A stretch of 64,000 bases of DNA. Origin: an uncultured Ectothiorhodospiraceae bacterium. GTDB lineage: Bacteria; Pseudomonadota; Gammaproteobacteria; JAABTG01. Both the position numbers and the translations under genes were made by a program. The notes beneath the pieces are model-generated. The model did not search any database. It saw only the letters and a list, made by a program, of their open reading frames with translations, and had not been told where the DNA came from. Shown here in pieces: positions 1 through 64,000 of the stretch; positions within the stretch are counted from its first letter, which is position 1; each line of letters begins with the position of its first letter. The DNA is taken from contig CAYTPQ010000003.1 in assembly GCA_964439835.1 (NCBI GenBank), positions 55,468-119,467 on the forward strand. Direction: 5' to 3'.

Positions 1-807
1 CAGACCGGATCCCCGGGCCCGGCGGGGGCATCCGGGGCGGCCGTGCGTAGGCCCGGCGAGACCGCCGACAGTCGGGGCCCCACCCGCCCGGCTGCAGCGA
101 CCGGGCCGACCCGCGGCAACGGCGGACCCTCGCCGGCACCGGGTCCCTGGTCGCCGGGCGAGTCAGGGGCCGAGGCCTACCTGCGCGAGCTGGGCTGGCG
201 CGAGTTCGGCCACCACGTGCTGTTCCACTTTCCGCACACCGCCGATGCCCCCCTGGACCGCCGCTTCGAGGCCTTTCCCTGGCGGCGAGACTACGGCGCC
301 CTGCTCTCGGCCTGGCAGCGAGGGCGCACCGGGGTGCCGCTGGTGGACGCGGGGATGCGGGAGCTCTGGGCGACCGGCTGGATGCACAACCGCGTGCGGA
401 TGGTGGTGGCCTCGTTCCTGACCAAGAACCTGCGCATCCCCTGGCAGGAGGGCGCCCGCTGGTTTTGGGACACGCTGGTGGACGCCGACCTCGCGAACAA
501 CACCCTGGGCTGGCAGTGGGCCTCGGGCTGTGGGGCCGACGCGGCGCCCTACTTCCGGGTCTTCAACCCGGTGCTCCAGGGCGAGCGCTTCGACCCGGCC
601 GGCGCCTACGTCCGGCGCTGGGTGACGGAGCTGGCACGGGTGCCCGACCAGTGGCTACACCACCCCTGGGAGGCACCGCCTGCAGTGGTGGCAGGCGCCG
701 GCGTCCGGCTCGGCGCGGACTACCCCGCGCCGGTCGTCGACCTGAAGGAGAGCCGCGAGGAGGCCCTCGCCGCCTACCGCGCGGTGACCGGCAACGAGGG
801 GCGGTGA
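1..807 (+). CDS. phrB: Deoxyribodipyrimidine photolyase/cryptochrome, C-terminal FAD-binding part (5' end lies outside the window)
   Basis: Translation carries a photolyase FAD-domain signature (WREFGHHVLFHFP...TGWMHNRVRMVVASFLTKNLRIPWQEGARWFWDTLVDADLANNTLGWQWASGCGADAAPYFRVFNP). The frame is open to base 1, so the gene is truncated by the window edge. Confidence 0.8.
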   Translation, partial: QTGSPGPAGASGAAVRRPGETADSRGPTRPAAATGPTRGNGGPSPAPGPWSPGESGAEAYLRELGWREFGHHVLFHFPHTADAPLDRRFEAFPWRRDYGALLSAWQRGRTGVPLVDAGMRELWATGWMHNRVRMVVASFLTKNLRIPWQEGARWFWDTLVDADLANNTLGWQWASGCGADAAPYFRVFNPVLQGERFDPAGAYVRRWVTELARVPDQWLHHPWEAPPAVVAGAGVRLGADYPAPVVDLKESREEALAAYRAVTGNEGR

Positions 808-823
808 TCGCCGGGAGGGGGGG

Positions 824-1618
824 TCAGTCCGCGCTGAGGCCCGCCCGGCGCAGGAGGGCGGCGGCGAAGGTCGCCGGGATGGCGTAGGTGATACCACTCG
901 GCTCCTTGAGCAGGTTCTCCTTGCTCTCCTTGACGAAGACCTTGTTGATAACGCCGACCACCACCCCGCTGTCCGGGTGATAGAGGGGGCTGCCGCTGTT
1001 GCCCGGGTAGGCGGTGGCGTCGAGCTGGAAGACGTCGTAGGGCGAGCCCAGGCGCTGTATGACTTTCGGGTCCAGAGTCTTCGCGCTGATCTGCGGGGTC
1101 GCGATGGGCGTGATGGCCGAGACCATCGCCTGGTGGGTAACCGGCCGCATCCCCAGCACGATACCGAGGGGGAAACCGGTGAAGGCGTAGCGCTCCCCTT
1201 CCCGCACCCGTCCCGAGTCCCCGAGCCGCAGGGCCGGCAGGGGAGCGCCCTGGAACGACAGCAGGGCGACGTCGTGCTCCGGGTCGGTCGCCACCACCGT
1301 CGCCTCCCGCACCCCCTCACGCCCCCCCGCGCCGGTCAGCACCGCCAGGAACTCCTTGCGCTCCTGGTCGAGGGACACCGGGATGACGTGGGCGTTGGTG
1401 ATGGCGTGGCGCCCGTCCCCCACCACGAAGCCGGTGCCAGTGAACTGCCCCGGCGGGCGCCGGGTCAGCTGGACGGTGCCGACGCCGAGGACACTCGGCT
1501 TGACCCGAGCGATCGTCTCGGGCAAGCCGGCCCGGGCCGGCAGCGCCAGGGCCGCGACAAGCAGGGCCGATGCAAGGACCGCGGCCAGCGAGCGAGAAAC
1601 GGTTGCGGCGTAGAACAC
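824..1618 (-). CDS. Trypsin-like S1 serine protease (HtrA/DegP-related, no PDZ), secreted
   Basis: Signal peptide (LAAVLASALLVAALALPARA), GTGFVVGDGRHAITNAHV and GNSGSPL active-site motifs. The ORF-track start at 1744 would read through a repeat element, so I placed the start at the GTG (1618) just before the signal peptide. The start is uncertain. Confidence 0.65.
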   Translation of the reverse strand: MFYAATVSRSLAAVLASALLVAALALPARAGLPETIARVKPSVLGVGTVQLTRRPPGQFTGTGFVVGDGRHAITNAHVIPVSLDQERKEFLAVLTGAGGREGVREATVVATDPEHDVALLSFQGAPLPALRLGDSGRVREGERYAFTGFPLGIVLGMRPVTHQAMVSAITPIATPQISAKTLDPKVIQRLGSPYDVFQLDATAYPGNSGSPLYHPDSGVVVGVINKVFVKESKENLLKEPSGITYAIPATFAAALLRRAGLSAD

Positions 1619-1629
1619 CGGGGAAGCAA

Positions 1630-1700
1630 CCACGAAGGACACGAAGAACACCAAGATGTATTCGTCTAAACAAATCTTTGTGTTCTTCGTGTCCTTAGTA
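1630..1700. repeat. Family C hairpin element, copy 1. Arms CCACGAAGGACACGAAGAACAC / GTGTTCTTCGTGTCCTTAG around an AT-rich loop
   Basis: Inverted repeat with a low-GC loop (ccaagatgtattcgtctaaacaaatctttg). A second copy lies at 5439-5570. It sits in the 5' region of the protease gene. Confidence 0.6.
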
Positions 1701-1740
1701 GTTAATCCGTATCCCGTGCAGCACCAAGGTAAACCTGGGG

Positions 1741-1965
1741 TCAACCCACCAGGTGGCGCTTGATGACGTCGATGTCGACCACCCGGTCCTCGCTCCGTTC
1801 CGCGCGCTCGGTCCGCTCCAGCGCGAGCCGGACCTCCTTCAGCGACTCCAGGTAGCGCTCGACCGCCTCGCGGACCACGTCGGACCGGGCGCGGCGAAGG
1901 TCATTGGCCGTGCGGTCGAGCTCGGCGATCAGCTCATCCGGGAAGCGTGCAGTGATGTACGGCAT
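1741..1965 (-). CDS. Ribbon-helix-helix (CopG/ParD-like) small DNA-binding protein. No cognate toxin is adjacent
   Basis: 74-aa ORF MPYITARFPDELIAELDRTANDLRRARSDVVREAVERYLESLKE..., with ATG at 1965. The RHH call is from the motif pattern. Confidence 0.5.
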   Translation of the reverse strand: MPYITARFPDELIAELDRTANDLRRARSDVVREAVERYLESLKEVRLALERTERAERSEDRVVDIDVIKRHLVG

Positions 1966-2015
1966 GACAACCCCCAGCGCGTGTCGATCCCCAACTGTCC
2001 GTGCGGCCTGCGCGT

Positions 2016-3131
2016 CTAACCGGCCCCGCGCGACTCGCGGTCCCACAGCACCTTCACGATCCGCTCCGCCGCGTGCCCGTCCCACAGCTCCGGGCGCCGG
2101 CCGACCTTACCCTGACCGTCGATGACCCGGTTCGCCTCGGCCAGGATCCGCTCGGGGTCCTGGCCGGCGAGCACGTTGGTGCCCTCGGTCACCGTGATCG
2201 GGCGCTCGGTGTTCTCGCGCGCCGTGACACAGGGGACACCCAGGGCGGTGGTCTCCTCCTGGATGCCGCCCGAGTCGGTCAGCACCAGACGAGCATTGTC
2301 CATACACTTTAAAAAGTCCAGGTAACCCAGCGGATCTACGAGCTTGAGGTCCCGGAAATCCCGCAGCCCCCGCTCCAGCCGGAACTCCCCTAGCTTGGCC
2401 CGGGTACGTGGGTGGATGGGAAAGACCACGGGCAGGCGCACCGACAGCGCCCCCAGGACCTCCAGCAGCCCAGCCAGGGTGTCGCGGTCGTCGACGTTCG
2501 AAGGCCGGTGCAGGGTGACCAGTGCGTAGCCGCGGGGGCTCAGACCCAGGTCTTCGAGCACCGGGCTGCGGCTCGCCTTCTCCCGGTGCCTGAGCAGCGA
2601 GTCGATCATCACGTTGCCGACGAAGAAGACCCGCTCCTCTGGGATCCCCTCCCGGCGCAGGTTCTCCAGCGCCGTGCGCTCGGTGGTGAAGAGGTAATCC
2701 GAGATCTGGTCGGTCAGGACCCGGTTGACCTCCTCTGGCATGCCGCGGTCGTAGGAGCGCAGGCCCGCCTCCACGTGGACGAGCTTGACGCCCATCTTCA
2801 CCGCGACCAGCCCGCAGGCGATGGTCGAGTTGACGTCACCGACCACCAGGACCAGGTCGGGCTTCAGCTGCTTCATCTCGCGCTCGAAGGCGATCATGAC
2901 CTTGCCGGTCTGCTCGCCGTGGCCACCGGAGCCGACGCCGAGGTACACGTCCGGCTTCGGCAGGCCCAGGTGGTCGAAGAAGAGCTGTGACATCTTGTGG
3001 TCGTAGTGCTGACCGGTGTGCACCACCAGCGGCTCGATCCCCGGCTGGGCCCGCATCGCCTCCCAGAGGGGGGCAACCTTCATGAAGTTCGGGCGGGCGC
3101 CGACGACGTTGACGATCTTGAGCGCGGGCAT
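2016..3131 (-). CDS. wecB: UDP-N-acetylglucosamine 2-epimerase (non-hydrolysing)
   Basis: MPALKIVNVVGARPNFMKVAPL...HTGQHYD...DSGGIQEE is full-length WecB/MnaA-like. The start was chosen at the internal Met that matches the family N-terminus. Confidence 0.9.
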   Translation of the reverse strand: MPALKIVNVVGARPNFMKVAPLWEAMRAQPGIEPLVVHTGQHYDHKMSQLFFDHLGLPKPDVYLGVGSGGHGEQTGKVMIAFEREMKQLKPDLVLVVGDVNSTIACGLVAVKMGVKLVHVEAGLRSYDRGMPEEVNRVLTDQISDYLFTTERTALENLRREGIPEERVFFVGNVMIDSLLRHREKASRSPVLEDLGLSPRGYALVTLHRPSNVDDRDTLAGLLEVLGALSVRLPVVFPIHPRTRAKLGEFRLERGLRDFRDLKLVDPLGYLDFLKCMDNARLVLTDSGGIQEETTALGVPCVTARENTERPITVTEGTNVLAGQDPERILAEANRVIDGQGKVGRRPELWDGHAAERIVKVLWDRESRGAG

Positions 3132-3474
3132 GGGGCAGTGGTAGGCGGGGTTTCCTGACCCGGAAGGAAGCGGGCGATGGCCGGGAGAGCGGCCGCTCCG
3201 GCCGGTTCTAAAGCGCCTCGCCGGGGGGGTCGCTAACGGCGGCACGGCGACCGGGCGTTGAATTGTACACGAGACCGAGAGCTAGGGGCCCGAAGAGAAG
3301 GTCTCCAGCGGTCCTCGGAGCAGAGTGCGGGCCACCCGTAGGGCCCTCCGGTCCCGGACAACGGGCAGGCGTGAGCGCCTGGGGACCTCGGCCTACAATC
3401 TGCCGGCGGCAGAGCAGGCCGCGCCGGCCACCGAACGCGTGCCCGACGACCGCTGGCCCCCTACTGGAGCGGAG

Positions 3475-4551
3475 ATGGGACCCCAAGGCTACACACTGTT
3501 GGTCACTGGCGGCGCCGGGTTTATCGGCTCGGAGGTCGTGCGCCAGGTCATCGCCGAGACCGACTGGACCGTGGTCAACGTCGACAAGCTGACCTACGCC
3601 GGCAATCTGGAATCCCTCGAGTCGGTCGCCGCCGACCCGCGCTATTACTTCGAGCGCGTCGACGTCTGCGACGCCGCGGCCGTGCAGGGCCTGTTCGCGC
3701 GCTACCGCCCCGACGCGGTCATGCACCTGGCCGCCGAGAGCCACGTCGACCGCTCGATCGACGGGCCGGCCGAGTTCATCCAGACCAATGTCTGGGGCAC
3801 CTACACCCTGCTGCAGGAGGCCCTGCGTCACTGGCGCACGCTCCCCGACGAGGAGCGCACGACCTTCCGCTTCCATCACGTCTCGACCGACGAGGTCTAC
3901 GGCTCACTGGGGGCAACCGGGCTCTTTACCGAGGAGACCCCGTACGCCCCCAACTCGCCCTATTCCTCGAGCAAGGCCGCCTCCGACCACCTGGTGCGGG
4001 CCTGGCACCACACCTACGGGCTACCGGTGGTCACCAGCAACTGCTCGAACAACTACGGCCCGTTCCAGTTCCCGGAGAAGCTGATACCGCTGGTCACGCT
4101 CAACGCGCTCGAAGGCAAACCGCTGCCGATCTACGGCCAGGGCGACAACGTGCGCGACTGGCTCTACGTCGGGGACCACGTGCGCGCGCTGCGCCGGATC
4201 CTGACGGCCGGCACACCGGGCGAGACCTACAACGTCGGCGGCAACAACGAGCGCACCAACCTGGAGGTCGTGCAGACGATCTGCGCGGTGCTGGACGCGC
4301 TGCGGCCGGACTCGCCCTACCGGCCCCACGCACAACTGATCACCTTCGTCACCGATCGTCCCGGCCACGACAAGCGCTACGCGATCGACGCCACCAAGAT
4401 CGCCCGCGAGCTCGGCTGGACGCCGGCGGAATCGTTCGAGTCGGGCCTGCGCAAGACCGTGCAGTGGTACCTGGACAACCCGCGCTGGTGGCAGCGCGTG
4501 CAGGACGGCAGCTATCAGCGCGAGCGACTGGGTCTCGGAGGCAGCGCATGA
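3475..4551 (+). CDS. rfbB: dTDP-glucose 4,6-dehydratase
   Basis: TGGAGFIGS Rossmann motif and YSSSKAASD catalytic motif. There is an SD (ggagcggag) before the ATG at 3475. Confidence 0.92.
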
Positions 4552-5423
4552 AGGGCATCATCCTCGCCGGCGGCAGCGGCACGCGGCTCTACCCGCTGAC
4601 CCAGGTGGTCAGCAAGCAGCTGCTGCCGGTCTACGACAAACCGATGGTCTACTACCCGCTGTCCACGCTGATGCTGGCGGGGATCCGGGAGATCCTGATC
4701 ATCTCCACGCCCCAGGACCTCCCGCGCTTTCGCGAGCTGCTCGGCAGCGGCGCCCAATGGGGTCTCGATCTCGCCTACGCCGAGCAGCCGCGGCCCGAAG
4801 GTCTCGCCCAGGCTTTCGTCATCGGCGCGCCGTTCGTCGGCGCCGACACGGTCTCCCTGGTACTCGGCGACAACATCTTCTACGGCCACCGCATGGCGAC
4901 CGTGCTGCAGCAGGCCGCGCGCGAGCGCGAGGGCGCGACCGTGTTCGGCTACTACGTCCGTGACCCCGAGCGCTACGGCGTCGTCGCCTTCGACGCCAGC
5001 GGGCGCCCGAGCCAGATCGTCGAGAAGCCGAAGGTCGCGCCGTCCAACATTGCCGTCACGGGGCTCTACTTCTACGACAACGAGGTGATCGAGGTCGCGC
5101 GCAACCTCAGGCCCTCGCCGCGGGGTGAGCTCGAGATCACCGACGTCAACGCCCATTACCTGGCACGGGGCCAGCTGCGGGTCGAGATGCTCGGCCGCGG
5201 CACCGCCTGGCTCGACACCGGCACCCACGAGTCGCTGCTGAAGGCCGGCCAGTTCGTGCAGCTCCTGGAGGAGCGCCAGGGGCTCAAGGTCGCCTGCCCC
5301 GAAGAGATCGCCTGGCGCATGGGCTACATCGACGACGAGCGCCTGGAGGCACTGGCCGCGCCGCTGGCGAAGAGCGGCTACGGCGAGTACCTGCTGGAGA
5401 TGCTGCGGCGGGGGGGACTATGA
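4548..5423 (+). CDS. rfbA: Glucose-1-phosphate thymidylyltransferase
   Basis: [18 protein letters not shown]... The ATG overlaps the rfbB stop as ATGA. Confidence 0.92.
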
Positions 5424-5438
5424 GCGGCAAACAACAGA

Positions 5439-5570
5439 GAACACCACAAAGGACACGAAGCGAATTGAAGGAGAAGCGAATGCGGCGACCAATCCGGGGC
5501 CTGCCGAGAGGCGTCAGCGGCGCTCCCGTTCTTTCAGCCTCCCTTCTTGTTCTTCGTGTCCTTCGTGGTT
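5439..5570. repeat. Family C hairpin element, copy 2, intergenic between rfbA and rfbC
   Basis: Arms gaacaccacaaaggacacgaag ... cttcttgttcttcgtgtccttcgtggtt share the GGACACGAAG core with the copy at 1630-1700. Confidence 0.55.
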
Positions 5571-5580
5571 TATCCGCTCC

Positions 5581-6132
5581 GTGAAGACCCAACAGACCGC
5601 ACTCCCCGGCGCGCTGATCCTGGAGCCGAAGGTCTTCGGTGACGCCCGTGGGTTCTTCATGGAGACCTGGAACCGGCGGCGCTACGTCGAGGCCGGCCTG
5701 CCCGGCGAGTTCGTCCAGGACAACGTCTCGTTCTCCCAACACGGCGTGCTACGCGGGCTGCACTACCAGCACCCGAACGCCCAGGGCAAGCTCGTCTACG
5801 TCCTCCAGGGCGAGGTCTTCGACGTGGCCGTCGACGTGCGGGTCGGCTCGCCGACCTTCGGGCGCTGGGCCGGGGTCACGCTCTCGGCGGAGAACCGGCG
5901 CCAGTTCTGGGTCCCGCCCGGATTCGCCCACGGCTTCTGCGTGACCGGCGAGACCGCGCTCTTCTGCTACAAGTGCACCGAGCTCTACGCCCCGGAGCAC
6001 GAGGGCTCGATCCTCTGGAACGACCCCGCAATCGGCATCGCCTGGCCGCTGGAGCACCCGGCGCTCTCGGCCAAGGACGCGGCGGCGCCGCCGCTGGCCG
6101 AGATAAGCCGCGCGCGCCTGCCGCCGGCGTGA
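5581..6132 (+). CDS. rfbC: dTDP-4-dehydrorhamnose 3,5-epimerase
   Basis: RmlC cupin motifs (DARGFFMETW, RGLHYQ, FWVPPGFAHGF) and a GTG start. No rfbD follows. Confidence 0.9.
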   Translation: MKTQQTALPGALILEPKVFGDARGFFMETWNRRRYVEAGLPGEFVQDNVSFSQHGVLRGLHYQHPNAQGKLVYVLQGEVFDVAVDVRVGSPTFGRWAGVTLSAENRRQFWVPPGFAHGFCVTGETALFCYKCTELYAPEHEGSILWNDPAIGIAWPLEHPALSAKDAAAPPLAEISRARLPPA

Positions 6133-6238
6133 GCCCCGCGCACCCGTCAGGCCCGCGGGGAGAGCGAGGCGTCAAGCCCCCGCCAGCTCCCGGCGATAAT
6201 GTTGGGAGACGCTTGCCGATGACCGGAGGCCGCTGACC

Positions 6239-7810
6239 TTGCTCCTTCACCACTTCGTTCGCGACCGGGCCGAGCACCGGCCCGAGGCGACTGCGCTGCG
6301 CTTGCGCGGCGAGGCCCTCGACTACGGCGAGCTGCAGGCCCGCATCGAGGCCTTCGCGCGGGGGCTCGTCGGTCTCGGCCTCGGTCCCTCCGAGCGCGTC
6401 GCCGTCTACCTGCCCAAGCGGTTCGAGACGGTGGTCGCGCTGTTCGGCGCCGCGGCGGCGGGCGGCGTGTTCGTGCCGGTCAACCCGCTGCTCAAGCCAG
6501 CCCAAGTCACCTATATCCTGAAGGACTGCAACGTCCGGGTGCTGGTCACCTCCGGGGACCGCCTGCCAATCCTCGCCGAGGGGCTGCGCGAGTGCCACGA
6601 CCTGCACACGGTCGTGCTGGTGGACGGCGTGCCAGAGGAGGCCCTCGGCCATGTGCGGGCACTGCCGTGGGCGGCGCTCGCCGAGGTCGACGGCGGCGCC
6701 ACGCCCCACCGCCGGATTGACATGGACATGGCGTCGATCCTGTACACCTCGGGCAGCACCGGGCGACCGAAGGGCGTGGTGCTCTCCCACCGCAACATGG
6801 TGACCGGGGCGCTGAGCGTCGCCGAGTACCTCCAGAACGTGGCCGAGGACCGCCTGCTGGCGGTGCTGCCGTTCAGCTTCGACTACGGCTTCAGCCAGCT
6901 CACGACCGCCTTCTCGGTGGGCGCGAGCGTCTCGCTGATGGACTACCTGCTGCCCCGCGACGTGGTGAAGGCGGTGGCCCGCGACCGCATCACCGGCCTC
7001 GCCGCGGTGCCGCCGCTCTGGGTCCAGCTCGCGCCGCTGGACTGGCCGGCCGATGCGGTGGAGAGCCTGCGCTACCTGACCAACTCCGGCGGCGCCATGC
7101 CGACCCGGGTGACCACGCGCCTGCGCGAGGCGCTGCCGAGGACACGCGTGTTCCTGATGTACGGGCTGACCGAGGCCTTCCGCTCGACCTATCTGCCGCC
7201 CGAGGAGCTGGACCGCCGCCCGGAGTCGATGGGCAGAGCCATCCCCAACGCCGAGATCCTGGTGGTACGCGAGGACGGCTCTCCCTGCGCCCCCGGCGAG
7301 CCCGGCGAGCTCGTACACCGCGGCTCGCTGGTCGCCATGGGCTACTGGAACGACCCCGAGCGGAGCGCCGAGCGCTTCAAGCCGGCGCCGGGCCAGCCGG
7401 CGGAGGTACCGCTGACCGAGATGGCGGTGTGGTCGGGCGACACCGTGCGCACGGACGAGGACGGTTTCCTGTACTTCGTCGGCCGGCGCGATGAGATGAT
7501 CAAGACCTCGGGCTACCGGGTGAGCCCGACCGAGGTCGAGGAGGTGCTTTACGCGAGCGGCCTGGTCGCCGAGGCCGCGGCCCTCGGCCTGCCGCACCCG
7601 ACCCTCGGCCAGGGGATCTGCGCCGTGGTCCAGCCCCGCGACGCCGCCTTCGACCCGGAATCCCTGCTGGCCGCCTGCAAGCGCGAGCTGCCGAACTTCA
7701 TGGTCCCGTTGCAGGTGGTGACCCGTGACGCCCTGCCGCGCAACCCGAACGGCAAGATCGACCGGCGTGCCCTGGCCGACGGCCTGCAGGGGCTCTGGGT
7801 CGAGTCGTGA
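6239..7810 (+). CDS. AMP-forming acyl-CoA ligase. It resembles the exosortase-A-system-associated ligase family
   Basis: Adenylate-forming motifs YTSGSTGRPKGV and GYRVSPTEVE...NGKIDR. The context, followed by a DapDC-fold decarboxylase and an AsnB-like gene, matches the exosortase-associated trio. The family assignment is from memory, not a search. TTG start. Confidence 0.8.
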   Translation: MLLHHFVRDRAEHRPEATALRLRGEALDYGELQARIEAFARGLVGLGLGPSERVAVYLPKRFETVVALFGAAAAGGVFVPVNPLLKPAQVTYILKDCNVRVLVTSGDRLPILAEGLRECHDLHTVVLVDGVPEEALGHVRALPWAALAEVDGGATPHRRIDMDMASILYTSGSTGRPKGVVLSHRNMVTGALSVAEYLQNVAEDRLLAVLPFSFDYGFSQLTTAFSVGASVSLMDYLLPRDVVKAVARDRITGLAAVPPLWVQLAPLDWPADAVESLRYLTNSGGAMPTRVTTRLREALPRTRVFLMYGLTEAFRSTYLPPEELDRRPESMGRAIPNAEILVVREDGSPCAPGEPGELVHRGSLVAMGYWNDPERSAERFKPAPGQPAEVPLTEMAVWSGDTVRTDEDGFLYFVGRRDEMIKTSGYRVSPTEVEEVLYASGLVAEAAALGLPHPTLGQGICAVVQPRDAAFDPESLLAACKRELPNFMVPLQVVTRDALPRNPNGKIDRRALADGLQGLWVES

Positions 7811-7879
7811 AGGCACCCACGCGCACCCCGCCACCCCGGCGCACGCACCCGCCCGCCCCGAGCCGAATCCGGTGACCCC

Positions 7880-9112
7880 ATGACCGAGCGCCCGACCCAC
7901 GCCCCGATGGACCAGTTCGCCGTGGTCGACGACTGCCTGCAGGTCGGCGGCGTGGCCCTCCCGCGGCTCGCCCGGCGCGTCGGTCAGACCCCTTTCTACG
8001 CCTACGACCGCCGGCTGATGAGCGAGCGCGTCGCACTCCTGCGTGCGGCCCTGCCACCCGGCGTCAGCCTGCACTACGCGGTCAAGGCCAACCCCATGCC
8101 GGCGGTGGTCCAGCACCTGGCGGGCCTGGTCGACGGGCTCGACGTGGCCTCCCTCGGCGAGCTGCGGACGGCCCTCGACACCGGCACCAGTCCCCACGTC
8201 ATCAGCTTCGCCGGCCCGGGCAAGACCGAGCGCGAGCTGGCCGCGGCGATGGCCTCCGGGATCACGATCAACCTGGAGAGCGAGGGCGAGCTGGAGCGGG
8301 CGGCCCGGGTCGGCGGCGAGATGGGCGAGCGTCCCCGCGTCGCCGTGCGCGTCAACCCGGACTTCGATCTGAAGTCATCGGGCATGAAGATGGGGGGCGG
8401 ACCCAAGGCCTTCGGCGTGGACGCCGAGCGGGTGCCGGCGATGCTGAATCGCATCGGCACGCTTTCGGTCGACTTCCAGGGCTTCCACATCTACTCGGGC
8501 TCCCAGAACCTGCGCGCCGAATCGATCGTCGAGGCCCAGACCCGCACCTTCGAGCTCGCCTTGCGCCTGGCGGCGCACGCGCCAGGGCCCGTGCGCCTGC
8601 TCAACATCGGCGGCGGCTTCGGCATTCCCTACTTCCCCGGCGATCGCCCGCTCGACCTCGGGCCGGTGACGGAGAACCTGCGGGCGCGTCTTCCGGAGGT
8701 TCGCCAGCGGCTCCCCCAGGCGGAGGTCGTGATCGAGCTCGGGCGGTATCTGGTCGGAGAGGCCGGCGTCTACGTCTGCGAGGTGATCGACCGCAAGGTC
8801 TCGCGCGGGCAGGTCTACCTCGTCACCAACGGCGGCCTGCACCACCATCTGGCGGCGTCCGGAAACTTCGGCCAGGTGATCCGCAAGAACTATCCGGTGG
8901 TGGTCGGCAACCGCGTGCGCGGCAACGAACGCGAGATTGCGAACGTCGTCGGCCCGCTCTGCACACCGCTCGACATCCTGGCCGAGAAGACCGAGCTCGC
9001 GCGGGCAGACGTCGGCGACCTGATCGCGGTCTTCCAGTCTGGGGCGTACGGACTCACCGCAAGCCCGCTCGGCTTCCTCAGCCACCCAAAAGCGCTGGAA
9101 GTGCTCGTCTAG
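7880..9112 (+). CDS. PLP-dependent decarboxylase of the Orn/DAP/Arg decarboxylase fold. It resembles the exosortase-A-associated decarboxylase
   Basis: YAVKANP PLP-lysine motif, a GGGFGIPY region and C-terminal CTPLD...GAYG, which is DapDC-like. Confidence 0.85.
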   Translation: MTERPTHAPMDQFAVVDDCLQVGGVALPRLARRVGQTPFYAYDRRLMSERVALLRAALPPGVSLHYAVKANPMPAVVQHLAGLVDGLDVASLGELRTALDTGTSPHVISFAGPGKTERELAAAMASGITINLESEGELERAARVGGEMGERPRVAVRVNPDFDLKSSGMKMGGGPKAFGVDAERVPAMLNRIGTLSVDFQGFHIYSGSQNLRAESIVEAQTRTFELALRLAAHAPGPVRLLNIGGGFGIPYFPGDRPLDLGPVTENLRARLPEVRQRLPQAEVVIELGRYLVGEAGVYVCEVIDRKVSRGQVYLVTNGGLHHHLAASGNFGQVIRKNYPVVVGNRVRGNEREIANVVGPLCTPLDILAEKTELARADVGDLIAVFQSGAYGLTASPLGFLSHPKALEVLV

Positions 9113-9184
9113 CAGCGACCGGGTCGCGCCGTGCGCCGGCGTCCGGCGGGGCGTCATCGCCGGACGTGGCTGCCGGTCTCCGGA

Positions 9185-9259
9185 GATTCTTCTAGGCCGG
9201 TCTTACCTTAGGTCAAACTACCTAACTAGCTGTTTGTAATAAATAATCCACGTCGATTT
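9185..9259 (+). promoter_or_regulatory. AT-rich intergenic region. Putative promoter/leader of the LuxR-type gene, with a strong SD (aaggagg) at its 3' end
   Basis: Local GC drops sharply against the ~70% background (...gtttgtaataaataatccacgtcgatttttgttggcaaggagg). No confident -35/-10 pair could be called. Confidence 0.3.
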
Positions 9260-10534
9260 TTGTTGGCAAGGAGGACCGGATGGGCTATCTTTCGATTTCG
9301 TGTTGTGGCCCTTGGATGGGTATCCTTCGATCAGTCGGTAGGGACTGCCGTTACACCGAGCAACGCGGGTTCCGGGGGAAGGGTGCCGCGAAGCGGCGAC
9401 GAGTTGTTGCCGGTATTGCAGTGCCTCTGCGATGCGGCGCTCGACGACATGGCATGGGGGCGCTTCCTCGAGGCCCTCTGCAGGAGCACGAGCAGCGTAG
9501 AAGCTGACCTATTCGTCGTCGACCCCCTCACGACACGCTGCACCAGCTGCATCAGCTACGACCTGGAGAAGAACTGGGTCGGTCGTTGTGACCTACAGGC
9601 GAGCGACAAGTGCGTGTGGGTGCAGTTTCGCCCCGCTCTCCAACCTGCGGACGACTCCGTCGGGACGCCCCAGGTGCGGGAAATCAGTGCCTGTCCGACA
9701 GGGATATCGGTCGTCTTCGGCGCAGTCCCGCCGAATCCGCGGCTGTCCGTCACGGAGCTGTGGCGTCACGACGGTCGGCAGGCTTACCTGGCTCTGAGGC
9801 GCAAGGATGATTCGCCACTGGCCGGCGAGCACGCAGAGACCCTCGACGCCATCCTTCCTTTCCTGCGGCGGGCGTTCCTGGTCGCCTACCGGCTGGAGAG
9901 CGGTGAGCGACGCAATGCGATGCTCGTGCGCGCTATCGAGCACAGCACCACCGGAATCACGCTGCTCGAGGCCCACGGCCAGATTGTCTATACCAATCAG
10001 GCCGCCCGCGAAATCCTGACCCAGGACGACGGGCTATTCGCCGAGGGGGGGCGACTGCGCGCCTCGCGCAAGGCCGACGACGACGCGTTGCAGGACCTGG
10101 TGCGCCGCGCTGCAGGGTCGATCCCGGATCATCAGCCGCTCATCGGCGGCATCATCGCTGTGCCCCGGCGCTCGGGCCAGGCGCCCTACACGGTCGCGGC
10201 GGTACCCGTGCGTCTGGAACCGACAGCGCTGCGCAACGACGAGGCAGTCGCCACCGTGTTCCTCTCGGACCCCACCGCGCTGCACGACATCAGTGACACG
10301 CACATCCGACGTATCTACCGGCTGACCCCCAAGGAGGCGCAACTCGCGGTCCTCCTCACCAGGGGCGCAACGGTGGCGGCAGCCGCCACCGAACTCGGCA
10401 TGGCAGAGAAGACCGCCCGCATCCACCTGCAAGGGCTATTCCGGAAGACCGGCACCCGCCGGCAGGTGGACCTCGTGCGCGTGCTCCTCCACAGTGCAGG
10501 CCCCACCCGCTCTCCCACCAGAGAAGCGATCTAG
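9260..10534 (+). CDS. LuxR-family transcriptional regulator: large N-terminal domain of unknown type plus a C-terminal LuxR/GerE HTH
   Basis: C-terminal LTPKEAQLAVLLTRGATVAAAATELGMAEKTARIHLQGLFRKTGTRRQVDLV is a LuxR-type HTH. The 5' end is uncertain. The strong SD+ATG at 9280 is in a different frame, and the long ORF begins with TTG. Confidence 0.6.
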   Translation: MLARRTGWAIFRFRVVALGWVSFDQSVGTAVTPSNAGSGGRVPRSGDELLPVLQCLCDAALDDMAWGRFLEALCRSTSSVEADLFVVDPLTTRCTSCISYDLEKNWVGRCDLQASDKCVWVQFRPALQPADDSVGTPQVREISACPTGISVVFGAVPPNPRLSVTELWRHDGRQAYLALRRKDDSPLAGEHAETLDAILPFLRRAFLVAYRLESGERRNAMLVRAIEHSTTGITLLEAHGQIVYTNQAAREILTQDDGLFAEGGRLRASRKADDDALQDLVRRAAGSIPDHQPLIGGIIAVPRRSGQAPYTVAAVPVRLEPTALRNDEAVATVFLSDPTALHDISDTHIRRIYRLTPKEAQLAVLLTRGATVAAAATELGMAEKTARIHLQGLFRKTGTRRQVDLVRVLLHSAGPTRSPTREAI

Positions 10535-10739
10535 CCGCCAGCCGGCATCCGGCCCACCGTCGCCCGCCGCAGCCACAGGCCTTGTGGGGGCACGAGGTCA
10601 ACGGCAAGTTTCCGAACGGGACGCTCAAGGCAGTGTAGGCTGCCGCCGACATGCTCGGGAATCCGGGCCACCTCGCTGCTAGAGGCGAGCCTACCGTCCC
10701 CAACCTCACGCACCACGGTCAGACCAAAGGCCAAGCCAC

Positions 10740-12680
10740 ATGTCCAGGTACTCGGCGGAGCCCGCACAAGACGCTTCACCCGGTTCCCGCCCCCCGCCGG
10801 CCCGTCCCGTCGACTCGAACTGGCTCTGCGGGGTCTTCGACCCGACCGCGGCCGTGCCCCCGAGCGAACGCCTCGGGCCGATGGCAGCGACTGCACCGGC
10901 CTCGGCCCGTCCCGCCACCGCCGCCACCGCCAACGGCTGCACCGTCGCGGCCCACTGGGCGGCCACGGCCGAGGGCCTGCTGGTCGGCGTGGCGGGACAC
11001 CCGTACTGGGACGGGGCGCCCACGGACCTCCCGCAGGACCCCGCCGCGGCGCTGGCAGTTCTCTATCGCCGCATGGGCGAGCGCTGCCTGGCCCCGCTGC
11101 GCGGCGCCTTCACGGTGGCCGTCTACGACCCCGCGGCCGGGACCGGCCTGCTCGCCATCGACCGCATCGGCCAGCACCACCTGTACTACGCGCAGGTCGG
11201 CGAGGCCCTCGCCTTCGGCTCCTCCGCCGACGCGGTGCTGGCCTTCCCGGGCGTGCCGCGCGAGCTCTCCCACGACGCCCTGTTCCAGTACCTGTACTTC
11301 CACATGATCCCGAGCCCGGGGACGGTCTACCGCGCGGTCTCCAAGCTCGAAGGCGCCCACTGCCTCCTCTTCCGCCCCGGCCGCGTCGAGGTCCGTCCCT
11401 ACTGGCGCCCGACCTTCGTCGAGACCTGGGGCGGCCGCGATCAAAGGGGTCTGACCCCATCGGTCCGCGATCAATGGGGTCAGACCCCTTTGATCCGGGC
11501 AGCGGGGGAAGAGCTGCGGGCGCTGCTCCAGGCGGACGTCGCCCGCTACTGCGACCTCCCCGGGGTCGGCGCCTTCTTGAGCGGGGGGCTCGACAGCTCG
11601 ACCGTCGCCGGTCTCCTCGCGCGGGTCCGGCCCGGGGAGGCCCACACCTACTCGGTCGGGTTTGCCGAGGAGCAGTACAACGAGCTGCCTTACGCGCACC
11701 TCAGCGCCGACTGGTTCAAGACCACCCAGCACGACGTCATCGTCTGCCCCGACGACGCCCTCACCGCCGTTGCCACGGTCGCAGCGGCCTTTGACGAGCC
11801 CTTCGGCAACTCCTCGGCGCTCGCCGCCTACTTCTGTGCCAAAGCCGCGCGGGCGGACGGCGTCACCCGGCTCATCGCCGGCGACGGCGGCGATGAGCTC
11901 TTCGCCGGCAACGAGCGCTACGGCAAGCAGCTGGTGTTCGAGGCCTATTTCCGGCTGCCGGTGGCGCTGCGCCGGGGCCTCCTGGAGCCACTGCTGCTCG
12001 GCATCCCCGCCCTCGATCGGGTCCCGTTGGTGAAAAAAGGCGTGAGCTACGTGCGCCAGGCGCTCGTGCGGCTGCCCGACCGCTTCGACACCTACAGCTA
12101 CCTGCACCGGCACCCCCTCACCGAGATCTTCCAGCCGGACTTCCTCGCCAGCGTCGACACCGGGGCCCCGTCGCGCGCGATGCAGGCGCTCTGGGACGCG
12201 GTGCCCGGCGCCAGCACCGTCAACCGGATGCTGTTCCTCGACTGGAAGAAGACCCTGCAGGACAACGACCTGGTCAAGGTCAACCGCATGGCCGAGGCCG
12301 CGGGGGTCGAGGTCGTCTACCCGATGCTGGACGACGCGGTGGTGGAGCTCTCCTGCCGGGTACCGAGCCGGCTGAAGCTGAAACCGGGGCAGCTGCGCTA
12401 CTTCTACAAAGAGGCGATGCGCGGGTTCCTGCCGCCCGAGACCCTGAGCAAGAAGAAGCACGGCTTCGGCCTGCCGTTCGCCATCTGGATCACGAGCCAC
12501 CGGCCGCTGCAGGAGCTCGCCTACGACAGCGTGCTGGCCCTGCGCGACCGCCCCTACCTCCGGCCCGAGTTCTTGGAGAGGGCGATCCGCCTTCATCAGC
12601 ACGATACGGCGGTCTACTACGGCGAGCTGGTCTGGATCCTGATGATGTTGGAGCAGTGGCTGCGCTCTCGCGGTCTCTGA
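10740..12680 (+). CDS. Asparagine synthetase-like glutamine amidotransferase. It resembles exosortase-A-associated amidotransferase 1
   Basis: Class-II GATase region (LCGVFD...), AsnB PP-loop SGGLDSS and a C-terminal AsnB domain. It contains an in-frame family A repeat (11437-11496). An N-terminal extension lies before the catalytic Cys. Confidence 0.8.
   Translation: MSRYSAEPAQDASPGSRPPPARPVDSNWLCGVFDPTAAVPPSERLGPMAATAPASARPATAATANGCTVAAHWAATAEGLLVGVAGHPYWDGAPTDLPQDPAAALAVLYRRMGERCLAPLRGAFTVAVYDPAAGTGLLAIDRIGQHHLYYAQVGEALAFGSSADAVLAFPGVPRELSHDALFQYLYFHMIPSPGTVYRAVSKLEGAHCLLFRPGRVEVRPYWRPTFVETWGGRDQRGLTPSVRDQWGQTPLIRAAGEELRALLQADVARYCDLPGVGAFLSGGLDSSTVAGLLARVRPGEAHTYSVGFAEEQYNELPYAHLSADWFKTTQHDVIVCPDDALTAVATVAAAFDEPFGNSSALAAYFCAKAARADGVTRLIAGDGGDELFAGNERYGKQLVFEAYFRLPVALRRGLLEPLLLGIPALDRVPLVKKGVSYVRQALVRLPDRFDTYSYLHRHPLTEIFQPDFLASVDTGAPSRAMQALWDAVPGASTVNRMLFLDWKKTLQDNDLVKVNRMAEAAGVEVVYPMLDDAVVELSCRVPSRLKLKPGQLRYFYKEAMRGFLPPETLSKKKHGFGLPFAIWITSHRPLQELAYDSVLALRDRPYLRPEFLERAIRLHQHDTAVYYGELVWILMMLEQWLRSRGL
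11437..11496. repeat. Family A palindromic element, copy 1, inserted in frame inside the AsnB-like CDS
   Basis: gatcaaaggggtctgaccccat-cggtccgc-gatcaatggggtcagacccctttgatc. The half-sites are reverse complements of each other. It is translated as ...DQRGLTPSVRDQWGQTPLIR... Confidence 0.75.
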
Positions 12681-12847
12681 GCCTGCTCTCTGGGGAGACC
12701 CTGCAGAGGTCGTCACCCCGGCGGAAGCCGAGGTCCAGCGTGCTGATTCCTATGGATTCCGGCCTATGCCGGAATGACGAAGGGGAAGGCGTTAAGGGCT
12801 TCCAATACGGGACATCGGTCCCCGGCGCCCCTGGCCCGAGACGCGCG

Positions 12848-14752
12848 TCAGTCGGCCTCCCGGCCCACGCGGGACGGTAGGGCGAAAGCGCTCGGCGCGC
12901 CCTCGATCTCCTTCAGCCGCGCATCGCCTGCGGCGGCCTCGCCGGTGGTGAGGCGCGCCGGCTCCCGCACCTCCTCCTCCGCCTGCTGGAGTGCCCACAT
13001 CCGGGCGTAGAGGCCGTCCGCGGCCAGCAGGTCGTGGTGACTGCCCTGCTCCACCACCCGGCCCTGGTCCAGCACCAGGATCCGGTCGGCATCGACGATG
13101 GTCGACAGGCGGTGGGCGATGACGAGCGTGGTGTGCTCGGCCGCCACCTCGTCCAACGCCCTCTGGATGGCGCGCTCGGCCCGGGTGTCGAGGGCCGAGG
13201 TGGCCTCGTCGAAGATCAGGATCGGAGAGGCCTTGAGGATCACCCGGGCAATCGCCACCCGCTGCTTCTCGCCGCCGGAGAGCTTCAGGCCGCGCTCGCC
13301 GACCACCGTGTCGTAGCCCTGGGGCAGGGAGGCGATGAAGTCGTGAATGTGGGCCAGCCGGGCCGCGCGCTCGACCTCCTCGCGCGAGGCATCGGGGCGG
13401 GCGTAGGCGATGTTGTAGTAGATGCTGTCGTTGAACAGCACCGTGTCCTGGGGGACGATGCCGATGGCCGAGCGCAGGCTCGCCTGAGTGACCTCCCGCA
13501 GGTCCTGGCCATTGACGGTGACCCGCCCCCCGGTCACGTCGAAGAAGCGGTACAGCAGGCGGGCGAGGGTCGACTTGCCGGCCCCGCTCGGGCCGACCAC
13601 CGCGACCTTGGTCCCGGGGCGGATCTCGAAGTCGACCCCGCGCAGGATTGCGCGGTCGGGCTGGTAGGCAAAGTCCACCCCCTCGAAGCGCACCCCGCCG
13701 GCACCGACCGCCAGCGCGGGCGCCCCCGGCCGGTCCCGGATCTCGGGCTCCCGGTTCAGTAACCGCACGAGCAGGTCCATGTCCGCCAGGGCGTACTTGA
13801 TCTGGCGGTAGACGATCCCGAGGAAGTTGAGCGGGATGAAGAGCTGCAGCAGGAAGGCGTTGACCAGTACCAGGTCGCCGAGGGTCATCGTGCCGGCCAC
13901 CACTCCCCGGGCGGCGAAGACCATCAGCAGCGTCACGCCGACGGCGATGATCGCCCCCTGGCCGAAGTTCAGGGCCGACATGGAGGTCTGGCTCTGGACC
14001 GCGGCGTGCTCCCACCCGGCCAGGGTGTGGTCGTAGCGCCGGACCTCGCTGCCCTCGTTGCCGAAGTACTTGACCGTCTCGTAGTTGATCAGGCTGTCGA
14101 CCGCCTGGGTGTTGGCCTCGGACTCGAGCCGGTTCATCTCGTGGCGGAAGTGCATGCGCCAGTCGGTGATGGCGAAGGTGAACCAGACGTAGACCGCCAC
14201 CGTGGCGAACGTGACCAGGGTGAAGACGGGGTCGTAGCGGGTCAGCAGGATCGCGGCGACCAGGCCGAACTCCACCAGCGTCGGCAGCACGTTGAAGACC
14301 ATGTAGTTCAGGATGGTGCTGACGCTGCGGGTGCCGCGCTCCAGGTCGCGGAAGATGGCCCCGGTCTTGCGCTCCAGGTGGAAGCGCAACGACAGGTCGA
14401 GCAGGTGCGAGAGCACCCGGTCCGAGAGCCGGCGCATCGCGCGGTAGCGGACCTTGGCGAAGACCGCGTCGCGCAGCTCGTTGAAGAAGGCCGCGGCCAT
14501 CTTGAGCGCGCCGTAGGCCGCGAGCAGCGCGACCGGCAGGACCAGCTCCGGGTGCCGGCCCGGGTCCAGGGCGTCGACGATGTCCTTCAGCACCAGCGGC
14601 ACGCCGACGTTGGCGACCTTCGCGAGCAGCAGCGAGCCGAGCGCCAGCAGCACCCGGCCCCGGTACTCCCAAACGTAGGGCAGCATCGCCCGGACGTTCC
14701 GGAGGTCGTCCCGGTCTTTGTGCGGGTCTTCGGTGTAGCCGGTGGCGAACAT
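12848..14752 (-). CDS. ABC transporter, fused permease/ATPase (ATM1/HMT1-like exporter)
   Basis: Six-TM domain followed by Walker A GPSGAGKST, signature LSGGEKQR and Walker B ILIFDEATSALD. Confidence 0.85.
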   Translation of the reverse strand: MFATGYTEDPHKDRDDLRNVRAMLPYVWEYRGRVLLALGSLLLAKVANVGVPLVLKDIVDALDPGRHPELVLPVALLAAYGALKMAAAFFNELRDAVFAKVRYRAMRRLSDRVLSHLLDLSLRFHLERKTGAIFRDLERGTRSVSTILNYMVFNVLPTLVEFGLVAAILLTRYDPVFTLVTFATVAVYVWFTFAITDWRMHFRHEMNRLESEANTQAVDSLINYETVKYFGNEGSEVRRYDHTLAGWEHAAVQSQTSMSALNFGQGAIIAVGVTLLMVFAARGVVAGTMTLGDLVLVNAFLLQLFIPLNFLGIVYRQIKYALADMDLLVRLLNREPEIRDRPGAPALAVGAGGVRFEGVDFAYQPDRAILRGVDFEIRPGTKVAVVGPSGAGKSTLARLLYRFFDVTGGRVTVNGQDLREVTQASLRSAIGIVPQDTVLFNDSIYYNIAYARPDASREEVERAARLAHIHDFIASLPQGYDTVVGERGLKLSGGEKQRVAIARVILKASPILIFDEATSALDTRAERAIQRALDEVAAEHTTLVIAHRLSTIVDADRILVLDQGRVVEQGSHHDLLAADGLYARMWALQQAEEEVREPARLTTGEAAAGDARLKEIEGAPSAFALPSRVGREAD

Positions 14753-14904
14753 GGCGCTCTGAAGTCGGAGATCCGCATTATAGGCCGGCGGGCACCTCCT
14801 ACCCCCGCCGGCCGCTTCCCGGCTTGACCTCCGTGCCTGTTCGCCTCGTCGGCGCTGACCTATGCTTCCACGGCCCTGACCAACGGCAGTGGAGGTGGGC
14901 CTCG

Positions 14905-15864
14905 ATGGCGGATCTGAGCGAGCTGGAGCGCTTTCCGGTCAGCGTCTTTTCGGTGGTGATGGGGCTGGCGGGCCTGGCCCTCGCCCTGGGTGCGGCGGCG
15001 GGTGACCTCGGGCTGGGCACTGCGCCTGCCCTGGCGGTGACCCTGCTGGCGAGCGCCGTGTTCCTGGCGCTCGCGGTCCTCTACGGGGTCAAGCTCGTGC
15101 GCTACCGTTCCGCCGTGGTCGCGGAGTGGAACCACCCGGTCAAGCTGGCCTTCTTCCCGACCTTTTCGATCAGCCTGACCTTGCTGGCGGCGGCCTGGCT
15201 GCCCCACGCCCCCCGTCTCGCCCAGGCGCTGGTCGTCGCCGGCGCCGCACTGCAACTGGTGTTCACGATTGCGGTGCTCTCGGCCTGGCTCTACCACACG
15301 CGGTTCGAGATCCAGCACAGCAACCCCGCCTGGTTCATCCCGGTGGTCGGGAACATCCTGGTGCCGATCCCAGGCGTCGCCCTGCTGTCCGCAGAGACCG
15401 CCTGGTTCTTCTTCAGCGTGGGCCTGGTGTTCTGGCTGCTGCTGTTCGCCGTGCTCTTCTACCGCGTCATCTTCCACGCGCCGCTTGCCGAGAAGCTGAT
15501 GCCGACCTTCTTCATCTTCATCGCCCCCCCGGCGGTCGGCTTCGTCGCCTACCTGGCGTTGACCGGGACCCCGGACCCCTTCGCGCGGGTCCTTTACTAC
15601 ACGGCGCTGTTCCTGACCCTGCTGCTGCTGGTGCAGCTGCCCCGCTTCTCGCGCCTGCCCTTCAGCCTCTCCTGGTGGGCCTACTCCTTCCCGCTGGCCG
15701 CCGTGACGGTCGCCTCCAGCCTCATGTCGGCGCACACGGGACTCGCCTTCTTCCAGTATGTGGCGACTGCGCTCCTGGCCCTGCTGCTGTTCCTGGTGGG
15801 CCTGCTGTTGGTGCGCACCGCCGCCGCCACCCGCCACCACGGCCTGGCGCTCGACGAGGCCTGA
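14905..15864 (+). CDS. TDT-family transporter (TehA/Mae1/SLAC1-like; tellurite-resistance/C4-dicarboxylate transporter family)
   Basis: About 10 predicted TM helices with TehA-like sequence (FPVSVFSVVMGLAGLALA...NPAWFIPVVGNILVP). SD ggaggtgg before the ATG at 14905. Confidence 0.75.
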   Translation: MADLSELERFPVSVFSVVMGLAGLALALGAAAGDLGLGTAPALAVTLLASAVFLALAVLYGVKLVRYRSAVVAEWNHPVKLAFFPTFSISLTLLAAAWLPHAPRLAQALVVAGAALQLVFTIAVLSAWLYHTRFEIQHSNPAWFIPVVGNILVPIPGVALLSAETAWFFFSVGLVFWLLLFAVLFYRVIFHAPLAEKLMPTFFIFIAPPAVGFVAYLALTGTPDPFARVLYYTALFLTLLLLVQLPRFSRLPFSLSWWAYSFPLAAVTVASSLMSAHTGLAFFQYVATALLALLLFLVGLLLVRTAAATRHHGLALDEA

Positions 15865-15880
15865 ACCGCCGTGACGTCGA

Positions 15881-15955
15881 TCACCGCAGAGGCGCAGAGG
15901 CGCAGAGGTATATCCGTGAGCTTTTCTCTGCGCCTCTGCGCCTCTGCGGTGAAAC
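15881..15955. repeat. Family B hairpin element, copy 1. 26-nt near-perfect inverted repeat CACCGCAGAGGCGCAGAGGCGCAGAG with a 20-nt AT-rich loop
   Basis: tcaccgcagaggcgcagaggcgcagagg-tatatccgtgagcttttct-ctgcgcctctgcgcctctgcggtg. It lies between the TDT gene and the RND membrane-fusion gene. Confidence 0.75.
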
Positions 15956-15957
15956 GT

Positions 15958-17040
15958 ATGCGCGCGCGCGCCCTGTTCGCCGCAAGTGGTCAGCGCTGGG
16001 TCGCCCTTGGGACCGCCCTCCTGCTCGTTGCCTGCTCGCCCTCCCCCGCGCCGCCCTCGGCCCAGACCGCCCGGGAGGCCCGCGTACACCTGGTCGAGGT
16101 GGCGACCGCAGCGACCCGGCCGGTGGAGCGGACCAGCGTGAACACCGGGACCCTGAAGGCCCGCCGCCTGCTGCGGGTCTTCACCCAGGAGGAGGGTCGC
16201 ATCACCGCGCTGCCCTTCTTCGAGGGCGACCGGGTCCGCAAGGGCGAGGTGGTGCTGCGCCTGGACGAAGCCCTCCTAAAGACCCAGCTCGACAAGGCCG
16301 TCGCGAGCCGCCAGCAAGCCGACATCGACCTCAAGCGCCTGCAGGGCCTGACCGGCCGTCAACTCGTGTCCGAAGACGAGATCGCCCGGGCGCGCACCGC
16401 CGTCGAGATCGCCCGGGCCGAGGAGGCCGCACTGCAGACGCGCCTCGGGTACGCCGTCGAGCGCGCGCCCTTCGACGCCGTGGTGAGCGCGCGGCTGGCC
16501 GAGCCGGGGGACGTGGTGGCGCGTCACACCCACGTGCTGACCCTGACCGACCCGACATCGCTGGTGACCGAGGTGCCAGTCTCCGAGCTGGTGACCCCCT
16601 ACCTGAAGATCGGGGACCCGGCCGAGGTCCGGGTCGACGCCCTCGGCGCAGCGACCCTAAACGGTCGGATCCTGCGCATCCACCCCGCGCTTGAGGCGCG
16701 CCAGCGCCGGGGGCTGGTGGAGGTGGGCCTGGAGCCCGTGCCGCCGGGTGCACAGGCGGGGCAGTTCGCCCGCGTCACCCTGCGCATCGACGAGGGCGAG
16801 CGGCTGCTGGTGCCGTTCGCGGCCCTGCAACGCGACCGGGACCGCGAGCTCGTGTACCGGGTCGGCGCCGACGGCCGGGTCACCCGTGTGAGCGTGCGCA
16901 GCGGGACCCGCCACGGCAACGCGGTGGAGGTCCTGGAGGGACTCTCCCCCGGCGATACGGTGGTCACGCGCGGCTTCCTCGGCCTGCGCGACGGCCTGAA
17001 GGTCCAAGTGGTGGCGCCGGCCTCCGACCGCAGCGGCTGA
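15958..17040 (+). CDS. RND efflux membrane fusion (periplasmic adaptor) lipoprotein, HlyD family
   Basis: Lipoprotein signal MRARALFAASGQRWVALGTALLLVAC. The coiled-coil and beta-barrel domains are typical of AcrA/MexA-like proteins. The start was placed after the repeat, since the ORF-track start at 15871 reads through the element. Confidence 0.85.
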   Translation: MRARALFAASGQRWVALGTALLLVACSPSPAPPSAQTAREARVHLVEVATAATRPVERTSVNTGTLKARRLLRVFTQEEGRITALPFFEGDRVRKGEVVLRLDEALLKTQLDKAVASRQQADIDLKRLQGLTGRQLVSEDEIARARTAVEIARAEEAALQTRLGYAVERAPFDAVVSARLAEPGDVVARHTHVLTLTDPTSLVTEVPVSELVTPYLKIGDPAEVRVDALGAATLNGRILRIHPALEARQRRGLVEVGLEPVPPGAQAGQFARVTLRIDEGERLLVPFAALQRDRDRELVYRVGADGRVTRVSVRSGTRHGNAVEVLEGLSPGDTVVTRGFLGLRDGLKVQVVAPASDRSG

Positions 17041-17050
17041 CGCGCGGATT

Positions 17051-17127
17051 CCACCGCAGAGGCGCAGAGATATATCTCCATGTTTTCACCGATCAATCCT
17101 CTGCGTCTCTGCGCCTCTGCGGTGAGC
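17051..17127. repeat. Family B hairpin element, copy 2
   Basis: ccaccgcagaggcgcagaga-tatatctccatgttttcaccgatcaatcct-ctgcgtctctgcgcctctgcggtg, lying between the membrane-fusion gene and the RND pump gene. Confidence 0.75.
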
Positions 17128-17150
17128 AACCCCGGCGGACGGGCGAGCTC

Positions 17151-20100
17151 GTGACCCGGCCGTCCGGCAAGGCCGAGCCACCCCACACCGCCGGCGGTCT
17201 GGCCGGCTGGTCGATCCGCCACCCGATCGGGGTGGTGATGCTGTCCCTCGCGGTGGTCGTGCTCGGGGTCTTCGCGGCCTCTCGGCTGGGCATCGACCTG
17301 CTGCCGCACATCGTGTACCCGGAGATCGGGGTCCGGGTCACGGACCCGGGGGTGCCCGCGGTGATCATGGAGGACCAGGTGACCCGCCCGCTCGAGGAGG
17401 CCCTGGCGGCGACGGAGGACGCCATCGCGCTGCAGTCACAGAGCACCGAGGGGCGGAGCAGCGTCGACCTCTCCTTCGCCTACGGCACCGACGTGGACCA
17501 GGCCCTGCGCGACGCCAGCAGCCGGCTGGACCGGGCCAAGCGCCTGCTGCCAACCACCGTCGAGCCGGCCACCATCTTCAAGCGCGACCCCTCCCAGATC
17601 CCGGTGGTGGAGCTGGTGATCGCCTCGCCCCTGCGCGACCCGGTGGCGCTTCGGACCTGGGTCGACGACGTCTTCGCCCGCTGGTTCATCAACCTTCCCG
17701 GCGTCGCCGCCACCGAGGTCGGCGGCGGGCTGGTGCGGGAGATCCACATCCTGCCCGACCAGCAGCGCCTGGCGGGGCTGGGGTTGACGGTGGAGGACCT
17801 GGCGCGCGCGGTCGCGGCGGCGAACCGGGACACCCCAGGCGGGCGCCTGCGTGCGGAGGGCACGGACCTGGTAGGACGCACCAGCGGCCGGTTCGCGGGC
17901 GTCGCGGAGCTGGCCGACCTGCCGCTGGACCTCCCGGGACTCCCGGGCGAGGCGCCGGTCCTGCGTCTGGGCGAGGTCGCCGAGGTCATCGACACCCACG
18001 AGGACGAGCGGCTGCGGGTGCGGGTGAACGGCACCGCCGGCATCAAGCTCTCGGTCCAGAAGCAGCCGCAGGCCAACACAGTCGAGGTGGTCGACGGCGT
18101 CCTCGCGCGCCTCGCCTGGCTGCGGGACCAGGGGCTGGTGCCCGCCGACGTCACCGTGGTCACGGTCGACGAGCAGGCGCGCTACGTCCGCCAGGCCCTG
18201 GCCAACGCCCGGGACGCGGTCGTGAGCGGGGCCGTGCTGGCGATGCTCGTGGTTTATCTGTTCCTCGGCAGTGTCACGCGCACGCTGGTCATCGGCAGCG
18301 TCATTCCGATCGCGGTGATGGTGACCTTCGTGCTGATGGACGCCGGAGGCCTGACACTCAACATCATGTCGCTCGGCGGACTCGCCCTCGGCGTCGGCCT
18401 GCTGGTCGACAACACCATCGTGATGTTGGAGAACGTGGTCCGTCACCAGTCGGCCGGCGAACCGGCGGGGGAAGCCCCGCTCGCCGCCGCCCGGGAGGTG
18501 CAGGGGGCGCTGGTGGCCTCGACCTCGACCAACCTGGCCGCGGTGCTGCCGTTCCTGTTCGTCGGCGGGCTGGTCGGCCTGCTCTTCCGGGAGCTGATCT
18601 TCACCATCTCGGCGGCAACCCTGGCCTCCCTGGTGGTCGCCCTGACCCTGGTGCCGGCGCTCACGGCGAGGTCAGCCCCGTCCGCACCGGGCCGCCTGCG
18701 GCGCGGCGTGGACCGGGCGGTGGACGCCCTGGGCTCGGGCTACGCCCGGCTGGTCGCCCTGACCCTGCGGGTCCCCTGGCTACCTCCGCTCGTGCTCGGG
18801 GCCGTGCTCGCGGCCACCCTGCCGACCTTCCTGACCGGCAAGCAGGTCTTCTTCCCGGACATGGACGAGGGGCGGATCTCGGTCAGCGTGGTGGCCGACC
18901 CCGGCATCCCGCTCGACGAGATGGACAGCCGGGTCGGGCGACTGGAGGCGCTCCTGCTCGCCCAGCCAGAGGTGGTCAACGTCTACGCCCAGGTCGGGGG
19001 CAACGTCTTCGGCCGCTCGCAGTTCGAGTCGCCTAACCGCGCCACCCTGTCGGTGTACCTGGTGCCGGCCGACCGGCGAACGGTCAGCACCGACGGTTGG
19101 ATCCAGCGGATGCAACGGGAGGTCGCCGCACTGAAGCTCGCCGGGACCACGGTGCGGATGACCAGCCAGGGGATCCGGGGGATCCGCTACAGCCGCGGGG
19201 ACGAGAGCCTGAGCGTGCGAGTACGCGGACCGGACCTGGAGGTCCTGGCCCGCCTCGGTGAAGAGGCGGTGGAGCGCATCCGGGACCTGCCGGGCCTGCG
19301 CAACGTCCAGCACTCGCTGGAGGAGGTCCGCCAGGAGCTGTCGGTGCGGGTCGACCGGGAGCGTGCCGCCGCCCTCGGCCTCACGGTCGAGGAGGTGGGC
19401 CGGGCGGTCCAGATTGCCCTAGAGGGGCGCGTGATCTCGGACTTCCTCGACGGCGACCGCCGGTTCGACGTGCGCCTGCGCCTGCCGCCGCTGGAGTTCA
19501 GCAGCGCCGCCGCCCTCGAGGGGCTGCTGCTCTACCCGCCGGCGGGCGAGCGGGCGCCGGTTTACCTCGGCGACGTGGCCCGGGTGGAGCTCGCCCCGGC
19601 CCCGGTCACCATCCGGCGCGACCAGCAGCAGCGGATCGTCGAGGTGAGCGCGAGCCCGACCGGTGAGCGTACCCTTGGCGAGGTCAGTGCGGAGGTCTGG
19701 GCGAGGCTCGCCGATATGCCGCTGCCCGAGGGTTACTCCCTCTACGACGGTGGGACCTTGAAAGCCCTGCAGGAGAGCCAGGGGCAGGGGCGGGCGATGC
19801 TCGGGCTGGCGATCTTCCTGGTGCTGGTCGTGATGGCGGTGCAGTACGAATCGCTGCGAAATCCCTTGGTGGTGCTGGTGAGCGTGCCGTTCGCGGCCAT
19901 CGGCGTGGCGCTGGCGATCCGGGCCCTCGATCTGCCCCTCTCGATGCCGGTCTGGCTCGGCCTCATCATGCTGGCGGGGATCGTGGTCAACAACGCCATC
20001 GTGCTGGTGGAGTACGTCGAGCAGGCCCGGGCCCGCGGGGCCGCGCGGGACGAGGCCATCGTCGAGGCGGCCCGGCTGCGCCTGCGGCCGATCCTGATGA

Positions 20101-20573
20101 CCACCCTGACGACGGTGGTCGGCATGCTGCCCCTGGCGCTGGGCGTCGGCCAGGGCTCGGAGATGCTGCGTCCCCTCGCCCTCACCATCGTCTGGGGCCT
20201 GGCCTTCTCGACCCTGGTCACCCTCATCCTGATCCCTGCGGTCTACCGCCTGGCCCACCCGATCAATGGGGTCAGACACCTTTGGTCGGGGGTTGAGGTC
20301 GCCCGACCAAAGGTGTCTGACCCCATTGATCGCTCGTACCCGTCGCTGCAGTCGTCCGAGCTGGCGGCCAGAGCGGACGTGGAGCCCTCCCCCCCGGCGG
20401 CGGGCGGCCAAACACCGTGGGACTCACTGCCGGCAGAGCAGCAGACGCGCCTGCGGGTCGAGTACGGCCGCTACCTGGACTCGCTACCGCCCACCTGCTC
20501 GCTCGAGGAGAAGAACGCCCGCTTTGCCCGCTGGCTGGCGGAGCGCGGCGTGGTCTACGTCCCGCCGCAATAG
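17151..20573 (+). CDS. RND efflux pump inner-membrane component (HAE1/AcrB family), with an in-frame family A repeat and an ~80-aa C-terminal extension
   Basis: 12-TM AcrB-like architecture (IRHPIGVVMLSLAVVVLG...). TM12 ends at about aa 1035. The repeat at 20261-20331 follows, and the frame stays open for a further 80 aa. Confidence 0.85.
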   Translation: MTRPSGKAEPPHTAGGLAGWSIRHPIGVVMLSLAVVVLGVFAASRLGIDLLPHIVYPEIGVRVTDPGVPAVIMEDQVTRPLEEALAATEDAIALQSQSTEGRSSVDLSFAYGTDVDQALRDASSRLDRAKRLLPTTVEPATIFKRDPSQIPVVELVIASPLRDPVALRTWVDDVFARWFINLPGVAATEVGGGLVREIHILPDQQRLAGLGLTVEDLARAVAAANRDTPGGRLRAEGTDLVGRTSGRFAGVAELADLPLDLPGLPGEAPVLRLGEVAEVIDTHEDERLRVRVNGTAGIKLSVQKQPQANTVEVVDGVLARLAWLRDQGLVPADVTVVTVDEQARYVRQALANARDAVVSGAVLAMLVVYLFLGSVTRTLVIGSVIPIAVMVTFVLMDAGGLTLNIMSLGGLALGVGLLVDNTIVMLENVVRHQSAGEPAGEAPLAAAREVQGALVASTSTNLAAVLPFLFVGGLVGLLFRELIFTISAATLASLVVALTLVPALTARSAPSAPGRLRRGVDRAVDALGSGYARLVALTLRVPWLPPLVLGAVLAATLPTFLTGKQVFFPDMDEGRISVSVVADPGIPLDEMDSRVGRLEALLLAQPEVVNVYAQVGGNVFGRSQFESPNRATLSVYLVPADRRTVSTDGWIQRMQREVAALKLAGTTVRMTSQGIRGIRYSRGDESLSVRVRGPDLEVLARLGEEAVERIRDLPGLRNVQHSLEEVRQELSVRVDRERAAALGLTVEEVGRAVQIALEGRVISDFLDGDRRFDVRLRLPPLEFSSAAALEGLLLYPPAGERAPVYLGDVARVELAPAPVTIRRDQQQRIVEVSASPTGERTLGEVSAEVWARLADMPLPEGYSLYDGGTLKALQESQGQGRAMLGLAIFLVLVVMAVQYESLRNPLVVLVSVPFAAIGVALAIRALDLPLSMPVWLGLIMLAGIVVNNAIVLVEYVEQARARGAARDEAIVEAARLRLRPILMTTLTTVVGMLPLALGVGQGSEMLRPLALTIVWGLAFSTLVTLILIPAVYRLAHPINGVRHLWSGVEVARPKVSDPIDRSYPSLQSSELAARADVEPSPPAAGGQTPWDSLPAEQQTRLRVEYGRYLDSLPPTCSLEEKNARFARWLAERGVVYVPPQ
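20261..20331. repeat. Family A palindromic element, copy 2, in frame in the C-terminal tail of the RND pump ORF
   Basis: gatcaatggggtcagacacctttggtcggg-ggttgaggtc-gcccgaccaaaggtgtctgaccccattgatc, translated as ...INGVRHLWSGVEVARPKVSDPID... Confidence 0.75.
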
Positions 20574-20773
20574 CGTGTAGAAACGGGGACGCTCTGGTCT
20601 TCCCCCTTCCCCCGGCGCCTGGGGATCGGCCCGGGTACCCGAGCAAGGGCGTGGTCGCGGCGGTAGCGGGAAAACCAGAGTGCCCCGCGCACCCACGCCC
20701 CGCCCGGCCCTCGGGCGTATCGAGTACACTGCTGCGGTCTACGGCCAACCCTCTGCCGCCCGGCCCGAGCTCG

Positions 20774-23581
<2,808 letters not shown>

Positions 23582-23612
23582 ATCGACCCGTTCCCGATCG
23601 AAGGAGGATGTC

Positions 23613-24749
23613 ATGTCCCACCGTGCACCGAATTCCGCAACCGCCCACCGCCGGACCGTTCTCCTCGCCCGCACGCTGGGAGCCGCCGTCTTGATCGCGT
23701 CCCTGCCCGGCCTGCCCGCCCTCGCCCAGACCGAGCCCGCCGCGGGACCCGGTCCAGCCGCCGTGGCGGACGCCGACCGTCTGCAGCAGGAGATCGACGC
23801 CCTCAAGCGTCAGCTCGGGGCCCTGAAAGACGAGGCCAGCGCCGCCGCGGCGAAGCTCTCCGGTGAGAAGGACACCCTGGCGAAGGACCTGACCGAGGCC
23901 AAGAAGGCCCTGGGCCGAGCCGAGGCCGAGCGGGACGCGAAGGCTGCGGCCGTCGCCCAAGTGGAGAAGGCCCGGACGGAGGCCGATCAGGCGGCCAAAG
24001 ACGCCCAGGCAAAGCTCGCGGCGACGGAGAAGGCCTGGGCGGAAAAGGTCGCCGCCGCCGAGAAGTCAACGGCCGAGAAGCTGGCGGCCGCCGAGCAACG
24101 CATGAAGGAGCTGGGGGACCGGGCCGAGGCGGCCGCGAAGGACGCGGCAGACCGGGTCGCGGCGGCGGAGAAGGCTGCCGCCGAGCGTCTGGCGTCGGCG
24201 CAGGCCGAGGCGAAGGCCCAGGCCGAGCGGGCAACGACGCTCGCCGCCGAGCGCGACGCGGCGGCCAAGGCCCGCGAGGCGGCCGAGCAGGCGCTCGCCG
24301 GCGCCAAGTCCGCGGCAGCGACCGCAGAGGCCGCGCTGGGGACGCTGAAGGGCCGGGTCGCCGCCCTCGAGACCTCCCTGGAAGACGCCCGCTCGCGGGT
24401 GCCGGTCGGCCAGGGCGGCGCCTTCACCCTCGAACAGGCCCAGGGCCTGGCGGCGCAGGCCGGGGCAGCCTACGTCGCCGCCGCGAAAGAGGCCAGGGAG
24501 AAACCGTCAGCCGCGACCCGCGCCGCCGCCGACGAGGCGATGCAGCGCCTGCGTGCGGCGCAGCTCGACGTGGCCCGCATCATCGGCGCCCGCGGCGTCT
24601 ACCCGTTGCGCAAGGAGGACACCCTGGCGATCGTATCGGCCCGCTTCTACGGCAGCCCCAACCGTTGGCCGGCGATCTTCGAGGCCAACAAGGCCGTGCT
24701 GGGGAACCCCGACCAGGTGCTGCCGGGGATCACCGTCGTGGTCCCCTGA
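23613..24749 (+). CDS. Secreted Ala/Glu/Lys-rich coiled-coil protein with a C-terminal LysM peptidoglycan-binding domain
   Basis: Signal peptide (TVLLARTLGAAVLIASLPGLPALA), a long low-complexity repetitive coiled-coil (AAAEKxAAEK...) and a C-terminal LysM (DTLAIVSARFYGSPNRWPAIFEANK). Confidence 0.7.
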   Translation: MSHRAPNSATAHRRTVLLARTLGAAVLIASLPGLPALAQTEPAAGPGPAAVADADRLQQEIDALKRQLGALKDEASAAAAKLSGEKDTLAKDLTEAKKALGRAEAERDAKAAAVAQVEKARTEADQAAKDAQAKLAATEKAWAEKVAAAEKSTAEKLAAAEQRMKELGDRAEAAAKDAADRVAAAEKAAAERLASAQAEAKAQAERATTLAAERDAAAKAREAAEQALAGAKSAAATAEAALGTLKGRVAALETSLEDARSRVPVGQGGAFTLEQAQGLAAQAGAAYVAAAKEAREKPSAATRAAADEAMQRLRAAQLDVARIIGARGVYPLRKEDTLAIVSARFYGSPNRWPAIFEANKAVLGNPDQVLPGITVVVP

Positions 24750-27372
24750 GGTCCGGACGCCGAGGTCCAGCCCCCGCGGTCGGCACGGCCCGCCAGGGGT
24801 CCTCGGGCCAGGGGTGCTTCGGGTAGCGGCCGCGGAGCTCTCGGCGCACCTCGGGGTAGGTGCGCTCCCAGAAGCTCCGCAGATCGCGGGTCACCTGCAT
24901 CGGCCGCCCGGCGGGCGACAGCAGGTGTAGGGTCGCCGCCACCTCGCCCCAGCAGACCCGGGGCGTGTCGGCGAGCCCGAACATCTCCTGCAGCTTGACC
25001 GCCAGCACAGGCGGCTCGCCGGGTACGTAGGCGAGCCGGCGCCGCGCCCCGCTCGGCACCTGGACGTGGGTGGGGGCACCCTCCTCCAGGCGCCGGCGCC
25101 AGTCCCCGCCGATGGCAGCTTGTACGAGCGGCTGCAGCACGGCGACCAGGTCGAGCCGCTGGAGGTGGTCCAGGCGCATCATGCCCACGAGCCAGGGCGC
25201 GAGCCATTCCGCGAGGGTCTCCGACAGCACGGCGTCCGAGAGGTCGGGCCAGGATTCCCCGGGACGCCAGGCCCGCAGGGACAACACCCTCGCCTGCAGC
25301 TCGCGGGCGGCGTCGGTCCAGGGCAGGACCGCCAGCCCGCGTCGGCGGACGCCTTCGAGTAGGGCCACCCGCAACCGCCCGGAGTCCGGCCGGTCCAGCG
25401 GCCGCGTCGACAGCAGGAGTGCGCCCAAGCGCTCCTCCAACCGCGCAACTACCGTTCCGTCCCGGTCGTCCCACTCGACCACCTCCACCGTCTCGCGACA
25501 TCCGGCCGACGCCGACGCCAGGGCGTCGGCGTCCAGGGCCACCGCGAGGAACACCCGCCCGTCCGCCGCCCTCGCTTCCAGGGAGGCCGCCACCAGATAC
25601 TCCTCACGGGCCAGCGGGTCGCCGTCGGGCAGGCGGGCACCGCGGCCGCCCGCGAGCCGATAGCGGCTGCCGTCTGCGCCCTGGCGCTGGCCGATCCGGT
25701 CCGGGTAGGCGAGCGCCAGCAGCAGTCCCGGGCCTGTTCGGCCGGGGCGCACCGCACTCGGCTCGCCCTCCCCTCGTCCCCGGGTCCCCGTTTTCGGGTG
25801 GGGGCCTTCCCGCTCTGCGCCGACCAGCTGTCGAGCCTGACGGGCCGCCCGGTCGACCCGGGCGCAGGCCGCCGGGTCCGCCCCGACGGCACGGGCGCCC
25901 GCGTCTCCGTGCCGGCGCCAGCGGCGCAGGGCCTCGAGGCGGTCGGCCACGTCGGTCGACCGCAGCGGCCCGCCGCCGCGCAGCACGTCGCGCTCGGACA
26001 GAAGCGCCGCCAGGTCCGCGCCCAGGGACTCCTCTCCCGCCTGCGCCGCCCCCAGGAGCATCCGCGCCAGCCGCGGGTGGAACGGCAGCCCCGCCATACG
26101 CCGGCCCGCGGCCGTGACGCGTCCCGCGGAGTCGAGCGCCCCGAGCGAGACCAGCAGCTCGCGCGCCTGGGCGAAGGCGCCGGCCGGGGGCGGGTCGATC
26201 CAGCGCAGGTTCGCCGGGTCGGCCACGCCCCACTGGGCCAGCTCCAGGGCCAGCGTCGCCAGATCCGCCTCCAGGATCTCCGGCGGGGTGAAGGCCAGCA
26301 GCCCGCGCTGGGTCGTCTCCGTCCAGAGGCGGTAGGCAACGCCCGGGGCCAGCCGCCCGGCACGCCCGGCCCGCTGGTCGGCCGAGGCGCGTGAGACGCG
26401 GAAGGTCTCCAGCCGCGTTAGGCCGCTCGCCGGGTCGAACCGGGGCCGTCGGGCGAGGCCCGAGTCGACGACCGCCCGCACCCCCTCGATGGTGAGGCTG
26501 GTCTCGGCGATGGGCGTCGCCAGCACCACCCTCCGGCGGCCCACCCCGGAAGGCCGCAGCGCCCGGTCCTGGGCCTCCCCCGGCAGGTCGCCGTACAGCG
26601 GCACGACCTCCGTGTCCGTCAGATCCGCCAGGCGGTCCGCCGTCGCCCGGATCTCGCCGCCCCCCGGCAGGAAGGCCAGCACGTCGCCGGCGTGGGCGGC
26701 CAGCGTCCGCCGGACCGCGTCGGACACCGTGTCCGGGACCGGGCGGGTCGGCTCCCGGGCCAGGTAGGAGACCTCCACCGGGAAGGACCGACCGCCACCG
26801 GACACGACCGGGGCCCCGCCCAGCACCCGGGCGGCCGCGGCCGTATCGAGGGTGGCCGACGACAGCAGCAGCCGCAGGTCCTCGCGCAGCCCGCCCTGGA
26901 CGTCGAGCACCAGGGCAAGGGCCAGATCGAGCAGCAGACTGCGCTCGTGGGCCTCGTCCAGCATCACCAGGCCGACGCCCTCCAGTGCCGGGTCGCCCTG
27001 CAGACGGCGGAGCAGGATGCCCTCCGTGACCACCTCGATCCGGGTCCGCGCCGAGACCCGCTGGTCGAACCGCACCCGGTAGCCGACCGTCTCCCCGACC
27101 CGCTCGCCGAGCAGGTCCGCCATCCGGGTCGCGGCGGCCCGCGCCGCCAGCCGCCGCGGCTCGGACACCAGGATCGACCGCCCCGCCAGCCAGGGCTCGC
27201 CGAGCAGGGCCAACGGCACCAGGGTGGTCTTGCCCGACCCCGGCGGCGCCGCCAGTACCGCCGACCACCCGCGCGGCAGGGCCGACTTCAGCCGGCCATC
27301 CCCCGCCAGCACCTCCCGCAGCTCGGGCAGGACCTCTCGAATCGGCAGGTCGGGGAGGGCAAGGTCGATCAT
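24730..27372 (-). CDS. hrpB: ATP-dependent RNA helicase HrpB (DEAH-box)
   Basis: Walker A APPGSGKTT, DEAH box (VMLDEAHERS) and the HrpB-specific C-terminal domain. SD gagga before the ATG at 27372. Confidence 0.85.
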   Translation of the reverse strand: MIDLALPDLPIREVLPELREVLAGDGRLKSALPRGWSAVLAAPPGSGKTTLVPLALLGEPWLAGRSILVSEPRRLAARAAATRMADLLGERVGETVGYRVRFDQRVSARTRIEVVTEGILLRRLQGDPALEGVGLVMLDEAHERSLLLDLALALVLDVQGGLREDLRLLLSSATLDTAAAARVLGGAPVVSGGGRSFPVEVSYLAREPTRPVPDTVSDAVRRTLAAHAGDVLAFLPGGGEIRATADRLADLTDTEVVPLYGDLPGEAQDRALRPSGVGRRRVVLATPIAETSLTIEGVRAVVDSGLARRPRFDPASGLTRLETFRVSRASADQRAGRAGRLAPGVAYRLWTETTQRGLLAFTPPEILEADLATLALELAQWGVADPANLRWIDPPPAGAFAQARELLVSLGALDSAGRVTAAGRRMAGLPFHPRLARMLLGAAQAGEESLGADLAALLSERDVLRGGGPLRSTDVADRLEALRRWRRHGDAGARAVGADPAACARVDRAARQARQLVGAEREGPHPKTGTRGRGEGEPSAVRPGRTGPGLLLALAYPDRIGQRQGADGSRYRLAGGRGARLPDGDPLAREEYLVAASLEARAADGRVFLAVALDADALASASAGCRETVEVVEWDDRDGTVVARLEERLGALLLSTRPLDRPDSGRLRVALLEGVRRRGLAVLPWTDAARELQARVLSLRAWRPGESWPDLSDAVLSETLAEWLAPWLVGMMRLDHLQRLDLVAVLQPLVQAAIGGDWRRRLEEGAPTHVQVPSGARRRLAYVPGEPPVLAVKLQEMFGLADTPRVCWGEVAATLHLLSPAGRPMQVTRDLRSFWERTYPEVRRELRGRYPKHPWPEDPWRAVPTAGAGPRRPDLRGPRR

Positions 27373-27446
27373 AAGTATCCTCAATTGGCGTGGGGTCTTC
27401 TGCACAAATTAGACTTTGGTTGTATACGCCTTCGCGAGCGCTCCCC

Positions 27447-30341
27447 ATGCAGGACCCTGCTGCCCGCTCCGACCTCGACGTCGGTCGCGTCGAGGTCAAG
27501 AACACCACGTGCTACATGTGCGCCTGTCGCTGCGGGATCCGGGTGACGGTCCGCGACGGCCAGGTCCGCTACATCCAGGGCAACCCCGACCACCCCCTGA
27601 ACCGCGGCGTCATCTGTGCCAAGGGGGCCTCGGGGATCATGAAGCAGTACTCGCCCGCCCGGCTCACCGTGCCCCTGCGGCGCAAGCCGGAGGCGGTGCG
27701 CGGCGAAGGCCAGTTCGAGGCGATCTCCTGGGACGAGGCCTTCCACACCCTGGAGGACCGCCTGGCGCGTATCCGGGCCGAGGACCCCCGGCAGTTCGCG
27801 CTCTTCACCGGGCGCGACCAGATGCAGGCCTTGACCGGACTCTTCGCCAAGCAGTTCGGCACCCCGAACTACGCCGCCCACGGCGGGTTCTGCTCGGTCA
27901 ACATGGCCGCCGGGATGATCTACACCATCGGCGGCTCGTTCTGGGAGTTCGGCGGGCCGGACCTGGAGCGCGCCAAGCTCTTCGTGATGCTCGGCACCGC
28001 CGAGGACCACCACTCGAACCCGTACAAGATCGCCATCTCCAAGCTCAAGCGCAGCGGCGGCCGGTTCGTCTCCGTGAACCCGGTGCGCACCGGCTACTCG
28101 GCCATCGCCGACGAGTGGGTGCCGGTCCGCCCCGGCACGGACGGCGCGCTGCTGCTGGCCTGGATCCGGGAGATCCTCCACCAGGGCCTGTACGACCGGG
28201 ACTTCCTGATCCGCTACACCAACGCCGCCGAGCTGGTCGACCTGACCCCGGGGGGCGGCGACGAAGGGCTGTTCGTGCGCGGGGCCGCGCCGATCGAGCC
28301 GGGCTGCTTCGACCCCCAGAACAAGCTCTGGTGGGACCGGGTCACCAACCAGCCGGTCACCACCCACGCCGAGGGCGCCGACCCCTACCTGCTCGGGTCC
28401 TTCCGCCTGGGTGACGGCCGCCCGGTCAAGCCCGCCTTCCAGCTGCTGAAGGAGCGGGTCGAGGACTACACGCCCGAGTGGGCCGAGGGGATCACCGGCG
28501 TGCCCGCGGCGACCATCCGCCGGCTCGCCCACGAGATGGGGGTCACCGCCCGCGACCAGCGAATCGAGCTGCCGATCCCCTGGACCGACTGCTGGGACCA
28601 GGAGCACGGCTCGGTCACCGGCAACCCGGTGGCCTTCCACGCCATGCGCGGGCTCGCCGCCCACTCGAACGGCTTCCAGACCATCCGCGCCCTGGCGGTC
28701 CTGATGACGCTGCTCGGCACCATCGACCGCCCGGGCGGCTTCCGGCACAAGCCGCCGTTCCCCCGCCCGATCCCGCCCTGCGCCAAGCCGCCGAAGGGGC
28801 CCCAGGACGTCCGTCCGGGGGAGCCGCTCACCGGGATGCCGCTCGGCTGGCCGGCCTCTCCCGACGACCTGGCGGTGGACGAGGCGGGCGAGCCGCTGCG
28901 GATCGACCGGGCCTTCTCCTGGGAGTACCCGCTGGCGGTCCACGGGCTGATGCACAACGTCATCACCAACGCCTGGCGGGGCGACCCCTACCGGATCGAC
29001 ACCCTGCTGATCTTCATGGCCAACATGGCCTGGAACTCGACCATGCACACGGCCGAGGTCCGGCAGATGCTGGCGGACCGGGACGGGCAAGGCGAGTACC
29101 GCATCCCGTTCCTGGTAGTGGCGGACGCCTTCCAGTCGGAGATAACGGCCTTCGCCGACCTGGTTCTCCCGGACACCACGTACCTGGAGCGCCACGACGT
29201 GATGTCGATGCTGGACCGGCCGATCTCGGAGTTCGACGGCCCGGTCGACTCGGTCCGCATCCCGGTGGTCTCGCCCAAGGGCCAGTGCAAGCCGTTCCAG
29301 GAGGTGCTGATCGAGCTCGGCTCGCGCCTGCGGCTGCCGGCCTTCCTGAACCCGGACGGGACCCGGCGGTACCGGGACTACCCGGACTTCGTCGTCAACT
29401 ACGAGACCGAGCCGGGCAGCGGGATCGGCTTCCTCGCGGGCTGGCGCGGCAAGGGCGGCGAGCGCTTCATGCGCGGCGAGCCGAACCCCCGACAGTGGGA
29501 CATGTACGCCCAGAACGGCGCCTTCTTCCACTACGAGCTGCCGCGCTCGTTCCAGTACATGCGCAACTGGAACAAGGGCTACCTGAACTGGGCCCGCCAC
29601 CACGGCCTGACCCGCTTCGCCGAGCCCATCACCATCCACCTGTACTCGGAGGTCTTGCAGCGCTTCCGGCTCGCCGCCGAAGGCCGGCGCCCGGGCCGCC
29701 AACCACCCGAGCGCCTGCGCGAGCGGGTGCGCACGCACTTCGACCCGCTGCCCTTCTACAGCGAGCCATTGGAGTCCCAGCTAGTGGACACCCAGAGGTA
29801 CCCGCTGAACGCTGTCACCCAGCGGCCGATGGCGATGTACCACTCCTGGGACAGCCAGAATGCGTGGCTACGCCAGATCCATGCCCACAACTACCTGTTC
29901 GTGCACCCGAAGGTGGGCCACGCGGGCAGCTTCGACGACGGCGACTGGGTGTGGGTGGAGTCGGTCTGGGGACGGGTGCGCTGCATGGCCCGCTTCTCGG
30001 AGGGCGTCGAGCCCGGCACGGTCTGGACCTGGAACGCCATCGGCAAGGCGCCGGGCGCCTGGGGGCTGTCGCCGAAGGCCAACGAGGCCCGCCTGGGATT
30101 TCTCCTGAACCACGTGATCGGCGAGGAGCTGCCCGCCCACGCCGCCGGTGAGCACGTCTCCAACTCGGACCCGGTGACCGGCCAGGCGGCCTGGTACGAC
30201 GCCCGCGTGCGGGTCTACCGGGCCGACCCGAGCGAGCCGCGGCGGACCTCGCCGGAGTTCAAGGCGCTGAGGCCCTACCCGGGGATGGAGCCGCGCCGGG
30301 GCCGGTGGCTCACCTTCGTGGCGGGTATGTTCGGCAAATGA
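27447..30341 (+). CDS. Molybdopterin-dependent oxidoreductase catalytic subunit (DMSO reductase family; PsrA/PhsA/TtrA-like). No Tat signal is detectable
   Basis: N-terminal [4Fe-4S] motif CYMCACRCG and bis-MGD domain architecture. It is followed by FeS and NrfD-like subunit genes. The N-terminus MQDPAARSDLDVGRVEVKNTTC has no RRxFLK motif and no hydrophobic core. Confidence 0.85.
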   Translation: MQDPAARSDLDVGRVEVKNTTCYMCACRCGIRVTVRDGQVRYIQGNPDHPLNRGVICAKGASGIMKQYSPARLTVPLRRKPEAVRGEGQFEAISWDEAFHTLEDRLARIRAEDPRQFALFTGRDQMQALTGLFAKQFGTPNYAAHGGFCSVNMAAGMIYTIGGSFWEFGGPDLERAKLFVMLGTAEDHHSNPYKIAISKLKRSGGRFVSVNPVRTGYSAIADEWVPVRPGTDGALLLAWIREILHQGLYDRDFLIRYTNAAELVDLTPGGGDEGLFVRGAAPIEPGCFDPQNKLWWDRVTNQPVTTHAEGADPYLLGSFRLGDGRPVKPAFQLLKERVEDYTPEWAEGITGVPAATIRRLAHEMGVTARDQRIELPIPWTDCWDQEHGSVTGNPVAFHAMRGLAAHSNGFQTIRALAVLMTLLGTIDRPGGFRHKPPFPRPIPPCAKPPKGPQDVRPGEPLTGMPLGWPASPDDLAVDEAGEPLRIDRAFSWEYPLAVHGLMHNVITNAWRGDPYRIDTLLIFMANMAWNSTMHTAEVRQMLADRDGQGEYRIPFLVVADAFQSEITAFADLVLPDTTYLERHDVMSMLDRPISEFDGPVDSVRIPVVSPKGQCKPFQEVLIELGSRLRLPAFLNPDGTRRYRDYPDFVVNYETEPGSGIGFLAGWRGKGGERFMRGEPNPRQWDMYAQNGAFFHYELPRSFQYMRNWNKGYLNWARHHGLTRFAEPITIHLYSEVLQRFRLAAEGRRPGRQPPERLRERVRTHFDPLPFYSEPLESQLVDTQRYPLNAVTQRPMAMYHSWDSQNAWLRQIHAHNYLFVHPKVGHAGSFDDGDWVWVESVWGRVRCMARFSEGVEPGTVWTWNAIGKAPGAWGLSPKANEARLGFLLNHVIGEELPAHAAGEHVSNSDPVTGQAAWYDARVRVYRADPSEPRRTSPEFKALRPYPGMEPRRGRWLTFVAGMFGK

Positions 30342-30344
30342 AGC

Positions 30345-30433
30345 ATCAAAGGGGTCAGACTCGATTGATCCACCGGCGACCCGACCGATGCCTGCGACCC
30401 GGCCGGGATCAATCGAGTCTGACCCCTTTGATC
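30345..30433. repeat. Family A palindromic element, copy 3, intergenic between the oxidoreductase A and B subunit genes
   Basis: atcaaaggggtcagactcgattgatcc-...-ggatcaatcgagtctgacccctttgatc. Confidence 0.7.
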
Positions 30434-30447
30434 GCGGGGGCGCCGTC

Positions 30448-31179
30448 GTGACGCAGCTTGCGCTTGTCATCGACCTGAATGTGTGCGTGGGCTGCCATGC
30501 CTGTGTCACCAGCTGCAAGGAGTGGAACACCTCCGGCTGGGCCGGGCCCCTGTCCGACGAGCGGGCCTACGGCCCCGACCCGACCGGCACCTTCTTCAAC
30601 CGGGTGCAGACCTTCGAGGTGGGCGAGTACCCCAACACCGAGGTGGTGCACTTCCCGAAGAGCTGCCTGCACTGCGAGGACCCGCCCTGCGTGCCGGTGT
30701 GTCCGACCGGGGCGTCCTACAAGCGGCCCGAGGACGGCATCGTGCTGGTGGACTACGACAAGTGCATCGCCTGCAAGTACTGCTCCTGGGCCTGCCCGTA
30801 CGGCGCCCGCGAGGTCGACGCCCGCCAGCGGGTGATGAAGAAGTGCACGCTCTGCGTCGACCGCATCTACGACCGGCGCCTGCCGGAGGCCGAGCGCAAG
30901 CCGGCCTGCGTGCTGGCCTGCCCCACTGGGGCCCGACTCTTCGGCGACGTGCACGACCCGGACTCCGAGGTGTCGGTGGCCATCCGCGAGCTCGGCGGCT
31001 ACCCCCTGATGCCGGAGTGGGGCACCCGGCCGGCCAACCACTACCTGCCGCGGCGCAAGACCCGCATCCGGCTGCACGAGGACGAGCTGATGCGGGCCGA
31101 CAACCCGCTGCGCAAGGAGGGCCTGTTGCCCGAGCCGCCGCCGGGGCAGCACACCCTGGACGACGTCATGAGCTGGTAG
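30448..31179 (+). CDS. 4Fe-4S ferredoxin-type electron-transfer subunit (DmsB/PsrB family)
   Basis: Four Cys clusters (CVGCHACVTSC, CLHCEDPPCVPVC, CIACKYCSWAC, CTLC...CVLAC). A GTG start was chosen immediately after the repeat, and it is uncertain. Confidence 0.75.
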   Translation: MTQLALVIDLNVCVGCHACVTSCKEWNTSGWAGPLSDERAYGPDPTGTFFNRVQTFEVGEYPNTEVVHFPKSCLHCEDPPCVPVCPTGASYKRPEDGIVLVDYDKCIACKYCSWACPYGAREVDARQRVMKKCTLCVDRIYDRRLPEAERKPACVLACPTGARLFGDVHDPDSEVSVAIRELGGYPLMPEWGTRPANHYLPRRKTRIRLHEDELMRADNPLRKEGLLPEPPPGQHTLDDVMSW

Positions 31180-31186
31180 GCGATCC

Positions 31187-32167
31187 ATGCACCCCGCCCT
31201 CTCGGTCATCTTCCTCACCACCCTCCTCGGCGTCGGCCAGGGGCTGTTCCTCGCCCTCTACACCGGGCAGGTGTACTCGCTGGCGCGGATCCTGCCGGCC
31301 CAGGACAGCGTTGCCTTCTACGGCGTCGGCAGCGCTATCGCCCTGGCCTTCCTGGTCGCCGGCCTGATCGCCTCGTTCTTCCACCTGGGGCGTCCGGAGC
31401 GCGGCTGGCGCGCCGCCGCCCGCTGGCGGACCTCCTGGCTTTCGCGCGAGGTGATCATCCTGCCCCTGGTGATGGGGCTCGTCGCCCTCTACGGGCTCGC
31501 CCACTGGATGGGGCTGACCCACCCCCTGTTCACGATCGCGGGCGCCTACCCGGTGGACCCGACGGTCCTGATTGGTCTCGCGGCTACCGTCGGGACATTT
31601 CTGCTGTTCGTTGCAACGGCGATGATCTACGCGAGCCTCCGGTTCCTAGAGGAGTGGCACTCGCCGCTGACGGTCTTCAACTACGTGCTCCTCGGCGGGG
31701 CCTCCGGCTTCACCCTGGCCGCCGCCTTCGCGGCCTGGTCGGGGGTGGACCTGGTCGGCTTCTACGGGGTGTGGGCGGTGATCCTGACGCTGGCGGCCCT
31801 GGTGAGCCGCGGGGCCTCGCTCGCGCGCAACGCGCGGCTGCGGCACAAGTCCACGCCGCAGAGCGCGATTGGCGTGCGTCACCCGCGGATCCGCCAGATT
31901 GCGCAAGGTGCCATGGGCGGGTCGTTCAACACCCGGGAGTTCTTCCACGGCCGGGGGCCGGTGTTCTTCCGGGCCGTGCGGCTGACGTTCCTGCTCCTGG
32001 TCTTCCCGGCGCCGATCGTGTTGCTGGCGGTGGCCTACGGCATGGCCTCGCCGACGCTGCCGGTGATTGCCTTCCTGGTGCAGTACGCGGGGCTGCTGGC
32101 GGAGCGCTGGTACTTCTTCGCCGAGGCGCGGCACCCCCAGAACCTGTACTACCAGTCCATGGCTTGA
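31187..32167 (+). CDS. Integral-membrane anchor subunit of the oxidoreductase (NrfD/PsrC/DmsC-like)
   Basis: About 8 TM helices, lying immediately downstream of the FeS subunit gene. Confidence 0.7.
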   Translation: MHPALSVIFLTTLLGVGQGLFLALYTGQVYSLARILPAQDSVAFYGVGSAIALAFLVAGLIASFFHLGRPERGWRAAARWRTSWLSREVIILPLVMGLVALYGLAHWMGLTHPLFTIAGAYPVDPTVLIGLAATVGTFLLFVATAMIYASLRFLEEWHSPLTVFNYVLLGGASGFTLAAAFAAWSGVDLVGFYGVWAVILTLAALVSRGASLARNARLRHKSTPQSAIGVRHPRIRQIAQGAMGGSFNTREFFHGRGPVFFRAVRLTFLLLVFPAPIVLLAVAYGMASPTLPVIAFLVQYAGLLAERWYFFAEARHPQNLYYQSMA

Positions 32168-32183
32168 CGGACGGGGGGCAGGC

Positions 32184-32282
32184 CCCCGGTACGGTCCCGC
32201 GGGACACGCCGCAAGTACGTCCCTGTAGGCTCGTCTGCCGCCATCCATGGCGTCAGACGGTCCCGCGAAACCGTACCGGGGA
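32184..32282. repeat. Family D ~100-bp nested-hairpin element, copy 1 (subtype 1)
   Basis: cccggtacggtcccgcgggacacgccgcaagtacgtccctgtaggctcgtctgccgccatccatggcgtcagacggtcccgcgaaaccgtaccgggg. It has terminal and internal inverted repeats and lies between convergent genes. Confidence 0.75.
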
Positions 32283-32357
32283 CCTGCGTCCAACTGGTCG
32301 GTTGCCTCGGCAAAGCGCGCCCAAAGTACCGCTGGGATTTCCCGGGAGACCGGGAAG

Positions 32358-33713
32358 CTAGGTGACGCCGCGGGCGTTGAGGGCGCGGGCGAGGGCCCGG
32401 TCGGCGTGGTGGATGTGGGCGAGCAGCCACTCCTTGATCCCCACCAGGGTGCGGGACAGGCCGTCCGACTCGAGCCGGCGGTCGAGGGCCGAGAGCTCGC
32501 TCAGGAGCCGCTGGTGCTGCTCTCGGTGCACGTCGGCGCCACCGACGGCGTGGGTGGCCATGAGGGCCTCCTCGGTCGCGAAGTGCAGGGCGGTGTAGCC
32601 CGTCAGGTCGGCGAGCAGCATGCGCACCGTCGCGGTCTCCTCGGCGGCGGCAATCGCCCGCGCCAGGGCGTTCACCCGGGAGACCATCTCCCGGTGCTGC
32701 GCGTCGATCACCGTGACGCCGATCTCGTGATCGGCTGACCAGGCGATCAGGGGCACCTCGCGCGACGAGGCGAGGGGCGTGCTGTCGTCGGCGAAGGTGT
32801 AGCAGCCCTTGCCGCGCTCCTTGCTGGCGTACATCGCGCCGTCGGCCGCCGCCAGCAGCGCGTCCACGGTGAGGCCGTGGGCCGGGCAGATCGCCAGGCC
32901 GACGCTAGCGCCGACCCGCACCGAGCCTTCGCCCAGTTCGACGGGCTCGGCGACTGAAGCGACCACTTTGGCGGCAATGCGCTCGAGGGCCGGGCGCTGG
33001 GTGGCGCGGTTGAGCAGCACGGTGAACTCGTCACCACCCATGCGTGCCACCGTGTCAGACTCGCGCACGCAATCCAGCAGGCGGCGCGCGACCACCTTCA
33101 GGACCGTGTCGCCCGAGTCGTGGCCGCGGCTGTCGTTCACGTCCTTGAAGCCGTCCAGGTCCAGGAGCATCAGCGCGAAGCCCTCGCCGTAGCGGCGGGC
33201 GTGGTGGACGGCCTGGGTGACGCGGTCGAGCAGCAGGGCCCGGTTGGGGAGACCGGTGAGCGCGTCGGAGAAGGCGAGCTGGTGGAGCTCGCGCTCGGCC
33301 CGCACCCGGTCGGTGACGTCAGCGAGCATGCCGACCACCACCGCGTGGCCGTGGTCGCGGATCCGCCGGCCCGACGCCTCCACCTCCATGACGCTGCCGT
33401 CCCGGCGCAGGGCGGCGAACGTCAACGGCGCGTCCTGGCCTTCTCCCCGGCGAAGGCCGGCGAGCCAGGCGGCCACCCGCTCCCGGTCCTGCAGGGCGAC
33501 CAGGTCGGCGAGCGGCCGGCCGGCCGGGGACTCCCCGGGGCGATAGCCAAATACGCCGGCAAACCGGGCGTTCGACGAGACCAGCCGCTCGTCCTCGAGC
33601 ACGAAGACGCCAATGAGGGACTGCTCGACCAGTGCCCGGTAACGAAGGGCCGTCTCCCGCAGCTCGGTCAGATCGTCCACCACCGCCACCGACTCCAGGC
33701 CCGCACCGCGCAT
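32358..33713 (-). CDS. Diguanylate cyclase with an N-terminal PAS domain and a C-terminal bacteriohemerythrin domain (PAS-GGDEF-Hr)
   Basis: GGDEF motif (ARMGGDEFTV). C-terminal hemerythrin His/Glu ligands (HF..EE..M, HREQH, AHIHHAD). SD gagggga before the ATG at 33713. Confidence 0.8.
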   Translation of the reverse strand: MRGAGLESVAVVDDLTELRETALRYRALVEQSLIGVFVLEDERLVSSNARFAGVFGYRPGESPAGRPLADLVALQDRERVAAWLAGLRRGEGQDAPLTFAALRRDGSVMEVEASGRRIRDHGHAVVVGMLADVTDRVRAERELHQLAFSDALTGLPNRALLLDRVTQAVHHARRYGEGFALMLLDLDGFKDVNDSRGHDSGDTVLKVVARRLLDCVRESDTVARMGGDEFTVLLNRATQRPALERIAAKVVASVAEPVELGEGSVRVGASVGLAICPAHGLTVDALLAAADGAMYASKERGKGCYTFADDSTPLASSREVPLIAWSADHEIGVTVIDAQHREMVSRVNALARAIAAAEETATVRMLLADLTGYTALHFATEEALMATHAVGGADVHREQHQRLLSELSALDRRLESDGLSRTLVGIKEWLLAHIHHADRALARALNARGVT

Positions 33714-33898
33714 CCCCGCGTCCCCTCTGCGACCGCGGGAAGAATGAAACACAGGTTAAGCGACGGGACAAGCCCCGGCAGCGGTAAGCGCCCAGGCCTC
33801 CCGCGGCCACGGCAGCGAGGAGGTTGCAGGCCGGAGCGACGTCCGGAACGCGCGGTCGGGCTCCGGTGCGGAAACGGACCGTGCGGATGCGAGCCGCG

Positions 33899-35167
33899 TC
33901 AGCTGTCGCCGGCGGGCACCCGCAGGACCTGGCCGGCCTGGACCCGGTCAGGCCGCCGCAGACCGTTCATCGCCATCAACTGCCGGTGACTCACGCCGTA
34001 GCGGGCAGCGATGTCGGAGATGGTCTCGCCCCGGCGCACCCGGTGCTGGCGCACGGTGGGCTTCGGCCGCACGACGTCGCGCACCGCCCGCCAGGTGTTT
34101 TCGCCCGCGGCCGCGCCGGGGGCCGCGACCGCCGTCGGGGCCTCCTGGGGCTCCAGCCGGCGCAGGGGTCCGAAGTGGACATGGGCCTGGCGGTCGACCT
34201 CCAAGGCCGCGAGGAACGACACGTAGAAGTTGCGCGAGGCGAAGCCGAAGGCGGGCCCGGAGTACTGGCGCACGATGGTGACGATGTCGTCGGTGCCCAT
34301 CTCGCGCACGGCCCGCACCACGCCCCCCGCGCCGTGGTTGTAGGCCGTGAGCGCGAGCGGCCAGCTGCCGGTCAGCTCGTGGTTGCGCCGCAGCAGCCGC
34401 GCCGCCGCCTCGGAGGCGCGGAACGGGTCCAGACGCTCGTCGGTGAAACGGTCGATGCGCAGGTACTGCTTGCCGGTAGGCACCGTGAACTGCCAGAGGC
34501 CCGCGGCCCCGGCGTGGGAGCGGGCACCGGGGTTGTAGGAGGACTCCACGTGGGGCAGTGCCGCGAGCTCGACCGGCAGGCCGAGGGACTTCAGGGTCGT
34601 CTCGATGTGGTCCCGCCAGAGGCCAGACCGCACGTACCCGTCGCGGAACTTGTCGGCCTGTCCGCGCTGAAAGCGCACCCGGTCGGCCGCCTCGCGCAGG
34701 GCCTCTTGGGATGTCTCCGACCCCCAGGCAGCCAGCGCCCGCGCCTCCTCCGGAGAGAGGTCCGCGCGCTTGCCGTCGGCCAGGTTCCGCAGGGCCTCAC
34801 GGTACTTCTCCACCGCCTCAGACACCCGTGCCTTCCCGTCCGCCGGCTCTGCCTCCGGCTCGGGCTGCAGGACCTCGTAGACCACATCCAGCCGCCGGTT
34901 GTCGTGGACAAACCCGCCGCGGGTGTCGACCTCCGTGAATACCCGGATCCAGAACCGTACGTCGGGCTCCAGCTCGGGCGGGCGGGGAAAGGCCGCGGGG
35001 TCCGCCTGGTAGGCAGGGGCACCGAGCGGCAGGCCGAGTCCAAAGACCCAGGGCGCCAGGGCCAGGAGTCGCCAGGCCTGCGACCTGTTTCGACGTGGGG
35101 GCTTGCGGGTCGCATCCCTGGAGGGGCGGGGGTCGGAAGTGCGGACGGGCGAGGGGCACGAGTCCAT
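33899..35167 (-). CDS. mltD: Membrane-bound lytic murein transglycosylase (MltD/Slt-domain) with a C-terminal LysM
   Basis: SLT domain (GLWQFTVPTG, AYNHGAGGV) and a C-terminal LysM (HRVRRGETISDIAARYGVSHRQLMAMNGL). Confidence 0.8.
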   Translation of the reverse strand: MDSCPSPVRTSDPRPSRDATRKPPRRNRSQAWRLLALAPWVFGLGLPLGAPAYQADPAAFPRPPELEPDVRFWIRVFTEVDTRGGFVHDNRRLDVVYEVLQPEPEAEPADGKARVSEAVEKYREALRNLADGKRADLSPEEARALAAWGSETSQEALREAADRVRFQRGQADKFRDGYVRSGLWRDHIETTLKSLGLPVELAALPHVESSYNPGARSHAGAAGLWQFTVPTGKQYLRIDRFTDERLDPFRASEAAARLLRRNHELTGSWPLALTAYNHGAGGVVRAVREMGTDDIVTIVRQYSGPAFGFASRNFYVSFLAALEVDRQAHVHFGPLRRLEPQEAPTAVAAPGAAAGENTWRAVRDVVRPKPTVRQHRVRRGETISDIAARYGVSHRQLMAMNGLRRPDRVQAGQVLRVPAGDS

Positions 35168-35427
35168 GGCGGGGGCTCCTGGCGGGACAGGGACCTGGCA
35201 ACGGCCGGGGCGGTGTTGACCGGGACATCGGCAGGAGCGGGCGGAGCTTCAGCGCGGACAGACCACCCTCGGCCGCGCAGCGTGTCAGGGCCAGCCCCCC
35301 CAGGGTCCGTGACGGGACGGCGGGAGGGTCGCCGGGCCCGGTACACGCAGGCCCTCGGGGCGCGGGTGTCCGGTCGACCGGCCGCCCGCGGCACGGACAG
35401 GCCGACGCGATCCCGCCGCCGGCCCCG

Positions 35428-35775
35428 CTACTCGGAGACCTCCAGGAGCTCGACCTCGAACAGGAGCGTCGCGTTGGGCGGAATCACGCCGCCCGCACCG
35501 CGGGCGCCGTAGCCCAGCTCGGCAGGGACGGTGAGCCGGCGCTTGCCGCCGACGCGCATACCGGTGACACCCTCGTCCCAGCCCTTGATCACGTAGCCCG
35601 TGCCCAGAGGAAAGCCGAACGGCTCGCCGCCGACGCTGGAGTCGAACTGCCGCCCGTCCTCCAGCCAGCCGGTGTAGTGGACCTTCACGAAGCAGCCGGG
35701 GCCGTGGGCCAGGTCGCCGCTGCCCTCTACCAGGTCCTCGTACGCCAGCCCCGTCGCCGTCGTCACCTGCGCCAT
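35428..35775 (-). CDS. FKBP-type peptidyl-prolyl cis-trans isomerase
   Basis: FKBP domain (VKVHYTGWLEDGRQFDSS...GFPLGTGYVIKGWDEGVTGMRVGGKRRLTVPAELGYG). SD ggaggagg before the ATG at 35775. Confidence 0.8.
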   Translation of the reverse strand: MAQVTTATGLAYEDLVEGSGDLAHGPGCFVKVHYTGWLEDGRQFDSSVGGEPFGFPLGTGYVIKGWDEGVTGMRVGGKRRLTVPAELGYGARGAGGVIPPNATLLFEVELLEVSE

Positions 35776-35897
35776 CGTCACGCCTCCTCCCCAAGGGAGC
35801 GCCACTGCACCACAGGCCGTAGCCGGGGGCAACCCTGGCGCAGTGGGGGATCCGACCGCTAGACTCGGGATTGACCCGCCATACTCGGAGGAGCCCC

Positions 35898-36323
35898 ATG
35901 GGCACGGAAGTCGAGAGCCTCACCCCGCGGCAGGCCTGGGACCTGATCCAGAAGGACGCCCGGGCCGTCCTGGTCGACATCCGGTCGACGATGGAGTACC
36001 TGTTCGTGGGCCATCCCCAGGGCGCGGTGCACGTCCCCTGGATCGACGAGCCCGAGTGGGTCGTGAACCCGCACTTCGTCACCGACATCCGCAAGCTCAT
36101 GCTCGGCGGCGCCGTCTGCGACGAGGAGGAGGGCTGCGCCCCCGTCATTCTGATCTGCCGCAGCGGAAAGCGCTCCAAGGAGGCCGGCCGGGCGCTGACG
36201 AAGGCCGGCTTCCGCAACGTCTACCACGTGGACACCGGCTTCGAGGGCGACCTGGACGAGCACCACCACCGCAGCACCCGGGGCGGCTGGCGCTTCGAGG
36301 GGCTGCCGTGGGAGCAGTGCTGA
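35898..36323 (+). CDS. Rhodanese-domain sulfurtransferase (single domain)
   Basis: Rhodanese fold with an active-site loop (ICRSGKRS). SD ggagga before the ATG at 35898. Confidence 0.75.
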   Translation: MGTEVESLTPRQAWDLIQKDARAVLVDIRSTMEYLFVGHPQGAVHVPWIDEPEWVVNPHFVTDIRKLMLGGAVCDEEEGCAPVILICRSGKRSKEAGRALTKAGFRNVYHVDTGFEGDLDEHHHRSTRGGWRFEGLPWEQC

Positions 36324-36412
36324 AGACGCTTCGACCAAGGCAACAAGACGGGCCGACAAGGAGCGGGCCGAGCGTCCGGGCCATCGGCTGGTAGGGTCTC
36401 TCGCGGGCTGCT

Positions 36413-37579
36413 TTGGGAGTCAGGGGACCCGGAGACCCATCGGCTAGCCTGACGGTGAGCACAACACACCTTCCGATCGTGGAGGTCCTGGGCGTGGCCT
36501 CGGCCTTCGCCGTCGACGGCGAGCCGGTCGCCGCAGAGCCCCTGAGAGTCGGGCTCATCCACGAGAGCCACGTGGTGACGTGCCGCGCGCCGGACGGTGC
36601 CCGCCGCTACCTGCTGCAGCGGATCAACACCGAGGTCTTCCGCTCGCCCGAGCAGGTCATGGGCAACCTGCTGCGGGTGACGACCCATCTGCGCCGCAAG
36701 CTCACCGAGACGGGGGCCACGGAGCCGGACCGCCGGGTGCTGACGGTGGTCACCGCCCGCGACGGGGGCGCCTGGCGGGTGGACGGCGCCGGACGGTGGT
36801 GGCGCGCCTACGCCTTCGTCGAGGGCGCCCGGTCCTACGACCGCCCGCCCTCGGCAGAGACGGCCAGGCGGGCGGCCGCCGCCTTCGGCCGCTTCGTCGC
36901 CGAGCTTGCGGACCTGCCCACACCCCGGCTGCACGAGACCCTCCCCGGCTTCCACGACAGCCCCGCCCGCTACCGGGCGCTGGAGGCGGCGGCCGATGCC
37001 GACCCCTTGGGCCGCGTCGCCTCGGTCCGGGAGGATCTCCGCGCCCTGGGGTCCCGGCGTGACTTGCTGGGCGTGATCCAGCAGGCCGCCGACCGGGGCG
37101 AGGTACCGGAGCGGGTGGTACACAACGACACCAAGCTGAACAACGTCTTGTTTGACGTCGCGACCGGTGAAGCACTCTGCGTCGTCGACCTGGACACGGC
37201 GATGCCGGGCCTCGCGCCCTACGACTACGGCGACCTGGTGCGCTCGGCCGCGAGCGAGGCCCCGGAGGACGCCCGCGACCCCGCCACGATGCGCCTCAGC
37301 CTGCCGCTGCACCGGGCGGTGACGCAGGGCTGGCTCGAGCCGATGGCAGCGCTACTGACCCCGGCCGAGGCGGAGCTGCTGCCACTCGCCCCGCTCGTCG
37401 TCACCCTCGAGCTCGCCGCCCGCTTCCTGACGGATTACCTGGACGGCGACCGCTACTTCCGCACCGCCTACCCCGGCCACAACCTCGACCGCTGCCGAGC
37501 CCAGCTGGCCCTCGCGGCGGACCTGGAGCGCCACCAGGCCACCCTGGCCACCGCCGTACGTGAGGCACTGGGCGGCTGA
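36413..37579 (+). CDS. Aminoglycoside-phosphotransferase (APH)-fold kinase, possibly a sugar or small-molecule kinase
   Basis: Brenner motif HNDTKLNNVLFD and a downstream VDLD metal-binding motif. The start is uncertain (TTG at 36413 or GTG at about 36455). Confidence 0.6.
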   Translation: MGVRGPGDPSASLTVSTTHLPIVEVLGVASAFAVDGEPVAAEPLRVGLIHESHVVTCRAPDGARRYLLQRINTEVFRSPEQVMGNLLRVTTHLRRKLTETGATEPDRRVLTVVTARDGGAWRVDGAGRWWRAYAFVEGARSYDRPPSAETARRAAAAFGRFVAELADLPTPRLHETLPGFHDSPARYRALEAAADADPLGRVASVREDLRALGSRRDLLGVIQQAADRGEVPERVVHNDTKLNNVLFDVATGEALCVVDLDTAMPGLAPYDYGDLVRSAASEAPEDARDPATMRLSLPLHRAVTQGWLEPMAALLTPAEAELLPLAPLVVTLELAARFLTDYLDGDRYFRTAYPGHNLDRCRAQLALAADLERHQATLATAVREALGG

Positions 37580-37825
37580 GGCCCCCAGCGCCGGCGCTTT
37601 CCGCCCGGCATCAACCGCTCCCGCCCCCCTGCGAGCGGGATCCCGGGGCGGCCGAGCCGCTCCCCGCCCGTTCATGACCGGGATCAAGGTTTGCCCTCCG
37701 CCACCCCTTTAGACTGCCAACCCCAATATGTAGTGTCTCTAATAGAGCAGAGCCCCAGCATCCTGTAGGCGCGTGAGCCAACGCGACCTGCAGCGGAGCG
37801 CCAGGGGCCTTCCGGGAGGAACCGC

Positions 37826-39859
37826 ATGAGCGCCGTCATCGCCCCGCGTCCCGCGACGCTGCCGTCCCGTATCGTCAAGCGCGACGGCCGCCCCGTCCCC
37901 TTCGACGCCGACCGCATCTACTCGGCCCTCCTGCGGGCCGGTCAGGCGACCGGCGAGTTCGCGGAGGACGAGGCCCGCCTGATCACGGCGCAGGTAGTCA
38001 AGGTCATCAGCCACCGCTTCGGACCCGAGGAGCCGCCGACCATCGAGCGGGTGCAGGACATGGTCGAGCAGGCCCTGATCAGCGCCAACCACCTCCAGAC
38101 CGCCCGCGCCTACATCGTCTACCGCGAGCAGCACAAGCGCCTGCGCGAGGACCGCCGCACGCTGGTGGACGTGGAGAGCTCGATCCGCGAGTACCTGGAC
38201 CGGGTCGACTGGCGGGTGTCGGCCAACGCCAACCAGGGCTACTCGCTGGGCGGGCTGATCCTGAACACCTCCGGCAAGGTCGTCGCCAACTACTGGCTCT
38301 CCCACGTCTATCCGCCCGAGATCGGCAACGCCCACCGGGAGGGCGACGTCCACATCCACGACCTGGACATGCTCGCCGGCTACTGTGCGGGCTGGTCGCT
38401 ACGCACGCTCCTCACCGAGGGCCTGAACGGCGTTCCCGGCAAGGTCGAGGCCGGGCCTCCGAAGCACATGTCGAGCGCAGTGGGCCAGATCGTCAACTTC
38501 CTCGGCACCCTGCAGAACGAGTGGGCGGGGGCCCAGGCCTTCAGCTCGTTCGACACCTACATGGCGGCCTTCGTGCGCAAGGACCGCCTCGGCTACCGCG
38601 AGGTCAAGCAGTACGTCCAGGAGCTGATCTACAACCTGAACGTCCCGTCGCGCTGGGGGACCCAAACACCGTTCACCAATCTCACCTTCGACTGGGTCTG
38701 CCCGGAGGACCTGCGCCCGCAGGTGCCGATCATCGGCGGCCAGGAGATGCCGTTCACCTACGGCGACCTACAGGCCGAGATGGACCTCATCAACCGCGCC
38801 TACATCGAGGTGATGACGGACGGTGACGCCAAGGGCCGGGTCTTCACCTTCCCAATCCCGACCTACAACGTCACCCCCGACTTCCCCTGGGAGAGCGAGA
38901 ACGCCGACCGGCTGTTCGCGATGACCGCGAAGTACGGCCTGCCCTACTTCCAGAACTTCGTGAACTCCGATCTGAAGCCCAACATGATTCGGTCCATGTG
39001 CTGCCGTCTGCAGCTCGACCTCCGCGAGCTGCTCAAGCGCGGCAATGGACTCTTCGGATCGGCCGAGCAGACGGGGTCGGTGGGGGTCGTGACCATCAAC
39101 TGCGCGCGCCTGGGCTATCTGTTCCCCGGCGACGAGACCGGCCTCTACGCGCGCCTCGACCAGCTCCTCGACATCGCCCGCAACAGCCTCGAGATCAAGC
39201 GCAAGGTGATCCAGCGTCATATCGACGCCGGGCTCTTCCCCTACACGAAGCGCTACCTCGGCACCCTGCGCAATCACTTCTCGACCATCGGCGTGAACGG
39301 GATCAACGAGATGATCCGCAACTTCACCGCCGGCGACGAGGACGTCACCACCGCCTGGGGCGAACAGTTCGCCTCGCGGTTCCTGGACCACATTCGCGCG
39401 CGGATGGTCGAGTTCCAGGAGGTGACGGGCCACATGTACAACCTGGAGGCGACACCGGCCGAGGGCACGACCTACCGCTTCGCGAAGGAGGACCGCAAGC
39501 GCTTCCCCGGGATCCTGCAGGCCGGCTCGCCGGAGGCGCCCTACTACACCAATTCCTCGCAGCTCCCGGTCGGCTTCACCGACGACCCGTTCGAGGCCTT
39601 GGAACGGCAAGAGAAGCTACAGAAGAAGTACACCGGCGGCACCGTGCTGCACCTGTACATGAGCGAGCGGATCTCCAGCGCCGACGCCTGCCGCCAGCTG
39701 GTCAAGCGCGCGCTGGAGCGCTTCCGCGTCCCGTACATCACGGTGACGCCAACCTTCTCGATCTGCCCGAAACACGGCTACCTGTCGGGCGCCCACGAAT
39801 TTTGCCCGCTCTGCGACGAGGAGGCCCTCGCCCGCAAGCAGGCCGCGGCGGTCCATTGA
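37826..39859 (+). CDS. nrdD: Anaerobic ribonucleoside-triphosphate reductase (class III) large polypeptide with an N-terminal ATP-cone. It ends after the Zn-ribbon, before the glycyl-radical motif
   Basis: ATP-cone (VKRDGRPVPFDADRIYSAL), NrdD core and a C-terminal CPKHGY...CPLC zinc ribbon. There is no RVxGY glycyl-radical motif in this ORF. SD gggagga before the ATG at 37826. Confidence 0.85.
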   Translation: MSAVIAPRPATLPSRIVKRDGRPVPFDADRIYSALLRAGQATGEFAEDEARLITAQVVKVISHRFGPEEPPTIERVQDMVEQALISANHLQTARAYIVYREQHKRLREDRRTLVDVESSIREYLDRVDWRVSANANQGYSLGGLILNTSGKVVANYWLSHVYPPEIGNAHREGDVHIHDLDMLAGYCAGWSLRTLLTEGLNGVPGKVEAGPPKHMSSAVGQIVNFLGTLQNEWAGAQAFSSFDTYMAAFVRKDRLGYREVKQYVQELIYNLNVPSRWGTQTPFTNLTFDWVCPEDLRPQVPIIGGQEMPFTYGDLQAEMDLINRAYIEVMTDGDAKGRVFTFPIPTYNVTPDFPWESENADRLFAMTAKYGLPYFQNFVNSDLKPNMIRSMCCRLQLDLRELLKRGNGLFGSAEQTGSVGVVTINCARLGYLFPGDETGLYARLDQLLDIARNSLEIKRKVIQRHIDAGLFPYTKRYLGTLRNHFSTIGVNGINEMIRNFTAGDEDVTTAWGEQFASRFLDHIRARMVEFQEVTGHMYNLEATPAEGTTYRFAKEDRKRFPGILQAGSPEAPYYTNSSQLPVGFTDDPFEALERQEKLQKKYTGGTVLHLYMSERISSADACRQLVKRALERFRVPYITVTPTFSICPKHGYLSGAHEFCPLCDEEALARKQAAAVH

Positions 39860-39869
39860 GGAAAGAGAA

Positions 39870-39936
39870 CCGCAGAGGCGCAAAGGCGCAGAGAGGATTG
39901 GTGGGATCGATGCTTCTCGGCGTCTGCGTGTCTCGG
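39870..39936. repeat. Family B hairpin element, degenerate copy 3, between the two nrdD pieces
   Basis: ccgcagaggcgcaaaggcgcagagagg...ctcggcgtctgcgtgtctcgg. The left arm matches copies 1 and 2, and the right arm is decayed. Confidence 0.5.
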
Positions 39937-39974
39937 TAGCAACCGAGTGAGAACAAGAGGAGAGGAAACTGACG

Positions 39975-40142
39975 ATGAGTGAGGGGAGAATCGAGCTGAG
40001 CGAGACCGAGCGCACCCGCTGCGAGGTGTGGACGCGGGTGATGGGCTACCACCGGCCGGTCTCCGCCTTCAATCCCGGCAAGCAGTCCGAGCACCGCGAG
40101 CGCACGCCCTTCCAGGAGCGGCGCTGTGCGGCGCTGCGGTGA
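39975..40142 (+). CDS. 55-aa ORF carrying the NrdD glycyl-radical motif, apparently the detached C-terminal module of nrdD
   Basis: It is not in the ORF track (<60 aa). Own translation: MSEGRIELSETERTRCEVWTRVMGYHRPVSAFNPGKQSEHRERTPFQERRCAALR. It matches the NrdD C-terminal glycyl-radical region (RVxGY...NxGKQxE..R). Strong SD aagaggagagg 8 nt before the ATG. Confidence 0.6.
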   Translation: MSEGRIELSETERTRCEVWTRVMGYHRPVSAFNPGKQSEHRERTPFQERRCAALR

Positions 40143-40204
40143 GGGCACCGCATCCGCAAATTCATTAGGGCCGGCTGAGAATCCCTGCACCGGGCTTCAA
40201 GCAG

Positions 40205-40305
40205 GTTTCCGGTGCGGTTTTGCGGGACCGTATGCCGCCTGGATGGCGGCATACGAGCCTACAGGGACGTATTCACGGCGCGTCCCGCGGGACCGCACCG
40301 GGAAT
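40205..40305. repeat. Family D nested-hairpin element, copy 2 (subtype 2, reverse orientation)
   Basis: Its reverse complement aligns with copy 4 (cccggtgcggtcccgcgggac.cgccgtgaatacgtccctgtaggctcg.atgccgcc...). It lies between convergent genes. Confidence 0.7.
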
Positions 40306-40346
40306 CTGCTGGCACGGTGGCGAGACCGTAGTCTTTCGCCTGCTCA

Positions 40347-41993
40347 TCAGGCGCTCCGCAGTCGGACCAAGCGGATGACGATGACGGCCGCGATCGGTAG
40401 CAGGAAGCCGATGGCCATCGCGGTGAGCATCAGGTCGCCGAGCTGCCCGTAGTCCGCGGGGACCTTCACTGCACCGGTCGCCGCGTCCTTCACCTCCCGG
40501 GTGACCACGAAGACCTGGTTCAGGTACTTCGTGCCCAGCTGGCTCGCCGACAGGGCCAGATTGGTGAAGGAGGCCATCACCGCGAAGAACGTGGCCTTCA
40601 GGCCGGCGGGGGCCGAGTTCGCGATCCAGGCGAGCATCGGCACCATCGCCACCTGCCCGAGCGGCGACTCGAGCGCAGTGTCGACCAACGCGATGAACCG
40701 GGCATCGACCACCCCACCGGTGACCGCCGCGGTCCACTCGTGGAGTCCGTGGTACATCCCGACAATCGGCAGGTACAGCACGGTGGCTGCAATCGTCAGC
40801 GTGACCACCACGTACGCGATGGACCGCTCGGCCATGAAGCGCCGGAACAGGAACAGGCCGACCAGGGTCAGACCGCTGCTGATGAGCGAGAGCACGGCCA
40901 GGAACTGCTGGTCGAAGCCGAGCTCGTCGATCATCCACCAGGTCTGGCCTGCGCCGGGCGTCGGCATGGCGCGGTAGACGAAGATCACGATCGCCGTGCC
41001 CACCAGCACCCGCCGCGCGTCCGGGTCGAGCACGCGGACCAGGCGGCCCATCAGGAACAGCACGATCGCCATCGACCCGGCGAAGATGATCTCCTGGTCG
41101 TAGGGCACGTCGCTCAACCCCAGGCCGATGGTGAACGCGACGAACGCGAGGCTGCCGCCCAGGATCCACCAGTTGGGCTCGGTGCGCTGGGGCTCGCCGT
41201 CCATCAGGAGCCGGGCCCGGGAGTCCGCGATCCCGGTGCGGCCTAGCTCGCGAAGGGCGCGGCGCCGCAGGTGGGCCGCCAGCCCGACGCCCAGCACCGA
41301 GATGACGGGGATGACGAGCGCCAGTTCGTAGATCCGGATATAGGCCGCCAGCTTGTCCGATTCGGACATCTTCGCGACCCCGTCGAACACGTACACGTTG
41401 AGGAGCGAGACCAGGACGCCACCGCCGATGATGGCGACCCGCCCCAGCGTCTGCATCGTCGTGTGCATGAGCTTGCGCGCGGCGGCGTCCACCGGCTCGC
41501 CGCGGCTGTCGACCCGGGGCACCGCCTCTACCGTCATCGCGTCGGCGACCACGTCCTGCAGGACGTAGCCGACCGGCGCCAGCAGGGCGCTCGTCACATA
41601 CCAGGCGTCCACCGGCATCACGGTAGCCATGGCAGCCGGCGCGGCCAGCAGGTTGACCATGATCAGAATGCTGGCCGCAATCAGGCCGGCCCCGAGGAAC
41701 ACCAGCAGGGCCTTGAAGCGCCAGAGCAGGTCGACCAGGTGCCCGAGGGGCATCTTCAGCGCCCAGGGGATCCCGGCCCAGAACCCGAGGGCCGCCAGGA
41801 AGGCCGCCGAGAGGCCCAGGTAGTCCTTGACGAAGAAGGTTCCGACGATGGCGGTCAGGCCGGACACCCCGGCCGCCAGGTAGACCATGAGCGGCGGCAG
41901 GTAGGACCACCGCATCTGCCGGCCGAGGTCGGCGACGTTGCGGTCCCACCAGCCCCGGAGCCCGGTTGTGTCGGTCTGCGCACCCACGATCAT
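40347..41993 (-). CDS. BT1-family (folate-biopterin transporter family) membrane transporter
   Basis: 12-TM protein with a BT1 signature near the N-terminus (FFVKDYLGLSAAFLAALGFWAGIPWALKMPLGHLVD). SD aggggag before the ATG at 41993. Confidence 0.7.
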   Translation of the reverse strand: MIVGAQTDTTGLRGWWDRNVADLGRQMRWSYLPPLMVYLAAGVSGLTAIVGTFFVKDYLGLSAAFLAALGFWAGIPWALKMPLGHLVDLLWRFKALLVFLGAGLIAASILIMVNLLAAPAAMATVMPVDAWYVTSALLAPVGYVLQDVVADAMTVEAVPRVDSRGEPVDAAARKLMHTTMQTLGRVAIIGGGVLVSLLNVYVFDGVAKMSESDKLAAYIRIYELALVIPVISVLGVGLAAHLRRRALRELGRTGIADSRARLLMDGEPQRTEPNWWILGGSLAFVAFTIGLGLSDVPYDQEIIFAGSMAIVLFLMGRLVRVLDPDARRVLVGTAIVIFVYRAMPTPGAGQTWWMIDELGFDQQFLAVLSLISSGLTLVGLFLFRRFMAERSIAYVVVTLTIAATVLYLPIVGMYHGLHEWTAAVTGGVVDARFIALVDTALESPLGQVAMVPMLAWIANSAPAGLKATFFAVMASFTNLALSASQLGTKYLNQVFVVTREVKDAATGAVKVPADYGQLGDLMLTAMAIGFLLPIAAVIVIRLVRLRSA

Positions 41994-42124
41994 CTCCCCT
42001 CCGCGCTCCTGGATCAGCCCACCGCAACCCGCGGCCAGGGCTCTGGGCGGCGGCGCCGCCACCTGCAGACCCCCGCCGGCCCATCGGAGGCAGAGCGGCC
42101 CGGGCGCACGAGTATACTGGCCGC

Positions 42125-42814
42125 ATGCTGGAAATCGGCGGCTTCACCCCGCTCACCACGATCGACTTCCCCGGCCGCCTGGCCGCCGTGGTGTTCTGCC
42201 AGGGCTGCCCCTGGCGCTGCCGCTACTGCCAGAACGCGCACCTGATCCCGGCCGCGGCCGAGGCGCCCGTGGCCTGGGAGGACGTCGTTCGTTTCCTGGA
42301 GCGCCGCGTGGGTCTGCTCGACGGGGTCGTATTCAGCGGCGGCGAGCCCACGCTGCAGGCCGGCCTCGGCGATGCCCTGCGCCAGGTCCGGACCCTCGGC
42401 CTGGCGACGGGCCTGCACACGGCCGGCCCCTACCCGGACCGCCTCGCTGCGGTGCTGCCCCTGCTCGACTGGGTGGGGCTCGACGTCAAGGCGCCCGCGT
42501 CCGCCTACGCGGCGCTGACCGCGGGCGGAGCGCCCAGCGGGGAGCGGGCCTGGGAGAGCTTGAGCCGGCTCCTGGCGAGCGGCGTCGCCTACGAGGTGCG
42601 CACGACCGTTCACCCCGACCTGCTGACGCCGGAGGACCTCCTGAGCCTGTCGCACGAGCTCGCGGCAGCGGGCGTCACGGACTACGTTCTACAGGAGTGC
42701 GTGGACGGCCACTGCCTGGACCCCACGCTCTCGCGCCCGTCGCGGATCCCGGAGGCGGTCTCCGGGCCCCTGTCACGCCTCTTTCCCCGCTTCAGCATCC
42801 GGCGCACCGCCTGA
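42125..42814 (+). CDS. nrdG: Anaerobic ribonucleotide reductase-activating protein (radical SAM)
   Basis: CQGCPWRCRYC radical-SAM cluster motif and a GGEP SAM-binding motif, at NrdG-like size. Confidence 0.85.
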   Translation: MLEIGGFTPLTTIDFPGRLAAVVFCQGCPWRCRYCQNAHLIPAAAEAPVAWEDVVRFLERRVGLLDGVVFSGGEPTLQAGLGDALRQVRTLGLATGLHTAGPYPDRLAAVLPLLDWVGLDVKAPASAYAALTAGGAPSGERAWESLSRLLASGVAYEVRTTVHPDLLTPEDLLSLSHELAAAGVTDYVLQECVDGHCLDPTLSRPSRIPEAVSGPLSRLFPRFSIRRTA

Positions 42815-42957
42815 AGCCCGCCGGCGGTCGGGACCTGCGGAGAGTCCCGGCCCGCCCTGGCAGCAGCGATTGATGTGCATCATCCTGTGGTATCGTTCTG
42901 TTTCTGTATGCTGTTGTGTTCTTGAAGACGGGTCCCAGAGGGCCCGCCGGAGTACCG

Positions 42958-44145
42958 ATGGACAGTACCGACCCGATCCAGTCCTCCTTCCCCCCCCTCA
43001 AGATCAGGGACCGCAATCTATTGCCCATCGTGCAGGGAGGCATGGGGGTCGGGATATCCGGGCACCGGCTCGCCGGGGCGGTCGCCCGGGAGGGTGCCGT
43101 CGGTACCATCGCGTCCGTGGAGCTCCGGCGCCTCCACCCCGACCTGATGGACCGGGTCGGCAAGGCGCGCGACCACGACGCGATCACCGCCACCAACCTG
43201 GAGGCCCTGGACCGGGAGATCCAGGGGGCGCGGGCCATTGCGGGGCCCGGCGGGTTCATCGCCGTGAACGTCATGAAGGCGGTCAAGCACTACGCCGACC
43301 TGGTCCGCCAGGCCTGCCGCAGCGGGGCCAATGCCATCGTGATGGGGGCCGGGCTACCCATGGACCTGCCTGAGCTGGTCGAGGGGCACGACGAGGTCGC
43401 CCTGATCCCGATCCTGTCCGAAGAACGGGGCGTGCGCGCGGTGCTGAAGAAGTGGATGCGCAAGGGCCGCCTGCCGGACGCGATCGTGATTGAGCACCCC
43501 CGGTACGCCGGCGGTCACCTGGGGGCCACGCGGATCGAGGAAGTTACCGACCCGCGCTTCGACTTCGCCCGTGTCCTGGAGGCCATCCGGGAGGTGTTCA
43601 AGGGCCTTGGTCTGGCGACCGACCGCATCCCGCTCATCCCGGCCGGCGGCATCAACGCCTTCGAGCGGGTGAAGGAGCTATTCTCCTGGGGCGCGGCGGC
43701 GGTCCAGATCGGCACGCCCTTCGCCGTAACCGTAGAGGGCGATGCCCACCCCAACTTCAAGCGGGTGCTGGCCCAGGCGGGCCCCGAGGACATCGTCACC
43801 TTCATGAGCGCGGCCGGTCTGCCCGCCCGTGCGGTCCTGACGCCCTGGCTCAAGCGCTACCTGGCCCGCGAGGAGCGGATCCGGGCGCGGGCGAACCCGG
43901 AGAAGGCCCACTGCGGACGCCAGGTCGAGTGCCTGTCGTTCTGCGGCCTGAAGGACGGGGACGGGGCCGCCGGGCAGTTCTGCATCGAGACCCAACTCGC
44001 CGCCGCCCAGCGCGGCGACGTGGAGCTGGGCCTGTTCTTCCGCGGCTCGGAGAGCCTGCCGTTCGGCGAGGAGATCCGCTCCGTGCACGACCTTCTGCGC
44101 TACCTGCTCACGGGAGTCCGGCCGGGCACAGCAGCGGCGGCGTGA
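42958..44145 (+). CDS. Nitronate monooxygenase / NAD(P)H-dependent flavin oxidoreductase (NMO/FabK-like)
   Basis: PIVQGGMGVGIS FMN-binding start motif and TIM-barrel NMO family features. Confidence 0.75.
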   Translation: MDSTDPIQSSFPPLKIRDRNLLPIVQGGMGVGISGHRLAGAVAREGAVGTIASVELRRLHPDLMDRVGKARDHDAITATNLEALDREIQGARAIAGPGGFIAVNVMKAVKHYADLVRQACRSGANAIVMGAGLPMDLPELVEGHDEVALIPILSEERGVRAVLKKWMRKGRLPDAIVIEHPRYAGGHLGATRIEEVTDPRFDFARVLEAIREVFKGLGLATDRIPLIPAGGINAFERVKELFSWGAAAVQIGTPFAVTVEGDAHPNFKRVLAQAGPEDIVTFMSAAGLPARAVLTPWLKRYLAREERIRARANPEKAHCGRQVECLSFCGLKDGDGAAGQFCIETQLAAAQRGDVELGLFFRGSESLPFGEEIRSVHDLLRYLLTGVRPGTAAAA

Positions 44146-44152
44146 GGCGCAG

Positions 44153-45052
44153 TCAGGTCCCTGCGATCCGGTCGTAGTAGCGCCCGCGGTAGAGGAGCCG
44201 GCGGCGCGCCGGATCGGGGTCGTCGGTAAAGGCCGTGCGGGTGTGCAGCACGTTGTTGCACACCAGGCCCCACCCCGGCTCTAGGCGGGCCCGGAAGATC
44301 AGGGGCGAGTCCGACTCGAGCGACCTTCCCAGGAAGGCGACTGCCTCCTGCACGATCGGGTCGTCCTTCCAGACGATGTTGCGCTTGCGCCGCGTATAGC
44401 GCATGTGCAGCCGGCCGTCCGGCCGGACCTCGAACACCGGTACGCTGCGCTCGGGGCGGATCGTGCCGCCCTCGTCGGCGTTGGCCGGGATGGTCATCGC
44501 GTCCGGCGACATCAGGGCGCAGACGTAGTCGGGGTTCTCGTCCCGCAGCCAGAGGTAGGCGATCTCCTGGTCCAGCAGGGCGTTCTCCCCCCCCTCCCGC
44601 GCCGCGTGCACACAGTGCAGCATCATGCCGAGCACGGCCTGGTCGGGGGCGTTGTAGTAGCCGTCGGTGTGCCAGTCGATCGCCCGCGAGGTGTAGGGGA
44701 TGTAGCCGGTGCGCGGCCCCTCGTCGGCGACGCGCAGCGGCGTGATGGCGTCCTCGTCCGCGTTCAGATTGTGGTCCAGCCGGTGGAGGCCGAGCTGCGC
44801 CCCGGCTGAGCGCAGGATGTCGCGGTCGGCGTCGTGGCCGCAGGGGCTCGCGTAGATGGCCATGTTCGCCCGTCGGCAGCGGTCCACGAGCGCCGCGTGC
44901 TCTGCGGCCGAGAGGCGGCGCGGGTCCCGGACCTCCACCACCAGTTCCTCGAGGCGAGCCGGGTACGCGGCGAGCCGGGCATCCCGCCAGACCCGGTAGG
45001 CCCGGTCGTCGCGCAGATCGAACGGCCCGCCTTCGGCATGGGCAGTGGTCAT
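44153..45052 (-). CDS. TauD/TfdA-like Fe(II)/2-oxoglutarate-dependent dioxygenase
   Basis: H-x-D facial-triad motif (IDWHTDGYY), at TauD-family length. The substrate is unknown. Confidence 0.6.
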   Translation of the reverse strand: MTTAHAEGGPFDLRDDRAYRVWRDARLAAYPARLEELVVEVRDPRRLSAAEHAALVDRCRRANMAIYASPCGHDADRDILRSAGAQLGLHRLDHNLNADEDAITPLRVADEGPRTGYIPYTSRAIDWHTDGYYNAPDQAVLGMMLHCVHAAREGGENALLDQEIAYLWLRDENPDYVCALMSPDAMTIPANADEGGTIRPERSVPVFEVRPDGRLHMRYTRRKRNIVWKDDPIVQEAVAFLGRSLESDSPLIFRARLEPGWGLVCNNVLHTRTAFTDDPDPARRRLLYRGRYYDRIAGT

Positions 45053-45059
45053 GGTCTCC

Positions 45060-46031
45060 TCACTGGGCAGCGACGCGGACGGCGGGTCTGGCCGTCGGAC
45101 GCGACGTCCAGCCCGAGGCAGGTTGCGGCGCCGCGGGTACGCAGCGCCGGGCCAGCTCGCCCTCGATGGCGTTCAGGACGCGCCACTTGAGGGCGCACCA
45201 GTCGGGCGCCAGCAACACGGCGCGGGGCGCCGTGCCGGTCAAGCGATGGAACTCGACCCTGGGCGGCGTCGCCTCCACCAGGTCGCACGCCGTGTGTACG
45301 TACTCCTCGAGTGTGAGGGGCTGGTAGCCGCCTCGCCGCCACTCGGCCGCGAGTCGCGTGCCCCGCACCACGTGCAGGGGGTGCAGCTTGAGGCCGTCCA
45401 CCCCCAGGTCGACGACCCGCTCCAGGCTCACCCGGCTGTGCCAGGACGACTCGCCGGGCAGCCCCACGATCAGATGGGTGCAGAGGGACAGGCCGCGGGC
45501 ACGCACCGCCAGGGCCGCCGCCCGGTACTCCGCGAAGCCGTGACCCCGGTTGACCCGGCGCAGGGTCTCGTCGAAGGCGGACTGAAGACCGAGCTCCACC
45601 CAGACCTCCCGGCCTGAGTCCCGGTAGCCGGCCAGCAGATCGAGCACTGCGGCGTCGACGCAGTCCGGCCGGGTCCCCACCGCGAGACCGACCACGTCGG
45701 GCTCGGCAAGGGCCTCGCGGTAGATCCGGTCGAGGTGGTCGAGCTCGCCATAGGTGTTCGTGTAGGCCTGAAAGTACGCGATGAAGCGTCGTGCGCCCGT
45801 CCGCCGGCGGATGACCGCGCGGCCTGCCGCGATCTGGCCCGCGACAGTCAGGGGCTCGCGCCCGTTGGGGCTGAAGGAGGCGTTGTTACAGAACGTGCAG
45901 CCACCGCGTCCCCGGCTCCCATCCCGGTTCGGGCAGGTGAACCCGGCGTCGATGGCCACCTTGTGGACCCGCTCGCCATACCGACGCAGGAGGGCCTGGC
46001 CGAAGGTGTTGACGTGGTGGGCGAGCGTCAT
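45060..46031 (-). CDS. Radical SAM protein, TIGR01212/YhcC-like family
   Basis: CPNRDGSRGRGGCTFC cluster motif and an N-terminus that aligns to the YhcC start (HHVNTFGQALLRRYGERVHKVAIDAGFTC). It ends 8 nt before the dioxygenase gene. Confidence 0.8.
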   Translation of the reverse strand: MTLAHHVNTFGQALLRRYGERVHKVAIDAGFTCPNRDGSRGRGGCTFCNNASFSPNGREPLTVAGQIAAGRAVIRRRTGARRFIAYFQAYTNTYGELDHLDRIYREALAEPDVVGLAVGTRPDCVDAAVLDLLAGYRDSGREVWVELGLQSAFDETLRRVNRGHGFAEYRAAALAVRARGLSLCTHLIVGLPGESSWHSRVSLERVVDLGVDGLKLHPLHVVRGTRLAAEWRRGGYQPLTLEEYVHTACDLVEATPPRVEFHRLTGTAPRAVLLAPDWCALKWRVLNAIEGELARRCVPAAPQPASGWTSRPTARPAVRVAAQ

Positions 46032-46214
46032 AGGGAGGGGGTCTCGGTCGACCCCGGCCGGGGTCACGGTGAGCGCCACCCGGCGCACTTTCCGATTCTA
46101 GCGGTCCGGGCCCCGGTGTGCCCATTGACGGCGATCAACGCGCTCCAAACGCAAGGACCCCGCCTGGTCACCCAGGCGGGGTCCTCAACGACTACTGCTG
46201 GGCGGCGTGGCCGG

Positions 46215-46784
46215 TTACTTCATGATGACCGCGTCGACGTCGACCTCGGCACGGCGGTTCTTGGCGCGGCCTTCGGCGGTCTTGTTCGACGCCACCGGCT
46301 GCGACTCGCCGAAGCTCTTGGTGGTGACCTTGGAGGCCGGCACGCCCCTGGACACCAGGTAATCCTTAACGGTGTCCGCACGGCGCTGACCAAGCGCCAT
46401 GTTGTAGGCCTCGGTGCCGATGCTGTCCGTGTGGCCGCTCACGGTGATCATGGTCAGCTCCGCGCCCTTCATGCGGGCCAGCAGGTCATCCAGCACCTGC
46501 TTGCCGGCCGGCTTGAGCTGGTACTTGTCGAAGTCGAAGTGCGTGGCACCCTCCAGGACCGCCTTGTCCTTGTACTTCTCGGCCTTCTTCTGCTCGGCGA
46601 CCTTCTCGCACTCCGGGTAGGCATCCTTCTGGCGGTAGACGCTCTTCACACACTCGCCGAAGGTGTCCTTCGCCGGCTTGCCGTACGTGTCGTACATATA
46701 CCCCGGCTTCTCCTGCGCGGACGCAGTACCTACGGCCAGCATGGAAGCGGCCAGTACGCTGATCGCCATCAGATGTTTATGCAT
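46215..46784 (-). CDS. OmpA-family peptidoglycan-associated protein (signal peptide plus an OmpA C-like domain)
   Basis: Signal peptide MHKHLMAISVLAASMLAVGTASA. OmpA_C motifs (HTDSIGTEAYNMALGQRRADTV, ASNKTAEGRAKNRRAEV). Confidence 0.8.
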   Translation of the reverse strand: MHKHLMAISVLAASMLAVGTASAQEKPGYMYDTYGKPAKDTFGECVKSVYRQKDAYPECEKVAEQKKAEKYKDKAVLEGATHFDFDKYQLKPAGKQVLDDLLARMKGAELTMITVSGHTDSIGTEAYNMALGQRRADTVKDYLVSRGVPASKVTTKSFGESQPVASNKTAEGRAKNRRAEVDVDAVIMK

Positions 46785-46987
46785 TGGTATGCTCCGTTCC
46801 CAGATTTAGAAAACTCTCACCACCGGAAGAAGCCGTCGTCGCCTGTCAACCCGCCCACGCACGACTCCCCAGGCCCAACCCCGATTGGCGGCCTGAGGCC
46901 CCCCGACAACTCCGATAGTGTGACTACCGGCGTAAAGGATATACAGCTTCCAGCCTTCAGGCAAGCTTAGCGCTGTAAGTTAACACG
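46785..46987. promoter_or_regulatory. ~200-bp lower-GC intergenic region between the sigma-54 regulator gene 3' end and the ompA-like gene 5' end
   Basis: Reduced GC, with a TTGACA hexamer on the minus strand upstream of the ompA-like ATG. No clean sigma-54 -24/-12 element was found by eye. Confidence 0.3.
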
Positions 46988-48367
46988 TCAGGTGTCTTCA
47001 AGTCCACCCGCAGGTTTGAACAGGGCGGGGTCGAGCTGGTGACGCCGCAGCAGCTTGTAGAAGTCCGTTCGGTTCCGATCCGCCAGCCGGGCGGCGTGGC
47101 TGACATTGCCCCGGGTGATCTTGAGCAAGCGGATCAGGTACTCGCGCTCGAAGTCGGTGCGCGCCTCCTCCAGCGACGGAAACTCCGCAGGCTGCGATCG
47201 CAGGGCCCGCTGCACCAGCGTGGCGGAGATCAGCGGTGTCGTGGAGAGTGCGAAGGCCTGCTCGACGACATTCGCCAGCTGTCGGACGTTGCCGGGCCAG
47301 GGTGCCGCCACCAGCAGCTCCATGGCGTCCGGGGCGAAACCGTCGACCTGCTTGCGGCTGGTGGCCCGCAGTCGCCCCAGGAAGTGAGAGGCCAGCAGCG
47401 GGATGTCCTCCCGCCGCTGGGCGAGGGAGGGGATGTCCAGGACCACCACGTTCAGCCGGTAGTAGAGGTCTTCCCGGAAACGACCCGACCGGACCTCCTG
47501 TTCCAGGTCACGGTGAGTGGCGGAGATCACCCGCACGTCCACGGGAAATGATCGGGTGCTGCCGACGGGACGCACCTGCCGGTCCTGGAGTACCCGCAGG
47601 AGTTTGACCTGCAGCGAGGCCGGCATGTCTCCGATCTCGTCCAGGAAGATCGTCCCCCCGTGGGCGGCCTGGAACAGCCCGGGCGTGTCGCGGACCGCGC
47701 CCGTGAAGGCACCCTTGGCGTAGCCGAAGAGCTCCGACTCCATCAGGGGCTCGGGGATGGCGGCGCAATTGAAAGCGACGAAGGGGCGTTCGCGCCGCTC
47801 GCTCGCCTGGTGGATCGCCTTGGCCAGCAGCTCCTTGCCGGTCCCGCTGGCGCCGCGGATCAGGACGCTCGCGCCGCTGTCGGCCACCAGTCGGGCCTGA
47901 CACAGCAGCTCTTCCATGGCCGGGCTGCAGGTGACGACCTCGCGACGCCAGGCCTGGGCCTCGTCACAAGGGGCGGCCTCCTGCCCCGCCACGCCACTCA
48001 CCCGGACCGCGCGCTCGACCTGCTCGATCACCTCGCGCCCCTCGAAGGGCTTGGTGAGGAAGGCGAATACGCCACCACGGGTGGCTGCGACCGCGTCGGG
48101 GATGGTGCCGTGGGCAGTGAGCATGAGCACGGGCAACGCAGGGCGTCGCTGCCGGATCGCCTCGAACAGCTCCAGACCGTCCATCCCCTCCATGCGCAGG
48201 TCGGTGACAACAGCTTGGGGGCGGTCGACCTCGAGCCGGCCGAGGGCCTCCGCCCCGCTGCCGGCGCTGACCGTCTCGAAGCCGGCGGCCCGCAGCCGCA
48301 ATTCCAGCAGCTTCAGGACGTCCGGGTCGTCATCGACTAGGAGGACTCTGCCCTTGCTCCGGCTCAT
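46988..48367 (-). CDS. Sigma-54-dependent response regulator (NtrC family; GlrR/QseF-like)
   Basis: REC domain (VLLVDDDPDV...D), AAA+ sigma-54 activator domain (GESGTGKE-like GASGTGKELLAKAIH, ESELFGY) and a C-terminal Fis-type HTH. Confidence 0.85.
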   Translation of the reverse strand: MSRSKGRVLLVDDDPDVLKLLELRLRAAGFETVSAGSGAEALGRLEVDRPQAVVTDLRMEGMDGLELFEAIRQRRPALPVLMLTAHGTIPDAVAATRGGVFAFLTKPFEGREVIEQVERAVRVSGVAGQEAAPCDEAQAWRREVVTCSPAMEELLCQARLVADSGASVLIRGASGTGKELLAKAIHQASERRERPFVAFNCAAIPEPLMESELFGYAKGAFTGAVRDTPGLFQAAHGGTIFLDEIGDMPASLQVKLLRVLQDRQVRPVGSTRSFPVDVRVISATHRDLEQEVRSGRFREDLYYRLNVVVLDIPSLAQRREDIPLLASHFLGRLRATSRKQVDGFAPDAMELLVAAPWPGNVRQLANVVEQAFALSTTPLISATLVQRALRSQPAEFPSLEEARTDFEREYLIRLLKITRGNVSHAARLADRNRTDFYKLLRRHQLDPALFKPAGGLEDT

Positions 48368-49025
48368 CGGGAGGACGTACCGACACGGGGGCGCCGCGAC
48401 GCGACTCCAGGGTGCTCTCGATCTTGCGCAGCTCCTCCAGCTGGCGCTGGCGGGTTGCGGCCTCGCTTTGCTCGCGCGCGAGGGCGCGCTGCAGAGACAG
48501 CACGCGCTGCTCCAGGTCGCGGCCGTGCGCGAGTGACTGCTTCAGGTCCCGTTCGAGCCCCGCGATCCGCTGGCGCCTCTCCTTCTGGTCCTCCAGCGCC
48601 GCGTTCAGGCGGTACTCCCGATCGATTGCGGCGGACAGCAGGACCTCGAGGAGCTGGCAAAGATCGCGAACCCCGGCGTCCACCGCCTCGGACCGCTGCC
48701 CCTGCAGCAGCGTCAGGGCTCGGCGCTCGTCCTCGGCCGGGCCACCCGGCATCGCGAGCAGGAGGGCGAGCTGCATCCGGTGCGTTGGGCTAGGGTCCGC
48801 CGCGTAGGCAGCCCGGCGGCGCTCGAGCTCGCGAGCGAGCTCCGCCTTGGGGAGCCCACGCACGCGGCTGAAGTAGGCCAGCGCGTGGGCCACGTCGGCG
48901 GTGCAGACGTCGGGCGCCGGGCCGGCGGGGGACCCGGAGGACAGACCCGGCGCGGGGCCCGATACGCAGCCCCCCAGGGCGGACAGGGCCGCGAATCCAA
49001 CAAGGAGGCGAAGCGCGGGTCTCAT
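48330..49025 (-). CDS. Lipoprotein with a coiled-coil, QseG/YfhG-like, between the kinase and the regulator
   Basis: Lipobox LSALGGC and a coiled-coil C-terminal half. Its position between a 2-TM HAMP histidine kinase and a sigma-54 regulator mirrors the E. coli glrK-yfhG-glrR order. The start overlaps the kinase stop as ATGA. Confidence 0.5.
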   Translation of the reverse strand: MRPALRLLVGFAALSALGGCVSGPAPGLSSGSPAGPAPDVCTADVAHALAYFSRVRGLPKAELARELERRRAAYAADPSPTHRMQLALLLAMPGGPAEDERRALTLLQGQRSEAVDAGVRDLCQLLEVLLSAAIDREYRLNAALEDQKERRQRIAGLERDLKQSLAHGRDLEQRVLSLQRALAREQSEAATRQRQLEELRKIESTLESRRGAPVSVRPPDEPEQGQSPPSR

Positions 49026-50485
49026 GGCGCCCTGGCGGTGACGAGTGCGGAAGGCAGTGTGACCCGGAAGTGGGTCCCGGGGCCAGCGTCGTCAATGATG
49101 CGGATTTCCCCGCCGTGTGCAATGGCGCACTCGCGGGCGATGGCCAGGCCGAGGCCGGTCCCCTGGACCGGCCCACCCGGCTGGATGCGGCCCTGATAGA
49201 ACGGATCGAAGACCCGCGATCGGTCCGCGACCGGAATGCCGGGGCCTTCGTCCTGGACCTCCAGGCCCACGCCGTCCTGGTCCTCGCTCAGGCGGACGTC
49301 GATTCGGCCGCCCTTCGGCGAGTACTTGACCGCGTTGGAGACCAGGTTGTCCAGCAGGGCCCGCAGCCGGGCCCGGTCGCCCTGCAGCGTGATCGGCTCG
49401 ACGGCCAGGCGAAAGCGCAGCCCCCGGGCGAGCGCGCCGACCCGGTGGTCGGTCACGACCGCGCGGGCGAGCTGGTCCAGGCGCACCGGCTCGCGCCGGA
49501 CCTCTGCGCTGCGCACCTCCGGCAAGCGGCTGAAGGCGAGCAGGTCCTCAATCAGCTTCTGCAGGCGCAGGGCGTTGTTGTGCAGGATCTCTGTCACCTC
49601 CCGTTGCTGCTCGTTCAGCGGGCCCACCACCTGCTCGGCCAGCAGCTCGGCCCCTTCGCGCAGTGCCGTGAGAGGGGTCTTGAGCTCGTGGGAGACGTGG
49701 CGCAGGAAGGACTTCTTCTCCTCCTCCAGCTCGAGTAGCCGCGTGCGCAACCATTCGAGCCGCTCCCCGAGGGTTTCCAGGTCCCGGGGCCCGCGGACCT
49801 GAACCGGGGCGTAAAGCTCGCCGTCACCGAGCAGGCGAATCGCGTGGTCGAGCTGACCGAGCGGACGCGCGATCAGGAACAGGAACAGGCCGGCCAAGGC
49901 CACCACCAGAGGCACCACGCCAAGGGCCTGCCAGACCAGGAACTGCTGGGCCTGACCCGCCATCTCCCGCAGCACCTCGACACCGTGGCCGACGCCGGCG
50001 TTGGCCTCGGCCAGGATCCGGCGAGCCAGCTCCGCGAGGTGCACGAACTCGCCCACCGCGGCTTCGGACCGGCTGGGGTCCAGCTCCTGCCCGCGCAGGG
50101 TCTCGAACAGGCGGCGCTCGCGCTCGGCCAGCTCCTGCAAGCGCAGGCGGGCCTCGGCGTCGTCCTCCAGCGCCAGCATGTAGGTGACGGTGCCCTGGAG
50201 CTCGGCGTGCGTCTTGTCGTAGGCCGCCAGCCGCGATTCGTCCTTCAGGACCAGATACTGGCGGACGTTGCGCTCCATGCCGGTCAACTCGTCGACCAGG
50301 TTCCTGCCGCCGTGGGTGAGCTGGACGGTCCGGTAGACGGCGTCCTCGCTCTGGCGTGCCAGCCGCTCGACCTGCAGCGAAGCGAGCAGGATGGCCGCCA
50401 GCAGCGGCAGCGCCACCGCCAGGAAGCCGACCAGGACCAGGGTCAGGAAGGAACGCGGCCTGATGGACCGGATGACTGGCATCAT
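49022..50485 (-). CDS. Sensor histidine kinase (2 TM, periplasmic domain, HAMP, HisKA, HATPase; GlrK/QseE-like)
   Basis: Two TM helices flank a ~160-aa periplasmic domain. H-box (LRHVSHELKTPLTAL) and G-boxes (GTGLGLAIA). Start at the MMPVIRS Met pair. Confidence 0.8.
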   Translation of the reverse strand: MMPVIRSIRPRSFLTLVLVGFLAVALPLLAAILLASLQVERLARQSEDAVYRTVQLTHGGRNLVDELTGMERNVRQYLVLKDESRLAAYDKTHAELQGTVTYMLALEDDAEARLRLQELAERERRLFETLRGQELDPSRSEAAVGEFVHLAELARRILAEANAGVGHGVEVLREMAGQAQQFLVWQALGVVPLVVALAGLFLFLIARPLGQLDHAIRLLGDGELYAPVQVRGPRDLETLGERLEWLRTRLLELEEEKKSFLRHVSHELKTPLTALREGAELLAEQVVGPLNEQQREVTEILHNNALRLQKLIEDLLAFSRLPEVRSAEVRREPVRLDQLARAVVTDHRVGALARGLRFRLAVEPITLQGDRARLRALLDNLVSNAVKYSPKGGRIDVRLSEDQDGVGLEVQDEGPGIPVADRSRVFDPFYQGRIQPGGPVQGTGLGLAIARECAIAHGGEIRIIDDAGPGTHFRVTLPSALVTARAP

Positions 50486-50630
50486 GGGTGGGGGCAAACC
50501 GCCCGTTGCGGGCGCGGCTGGGGCGTCGGGCGGATCCAGCCACAGTATAGGGCCTCGGCGGGGCCACGGCCCGCGCGGTGCTACTATCCTCCCCAGAGTC
50601 CTCCGCAGAGGACCCCGCCGCGAGGTGACC

Positions 50631-51425
50631 ATGCTGCCCGACTTGACGGCCCTCGCCCACGTCGTCCGTGGGGTCGCCCGCGCTGAGCTGCTGCCGCGCT
50701 TCGGGCTGGTGGAGCGCCATCTCAAGCTCGACGGCAGCATTGTGACCGACGCCGACCACGCCTCCCAGGCGGGACTGCAGGCCGTGCTCAAGCGGCGCTG
50801 GCCGGGTTACGGGATGCTCGCCGAGGAATCGACAGCGGAGGAACAGGCCCGCCAGCTCGCCGAAGGGGGCGGGGGGCTGTGGGTCGTCGACCCGCTCGAC
50901 GGGACTAGCAACTTCGCCGCCGGTCTCCCCTACTTCGCCGTCTCGGTCGCCCTGGTGGCGGGCGCCGAGACTCTCGTGGGCGTGGTCTACGACCCGGTGC
51001 GTGACGAGTGGTTCGGCGCGGTGCGGGCGAGCGGGGCGTACCGCAACGGCGCGCCGCTGCCGCCCCCCCCACCGCCACCGCCCATGCGGTCGGCGCTCGC
51101 CGTGGTCGACTTCAAGCGGTTGCCCCCGGAGCTGGCGACCCGGCTGGCGACCGCACCCCCCTACGGCTCCCAGCGCAGCCTCGGCGCCGTTGCACTGGAC
51201 TGGTGCTGGCTCGCGGCCGGGCGCTTCCACCTGTACCTGCACGGCCGGCAGCGGCTCTGGGACTACGCCGCCGGCGAGCTGGTCCTGCGCGAGGCCGGCG
51301 GGCTGGGCTGCACGCTGGAAGGCGGCGCAGCCCCCCGGCCGTCGCTCACACCGCGGTCGGCGGTCGGCGCCTTTGACCCGGCCCTGTTCGCCGAGTGGAC
51401 CACCTGGCTGGGGGTGCCACCCTGA
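50631..51425 (+). CDS. Inositol-monophosphatase family phosphatase (SuhB/CysQ-like)
   Basis: Motifs VVDPLDGTSNF and WDYAAG. SD gaggtga before the ATG at 50631. Confidence 0.75.
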   Translation: MLPDLTALAHVVRGVARAELLPRFGLVERHLKLDGSIVTDADHASQAGLQAVLKRRWPGYGMLAEESTAEEQARQLAEGGGGLWVVDPLDGTSNFAAGLPYFAVSVALVAGAETLVGVVYDPVRDEWFGAVRASGAYRNGAPLPPPPPPPPMRSALAVVDFKRLPPELATRLATAPPYGSQRSLGAVALDWCWLAAGRFHLYLHGRQRLWDYAAGELVLREAGGLGCTLEGGAAPRPSLTPRSAVGAFDPALFAEWTTWLGVPP

Positions 51426-51606
51426 GCCACTTCGCGCCGCCCACCGCCCTGATCGCCGCCGGGGCTTAAAGGAGCAGCGGGCGGAGCCGCTAAGTCCGGG
51501 GCGACAGAGACCACGCAGACGCCCAAGAGACCCCGAGCGCCCCAACCGGCCGCGACGGGGCGAAGGCCCTCTGCCCATTCATGGGGTGGGATCGCTTCAC
51601 CGGCGC

Positions 51607-54042
51607 ATGGCCGTAACCGCAACCGACGCGACCCGACCTTGGCCGGAGGCCCAACCGGCGGCCAACGCCCATAGGGACGACGACCACCGCACGGAGCAGC
51701 TCCGGCTCCTCTACGCCCAGTCACCGGCACCGCTCCTCGCCAGCGTCTTCATGTCGGCGGTCACCGCGGGCGTGCTCGCACGCCAGGGACCCGCATTGCC
51801 ACTCCTGGGCTGGTGGCTCGCCCTCACGGTCGTGACCGTCCTGCGGCTGCGCTTGATCGCCCTTTTCAAACGCCAGGACCCGGCGCGCCAGAACGAGCCG
51901 CGGTGGCTGAACGCCTACCACTTCGGCGCCTTGGCCGCCGGGGTCGCCTGGGGTGTGCTCGCCCTGTTCCTCGACTTCGCCTGGCCGCTGCCCTACCAGC
52001 TCTTGCTCTACGCCATGCTGGTCGGCGTCGCCACCGCCGGGATCTCCAACAACGGCGCCCTCGGGTCCGCCTACGCGGCGTTCCTGGTCCCCTGCCTGCT
52101 GCCGCTCGCGATTCGCTCGCTGCTCGCCCCGGAGACGGTGCTCGTCACCATGGGGGTCATGCTCCTGATCCTCGGCGTGATGCTCCTCTCCGTCGCGGGT
52201 AGCTTCGAGCGGGCCCTGCTGCGCTCGCTGGCGCTGGCGAGCGACCGGGCCCGCCTGCTGGACCGGGTCTCGCGAGCCCACGAGGCGCTCGCGGCCGAGG
52301 CCGGTGACCGCAAGCGGGCAGAGGCGGAGCTGTTGCGCGAGAAGGAGCGCGCCCAGGTGACCCTGCACTCGATCGGCGACGGCGTGATCACCACCGACAC
52401 CGCCGGTGCCATCGACTACATGAACCCGAGTGCCGAGCGGCTGACCGGCTGGACCGTGGAGGAGGCAAAGGGACAGCCGCTGGCGCAGGTCTACCCCCTG
52501 CACGACGAGGCAACCCGGGAGCCGCTGGGGGGGCTCGCGGACACGGCGCGGCGGCTCGAGTCGACGCTCCAGGCGCGCGAGCCGCAGCTCCTGCGCCGGC
52601 GCGACGGCGAGGAGTTCGCCGTCACCCAGACCGTCACGCCGATCCGCGGCCCTAGAGGCGACGCACTCGGCTCGGTGCTGGTGTTCCGCGACGTGACCGA
52701 GACCCGAAGCCTCGCCCGCCGCCTGGCCTACCAGGCCAGTCACGACACCGTCACCGGCCTCCTGAACCGCCGGGAGTTCGAGGCCCGCCTGGCCCACGCC
52801 CTGGAGGTCGCGCACAACGAGGCGAGGCAGCACATCTGCCTGTACATGGACCTCGACCAGTTCAAGCTGGTCAACGACACCTGCGGCCACGCCGCCGGAG
52901 ACGACCTGCTACGCCAACTGGCGGTGCTGATGCACGGTCGTCTGCGGGAGTCCGACGCCCTGGCCCGCCTCGGCGGCGACGAGTTCGGGGTGTTGCTCGA
53001 GGGCTGTCCGCTGCAGCAGGGGATCGAGATCGCCGAGGCCCTGCGGGCGGGAGTACGCGACTACCGCTTCGTGTGGGAGGACAAGACCTTCGAGATCGGC
53101 GTCAGCATCGGTATCGTCGCCGTGACCGGCGACTGGGAGAGCGTCGGCAGCATCATGAGCGCCGCGGACGTCGCCTGCTACGCCGCGAAGGACCTGGGCC
53201 GCAACCGCATTCACGTCTATCAGGACACCGACCTGGACCTGGCCCGGCGGCACGGCGAGATGCAGTGGGTCTCCCGGATCACCCAGGCCCTCGGCGAGAA
53301 CCGCCTCGAGCTCTTCTACCAGGACATCGTCGCGGTGCAGAGCGAGACCAACCTGCGGCACTCCGTCGAGATCCTGGTGAGGATGCGGGACGAGCGCGGG
53401 GAGCTGGTGCCGCCCGGCGCCTTCCTGCCGGCCGCCGAGCGTTACAACCTGATGCCGACCATCGACCGCTGGGTCGTGCACCACTGCTTCCGCTGGCTTG
53501 CGGCCCAGCCGAGCCTCGAGGGCGTGCTGATCGGCATCAACCTCTCGGGGACGACGCTCAGCGACGACAACTTCCTGCCGTTCATCCGCGAGCAGTTCGA
53601 GCGCTTCCGCGTACCCCACGAGACAGTTTGCTTCGAGATTACCGAGACCGCCGCCATCGCCAACCAGGCGGCGGCTTCCCAGTTCATCCGTGAGCTCCGG
53701 GCGATGGGCTGCTGGTTCGCCCTGGACGACTTCGGCAGCGGACTGTCGTCGTTCGCCTACCTGAAGAACCTGCCGGTCGACTACCTCAAGATCGACGGCA
53801 GCTTCGTGCGCGACATGTTGCACGACCCCTACGACCGGGCGATGGTCGCCGCCATCAACGAGGTCGGCCACCGCATGGGCATCCGCACCATCGCGGAGTT
53901 CGTCGAGAACCCAGAGACATTGCACGCCCTGGCCGACCTCGGCGTCGACTACGCCCAGGGCTGGGCCCTGGGCAAGCCGAGGCCGCTGCACGAGGCCACG
54001 GCGGCTGCGTTTCGCCTGCCGCTGCAGCAGGCCTCCGCATAA
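51607..54042 (+). CDS. Membrane-anchored signalling protein: N-terminal multi-TM sensor domain, PAS, GGDEF and EAL
   Basis: About 7 N-terminal TM helices, a PAS region (HSIGDGVITTD), GGDEF (LARLGGDEFGVLL), and EAL-domain motifs (EILVR, FEITE, DDFGSG). The start is at Met-203 of the ORF-track ORF. Confidence 0.85.
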   Translation: MAVTATDATRPWPEAQPAANAHRDDDHRTEQLRLLYAQSPAPLLASVFMSAVTAGVLARQGPALPLLGWWLALTVVTVLRLRLIALFKRQDPARQNEPRWLNAYHFGALAAGVAWGVLALFLDFAWPLPYQLLLYAMLVGVATAGISNNGALGSAYAAFLVPCLLPLAIRSLLAPETVLVTMGVMLLILGVMLLSVAGSFERALLRSLALASDRARLLDRVSRAHEALAAEAGDRKRAEAELLREKERAQVTLHSIGDGVITTDTAGAIDYMNPSAERLTGWTVEEAKGQPLAQVYPLHDEATREPLGGLADTARRLESTLQAREPQLLRRRDGEEFAVTQTVTPIRGPRGDALGSVLVFRDVTETRSLARRLAYQASHDTVTGLLNRREFEARLAHALEVAHNEARQHICLYMDLDQFKLVNDTCGHAAGDDLLRQLAVLMHGRLRESDALARLGGDEFGVLLEGCPLQQGIEIAEALRAGVRDYRFVWEDKTFEIGVSIGIVAVTGDWESVGSIMSAADVACYAAKDLGRNRIHVYQDTDLDLARRHGEMQWVSRITQALGENRLELFYQDIVAVQSETNLRHSVEILVRMRDERGELVPPGAFLPAAERYNLMPTIDRWVVHHCFRWLAAQPSLEGVLIGINLSGTTLSDDNFLPFIREQFERFRVPHETVCFEITETAAIANQAAASQFIRELRAMGCWFALDDFGSGLSSFAYLKNLPVDYLKIDGSFVRDMLHDPYDRAMVAAINEVGHRMGIRTIAEFVENPETLHALADLGVDYAQGWALGKPRPLHEATAAAFRLPLQQASA

Positions 54043-54149
54043 CCGTCGAATAAACGACCCCGTCGTCATTCCGGCAAAGGCCGGAATCCAGACGAAACCG
54101 ACGTCTGGACGCCGACCGTCTGCCGGGCGGCAAGCCGCCCCGAAGCGTC

Positions 54150-55424
54150 CTAACGTGCAGCCGCCAGGGCCTGGTCGACGTCGGCCAGGATGTCGTCCAC
54201 GTGCTCGATCCCGATCGATAGCCTGACCAGGTCCGGACTCACCCCCGCGCGCGCGAGCTCCGCCGGCGAGAGCTGGCGGTGGGTCGTGGTCGCCGGGTGG
54301 CAGGCGAGCGACTTGGCGTCACCAATGTTCACCAGGCGGACCACCAGCTTCAGGGCGTCGATGAAACGCGCCCCGGCCTCCGCCCCGCCCTTGATCCCGA
54401 AGCTGAGGATGCTGGCGGCGCGCCCGCCCATGTAGCGCTGCAGCACGGCGTGGTCGGGGTGGTCCTCCAGGCCCGCGTAGCGTACCCAGCTCACCTGCGG
54501 GTGGCCCTGGAGGTGCCGGGCCACGGCCAGGGCGTTCTCGCAGTGGCGGTCCATGCGCACCGGCAGGGTCTCGATCCCTTGCAGGATCAGGAAGGTGTTG
54601 AAGGGCGACAGGGCCGCACCCATGTTGCGCAGCGGCACCACCCGCGCTCGGCCGATGTAGGCCGCCGGCCCGAAGGCCTCGGTGTAGACGACGCCGTGGT
54701 AGGACACGTCCGGCTCGTTCAGGCGCGGGAAGCGGTCGCGGTGATCGGCCCAGGGGAACCGGCCGCTGTCGACGATGGCCCCGCCAATGCTGTTGCCGTG
54801 CCCGCCCATGTACTTGGTGAGTGCGTGCACCACGATGTCGGCGCCGTGCTCGAAGGGGCGGCAGAGGTAGGGGGTCGGCACCGTGTTGTCGACGATGAGC
54901 GGCACGCCGCGGGCGTGCGCCACCTCGGCCAGCGCCCCGAAGTCGACGACGTTGCCCGCCGGGTTGCCGATCGACTCGCAGAAGACCGCCTTGGTACGGC
55001 TGTCGATGAGCCGCGCGATCCCCTCGACGTCCCGGTAGTCGGCGAAGCGCACCTCGATCCCGAGCCGCGGCAGGGTGTGGGCGAACAGGTTGTAGGTGCC
55101 GCCGTAAAGCTGTGAGGTGGTGACGACATTGTCGCCGGACTCGGTGATGGTGAAGATCGCGTAGGTGATCGCGGCCATCCCCGAGGCCACCGCGAGAGCC
55201 CCCACGCCACCCTCCATCTCCGCCACGCGTTGCTCGAGCACCGCGGTGGTCGGGTTCATGATTCGGGTGTAGATGTTGCCGGCGACCTTCAGGTCGAACA
55301 GGTCGGCCCCGTGCTGGGTGCTGTCGAAGGCGTAGGAGGTGGTCTGGTAGATGGGCACCGCCACCGCCTTGGTCGTCGGCTCTGGCGCGTACCCGCCGTG
55401 AATCGCAATGGTCTCGATCTTCAC
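54150..55424 (-). CDS. metY: O-acetylhomoserine aminocarboxypropyltransferase (O-acetylhomoserine sulfhydrylase)
   Basis: Cys/Met-metabolism PLP enzyme family, with PLP-lysine context (ALTKYMGGHGNSIGG). GTG start with a strong SD (gaggagggggagagg). Confidence 0.88.
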   Translation of the reverse strand: MKIETIAIHGGYAPEPTTKAVAVPIYQTTSYAFDSTQHGADLFDLKVAGNIYTRIMNPTTAVLEQRVAEMEGGVGALAVASGMAAITYAIFTITESGDNVVTTSQLYGGTYNLFAHTLPRLGIEVRFADYRDVEGIARLIDSRTKAVFCESIGNPAGNVVDFGALAEVAHARGVPLIVDNTVPTPYLCRPFEHGADIVVHALTKYMGGHGNSIGGAIVDSGRFPWADHRDRFPRLNEPDVSYHGVVYTEAFGPAAYIGRARVVPLRNMGAALSPFNTFLILQGIETLPVRMDRHCENALAVARHLQGHPQVSWVRYAGLEDHPDHAVLQRYMGGRAASILSFGIKGGAEAGARFIDALKLVVRLVNIGDAKSLACHPATTTHRQLSPAELARAGVSPDLVRLSIGIEHVDDILADVDQALAAAR

Positions 55425-55494
55425 CCCTCTCCCCCTCCTCGTGTAGAGCGTTCTGTGGTCCCAAGCGGGTAGGCTCCCGCCCGGCTCGCCAATT

Positions 55495-55692
55495 CTACCG
55501 TTCGGGCGGCTCGCCCGGGCGCGCGGGCGGCCCCGCGCCCACGACCGCGTCGGGCCCCTCGCCACCGGGCGGTTCGGCCGACGCCCGCCCTTGTAGGTCC
55601 CGGCGGATCCCCTCAGCGCGCCCCGTCTCCCGCCCGACGTAGTAGCCGAGCGCCAGCAGGCCCGCGCCGACCAGCGCCTTCACCCACAGCAT
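55495..55692 (-). CDS. Small hypothetical protein with one N-terminal TM helix
   Basis: ORF-track ORF only. Its N-terminus is hydrophobic and the rest is Gly/Pro-rich. Coding status is doubtful. Confidence 0.2.
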   Translation of the reverse strand: MLWVKALVGAGLLALGYYVGRETGRAEGIRRDLQGRASAEPPGGEGPDAVVGAGPPARPGEPPER

Positions 55693-55746
55693 GGCGACAC
55701 CTCCGCGCGTTCCGGTTCACACCGCCTGCGGGTAGACTAGCAGCCG

Positions 55747-55969
55747 GCGGGGGCGCGCGCTGGCAGGTAGCGTCCTACTCCAGGTCGCCCTGAGCTTCCT
55801 CATCCTGGTCGGCGTCGCGCTGATCGGGGAGGGCTTCGAGTTCCACATCCCACGGGGCTACATCTACTTCGCGATGGCCTTCTCGGTGGTGGTCGAGATG
55901 TTGAACCTCCGGGTCCGCAAGCGCGCGGCCGCCCCCGTGCGCCTGCACCGGCAGATGCCGGACGGCTGA
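55747..55969 (+). pseudogene. Remnant of a TerC-family integral membrane protein gene: only the C-terminal ~70 codons, with no start codon
   Basis: The open frame after a TAG reads ...LQVALSFLILVGVALIGEGFEFHIPRGYIYFAMAFSVVVEMLNLRVRKR..., which matches the C-terminal TM segments of TerC/YoaE-like proteins. There is no ATG/GTG and the N-terminal ~250 codons are absent. Confidence 0.4.
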
Positions 55970-55977
55970 GGGTTGCC

Positions 55978-56253
55978 GTGGCGAGCCTCCGGGTCAGCTG
56001 GCCCCACGAAAAGGGCGACGACCTCGCGCGCCAGGCCGTCGAGGCCGTGGCCCGCGACCTGCAAGGCCAGCTGGGGGCGTCGTACGCGTGGGAGGGCGCA
56101 GCCCTGCGCTTCCGCGCAACCGGCGCGAAGGGCTCGATCCGCATCGTGCCCGGCGCGGTCGTCGTGGAGGTCGACCTGGGCCTCGCGCTGCTGCCGTTCC
56201 GCAGCCGGATCGAGCAGGAGGTCCGCAGCCGGCTGTCCAGCGCCCTGGCCTGA
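55978..56253 (+). CDS. Small PHA-system protein (the 'putative polyhydroxyalkanoic acid system protein' family, ~90 aa)
   Basis: 91-aa ORF ...YAWEGAALRFRATGAKGSIRIVPGAVVVEVDLGLALLPFRSRIEQEV... resembles that family. Assignment is from memory. GTG start. Confidence 0.55.
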   Translation: MASLRVSWPHEKGDDLARQAVEAVARDLQGQLGASYAWEGAALRFRATGAKGSIRIVPGAVVVEVDLGLALLPFRSRIEQEVRSRLSSALA

Positions 56254-56267
56254 GGGGCGGGGGAGTC

Positions 56268-57038
56268 CTAGGGGCGCAGGCGCGCGGCCGGGTCCTGGCG
56301 ATAGAAGGCGGCGAGCTGGGCGTAGACCTCGGGGTAGGTCGCTTGCACGTCGTGCGGGTGCAGGAAAAAGGCCTCCGTCAGCACGGCGAAGAATTCCCCC
56401 GGGTCGTCCGCCGCGTAATCGTCGAAGGGGACCTCCTCGCCGCGGTCGACCCGGTGCCAGAAGTCTTCGTAGGCCCGCGTGAAGGCCCTGGTCCACACCT
56501 CCCGGGACATCCCCGCGTGGAGCGGCGGCATGCCGTTGGCCTCGCCGTTCAGGAGGTCGAGCTTGTGGGCCATCTCGTGGACGACGACGTTGCCCCACTC
56601 CTCGCCCTCGGCCCCCAGCTCGACGTCGGTCCACGAGAAGATCGCGGGGCCCTCCGGCCACGACTCCCCGGAGAGCTCCCGGTCCGCCTCGTGCGCCACC
56701 CCGTCCTCGTCCACCCACTCGTGGCGGGCGACGAACTCGTCCGGGTAGAGCACCACGGTGACCCACCCGCGGTACCAGTCGAGCCCCAGGTGGAGAATGG
56801 GTACGCAGGCCTGGACCGCGACGAGGCGGCGCATCCGGTCATCGACCGCTAGGCCGCCGGCCCCGTGGATCGACTTGCGGCGCAGGAAAGCAATCGCCAC
56901 CTCGCGAAGACGGGCCAGTTCGTCGGGGGGATACGCCTCGAGGAGTGGCAAGCGCTCCACCAGCGAGTCCCACTCCTGCCCGGGAAAGGTCTCGGCCCCC
57001 GACGCCCCGGTCAGCCACTGCTTGAGGTGCCCCAGCAC
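56268..57038 (-). CDS. mtfA: MtfA-like zinc metallopeptidase (peptidase M90; Mlc titration factor family)
   Basis: HEMAH zinc-binding motif, at MtfA length (~256 aa). Confidence 0.8.
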   Translation of the reverse strand: MLGHLKQWLTGASGAETFPGQEWDSLVERLPLLEAYPPDELARLREVAIAFLRRKSIHGAGGLAVDDRMRRLVAVQACVPILHLGLDWYRGWVTVVLYPDEFVARHEWVDEDGVAHEADRELSGESWPEGPAIFSWTDVELGAEGEEWGNVVVHEMAHKLDLLNGEANGMPPLHAGMSREVWTRAFTRAYEDFWHRVDRGEEVPFDDYAADDPGEFFAVLTEAFFLHPHDVQATYPEVYAQLAAFYRQDPAARLRP

Positions 57039-57143
57039 GGCGGTGTCCGTCAGGATGGCCGCCAGACCCGGCAGGCGCAGGCCGTCGCCGCGCCATCCGC
57101 CGGGCGTCCGGGGGGTCGCGCAAGCCGCGTCGCGCGACCCACC

Positions 57144-58169
57144 CTACGGAGCGCTCCCCGGCGCAAGCGCTGAGCTCGCAGGGGCAGGCGCACCCCCACC
57201 GATCTCCTCTTCGACCAGGTAGCCCGGGCGACCCTTGACCTCGTCGTAGATGCGGGCGACGTACTCGCCGAGGATGCCGAGGCTGATCATGATCGAGCTG
57301 CCAGTGAAGAGCAGGGTGATCTCGATGGTCGCGTAGCCGGAGACCGAGGTCCCGGTGAACCAGGACCAGAGCGTCTCGACCGCCACCACCACCGCGAACA
57401 GCAGCGTGAGGACGCCGAGCACCGTGACCAACCGCAGCGGCAGGCTGGTGAAGGACACGATGCCGGTCGCCGCCAGGTCGAAGAGCCGGGCGAAGGACCA
57501 GGCGCTTCGCCCCTTCGACCGCGGCGGGACGTCGAAGGTCACGGTGTCCTGGCGGAAGCCCACCCACCGCGTCAGCGCCCGGTAGAAGCGCTGGCGCTCC
57601 GGGAGCTGGCGCACGATCACGTCGACCGCCAGCCGGTCCAGCAGGGTGAAGTCCGAGGCGTGCCGCATCTCGATGCCGGCGAGCCAGCGCATCAGGCGGT
57701 TGAAGGCCGAGGAGGCGAGCCGGTCGCGGCGGCGGGCCCCGGACGCCTTGCGTTTGACCCCATGGACGACCCGCGCCCCCTGCCGCCAGCGCGCCACCAT
57801 CTCCCGGATCAGGGCCGGTGGGTGCTGGAGGTCCGCGTCCATGGTGATGACCGCGTCGCCCGTCGCCGCCCGCAGACCGGCCAGCAGGGCCGCCTCCTTG
57901 CCGTAATTGCGGCTGAGCCGAACCCCCCGTAGACCGGGGTAGCGGGGGAGCAGATCCCGCAGCCGCTCGAAGGTGCCGTCCCGGCTGCCGTCGTCCACCA
58001 CAATGACCTCGTGGGCGAGCCCGCACTCCCCCAGGACGGCGTAGACCGCGTCGAGCACGGCCCCCAGGCCGGCCTGCTCGTCTTTGGCCGGGATCACTAC
58101 CGAGAGTCGCGGCCCCTCGCCGGGGCGGGCCGCGCGAGCGGGCGGAACGGGCGAGAGCTGGGCCGTCAC
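57144..58169 (-). CDS. Family-2 glycosyltransferase with C-terminal TM helices (polyprenyl-phosphate hexose/HexNAc transferase; ArnC/GtrB/DPM1-like)
   Basis: GT-A fold motifs (LSVVIPAKDE, VVDDGSRDGT, DADLQHPP) and two C-terminal TM helices. A GTG start was chosen at 58169, and longer upstream starts are possible. Confidence 0.8.
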   Translation of the reverse strand: MTAQLSPVPPARAARPGEGPRLSVVIPAKDEQAGLGAVLDAVYAVLGECGLAHEVIVVDDGSRDGTFERLRDLLPRYPGLRGVRLSRNYGKEAALLAGLRAATGDAVITMDADLQHPPALIREMVARWRQGARVVHGVKRKASGARRRDRLASSAFNRLMRWLAGIEMRHASDFTLLDRLAVDVIVRQLPERQRFYRALTRWVGFRQDTVTFDVPPRSKGRSAWSFARLFDLAATGIVSFTSLPLRLVTVLGVLTLLFAVVVAVETLWSWFTGTSVSGYATIEITLLFTGSSIMISLGILGEYVARIYDEVKGRPGYLVEEEIGGGAPAPASSALAPGSAP

Positions 58170-59074
58170 GACATCCTCCCCGCGCCGGGGTTTGACCGGG
58201 CCGCGACCGGGGCGTCGGCCAGATCGCGGAAACGGACCGGGCGAACGCCCCGCGCCTCGCAGCGGGCCCGGAAACCCGGTCCGGCAAGGAGCTGCCGCTC
58301 CTCGTCCCAGTGGTGGAAGGCCAGCAGGCGCGGGTCGCGGACCTCGGCCGCGTCCCGGTAACCGGGGTGACACATAAGCTCGTAGACCCTCCCCGGCGCC
58401 AGGCGGTCCAGGCGGGCGTCCAGTTCATCGGCGGACAGCCGCCCGCTCACGCCGGCGCCGACGAGGGTTGGGCCGCGGGAGGGACCTCCGCCCCCCTGGA
58501 GCAGCGCCAGCGCCTGCAGAACCGCGCTCCGCGCGAGGGCCCCGAGCCGGTGCCCGGACGCCGTGCGCCACTCCGGGGTCACGAAGCGGACAAAGACGAC
58601 GCCGTACTCCCCGGCGAGCGCCCGTACCCGGGGGAACAGGGTCGGCAGCATGTGCACGTGCTCGTGACCGTTCAGGAACCGGACCGCGAGCCCCAGGCCG
58701 AGACAGCGCTCAATCTGGGCCCGCAGCTCCGCCACCACGTCGGCCGGCCTCAGCGCCCCGCTGAGCAGGGCCCCGAGCAGTCCGGCCCGGCCGGGAAACC
58801 GGCCGCCGCGTGGGGCCAGCCGGACGCGCATGCCGGACGTCAGGGGTTCACCCAGGGTCAGGTTCAGGTGCACGCCGACGTCCACCTCCGGCCGCTCGCG
58901 CAGGGCGGGGGCGTACTCCACCAGGGCTGGGCCGTTGGCGAGCACGCCCGTCGCGGTCACCGCCCCGCCGTCGACCGTCGCGAGAATCCCCCGCGTCACG
59001 GCCCGGAAATAGCCGTAGTCGTCGGCGTTCACCACCAGCCGCGGGGGGACAGGTTCCGGCACGGGAGGGGTCAT
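58166..59074 (-). CDS. YdjC/ChbG-family carbohydrate deacetylase (NaxD/HpnK-like)
   Basis: N-terminal NADDYG motif and a YdjC fold. It overlaps the glycosyltransferase start by 4 nt. Confidence 0.8.
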   Translation of the reverse strand: MTPPVPEPVPPRLVVNADDYGYFRAVTRGILATVDGGAVTATGVLANGPALVEYAPALRERPEVDVGVHLNLTLGEPLTSGMRVRLAPRGGRFPGRAGLLGALLSGALRPADVVAELRAQIERCLGLGLAVRFLNGHEHVHMLPTLFPRVRALAGEYGVVFVRFVTPEWRTASGHRLGALARSAVLQALALLQGGGGPSRGPTLVGAGVSGRLSADELDARLDRLAPGRVYELMCHPGYRDAAEVRDPRLLAFHHWDEERQLLAGPGFRARCEARGVRPVRFRDLADAPVAARSNPGAGRMS

Positions 59075-59303
59075 CGGCGGGCGACTGGACTCCGGCGGCC
59101 GGGTTGCTCGCCCGAGCGGCCCCGGCCGCGGGAGGGCGCGAGCGGCCGGCCCCGGAGGGGATCGGCTCCCGTATCCTAGGCGGCCCCCTGAGGGGGTTCA
59201 AGCCGCCGCCCTGACGCGCGGCACGCCGCGCGCAATACCAAAGAACGGGCGGGGGCGACGCCCTTTTCGGGTATCATCTCCCGTCGCCACCGTTGCCAAG
59301 GGG

Positions 59304-59828
59304 ATGCGGGCCTTGGACAAGCTGATCCACCTTTTCCTTGAGGTCCTGCTGCTGCGCAAGGGCCCGCAGGACCTTCCGACCGCGCCCTTCCTCTTGTACC
59401 TGACCCTTGGACTCCACGCCCTCTCGGGCGTTGCCCTCGCCTTCGCGTACCAGCCACCGTTCGCCGCGCTGGCCCTCGGCATCACCGACACCGCGCTGCT
59501 GGCGCTGCTCACCGGCTCGTTGCTCTACCTCCAACGCCGCCAGGCGCGGCTGGTGCAGACCCTGACGGCGCTGGCCGGGACCGGCTTCGTGCTCGCCCTT
59601 GCAGCCCTCGCGCCGACCTGGTGGCTCGCGCACGCGCACGAGGCGGGTTCGGAGGCGGGCCTGCCGGCCTTCGCCCTGCTGGGCCTGGTCCTCTGGAGCC
59701 TGGTCGTGACCGGCCACGTCCTGCGTCACGCCCTCTCCGCACCTCTGATCGTGGGGGTGCTGATCGCAATCGTCTTCTACTGGGTGGCCCTCAACGTCCA
59801 GGACGCCCTGTTCCCTCTGGCCGACTGA
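59304..59828 (+). CDS. Hypothetical integral membrane protein (about 5 TM helices)
   Basis: ORF with several hydrophobic helices. It ends 4 nt before mpl. No family was recognised. Confidence 0.45.
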   Translation: MRALDKLIHLFLEVLLLRKGPQDLPTAPFLLYLTLGLHALSGVALAFAYQPPFAALALGITDTALLALLTGSLLYLQRRQARLVQTLTALAGTGFVLALAALAPTWWLAHAHEAGSEAGLPAFALLGLVLWSLVVTGHVLRHALSAPLIVGVLIAIVFYWVALNVQDALFPLAD

Positions 59829-59832
59829 CCGC

Positions 59833-61203
59833 GTGCATCTCCACATCCTCGGCATCTGCGGGACCTTCATGGGCGGTGTGGCCCTGCTGGCCCGCGCCCG
59901 CGGTCACCGGGTGACCGGCGCGGACGCCAACGTCTACCCGCCGATGAGCGACCAGCTCGCCGAGGCCGGCATCGCCCTCACGGAAGGCTGGGACCCGGCT
60001 GCGATCGACCCTACCCCGGACGTGGTGGTGGTGGGCAATGCCCTGTCCCGGGGTAACCCGTCCGTCGAGTACGTGCTCGACCGCGGCCTGCCCTACGCAT
60101 CCGGCCCTCAGTGGCTCGCCGAGCAGGTGCTGCGGGACCGCTGGGTGATCGCGGTCGCCGGCACCCACGGCAAGACCACCACCAGCAGCATGCTGGCCCA
60201 GATCCTGGACCGGGCCGGGCTCGACCCGGGTTTCCTGATCGGCGGCGTCCCCGTCGACTTCGGCGTATCCGCCCGGCTCGGCGGCGGCGGGTGCTTCGTG
60301 GTCGAGGCCGACGAGTACGACACCGCCTTTTTCGACAAGCGCTCGAAGTTCGTGCACTACCGCCCCCGAACCGCGGTCCTCAACAACCTGGAGTACGACC
60401 ACGCGGACATCTTCCCGGACCTGGCGGCGATCGAGCGCCAGTTCCACCACCTGGTGCGGACCGTCCCGGGTAGCGGCCTGATCATCCGGCCGGCCGGCGA
60501 CGAGGCCCTCGACCGGGTCCTCGCCCTGGGCTGCTGGACGGCGGTCGAGGAGACCGGCAGCTCTGCCGGGTGGGAGGCCAGGCTGCTGGAGGCCGACGGC
60601 AGCCGCTTCGAGGTGCGCTGGGCGGGCCAGCCGGTCGGCACCGTCCAGTGGGGCCTGCTCGGCGACCACAATGTCGCCAACGCCCTGTCGGCGATCGCCG
60701 CCGCCCGCCACGCCGGCGTCGAGCCGGCGGCGGCCTGCGCGGCGCTCGGCGACTTCCGCAACGTCCGGCGCCGGCTCGAGCCGCGGGGACGGGTGAACGA
60801 CGTGACCGTATACGACGACTTCGCCCACCACCCGACCGCCATCCGCACCACCTTGGAAGGCCTGCGCCGGCACGTCGGCGGCTCCCGGGTGGTCGCCATC
60901 CTGGAGCCCCGCTCCAACACCATGCGGCTCGGTGTCCACCGGGATCAGCTCGCCGGGGCGCTGGCCCCGGCGGACCTGGCCATCGTCTACGCGCCACCGG
61001 ACCTCGGCTGGGACGCCTCGGCCGCGGTTGCGCCGCTCGGGGACCGCGGCCGGGTCTTCGACCGCCTGGAGGACATCGTGCGCCACGCGGCGGACGCCGC
61101 TCGGCCCGGCGACCACCTGGTGGTGATGAGCAACGGCGCCTTCGGCGGCCTGCACGGCAAGCTATTGCAGGCCCTCGGCGACTCGGCGAGGGTCTCGCCG
61201 TGA
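59833..61203 (+). CDS. mpl: UDP-N-acetylmuramate:L-alanyl-gamma-D-glutamyl-meso-diaminopimelate ligase
   Basis: Mur-ligase family with an N-terminus MHLHILGICGTFMGGVALLA and ATP-binding GTHGKTTT. Mpl-like throughout. Confidence 0.88.
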   Translation: MHLHILGICGTFMGGVALLARARGHRVTGADANVYPPMSDQLAEAGIALTEGWDPAAIDPTPDVVVVGNALSRGNPSVEYVLDRGLPYASGPQWLAEQVLRDRWVIAVAGTHGKTTTSSMLAQILDRAGLDPGFLIGGVPVDFGVSARLGGGGCFVVEADEYDTAFFDKRSKFVHYRPRTAVLNNLEYDHADIFPDLAAIERQFHHLVRTVPGSGLIIRPAGDEALDRVLALGCWTAVEETGSSAGWEARLLEADGSRFEVRWAGQPVGTVQWGLLGDHNVANALSAIAAARHAGVEPAAACAALGDFRNVRRRLEPRGRVNDVTVYDDFAHHPTAIRTTLEGLRRHVGGSRVVAILEPRSNTMRLGVHRDQLAGALAPADLAIVYAPPDLGWDASAAVAPLGDRGRVFDRLEDIVRHAADAARPGDHLVVMSNGAFGGLHGKLLQALGDSARVSP

Positions 61204-61790
61204 GCCCCCGGACGGTCGCCCTGTTCCCGCTCAACACGGTGCTGTTTCCGGAGGGGCCGCTGCCGCTGCGGATCTTCGAGCCGCGCTACCTGGAGCTGGT
61301 GAGCCACTGCATGCGCACCGGCGACTGCTTCGGGGTGTGTCTCATCGAGAGCGGTAAAGAGGTCGGCGAGGCCCCGAAGCCTCACGAGATCGGGACGCTG
61401 GCGCGGATCGTGGACTGGCACCGGCTGCCGGACGGGCTGCTCGGGATCACGGCGGTCGGCGAGACGCGGTTCCGAATCCTGTCGCACCGGGTGCTGCCGA
61501 GCCAGCTGATCGAGGCCGAGGTCGAGCCCCTACCGGCCGAGGCGGCGGCGCCTCTCCCGGACGACTTCATCCCGCTGGCCGACTTCCTGCGCCAGCTGAT
61601 CAAGCACGTCCCGCACCTGTTCAAGGACCAGGCCCTGAAGTACGGCGACGCCGGCTGGGTCGCCGGCCGGCTCACCGAGCTGCTGCCCTTCCCCCTGGAC
61701 CACAAGCAGGCCCTGCTGCAGCTCGACGACCCGCTGCGGCGGCTGGAGCGGGTGCGGGCGCTGATGGGGGCGATGAACGTTCGGTTGTGA
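61200..61790 (+). CDS. Lon-protease N-terminal (LON substrate-binding) domain protein
   Basis: VALFPLNTVLFPEGPLPLRIFEPRYLELV is a typical LON N-domain start. The GTG overlaps the mpl stop as GTGA. Confidence 0.7.
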   Translation: MSPRTVALFPLNTVLFPEGPLPLRIFEPRYLELVSHCMRTGDCFGVCLIESGKEVGEAPKPHEIGTLARIVDWHRLPDGLLGITAVGETRFRILSHRVLPSQLIEAEVEPLPAEAAAPLPDDFIPLADFLRQLIKHVPHLFKDQALKYGDAGWVAGRLTELLPFPLDHKQALLQLDDPLRRLERVRALMGAMNVRL

Positions 61791-61843
61791 TCGGTTGCGC
61801 GGCGGCTACAAGACATCGCAAGCCGCGAGGTAGGCGGGCAGGT

Positions 61844-61942
61844 CCCCGGTACGGTCCCGCGGGACACGCCGCAAGTACATCCCTGTAGGCTCGTCTGCCG
61901 CCGTCCCTGGCGTCAGACGGTCCCGCAAGACCGTACCGGGGA
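61844..61942. repeat. Family D nested-hairpin element, copy 3 (subtype 1)
   Basis: Near-identical to copy 1 (ccccggtacggtcccgcgggacacgccgcaagtacatccctgtaggctcgtctgccgccgtccctggcgtcagacggtcccgcaagaccgtaccgggga). Confidence 0.75.
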
Positions 61943-62135
61943 CCTGCTCGAAGGTTGGCGCGAGAATCCTAGGAGCATGTCGGACTTCGCCGCGCCGCGA
62001 GATCCCAGGCGCACAGCTCGAGTTTCTCAATCGCCATCAGCCCCAGACTTCGCGTAGACGGGCCCAAGTTGCTCACGATCTTCGCTTACCGGGAGTGCCG
62101 AAAGCGAGGATGCGAAGAACCGCTCGTCCGGACTC

Positions 62136-63005
62136 TCAGGTCTCTCGACGGGAGACGGCGAGGAGCAGTGCGTCCAGGGCCCGGGTCGGCAGCAGGCGGC
62201 GCGCGACGGCGAAGAAGCGGGTGGGGACGGTCACGGGGTAGCGGGCCTTCGGGCGGCGGCTCTCGAGGGCGTGCACCACCGCGGGGAGGACCGCCTCGGG
62301 GCCGAGGGTGAAGGGGGCGACGGGACCGGGGGTGGTCAGCCGACGCTCCATGGCGAGGTAGGTCTCCCGGTGGGGGCTCGCGTCGCGGCGGACGTTGCGG
62401 CGGTAGGCCTCGAAGGCGTGCTCGCGGAAGCGGCTGCGGATCGGGCCGGGCTCCACCAGGGAGACGTGGATGCCGGTGCCCGCGAGCTCCAGGCGCAGGG
62501 TGTCGGTCAGGCCCTCCAGGGCGAACTTGCTGGCGTTGTAGGCACCGCGGTAGCGCAGGGTCACCAGGCCGAGCAGGGAGCTGTTCTGGATGATGCGACC
62601 CTCGCCGCGGGCGCGCATGGCCGGCAGCACCCGCGTGATCAGCTCGTGGACGCCGAACAGGTTGGTCTCGAACTGCGCCCGCAGGGCGTCCCGGGAGAGG
62701 TCCTCCAGGGCCCCGGCCTGGCCGAAGCCGGCGTTGTTGAATAGCCCGTACAGGCGCCCGCCGGTGCGATCCAGCAGCTGTTCGACGGCCGCGTTGATCG
62801 AGCCCGAGTCGTCCACGTCCAGGCGCAGGGCATCCAGCCCCTCGCCGGCGAGCTCGGCGACGCTCTCCTCCCGGCGTGCGCTGGCGAACACCCGGTAGCC
62901 GCGCGCGAGCAGCCCCCGCGCAACCGCCCGCCCGATCCCGCTGGAGCAGCCGGTGATCAGGACCGGCCGGCCCTGACCCCGCCCTAGGGCCTTTTCGGTG
63001 CTCAT
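62136..63005 (-). CDS. Short-chain dehydrogenase/reductase (SDR family)
   Basis: TGCSSGIGRAVA cofactor motif, NNAG, and catalytic YNASKFAL. Confidence 0.85.
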   Translation of the reverse strand: MSTEKALGRGQGRPVLITGCSSGIGRAVARGLLARGYRVFASARREESVAELAGEGLDALRLDVDDSGSINAAVEQLLDRTGGRLYGLFNNAGFGQAGALEDLSRDALRAQFETNLFGVHELITRVLPAMRARGEGRIIQNSSLLGLVTLRYRGAYNASKFALEGLTDTLRLELAGTGIHVSLVEPGPIRSRFREHAFEAYRRNVRRDASPHRETYLAMERRLTTPGPVAPFTLGPEAVLPAVVHALESRRPKARYPVTVPTRFFAVARRLLPTRALDALLLAVSRRET

Positions 63006-63046
63006 CGGATCAACGCCTGTGAAGAAATTGACCCGCGCGGCAGGCT

Positions 63047-63142
63047 CCCGGTGCGGTCCCGCGGGACACGCCGTGAATACGTCCCTGTAGGCTCGGATGC
63101 CGCCGTCCGGGCGGCATACGTTCCCGCGAAACCGCCCCGGGA
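63047..63142. repeat. Family D nested-hairpin element, copy 4 (subtype 2)
   Basis: cccggtgcggtcccgcgggacacgccgtgaatacgtccctgtaggctcggatgccgccgtccgggcggcatacgttcccgcgaaaccgccccggga. Confidence 0.7.
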
Positions 63143-63180
63143 TCCTGCTCGACGGTGTTCCCGAACACTTCTTCGTGGGC

Positions 63181-63768
63181 TCAGGGGTTCAGAAGGCGGG
63201 TGTGCCAGCCCCCGTGGCCTTTCTCGTACACGACCCGCTGGTGCAAGCGGTGCTCGCCTGCGGTCCAGAACTCGATCCGGTCCGGGACCACCCGGTAGCC
63301 CGACCAGTGCACCGGCCGGGGCACGTCACGGCCGGCGAAGCGGGCCTCGAAGCGGGCGTAGCGCTCCATCAGTTCGTGGCGGGAGGCGAGGGGCTCGGAC
63401 TGCCAGGAGGCCCAGCCGCCGATCTGGCTCTCCCGGGGCCGGCTCGCCCAGTAGGCGTCCGCCTCCTCCGGCGCCACCGCCTGGACGTCCCCCTCGACGT
63501 TGACCTGTTCCTTGAGCGGCTGCCAGAAGAAGCAGAGCGCCACGCGCGGGCGCGCCGCGAGCTGTCCGCCCTTGCGGCTCAGGGTATTGGTGTAGAAGAC
63601 GAAGCCCCGCTCGTCGATCCCCTTCAGCAGGATGGTGCGAATCGACGGCTTGCCCGCGGCGTCTACGGTAGCCACGGTCATCGCGGTGGGGTCCGGCAGG
63701 TCGGTCTGCATCGCCCGCCCGAGCAGGTTCTGGAAACGGTGGATGGCTTCGACGTAGAGGTCGGTCAT
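63181..63768 (-). CDS. pdxH: Pyridoxamine 5'-phosphate oxidase
   Basis: PNPOx motifs (TVDAAGKPSIRTILLKGIDERGFVFYTNTLSRKG, and RIEFWTAGEHRLHQRVVY near the C-terminus). Confidence 0.9.
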   Translation of the reverse strand: MTDLYVEAIHRFQNLLGRAMQTDLPDPTAMTVATVDAAGKPSIRTILLKGIDERGFVFYTNTLSRKGGQLAARPRVALCFFWQPLKEQVNVEGDVQAVAPEEADAYWASRPRESQIGGWASWQSEPLASRHELMERYARFEARFAGRDVPRPVHWSGYRVVPDRIEFWTAGEHRLHQRVVYEKGHGGWHTRLLNP

Positions 63769-63772
63769 GGGG

Positions 63773-64000
63773 TCACCTCGAGGACTCTGCCGCGAGCAGG
63801 GCCGCGTAGCCCTCCCGGTAGGTGGGGTAACGGAAGCGGAAACCGCTCGCGACCAGGCGGTCGTTGCGGCAGCGCTTGTTGCCCCGCTGCGGGCTGGCGG
63901 CCGCGTCGCTCACCCGCCCCGGCCGGGCAACGCCCATGCGGTCCGCGAGCCAGTCCCGCACCTCGCAGTCGGCGGCGGGGGCGCCGTCGACGCCCAGGTA
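63773..64000 (-). CDS. 3' end of a YfcH-like (TIGR01777-type) NAD-dependent epimerase/dehydratase-family gene. The 5' part lies outside the window
   Basis: The C-terminal ...LVASGFRFRYPTYREGYAALL resembles the DUF1731 tail of YfcH-type proteins. The frame is open to the window edge. Confidence 0.45.
   Translation of the reverse strand, partial: YLGVDGAPAADCEVRDWLADRMGVARPGRVSDAAASPQRGNKRCRNDRLVASGFRFRYPTYREGYAALLAAESSR

Follow-up and report, generated by a model that had tools for sequence, protein, structure and literature searches.

A probable GC-rich branch of the YPAL repeats in Gammaproteobacteria with a conserved three-way junction and two predicted CsrA/RsmA-type hairpins

The intergenic repeat analyzed in this study (Family D) was found to share a single-stranded fold with the Yersinia MITE YPAL, and it is very probably a short (~115 bp), GC-rich branch of the YPAL superfamily. 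The fold consists of a long helix that ends in a three-way junction, whose two arms carry GGA loops of the type bound by CsrA/RsmA. We tentatively propose a mobile repeat of the YPAL type whose RNA would act by binding CsrA/RsmA, the binding itself being predicted. Compared to the literature found, the new points are the wide distribution of the family, the assignment of the folding strand and the junction with its two CsrA/RsmA-type hairpins.

Copies of the repeat in the window

Four copies of an intergenic repeat of ~100 bp had been predicted for the window, i.e. the complete 64-kb stretch of DNA that was analyzed. All four are present at the predicted positions (87% mean column identity in an alignment of ~115 columns), and each of them lies between genes. 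A search of the 64-kb window with the covariance model of the family resulted in exactly four matches at E<0.01, with scores of 94 to 104 bits and E-values of 1e-18 to 1e-20. The consensus sequence, the outer arms and the inner palindromes were correct as originally written. The length had been underestimated and amounts to ~115 bp (113–118 bp per window copy), since an outer GCAGG...CCTGC pair, a few bases outside the predicted coordinates, is part of the hairpin. An identity of ~95% had been given for the members of each of two subtypes, which holds for subtype 1 (copies 1 and 3; 94%) but not for subtype 2 (copies 2 and 4; 89%).

In the following, F denotes the strand of the original consensus and R its reverse complement. 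Copy 1 (subtype 1) extends from 32173 to 32290 with R on the minus strand (104.5 bits; R −87.7 versus F −77.9 kcal/mol), and copy 2 (subtype 2) from 40197 to 40312 with R on the plus strand (103.9 bits; R −82.7 versus F −67.7 kcal/mol). Copy 3 (subtype 1; 61833 to 61950; 100.4 bits) and copy 4 (subtype 2; 63036 to 63150; 94.1 bits) both have R on the minus strand, so that copy 2 is inverted relative to the three others. All four copies are solitary. Their GC content ranges between 0.66 and 0.73, and strong folding was observed for both strands, with −68 to −90 kcal/mol on either strand and z-scores of −5.4 to −10.3; none of 200 shuffled sequences folded equally well.

Pfam annotation of the flanking ORFs confirmed convergent neighbors for three of the four copies. 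Copy 1 is located between the genes for a DmsC-like protein (+) and a GGDEF-hemerythrin protein (−), 6 nt past the stop codon of the former and 68 nt past that of the latter. Copy 2 lies between the genes for NrdD (+) and a BT1 transporter (−), and copy 3 between those for a Lon-N-domain protein (+) and an SDR (−). The genes around copy 4, pdxH (−) and an SDR gene (−), are arranged in tandem, with 31 nt separating the copy from the pdxH stop codon on one side and 31 nt separating it from the start codon of the SDR gene on the other. At copy 2, a 338-bp stretch without an obvious gene (39860–40196) separates the NrdD stop codon from the repeat, and nrdD is not followed by nrdG.

Conserved fold of the R strand

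In a first scan, the pattern GCGGGAC-N12-16-TCCCTGTAGGCTCG was searched in species-representative genomes, resulting in at least 80 loci. All matches listed belong to the Gammaproteobacteria, among them the genera Xanthomonas, Stenotrophomonas, Marinobacter, Haliea, Cellvibrio, Microbulbifer, Ectothiorhodospira, Thioalkalivibrio, Nitrococcus and Sedimenticola as well as MAGs. The covariance model R1, built from the window copies and related copies, identified ~150 full-length copies in the 80 loci; 68 of these lie outside the scan pattern and therefore give an unbiased view of conservation. When metagenomes were scanned with a lineage-specific pattern derived for the window, 3 loci only were obtained. 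The window PdxH itself was found in Logan metagenome assemblies only, and its nearest named homologues stem from Gammaproteobacteria or Thiotrichales MAGs. Logan short-read contigs with the pdxH and dmsC genes of the window stop at the element, as they should at a repeat. No match was obtained when PLSDB and phage sequences were searched by BLAST with the window element as query. Rfam at gathering thresholds reported tRNAs alone for the window and 14 loci, and a full-text literature search with strings of the core sequence returned nothing relevant.

On the R strand, a P1/P2 helix of ~27 bp carries the three-way junction on top, with the two arms P3 and P4. The P2 helix is GCGGGAC/GUCCCGC in most lineages and GUAAAG/CUUUAC in enterobacterial copies. 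P3 is a hairpin of 10–13 bp with a C-G closing pair and the loop A-N-G-G-A-U, which reads CAUGGAUG in 106 of 149 copies and CAGGGAUG, CAAGGAUG or one of a few other sequences in the rest. P4 starts with a GCC/GGC helix (GCU/AGC in 13 copies), followed by a stem of three pairs, UAC/GUA, which closes a hexaloop and covaries to UCC/GGA, CCC/GGG and CAC/GUG. Across the 149 copies, the P4 loop columns were determined to be C (149), A (149), N (G 103, A 19, U 15, C 12), G (149), G (148), A (149), N (C 100, U 29, G 10, A 10) and G (149). The loop of each arm is an A-N-G-G-A-N hexaloop with C-G closure, and CANGGANG occurs twice, ~27 nt apart.

In copy 1, the conserved core with the P2 helix (GCGGGAC/GUCCCGC) around the junction comprises positions 32199 to 32266 on the minus strand. 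Its arm P3, the inner hairpin with the R-strand loop CAUGGAUG, is located at 32232–32259 (−; GGA is the complement of 32244–32246), and its arm P4, the hairpin UAC-AGGGAC-GUA on R, at 32216–32227 (−; GGA is the complement of 32220–32222). The core of copy 2 (40222–40288, +) includes a P3 arm with the pentaloop UGGAU (GGA at 40241–40243, +) and the P4 hairpin at 40260–40271 (+; GGA at 40265–40267). For copy 3, the core was found at 61859–61926 (−), with the P3 loop CAGGGACG on R and the P4 hairpin at 61876–61887 (−). The core of copy 4 is at 63061–63127 (−), with the P3 pentaloop CGGAC on R, which is the complement of 63105–63109, and the P4 hairpin at 63078–63089 (−).

The outer ~20 bp and the stem of the inner hairpin have no sequence in common between lineages, but their pairing is retained. 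In a set of 40 sequences, compensatory double changes were found in 31 of 39 predicted pairs. When the structure specified by us was applied to 149 distinct copies, 93.9% of the cells were paired, and double changes were present in 40 of 43 pairs. The covariation score for these 149 copies was 0.684, compared to 0.153 for shuffles and 0.08–0.12 for slid partners. The conserved feature of the family is the single-strand fold and not the sequence of the arms.

The departures from Watson-Crick pairing differ between the strands. Read on the F strand, mismatches comprise 60 C-A/A-C against 9 G.U pairs, whereas the outer helix of the R strand contains 262 G.U against 15 A.C cells. At the level of cluster majorities (55 clusters), 57 G.U stand against 8 A.C on the R strand (p 3e-10), in an alignment (A4) that was fitted to the R-strand model and favors G.U slightly. 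Due to this one-sided pattern of wobbles and mismatches, R is regarded as the strand under structural selection. The original prediction was oriented along F, the weaker-folding strand, and had overlooked the three-way junction and both GGA hexaloops.

Following P4, a 3′ bulge of the form YUYR was observed, in which bases 1 and 4 covary perfectly (C..G in 91–92 copies, U..A in 57). They form a lone pair at columns 90 and 93 of A4 (C90-G93/U90-A93) with two bases in between and a mutual information of 0.96 bits, and the state of this pair correlates weakly with lineage markers. In copy 1, the bulge is the complement of 32212–32215 and reads CUUG on R. The lone pair could resemble that of a CUUG tetraloop. 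A pairing of CAGG with CUUG within P4, as seen in minimum-energy folds, was rejected, since it fails in copies of the UUCA type and shows no covariation.

Relation to YPAL/RU-2 and Ysr224

YPAL/RU-2 (Yersinia palindromic sequence) was reportedly described by De Gregorio et al. in 2006 (J Bacteriol 188:7876) and by Delihas in 2007. The REP/MITE-like character that had been assigned to the repeat, i.e. multi-copy, intergenic and forming a nested hairpin, was right in kind, and the element is homologous to this YPAL/RU-2 MITE. Model R1 scores the YPAL of Y. pseudotuberculosis with 62.5 bits (E 5e-13), and the matched sequence is an exact substring of the 168-nt RU-2 sequence of Y. pestis (Delihas, PMC2759123, Table 1b). 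In addition, a BLAST search with RU-2 resulted in direct matches to all four window copies (E 6e-6 to 8e-5), in which RU-2 positions ~34–147 alone have a counterpart.

YPAL/RU-2 is MITE-like and present in 43–144 copies per Yersinia genome (PMC2847712). It has internal inverted repeats, lacks a terminal TA and is described as recently mobile, with target duplications of 3–26 bp that adjoin dyad symmetries; some sites that are occupied in one of the two species Y. pseudotuberculosis and Y. pestis are empty in the other (PMC2229807). Furthermore, its co-transcription with genes upstream has been reported, together with a possible influence on the stability of the upstream RNA (PMC2229807). The window copies share with YPAL a homologous central region of ~110 nt, which comprises the long stem as well as the three-way junction with its two CANGGANG loops; in YPAL itself, these loops read CAAGGAUG and UACAUGGAUGUA. 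Like YPAL, the window copies are multi-copy, located between genes and not AT-rich, and internal inverted repeats as well as filled and empty sites are found for both. In contrast, YPAL has a length of 167–168 bp and was described in Yersinia and Erwinia only, whereas the window copies are ~115 bp long with 66–73% GC. The P1/P2 helices of the two have no sequence in common (GUAAAG/CUUUAC in YPAL compared to GCGGGAC/GUCCCGC in the window). Irrespective of any link to CsrA, YPAL is not confined to Yersinia and Erwinia.

The relationship was traced from a weak match of the window copies to Ysr224 in Rfam at E-value thresholds (best score 19.3 bits versus a gathering threshold of 70; opposite strand), via a low-GC copy on wastewater plasmids of E. 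coli, Klebsiella and Citrobacter, to Yersinia. This YPAL-like copy is identical in all of these plasmid sequences (L092, 4022–4134; H21–H35) and located downstream of an alcohol dehydrogenase gene. The segment is bordered by IS26 on one side and by remnants of IS5-like and Tn3-like transposase genes on the other, and the plasmids with this segment, from E. coli, Klebsiella, Citrobacter and Shigella, were mostly sampled in wastewater or sewage.

In a locus of Y. pseudotuberculosis (L098), Ysr224 (RF02770) was detected at 2959–3065 on the plus strand with 133.9 bits, overlapping an R1 match at 2979–3092 on the minus strand. On the basis of this overlap, Ysr224 can be identified as the YPAL/RU-2 MITE modeled on the opposite strand. 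Its Rfam model is shifted by ~20 nt, does not include the 3′ arm and comes without a structure-function model. The strand chosen is apparently the weaker-folding one (−59.4 versus −68.1 kcal/mol for the other strand of the 168-nt YPAL/RU-2 unit), and GC-rich members are missed. Ysr224 has been reported to be multi-copy in Y. ruckeri (PMC12112432) and among the most frequent Rfam matches across bacterial genomes (PMC9029176); its nature as a MITE probably explains this high rank among the sRNA matches of genome surveys. The RNA was described as a 53-nt transcript that is encoded between mutT and secA in the sense orientation of the two genes (Nuss et al., 2015). This only family transcript on record corresponds to the F strand as modeled in Rfam.

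CsrA/RsmA-type loops, mobility and alternative explanations

The SELEX consensus of CsrA is RUACARGGAUGU, with ACA and GGA invariant and GU nearly so; most of the selected ligands have a six-nucleotide loop in which the flanking AC pairs with GU (PMC7652899). ANGGAN hexaloops, closed by a G-C/C-G pair, are likewise found in the hairpins of RsmZ and hcnA that are bound by RsmN and RsmE (PMC3791407). In the family, P4 reads (C)UACANGGANGUA and P3 reads CANGGAUG, and both match the consensus of CsrA/RsmA sites. The freely varying positions of the family coincide exactly with the N positions of the CsrA consensus. With at least two copies taken as the threshold, GGA loops of the CsrA type were found in the window: copies 1 and 3 have two hexaloops each (P3 CAUGGAUG or CAGGGACG, P4 UACAGGGA(C/U)GUA), and copies 2 and 4 have the P4 hexaloop together with a P3 pentaloop N-GGA-N without the leading A. 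The two GGA motifs, ~27 nt apart on different arms of one junction, would suit both RNA-binding faces of a CsrA dimer.

According to the proposed mechanism, transcripts of the R strand would arise from read-through of an adjacent gene or from the doublets of alternating orientation that occur in the Xanthomonadaceae. The resulting RNA would bind one CsrA/RsmA dimer across its two loops, and the element would constitute a portable CsrA-binding module, either titrating or recruiting, joined to a very stable 3′ stem-loop. More speculatively still, YPAL-type repeats may have spread pairs of predicted optimal CsrA/RsmA hairpins over intergenic sites that number tens to hundreds in each genome and so form a distributed, transcription-dependent sponge or recruitment network in many Gammaproteobacteria including the Xanthomonadaceae. 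If the loops do bind CsrA/RsmA, a repeat catalogued to date as a Yersinia MITE (YPAL) and as an uncharacterized sRNA (Ysr224) only would be a widespread post-transcriptional module. It would also exemplify the spread of binding sites of an RNA-binding protein by a mobile element. The availability of a global regulator would then be coupled to read-through transcription in many places, and a concrete candidate for CsrA titration would be at hand in Xanthomonas and Stenotrophomonas. To our knowledge, no canonical sponge RNA of the Csr/Rsm type has been found in the Xanthomonadaceae, where RsmU alone is known. RsmU of Xanthomonas was rejected as the identity of the element, since the published RsmU primers do not match it.

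With the known sponges (CsrB/CsrC, RsmX/Y/Z), the family shares GGA motifs that are presented by hexaloops on short hairpins and agree with the SELEX and NMR consensus, and two sites whose spacing suits one CsrA dimer. Unlike these sponges, Family D has two sites per unit in many dispersed units rather than in one gene, and the sites are placed atop a ~27-bp helix. Neither a GacA/UvrY promoter nor a Rho-independent terminator, as expected of a sponge sRNA gene, belongs to the element: no GacA-box-like site was found within 300 nt upstream of any copy, and no promoter of its own is recognizable. No sequence relation to any Csr/Rsm family of Rfam was found. The window and the loci revealed no csrA gene, and the literature search revealed no paper that links YPAL or Ysr224 to CsrA.

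The proposed association with gene 3′-ends was supported by the gene context of 64 clusters with both neighbors called, based on crude GC3-based gene calls: 36 are convergent, 27 tandem and 1 divergent. The family keeps out of promoter regions. The R strands of solitary copies show no orientation bias relative to the neighboring genes (convergent 12, sense 5, antisense 7, divergent 1), and in Marinobacter the conserved copy between pgk and fba places the F strand in the operon mRNA. This lack of bias weakens a simple role in the 3′-UTR and the simplest RNA model. Given this result, one of three options applies: many copies act via antisense or read-through transcripts, some of the copies alone matter, or the R fold is selected during propagation and not site by site.

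In the most probable alternative, which we consider rather unlikely, the repeat would be a purely selfish MITE-like element without host function, whose junction and loops are recognized by a mobilizing enzyme on a single-stranded intermediate of R DNA (or RNA), so that the likeness to CsrA sites would be coincidental. The lack of orientation bias fits this explanation, and the strand asymmetry of G.U(T) pairs would also be expected from a folded single-strand intermediate. The same applies to the recent mobility of YPAL with its target duplications of 3–26 bp (PMC2229807) and to the filled and empty sites that differ between related genomes. Two relatives, 68–76% identical in PdxH, have the gene order pdxH-yjbQ-SDR without the element (L093 and L096), and a third (L095) has it between an epimerase gene and pdxH instead; the window has copies 3 and 4. 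No empty site close enough in sequence for a comparison of target sites was found among these relatives (68–76% PdxH identity). In the relatives, pdxH and the SDR gene are separated by the gene yjbQ (PF01894) (L093, 3088–3535; L096, 2196–2615). It is absent from the window, where copy 4 occupies the 175-bp gap (63005–63181).

The arrangement of copies outside the window also resembles that of mobile repeats of the BIME/REPIN architecture. In the Xanthomonadaceae and several MAGs, doublets occur with their R strands pointing apart. The orientations of neighboring copies are −+ in 51 cases, +− in 9, ++ in 1 and −− in 1, with a median spacing of 221 bp, and alternating arrays were observed (five copies in L029). 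In Xanthomonas sp. LMG 31884 (L068, 3623–5032), a 408-bp unit with two opposed copies is repeated 3.5 times in tandem. Truncated copies, which also fit a selfish element, are present in L101, L023 and L076. In L101 (5484–5660), the partial copy comes after a complete one, and its first bases are exactly CCTACAGGG, with which the P4 hairpin starts; this is possibly a breakpoint hotspot.

Several observations do not fit a purely selfish element. No transposase gene adjoins the copies in 730 kb, and the termini differ between lineages so that the center alone is conserved. The motif C-A-N-G-G-A-N-G, kept in two separate loops with N free, would be a very specific coincidence. Furthermore, copies at orthologous sites are 98–99% identical in genome pairs of Stenotrophomonas, Marinobacter and MAGs, compared to 87–96% for the flanks (5 mismatches in 457 nt of the copies, 587 in 8812 nt of the flanks). 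Dead insertions should not exceed the neighboring genes in conservation, unless they often undergo gene conversion; the excess is due either to constraint in place or to homogenization or gene conversion among copies. The recent spread that had been suggested from the similarity of the window copies agrees with the differences between filled and empty sites, but it accounts for the family in part only, as the core is conserved across gammaproteobacterial orders and orthologous copies are more conserved than the flanking genes. In either case, the covariation is unusually clean for a repeat and makes the family a test case for structural selection versus recognition by a transposase.

An improbable alternative is a generic 3′-end element, i.e. 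a terminator or an exonuclease barrier that stabilizes mRNA through its GC-rich stem alone, on either strand. It would account for the clustering at gene 3′-ends described above (36, 27 and 1) and for the very stable folds on both strands (−68 to −90 kcal/mol). The co-transcription of YPAL and its possible effect on upstream RNA stability (PMC2229807) are also consistent with it, as are Xanthomonas copies placed inside a longer hairpin with A-rich and U-rich flanking runs. The terminator function for which the convergent position had been taken as a sign is not supported in its canonical intrinsic form, since a U-tract follows the hairpin in only 1–2 of 150 copies and is lacking on either strand in the remaining 148–149. 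In addition, a barrier needs neither an invariant junction nor GGA loops nor the C90-G93/U90-A93 covariation, and it does not account for the strand asymmetry of the wobble pairs.

A RAYT-dependent REP/REPIN, in which the inner CT-GTAG-GC with its palindrome would serve a RAYT encoded elsewhere in the genome, is highly improbable, since GTAG covaries as one side of a stem (changes to GGAG, GGGG and GTGG are matched in the pairing partner) and the window and the 80 loci revealed no RAYT, RAYT genes being single-copy. The cognate REP-associated tyrosine transposase that the original prediction had proposed was searched in these 730 kb by tblastn with an approximate E. coli YafM query; the single match (L056) lies inside a membrane protein and is spurious. 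Like the element, REPs are extragenic palindromes located at the 3′-ends of genes, occur as inverted doublets or in alternating arrays, and have a GTAG-like motif beside a hairpin. The inner part of the F strand reads TGTAGGCTCG followed by the hairpin, similar to REP heads such as TGTAGGCCGGATAAG...CGCCATCCGGC of Salmonella (Nunvar 2010, Table 1; PMC2817692). However, the folding strand lacks a 5′ GTAG, and with 115 bp compared to 20–40 bp the element is three to five times longer than REPs, the GT(A/G)G head of which is invariant. Conservation of its core extends across orders, in contrast to REPs, which are typically confined to one species or genus.

The tentative reading as a YPAL-type repeat with CsrA/RsmA-binding RNA concerns Family D only, and the window contains further repeats. 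A second family consists of paired palindromes on GATCAAAGGGGTCTGACCCC at 11431–11503, 20260–20332 and 30343–30433; the arms of the palindrome at 20260–20332 have a length of 31 nt, are 100% complementary and are separated by a spacer of 11 nt. A similar palindrome, GGGGTCGGATCCGTTTTCC, was observed in Stenotrophomonas spacers. An inverted repeat at 1628–1703 contains CACGAAGGACACGAAGAACACCAAG, and another one, formed by 15876–15908 and 17098–17130, has arms of the CTCTGCGCCTCTGCGGTGA type 1.2 kb apart. The inverted repeat of 12733–12785 with 54058–54110 contains CATTCCGGCAAAGGCCGGAATCC.

What the first reader, a model, noticed from the sequence alone, without database searches (positions are those of the whole stretch)
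32358..33713. PAS-GGDEF diguanylate cyclase with a C-terminal bacteriohemerythrin domain
It couples a di-iron O2/NO-binding hemerythrin to c-di-GMP synthesis, with the sensor at the C-terminus rather than the N-terminal arrangement of the described Vibrio Bhr-DGC. The gene sits next to a cytoplasm-facing molybdoenzyme and close to the anaerobic RNR genes. That suggests an oxygen- or redox-responsive switch between lifestyles.
Basis: partly seen in the sequence, partly recalled or inferred. Interest (0 to 1): 0.5.

Follow-up and report, generated by a model that had tools for sequence, protein, structure and literature searches.

The report
PAS–GGDEF cyclase with C-terminal hemerythrin
The gene really does encode a c-di-GMP-making enzyme with an iron-based oxygen/redox sensor domain at its tail end, but hundreds of uncultured bacteria carry the same protein design and annotation pipelines already recognise it, so it is an ordinary member of a known, biochemically untested, kind.

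Summary
Window 32358-33713 (- strand, 451 aa from the ATG) encodes PAS, GGDEF and a C-terminal bacteriohemerythrin. All seven di-iron ligands, the GGDEF catalytic motif and the RxxD feedback site are intact.

The reversed domain order relative to Vibrio Bhr-DGC is real but not unusual. Of the best 120 database homologues, 119 have GGDEF followed by a C-terminal hemerythrin. All 94 homologues tested score for both Pfam domains. JGI and NCBI already name such proteins "diguanylate cyclase/hemerythrin-like/PAS" or "bacteriohemerythrin". A 2008 survey already listed GGDEF+PAS hemerythrin chimeras.

The gene-context argument fails. The neighbouring molybdoenzyme is the sulfite dehydrogenase SoeABC, transcribed convergently. 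nrdD lies 4 kb away across four genes on both strands. Neither neighbour is kept in relatives at 57% identity or below.

The most likely function is a redox/O2-modulated diguanylate cyclase. This is inferred from Bhr-DGC and from DcrH, which is the closest solved hemerythrin domain and is also C-terminal. The direction of regulation and the coupling mechanism are unknown. AlphaFold gives no confident GGDEF-hemerythrin interface.

In the literature I could search, no C-terminal-hemerythrin cyclase has been characterised. That is the only modest point of interest.

The parts
32358..33713 (-). Complete gene: 451-aa PAS-GGDEF-bacteriohemerythrin protein (ATG 33713-33711, stop 32360-32358). An in-frame GTG at 33752 would add 13 residues.
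   Evidence: Homologues P0001 and P0002 are also 451 aa.
33315..33644 (-). PAS domain (residues 24-133). It is the least conserved module, with mean 31% identity to distant family members. No cofactor is assignable.
   Evidence: The only PDB sequence matches are weak, 6HMJ and 3BWL at E about 1e-4.
33276..33314 (-). Helical PAS-to-GGDEF connector (residues 134-146, TDRVRAERELHQL) leading into the LAFxDxLTGLPNR start of GGDEF.
   Evidence: AF2 helix 134-148; alignment A1.
32808..33275 (-). GGDEF diguanylate cyclase domain (residues 147-302).
   Evidence: Pfam E 1e-44. Structural matches to solved GGDEF domains at rmsd 1.2-2 A. Invariant D185, D187, N193, D194, D202, K298.
33024..33038 (-). Catalytic motif G226-G-D-E-F230.
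   Evidence: GGDEF is present in 118 of 120 homologues.
33054..33065 (-). RxxD inhibitory (I) site, R217-E-S-D220, five residues upstream of GGDEF.
   Evidence: RxxD is present in 119 of 120 homologues.
32751..32807 (-). GGDEF-to-hemerythrin linker (residues 303-321). The sequence is poorly conserved and AF2 confidence is low, but the length is tightly conserved.
   Evidence: The spacing from the GGDEF motif to the first Fe ligand is 110-115 residues in 111 of the 117 homologues where both motifs were found (mode 114, n=65).
32376..32750 (-). Bacteriohemerythrin domain (residues 322-446): an N-terminal loop (L322-I336) followed by a four-helix bundle.
   Evidence: NF033749 94 bits > 84. The best PDB sequence match is the DcrH Hr domain 2AVK, E 3e-12. 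AF2 helices 334-355, 360-387, 393-413, 419-447.
32400..32696 (-). Span holding the seven di-iron ligand codons: H340 (32694-32696), H377 (32583-32585), E381 (32571-32573), H396 (32526-32528), H400 (32514-32516), H433 (32415-32417), D438 (32400-32402).
   Evidence: Invariant in the 30-sequence alignment A1. The full pattern is present in 114 of 120 homologues.

Best explanation
The gene encodes a cytoplasmic, catalytically competent diguanylate cyclase with two sensory modules flanking the catalytic domain.

Shown: the PAS, GGDEF and bacteriohemerythrin domains are present. The GGDEF active-site motif, the RxxD product-inhibition site and all seven di-iron ligands are intact and conserved across the family.

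Inferred:
1. The protein dimerises through the N-terminal PAS and helical stalk, as in other PAS-GGDEF enzymes, so that two GGDEF domains can meet to make c-di-GMP from 2 GTP.
2. The C-terminal hemerythrin binds a di-iron centre. Its oxidation state (diferrous or diferric, set by O2 or cellular redox) changes the order of the hemerythrin N-terminal loop, as described for DcrH. That loop is the direct, fixed-length connection to the end of the GGDEF domain.
3. This changes how freely the two GGDEF domains can pair, so c-di-GMP output follows oxygen/redox.
4. c-di-GMP then feeds back through the RxxD site.

By analogy with Vibrio Bhr-DGC, the reduced (low-oxygen) form would be the more active one, but the sign is not known. 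In a sulfur-oxidising gammaproteobacterium living at an oxic-anoxic interface, this would tie attachment or motility decisions to oxygen.
For: - Domain scores above curated cut-offs.
- Seven ligands, GGDEF and RxxD are invariant or nearly so in 30-, 94- and 120-sequence sets.
- The closest solved relative is the C-terminal hemerythrin domain of the chemoreceptor DcrH. All ligands align, as do several residues of the N-terminal loop segment WS...ID.QH.
- DcrH shows a redox-dependent order/disorder change of that loop, proposed to signal to the preceding domain (PMC9388753).
- Vibrio Bhr-DGC is 10-fold more active when diferrous than when diferric. Ferrovum Bhr-HD-GYP is active only when reduced.
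- GGDEF-to-hemerythrin spacing is nearly constant (110-115 residues in 111 of 117 homologues where both motifs were found) although the linker sequence is not conserved.
- One family member on an 85-kb contig (P0074, 345 aa) has only a short stalk, GGDEF and Hr, with no PAS. This suggests the hemerythrin can be the only sensor.
- PAS is the least conserved module, at 31% identity against 54% for GGDEF and 37% for Hr.
- The hemerythrin domains of GGDEF-Hr proteins largely form one neighbour-joining cluster, 31 of 38. This points to a coherent, selectively maintained fusion.
Against: - No member with this domain order has been characterised in the literature I could search, so metal binding, activity and regulation are all untested.
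- AlphaFold2 places the two domains without a confident relative orientation. pTM is 0.52 for the full length and 0.62 for GGDEF-Hr, and linker pLDDT is below 60. No interface is defined.
- Only one residue (L441) distinguishes the hemerythrin domains of this family from free-standing ones. There is no sequence signature of a dedicated docking surface.
- Whether the site forms an O2 adduct or simply autoxidises cannot be read from sequence.
- Gene context gives no functional support.
Confidence: 0.6

Rival explanations
1. The hemerythrin domain reports iron availability rather than oxygen/redox. Only the iron-loaded domain folds or permits cyclase activity, as in the iron-dependent hemerythrin-like domain of mammalian FBXL5, so c-di-GMP tracks cellular iron.
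For: The complete, invariant di-iron ligand set fits metal-occupancy sensing as well as redox sensing. Related family members come from iron-oxidiser lineages such as Gallionella and Gallionellaceae. Surveys list metal binding as a possible role of bacterial hemerythrins (PMC3770913).
Against: Both characterised c-di-GMP hemerythrin enzymes respond to oxidation state with iron retained. The closest solved relative, DcrH, is an O2/redox sensor. The FBXL5 analogy is my own background knowledge and was not tested here.
Confidence: 0.12
2. The PAS domain is the real regulatory input. The hemerythrin is an accessory, for example local O2 or peroxide scavenging, or an extra dimerisation module, and does not control cyclase output.
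For: PAS-GGDEF with an N-terminal sensor and helical stalk is the canonical regulated layout; solved examples include 8C05 and 5XGB. AlphaFold finds no confident GGDEF-Hr contact. There is almost no family-specific surface on the hemerythrin.
Against: PAS is the least conserved module. It is not detectable by sequence in 41 of 119 homologues, and at least one member (P0074) has too short an N-terminal region (20 residues before GGDEF) to hold one. The hemerythrin ligands and the linker length are strictly kept. A passive passenger would not be expected to hold a fixed spacing.
Confidence: 0.12
3. The di-iron site senses nitric oxide or hydrogen peroxide rather than O2. This would link c-di-GMP to nitrosative or oxidative stress.
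For: Reviews mention H2O2 binding or detoxification roles for some hemerythrin-like proteins (PMC10101095). That deoxy-hemerythrin can bind NO is my background knowledge.
Against: There is no direct evidence here. [quoted passage not shown] The window has no NO-detoxification genes adjacent to the gene.
Confidence: 0.1
4. The gene is functionally tied to its neighbours and regulates or is co-regulated with SoeABC sulfite oxidation or the anaerobic ribonucleotide reductase, as a local oxygen-lifestyle module.
For: Physical proximity in the window and in relatives at 93% identity. FNR-like boxes occur in the window, including one upstream of nrdD.
Against: The orientation relative to soeC is convergent. 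nrdD is four genes away on the other strand. Neighbours are unrelated in homologues at 57, 50, 43 and 41% identity. No FNR-like box lies in the 185-nt intergenic region upstream of the gene.
Confidence: 0.04

Closest known systems
Vibrio cholerae Bhr-DGC (VC1216; Schaller et al. 2012, as summarised in PMC9388753)
   Same: It combines a bacteriohemerythrin with a full di-iron ligand set and a GGDEF diguanylate cyclase in one cytoplasmic polypeptide. It is the functional precedent: diferrous is 10 times more active than diferric.
   Different: The domain order is reversed: Hr is N-terminal there and C-terminal here. Bhr-DGC is described with two domains only (Hr, GGDEF); here a PAS domain is added. 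None of the 150 closest 50%-identity representatives of this hemerythrin domain has the Hr-GGDEF order. The two fusions are probably independent, and the coupling geometry must differ.
Desulfovibrio vulgaris DcrH hemerythrin domain (PDB 2AVK, 2AWC, 2AWY)
   Same: It is the closest solved structure by sequence (E 3e-12). It also sits at the C-terminus of a signalling protein, so its N-terminal loop is the link to the upstream domain. All ligands align.
   Different: The upstream partner in DcrH is a methyl-accepting chemotaxis signalling domain, not a GGDEF cyclase.
Uncharacterised (PAS-)GGDEF-hemerythrin proteins in public genomes and metagenomes (e.g. MCU0935787.1 'bacteriohemerythrin', Gammaproteobacteria MAG GCA_025458305.1)
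   Same: Same architecture, length and motifs. P0001 is 93% identical and sits in the same local gene order. At least 119 clusters at 90% identity share the GGDEF to C-terminal Hr order.
   Different: Nothing of substance. The window protein is one more member.
Ferrovum Bhr-HD-GYP
   Same: A hemerythrin-controlled c-di-GMP enzyme, active only when reduced.
   Different: The output is an HD-GYP phosphodiesterase and the hemerythrin is N-terminal.
Canonical PAS-GGDEF cyclases (e.g. LOV-activated DGC 8C05, RbdA/PA0861 5XGB)
   Same: An N-terminal PAS, helical stalk and GGDEF. These are the best whole-model structural matches.
   Different: They have no hemerythrin and no C-terminal sensor following the GGDEF domain.

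Membership tests
GGDEF diguanylate cyclase (PF00990 / TIGR00254) | Profile score above the curated cut-off | tested here: met
   152.6 bits against 23.8; 137.4 against 37.4.
GGDEF diguanylate cyclase (PF00990 / TIGR00254) | Intact GG(D/E)EF active-site motif and conserved metal/GTP-binding residues | tested here: met
   G226-G-D-E-F230. D185, D187, N193, D194, D202, K298 are invariant in A1. Assigning these residues to metal or GTP binding rests on background knowledge of PleD-type enzymes.
GGDEF diguanylate cyclase (PF00990 / TIGR00254) | RxxD allosteric inhibition site five residues upstream of GGDEF (present in many, not all, DGCs) | tested here: met
   R217-E-S-D220; present in 119 of 120 homologues.
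GGDEF diguanylate cyclase (PF00990 / TIGR00254) | Synthesis of c-di-GMP from GTP | not testable with these tools
   Needs an enzyme assay.
Bacteriohemerythrin (NF033749 / TIGR02481 / PF01814) | Profile score above the curated cut-off | tested here: met
   94 bits against 84; 87.2 against 51.75; 46.9 against 25.3.
Bacteriohemerythrin (NF033749 / TIGR02481 / PF01814) | Seven di-iron ligands H...HxxxE...HxxxH...HxxxxD | tested here: met
   H340, H377, E381, H396, H400, H433, D438. They align to the DcrH ligands and are invariant in A1.
Bacteriohemerythrin (NF033749 / TIGR02481 / PF01814) | Four-helix bundle preceded by an N-terminal loop | tested here: met
   AF2 helices 334-355, 360-387, 393-413, 419-447, mostly pLDDT 80-95.
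Bacteriohemerythrin (NF033749 / TIGR02481 / PF01814) | Binds two Fe, with reversible O2 binding or autoxidation | not testable with these tools
   Needs metal analysis and UV-vis or resonance Raman spectroscopy.
Vibrio-type Bhr-DGC | N-terminal hemerythrin followed by C-terminal GGDEF | tested here: not met
   The order here is PAS-GGDEF-Hr. It works like a Bhr-DGC at most; it is not a member of that architecture.
Vibrio-type Bhr-DGC | Cyclase activity higher in the diferrous than in the diferric state | not testable with these tools
   Needs an anaerobic enzyme assay.
DcrH-type C-terminal hemerythrin sensor | Hemerythrin at the C-terminus of a signalling protein, linked through its N-terminal loop | tested here: met
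   Hr spans residues 322-446 of 451. The median distance from Hr end to C-terminus is 7 residues in the family. Loop residues W325, G332, D337 are conserved.
DcrH-type C-terminal hemerythrin sensor | The upstream partner is a methyl-accepting chemotaxis signalling domain | tested here: not met
   The upstream partner is GGDEF.
PAS sensor domain | Profile score above the cut-off | tested here: met
   PF00989 32 bits against 22.6; PF13426 30.4 against 27; TIGR00229 66 against 22.9.
PAS sensor domain | Identifiable cofactor or ligand-binding residues (heme His, LOV Cys, FAD) | tested here: inconclusive
   There is no Cys in the NxRF segment (SSNARFAG), so it is not LOV-like (sequence). The only solved relatives are weak, E about 1e-4. 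No cofactor can be assigned.

The most novel reading that the evidence does not exclude
The (PAS-)GGDEF-hemerythrin family may control a diguanylate cyclase from the C-terminal side. A di-iron sensor on a fixed-length tether (110-115 residues from GGDEF to the first Fe ligand) would gate GGDEF pairing through the redox-dependent ordering of its N-terminal loop. This would be mechanistically distinct from the usual N-terminal sensor and coiled-coil register control, and it would integrate with a second, N-terminal PAS input. This would be a new regulatory geometry for GGDEF enzymes, not a new kind of system.
Probability: 0.3. Interest if true: 0.45.

Novelty: new member of a known kind. Interest (0 to 1): 0.27.

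Why it matters
If the hemerythrin does regulate the cyclase, this widespread family would add a second way of wiring a di-iron oxygen/redox sensor to c-di-GMP synthesis, with the sensor placed after the catalytic domain. It would also offer a tractable case for how C-terminal sensors control GGDEF domains. It would be relevant to bacteria living at oxic-anoxic interfaces, here a sulfur oxidiser carrying SoeABC. The window protein itself adds nothing beyond the many near-identical and homologous sequences already in public databases.

Tried and rejected
1. The genome-contig scan with alignment A1 was back-translated from generic GGDEF peptides. It returned only ordinary PAS-GGDEF genes whose matches end at about residue 307-329, with no hemerythrin.
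2. An exact look-up of the window protein found no encoding contig. The cluster listing shows only that the sequence exists in an NCBI contig of 143 kb. The nearest named record is the MAG GCA_025458305.1, 'Gammaproteobacteria bacterium'.
3. AlphaFold2 on the full length and on GGDEF-Hr with 94 sequences gave confident domains but pTM of 0.52 and 0.62 and a low-confidence linker. No interdomain interface can be claimed.
4. The Foldseek AFDB50 library was unavailable. The PDB search found no solved GGDEF-hemerythrin protein.
5. A search for family-specific hemerythrin residues as an interface signature found only L441.
6. Promoter and terminator scans of 32100-34000 found nothing. Rfam found no RNA element, so there is no c-di-GMP riboswitch, and there are no tRNAs in the window.
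7. An FNR-box search found none in the 185-nt upstream intergenic region. One 1-mismatch site lies inside the upstream gene, about 255 nt from the ATG. That is too weak to build on.
8. Supplementary files of the two hemerythrin surveys gave no usable list of GGDEF-Hr architectures. The Schaller 2012 paper is not held.
9. The idea that the GGDEF is degenerate and acts as a receptor was rejected, because the motif and catalytic residues are intact.

Full report
**What is there.** The - strand between 32358 and 33752 carries one long ORF. Its codon GC3 of 0.92 matches the other genes of this 70% G+C window. The ATG at 33713 follows a GAGGGGA Shine-Dalgarno-like stretch and gives 451 aa, exactly the length of the two closest database homologues.

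- Pfam finds PAS (32 bits), GGDEF (152.6 bits, E 1e-44) and Hemerythrin (46.9 bits, E 4.8e-12), in that order.
- NCBIfam scores the C-terminal domain above the curated cut-off of the bacteriohemerythrin model, 94 bits against 84.
- In 451-aa numbering the catalytic motif is G226-GDEF-F230.
- The RxxD product-inhibition site is R217-ESD-D220.
- The seven di-iron ligands are H340, H377, E381, H396, H400, H433 and D438.
- All seven align with the ligands of the solved DcrH hemerythrin domain.

**How common it is.** The full-length search returned thousands of hits.

- Among the best 120 cluster representatives, 119 have GGDEF followed by a hemerythrin. The hemerythrin ends a median of 7 residues from the C-terminus.
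- All 94 members of a larger alignment score for both Pfam domains.
- In those 120, GGDEF is intact in 118, RxxD in 119 and the complete ligand pattern in 114.
- I also searched the hemerythrin domain alone against 1.84 billion 50%-identity representatives. Of the 150 best, 38 are (PAS-)GGDEF-Hr. The rest are tandem or single-domain bacteriohemerythrins or other long proteins. None has the Vibrio-type Hr-GGDEF order.
- Source pipelines already label these proteins 'diguanylate cyclase (GGDEF)-like protein/hemerythrin-like metal-binding protein/PAS domain S-box' (JGI) or 'bacteriohemerythrin' (NCBI).
- Members come from Gammaproteobacteria, Competibacteraceae, Gallionellaceae, Rhodocyclaceae, Acidobacteriota and Thermoanaerobaculia MAGs.
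- A rough neighbour-joining tree puts 31 of the 38 GGDEF-linked hemerythrin domains in one cluster. This is a coherent family, not a set of scattered accidents.

**What the literature says.** Chimeric hemerythrins were surveyed in 2008. Of 84 chimeras, 53 had C-terminal Hr domains; 16 had GGDEF partners and 7 had GGDEF combinations, six of them with PAS (PMC2556348). A 2016 survey lists Hr-N-terminal/GGDEF-C-terminal as a frequent architecture among 56 (PMC4919030). Only two hemerythrin-controlled c-di-GMP enzymes have been characterised, both with N-terminal hemerythrin:

- Vibrio cholerae Bhr-DGC: 0.77 min-1 diferrous against 0.073 min-1 diferric, with the azide form inactive.
- Ferrovum Bhr-HD-GYP: active only when reduced (PMC9388753; PMC8846402).

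Full-text searches found no characterised cyclase with a C-terminal hemerythrin. The arrangement is catalogued and abundant, but untested at the bench.

**Surroundings.** The gene is flanked as follows.

- On its 3' side is a convergent three-gene operon: a 964-aa molybdopterin subunit with no twin-arginine signal, a 4Fe-4S subunit and a DmsC-like membrane anchor.
- The large subunit is 78% identical to the protein that NCBI and UniRef name SoeA in Allochromatium vinosum, and many hits carry the name 'sulfite dehydrogenase subunit SoeA'.
- Upstream on the same strand lie an SLT/LysM lytic transglycosylase and an FKBP isomerase.
- Further on are a rhodanese, an APH-type kinase and then nrdD at 37826-39859.
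- Relatives at 93% identity keep this order.
- The 57% relative keeps only FKBP and has a sulfatase downstream. Relatives at 50, 43 and 41% identity have unrelated neighbours.

Convergent transcription and loss of synteny mean the neighbourhood says nothing about function. No promoter, terminator, riboswitch or FNR-like box was found in the upstream intergenic region.

**How it most likely works.** The catalytic residues show a competent cyclase with product feedback. The N-terminal PAS and helix 134-148 resemble the dimerising stalk of solved PAS-GGDEF enzymes. The hemerythrin is most similar to DcrH's, which is also C-terminal. The N-terminal loop of the DcrH domain becomes disordered on reduction and was proposed to carry the signal to the preceding domain.

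Here that loop (residues 322-336) follows directly on a linker with three properties:

- Its sequence is variable.
- AF2 confidence in it is low.
- Its length is almost invariant: 110-115 residues from GGDEF to the first Fe ligand in 111 of the 117 homologues where both motifs were found.

PAS is the least conserved module, and at least one member has no room for one before GGDEF. The hemerythrin is therefore the conserved sensor.

My best reading, at about 0.6 confidence, is a redox/O2-modulated cyclase in which the state of the di-iron site changes the tether and hence GGDEF pairing. The direction of the effect, and whether an O2 adduct forms, are not predictable from sequence.

Several things count against a firm mechanism. 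AlphaFold gives no confident interdomain orientation, with pTM of 0.52 and 0.62. Only one residue (L441) is specific to the hemerythrin domains of this family.

Rival readings remain open and are scored separately: iron sensing, NO or peroxide sensing, a non-regulatory hemerythrin with PAS as the true input, and a neighbour-linked role.

**Verdict.** The sequence observation is right. The mechanistic idea is reasonable but rests on analogy, the context argument does not hold, and the architecture is common and already annotated. I rate it a new member of a known kind. The modest interest is that no C-terminal-hemerythrin cyclase has yet been studied biochemically.

Noticed in passing
window 27447-32167 (+): A complete soeABC-type cytoplasmic sulfite dehydrogenase operon. 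SoeA is 964 aa, has no Tat signal and is 78% identical to the protein named SoeA in Allochromatium vinosum. SoeB (4Fe-4S) is at 30388-31179 and the DmsC-like SoeC at 31187-32167. This marks the organism as a sulfur oxidiser. NCBIfam has no model that names SoeA or SoeC above cut-off.
   Followed up: partly
window 51001-54042 (+): A second c-di-GMP protein: 1013 aa with PAS-GGDEF-EAL (EAL E 2e-65, GGDEF E 3e-41) and about 450 N-terminal residues without a Pfam match. The hemerythrin cyclase is therefore one of several c-di-GMP enzymes in this genome.
   Followed up: no
window 37674-37687, 42870-42883, 46125-46138, 33966-33979: FNR-like boxes (TTGAT-N4-ATCAA, up to 2 mismatches) are enriched: 15 against 1.9 expected. 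Sites lie upstream of nrdD, of an NMO-like gene and of a radical-SAM gene. One 1-mismatch site sits inside the 3' end of the lytic transglycosylase gene, about 255 nt upstream of the cyclase ATG. The enrichment may partly reflect codon bias.
   Followed up: partly
window 37826-42814: nrdD (677 aa, 1128 bits to NF006126) and a 282-aa radical-SAM protein that is probably its activase (41966-42814) are separated by an oppositely oriented BT1/folate-biopterin-type transporter gene (40347-42062). The longest ORF of that transporter overlaps the start of the radical-SAM ORF by about 100 nt, so one of the two start codons is probably mis-set.
   Followed up: no
L084 40-2024 and window 33713-35832: An FKBP-type isomerase gene lies upstream of the hemerythrin cyclase on the same strand, both in the window (with a lytic transglycosylase between them) and in a 57%-identical relative (directly adjacent). 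It is the only neighbour retained at that distance.
   Followed up: no
window 32406-32417 (residues 433-436, H-I-H-H): Two extra histidines follow the sixth iron ligand (HIHHAD). A His at ligand+3 recurs in several family members (P0002, P0011, P0026, P0028, P0032, P0117) but is absent from DcrH (HIMKED). It could be a second-sphere residue.
   Followed up: no
window 46988-50791 (-): A sigma-54-dependent two-component pair: a response regulator with an AAA+ domain and a 589-aa histidine kinase, with a 231-aa ORF without Pfam match between them.
   Followed up: no
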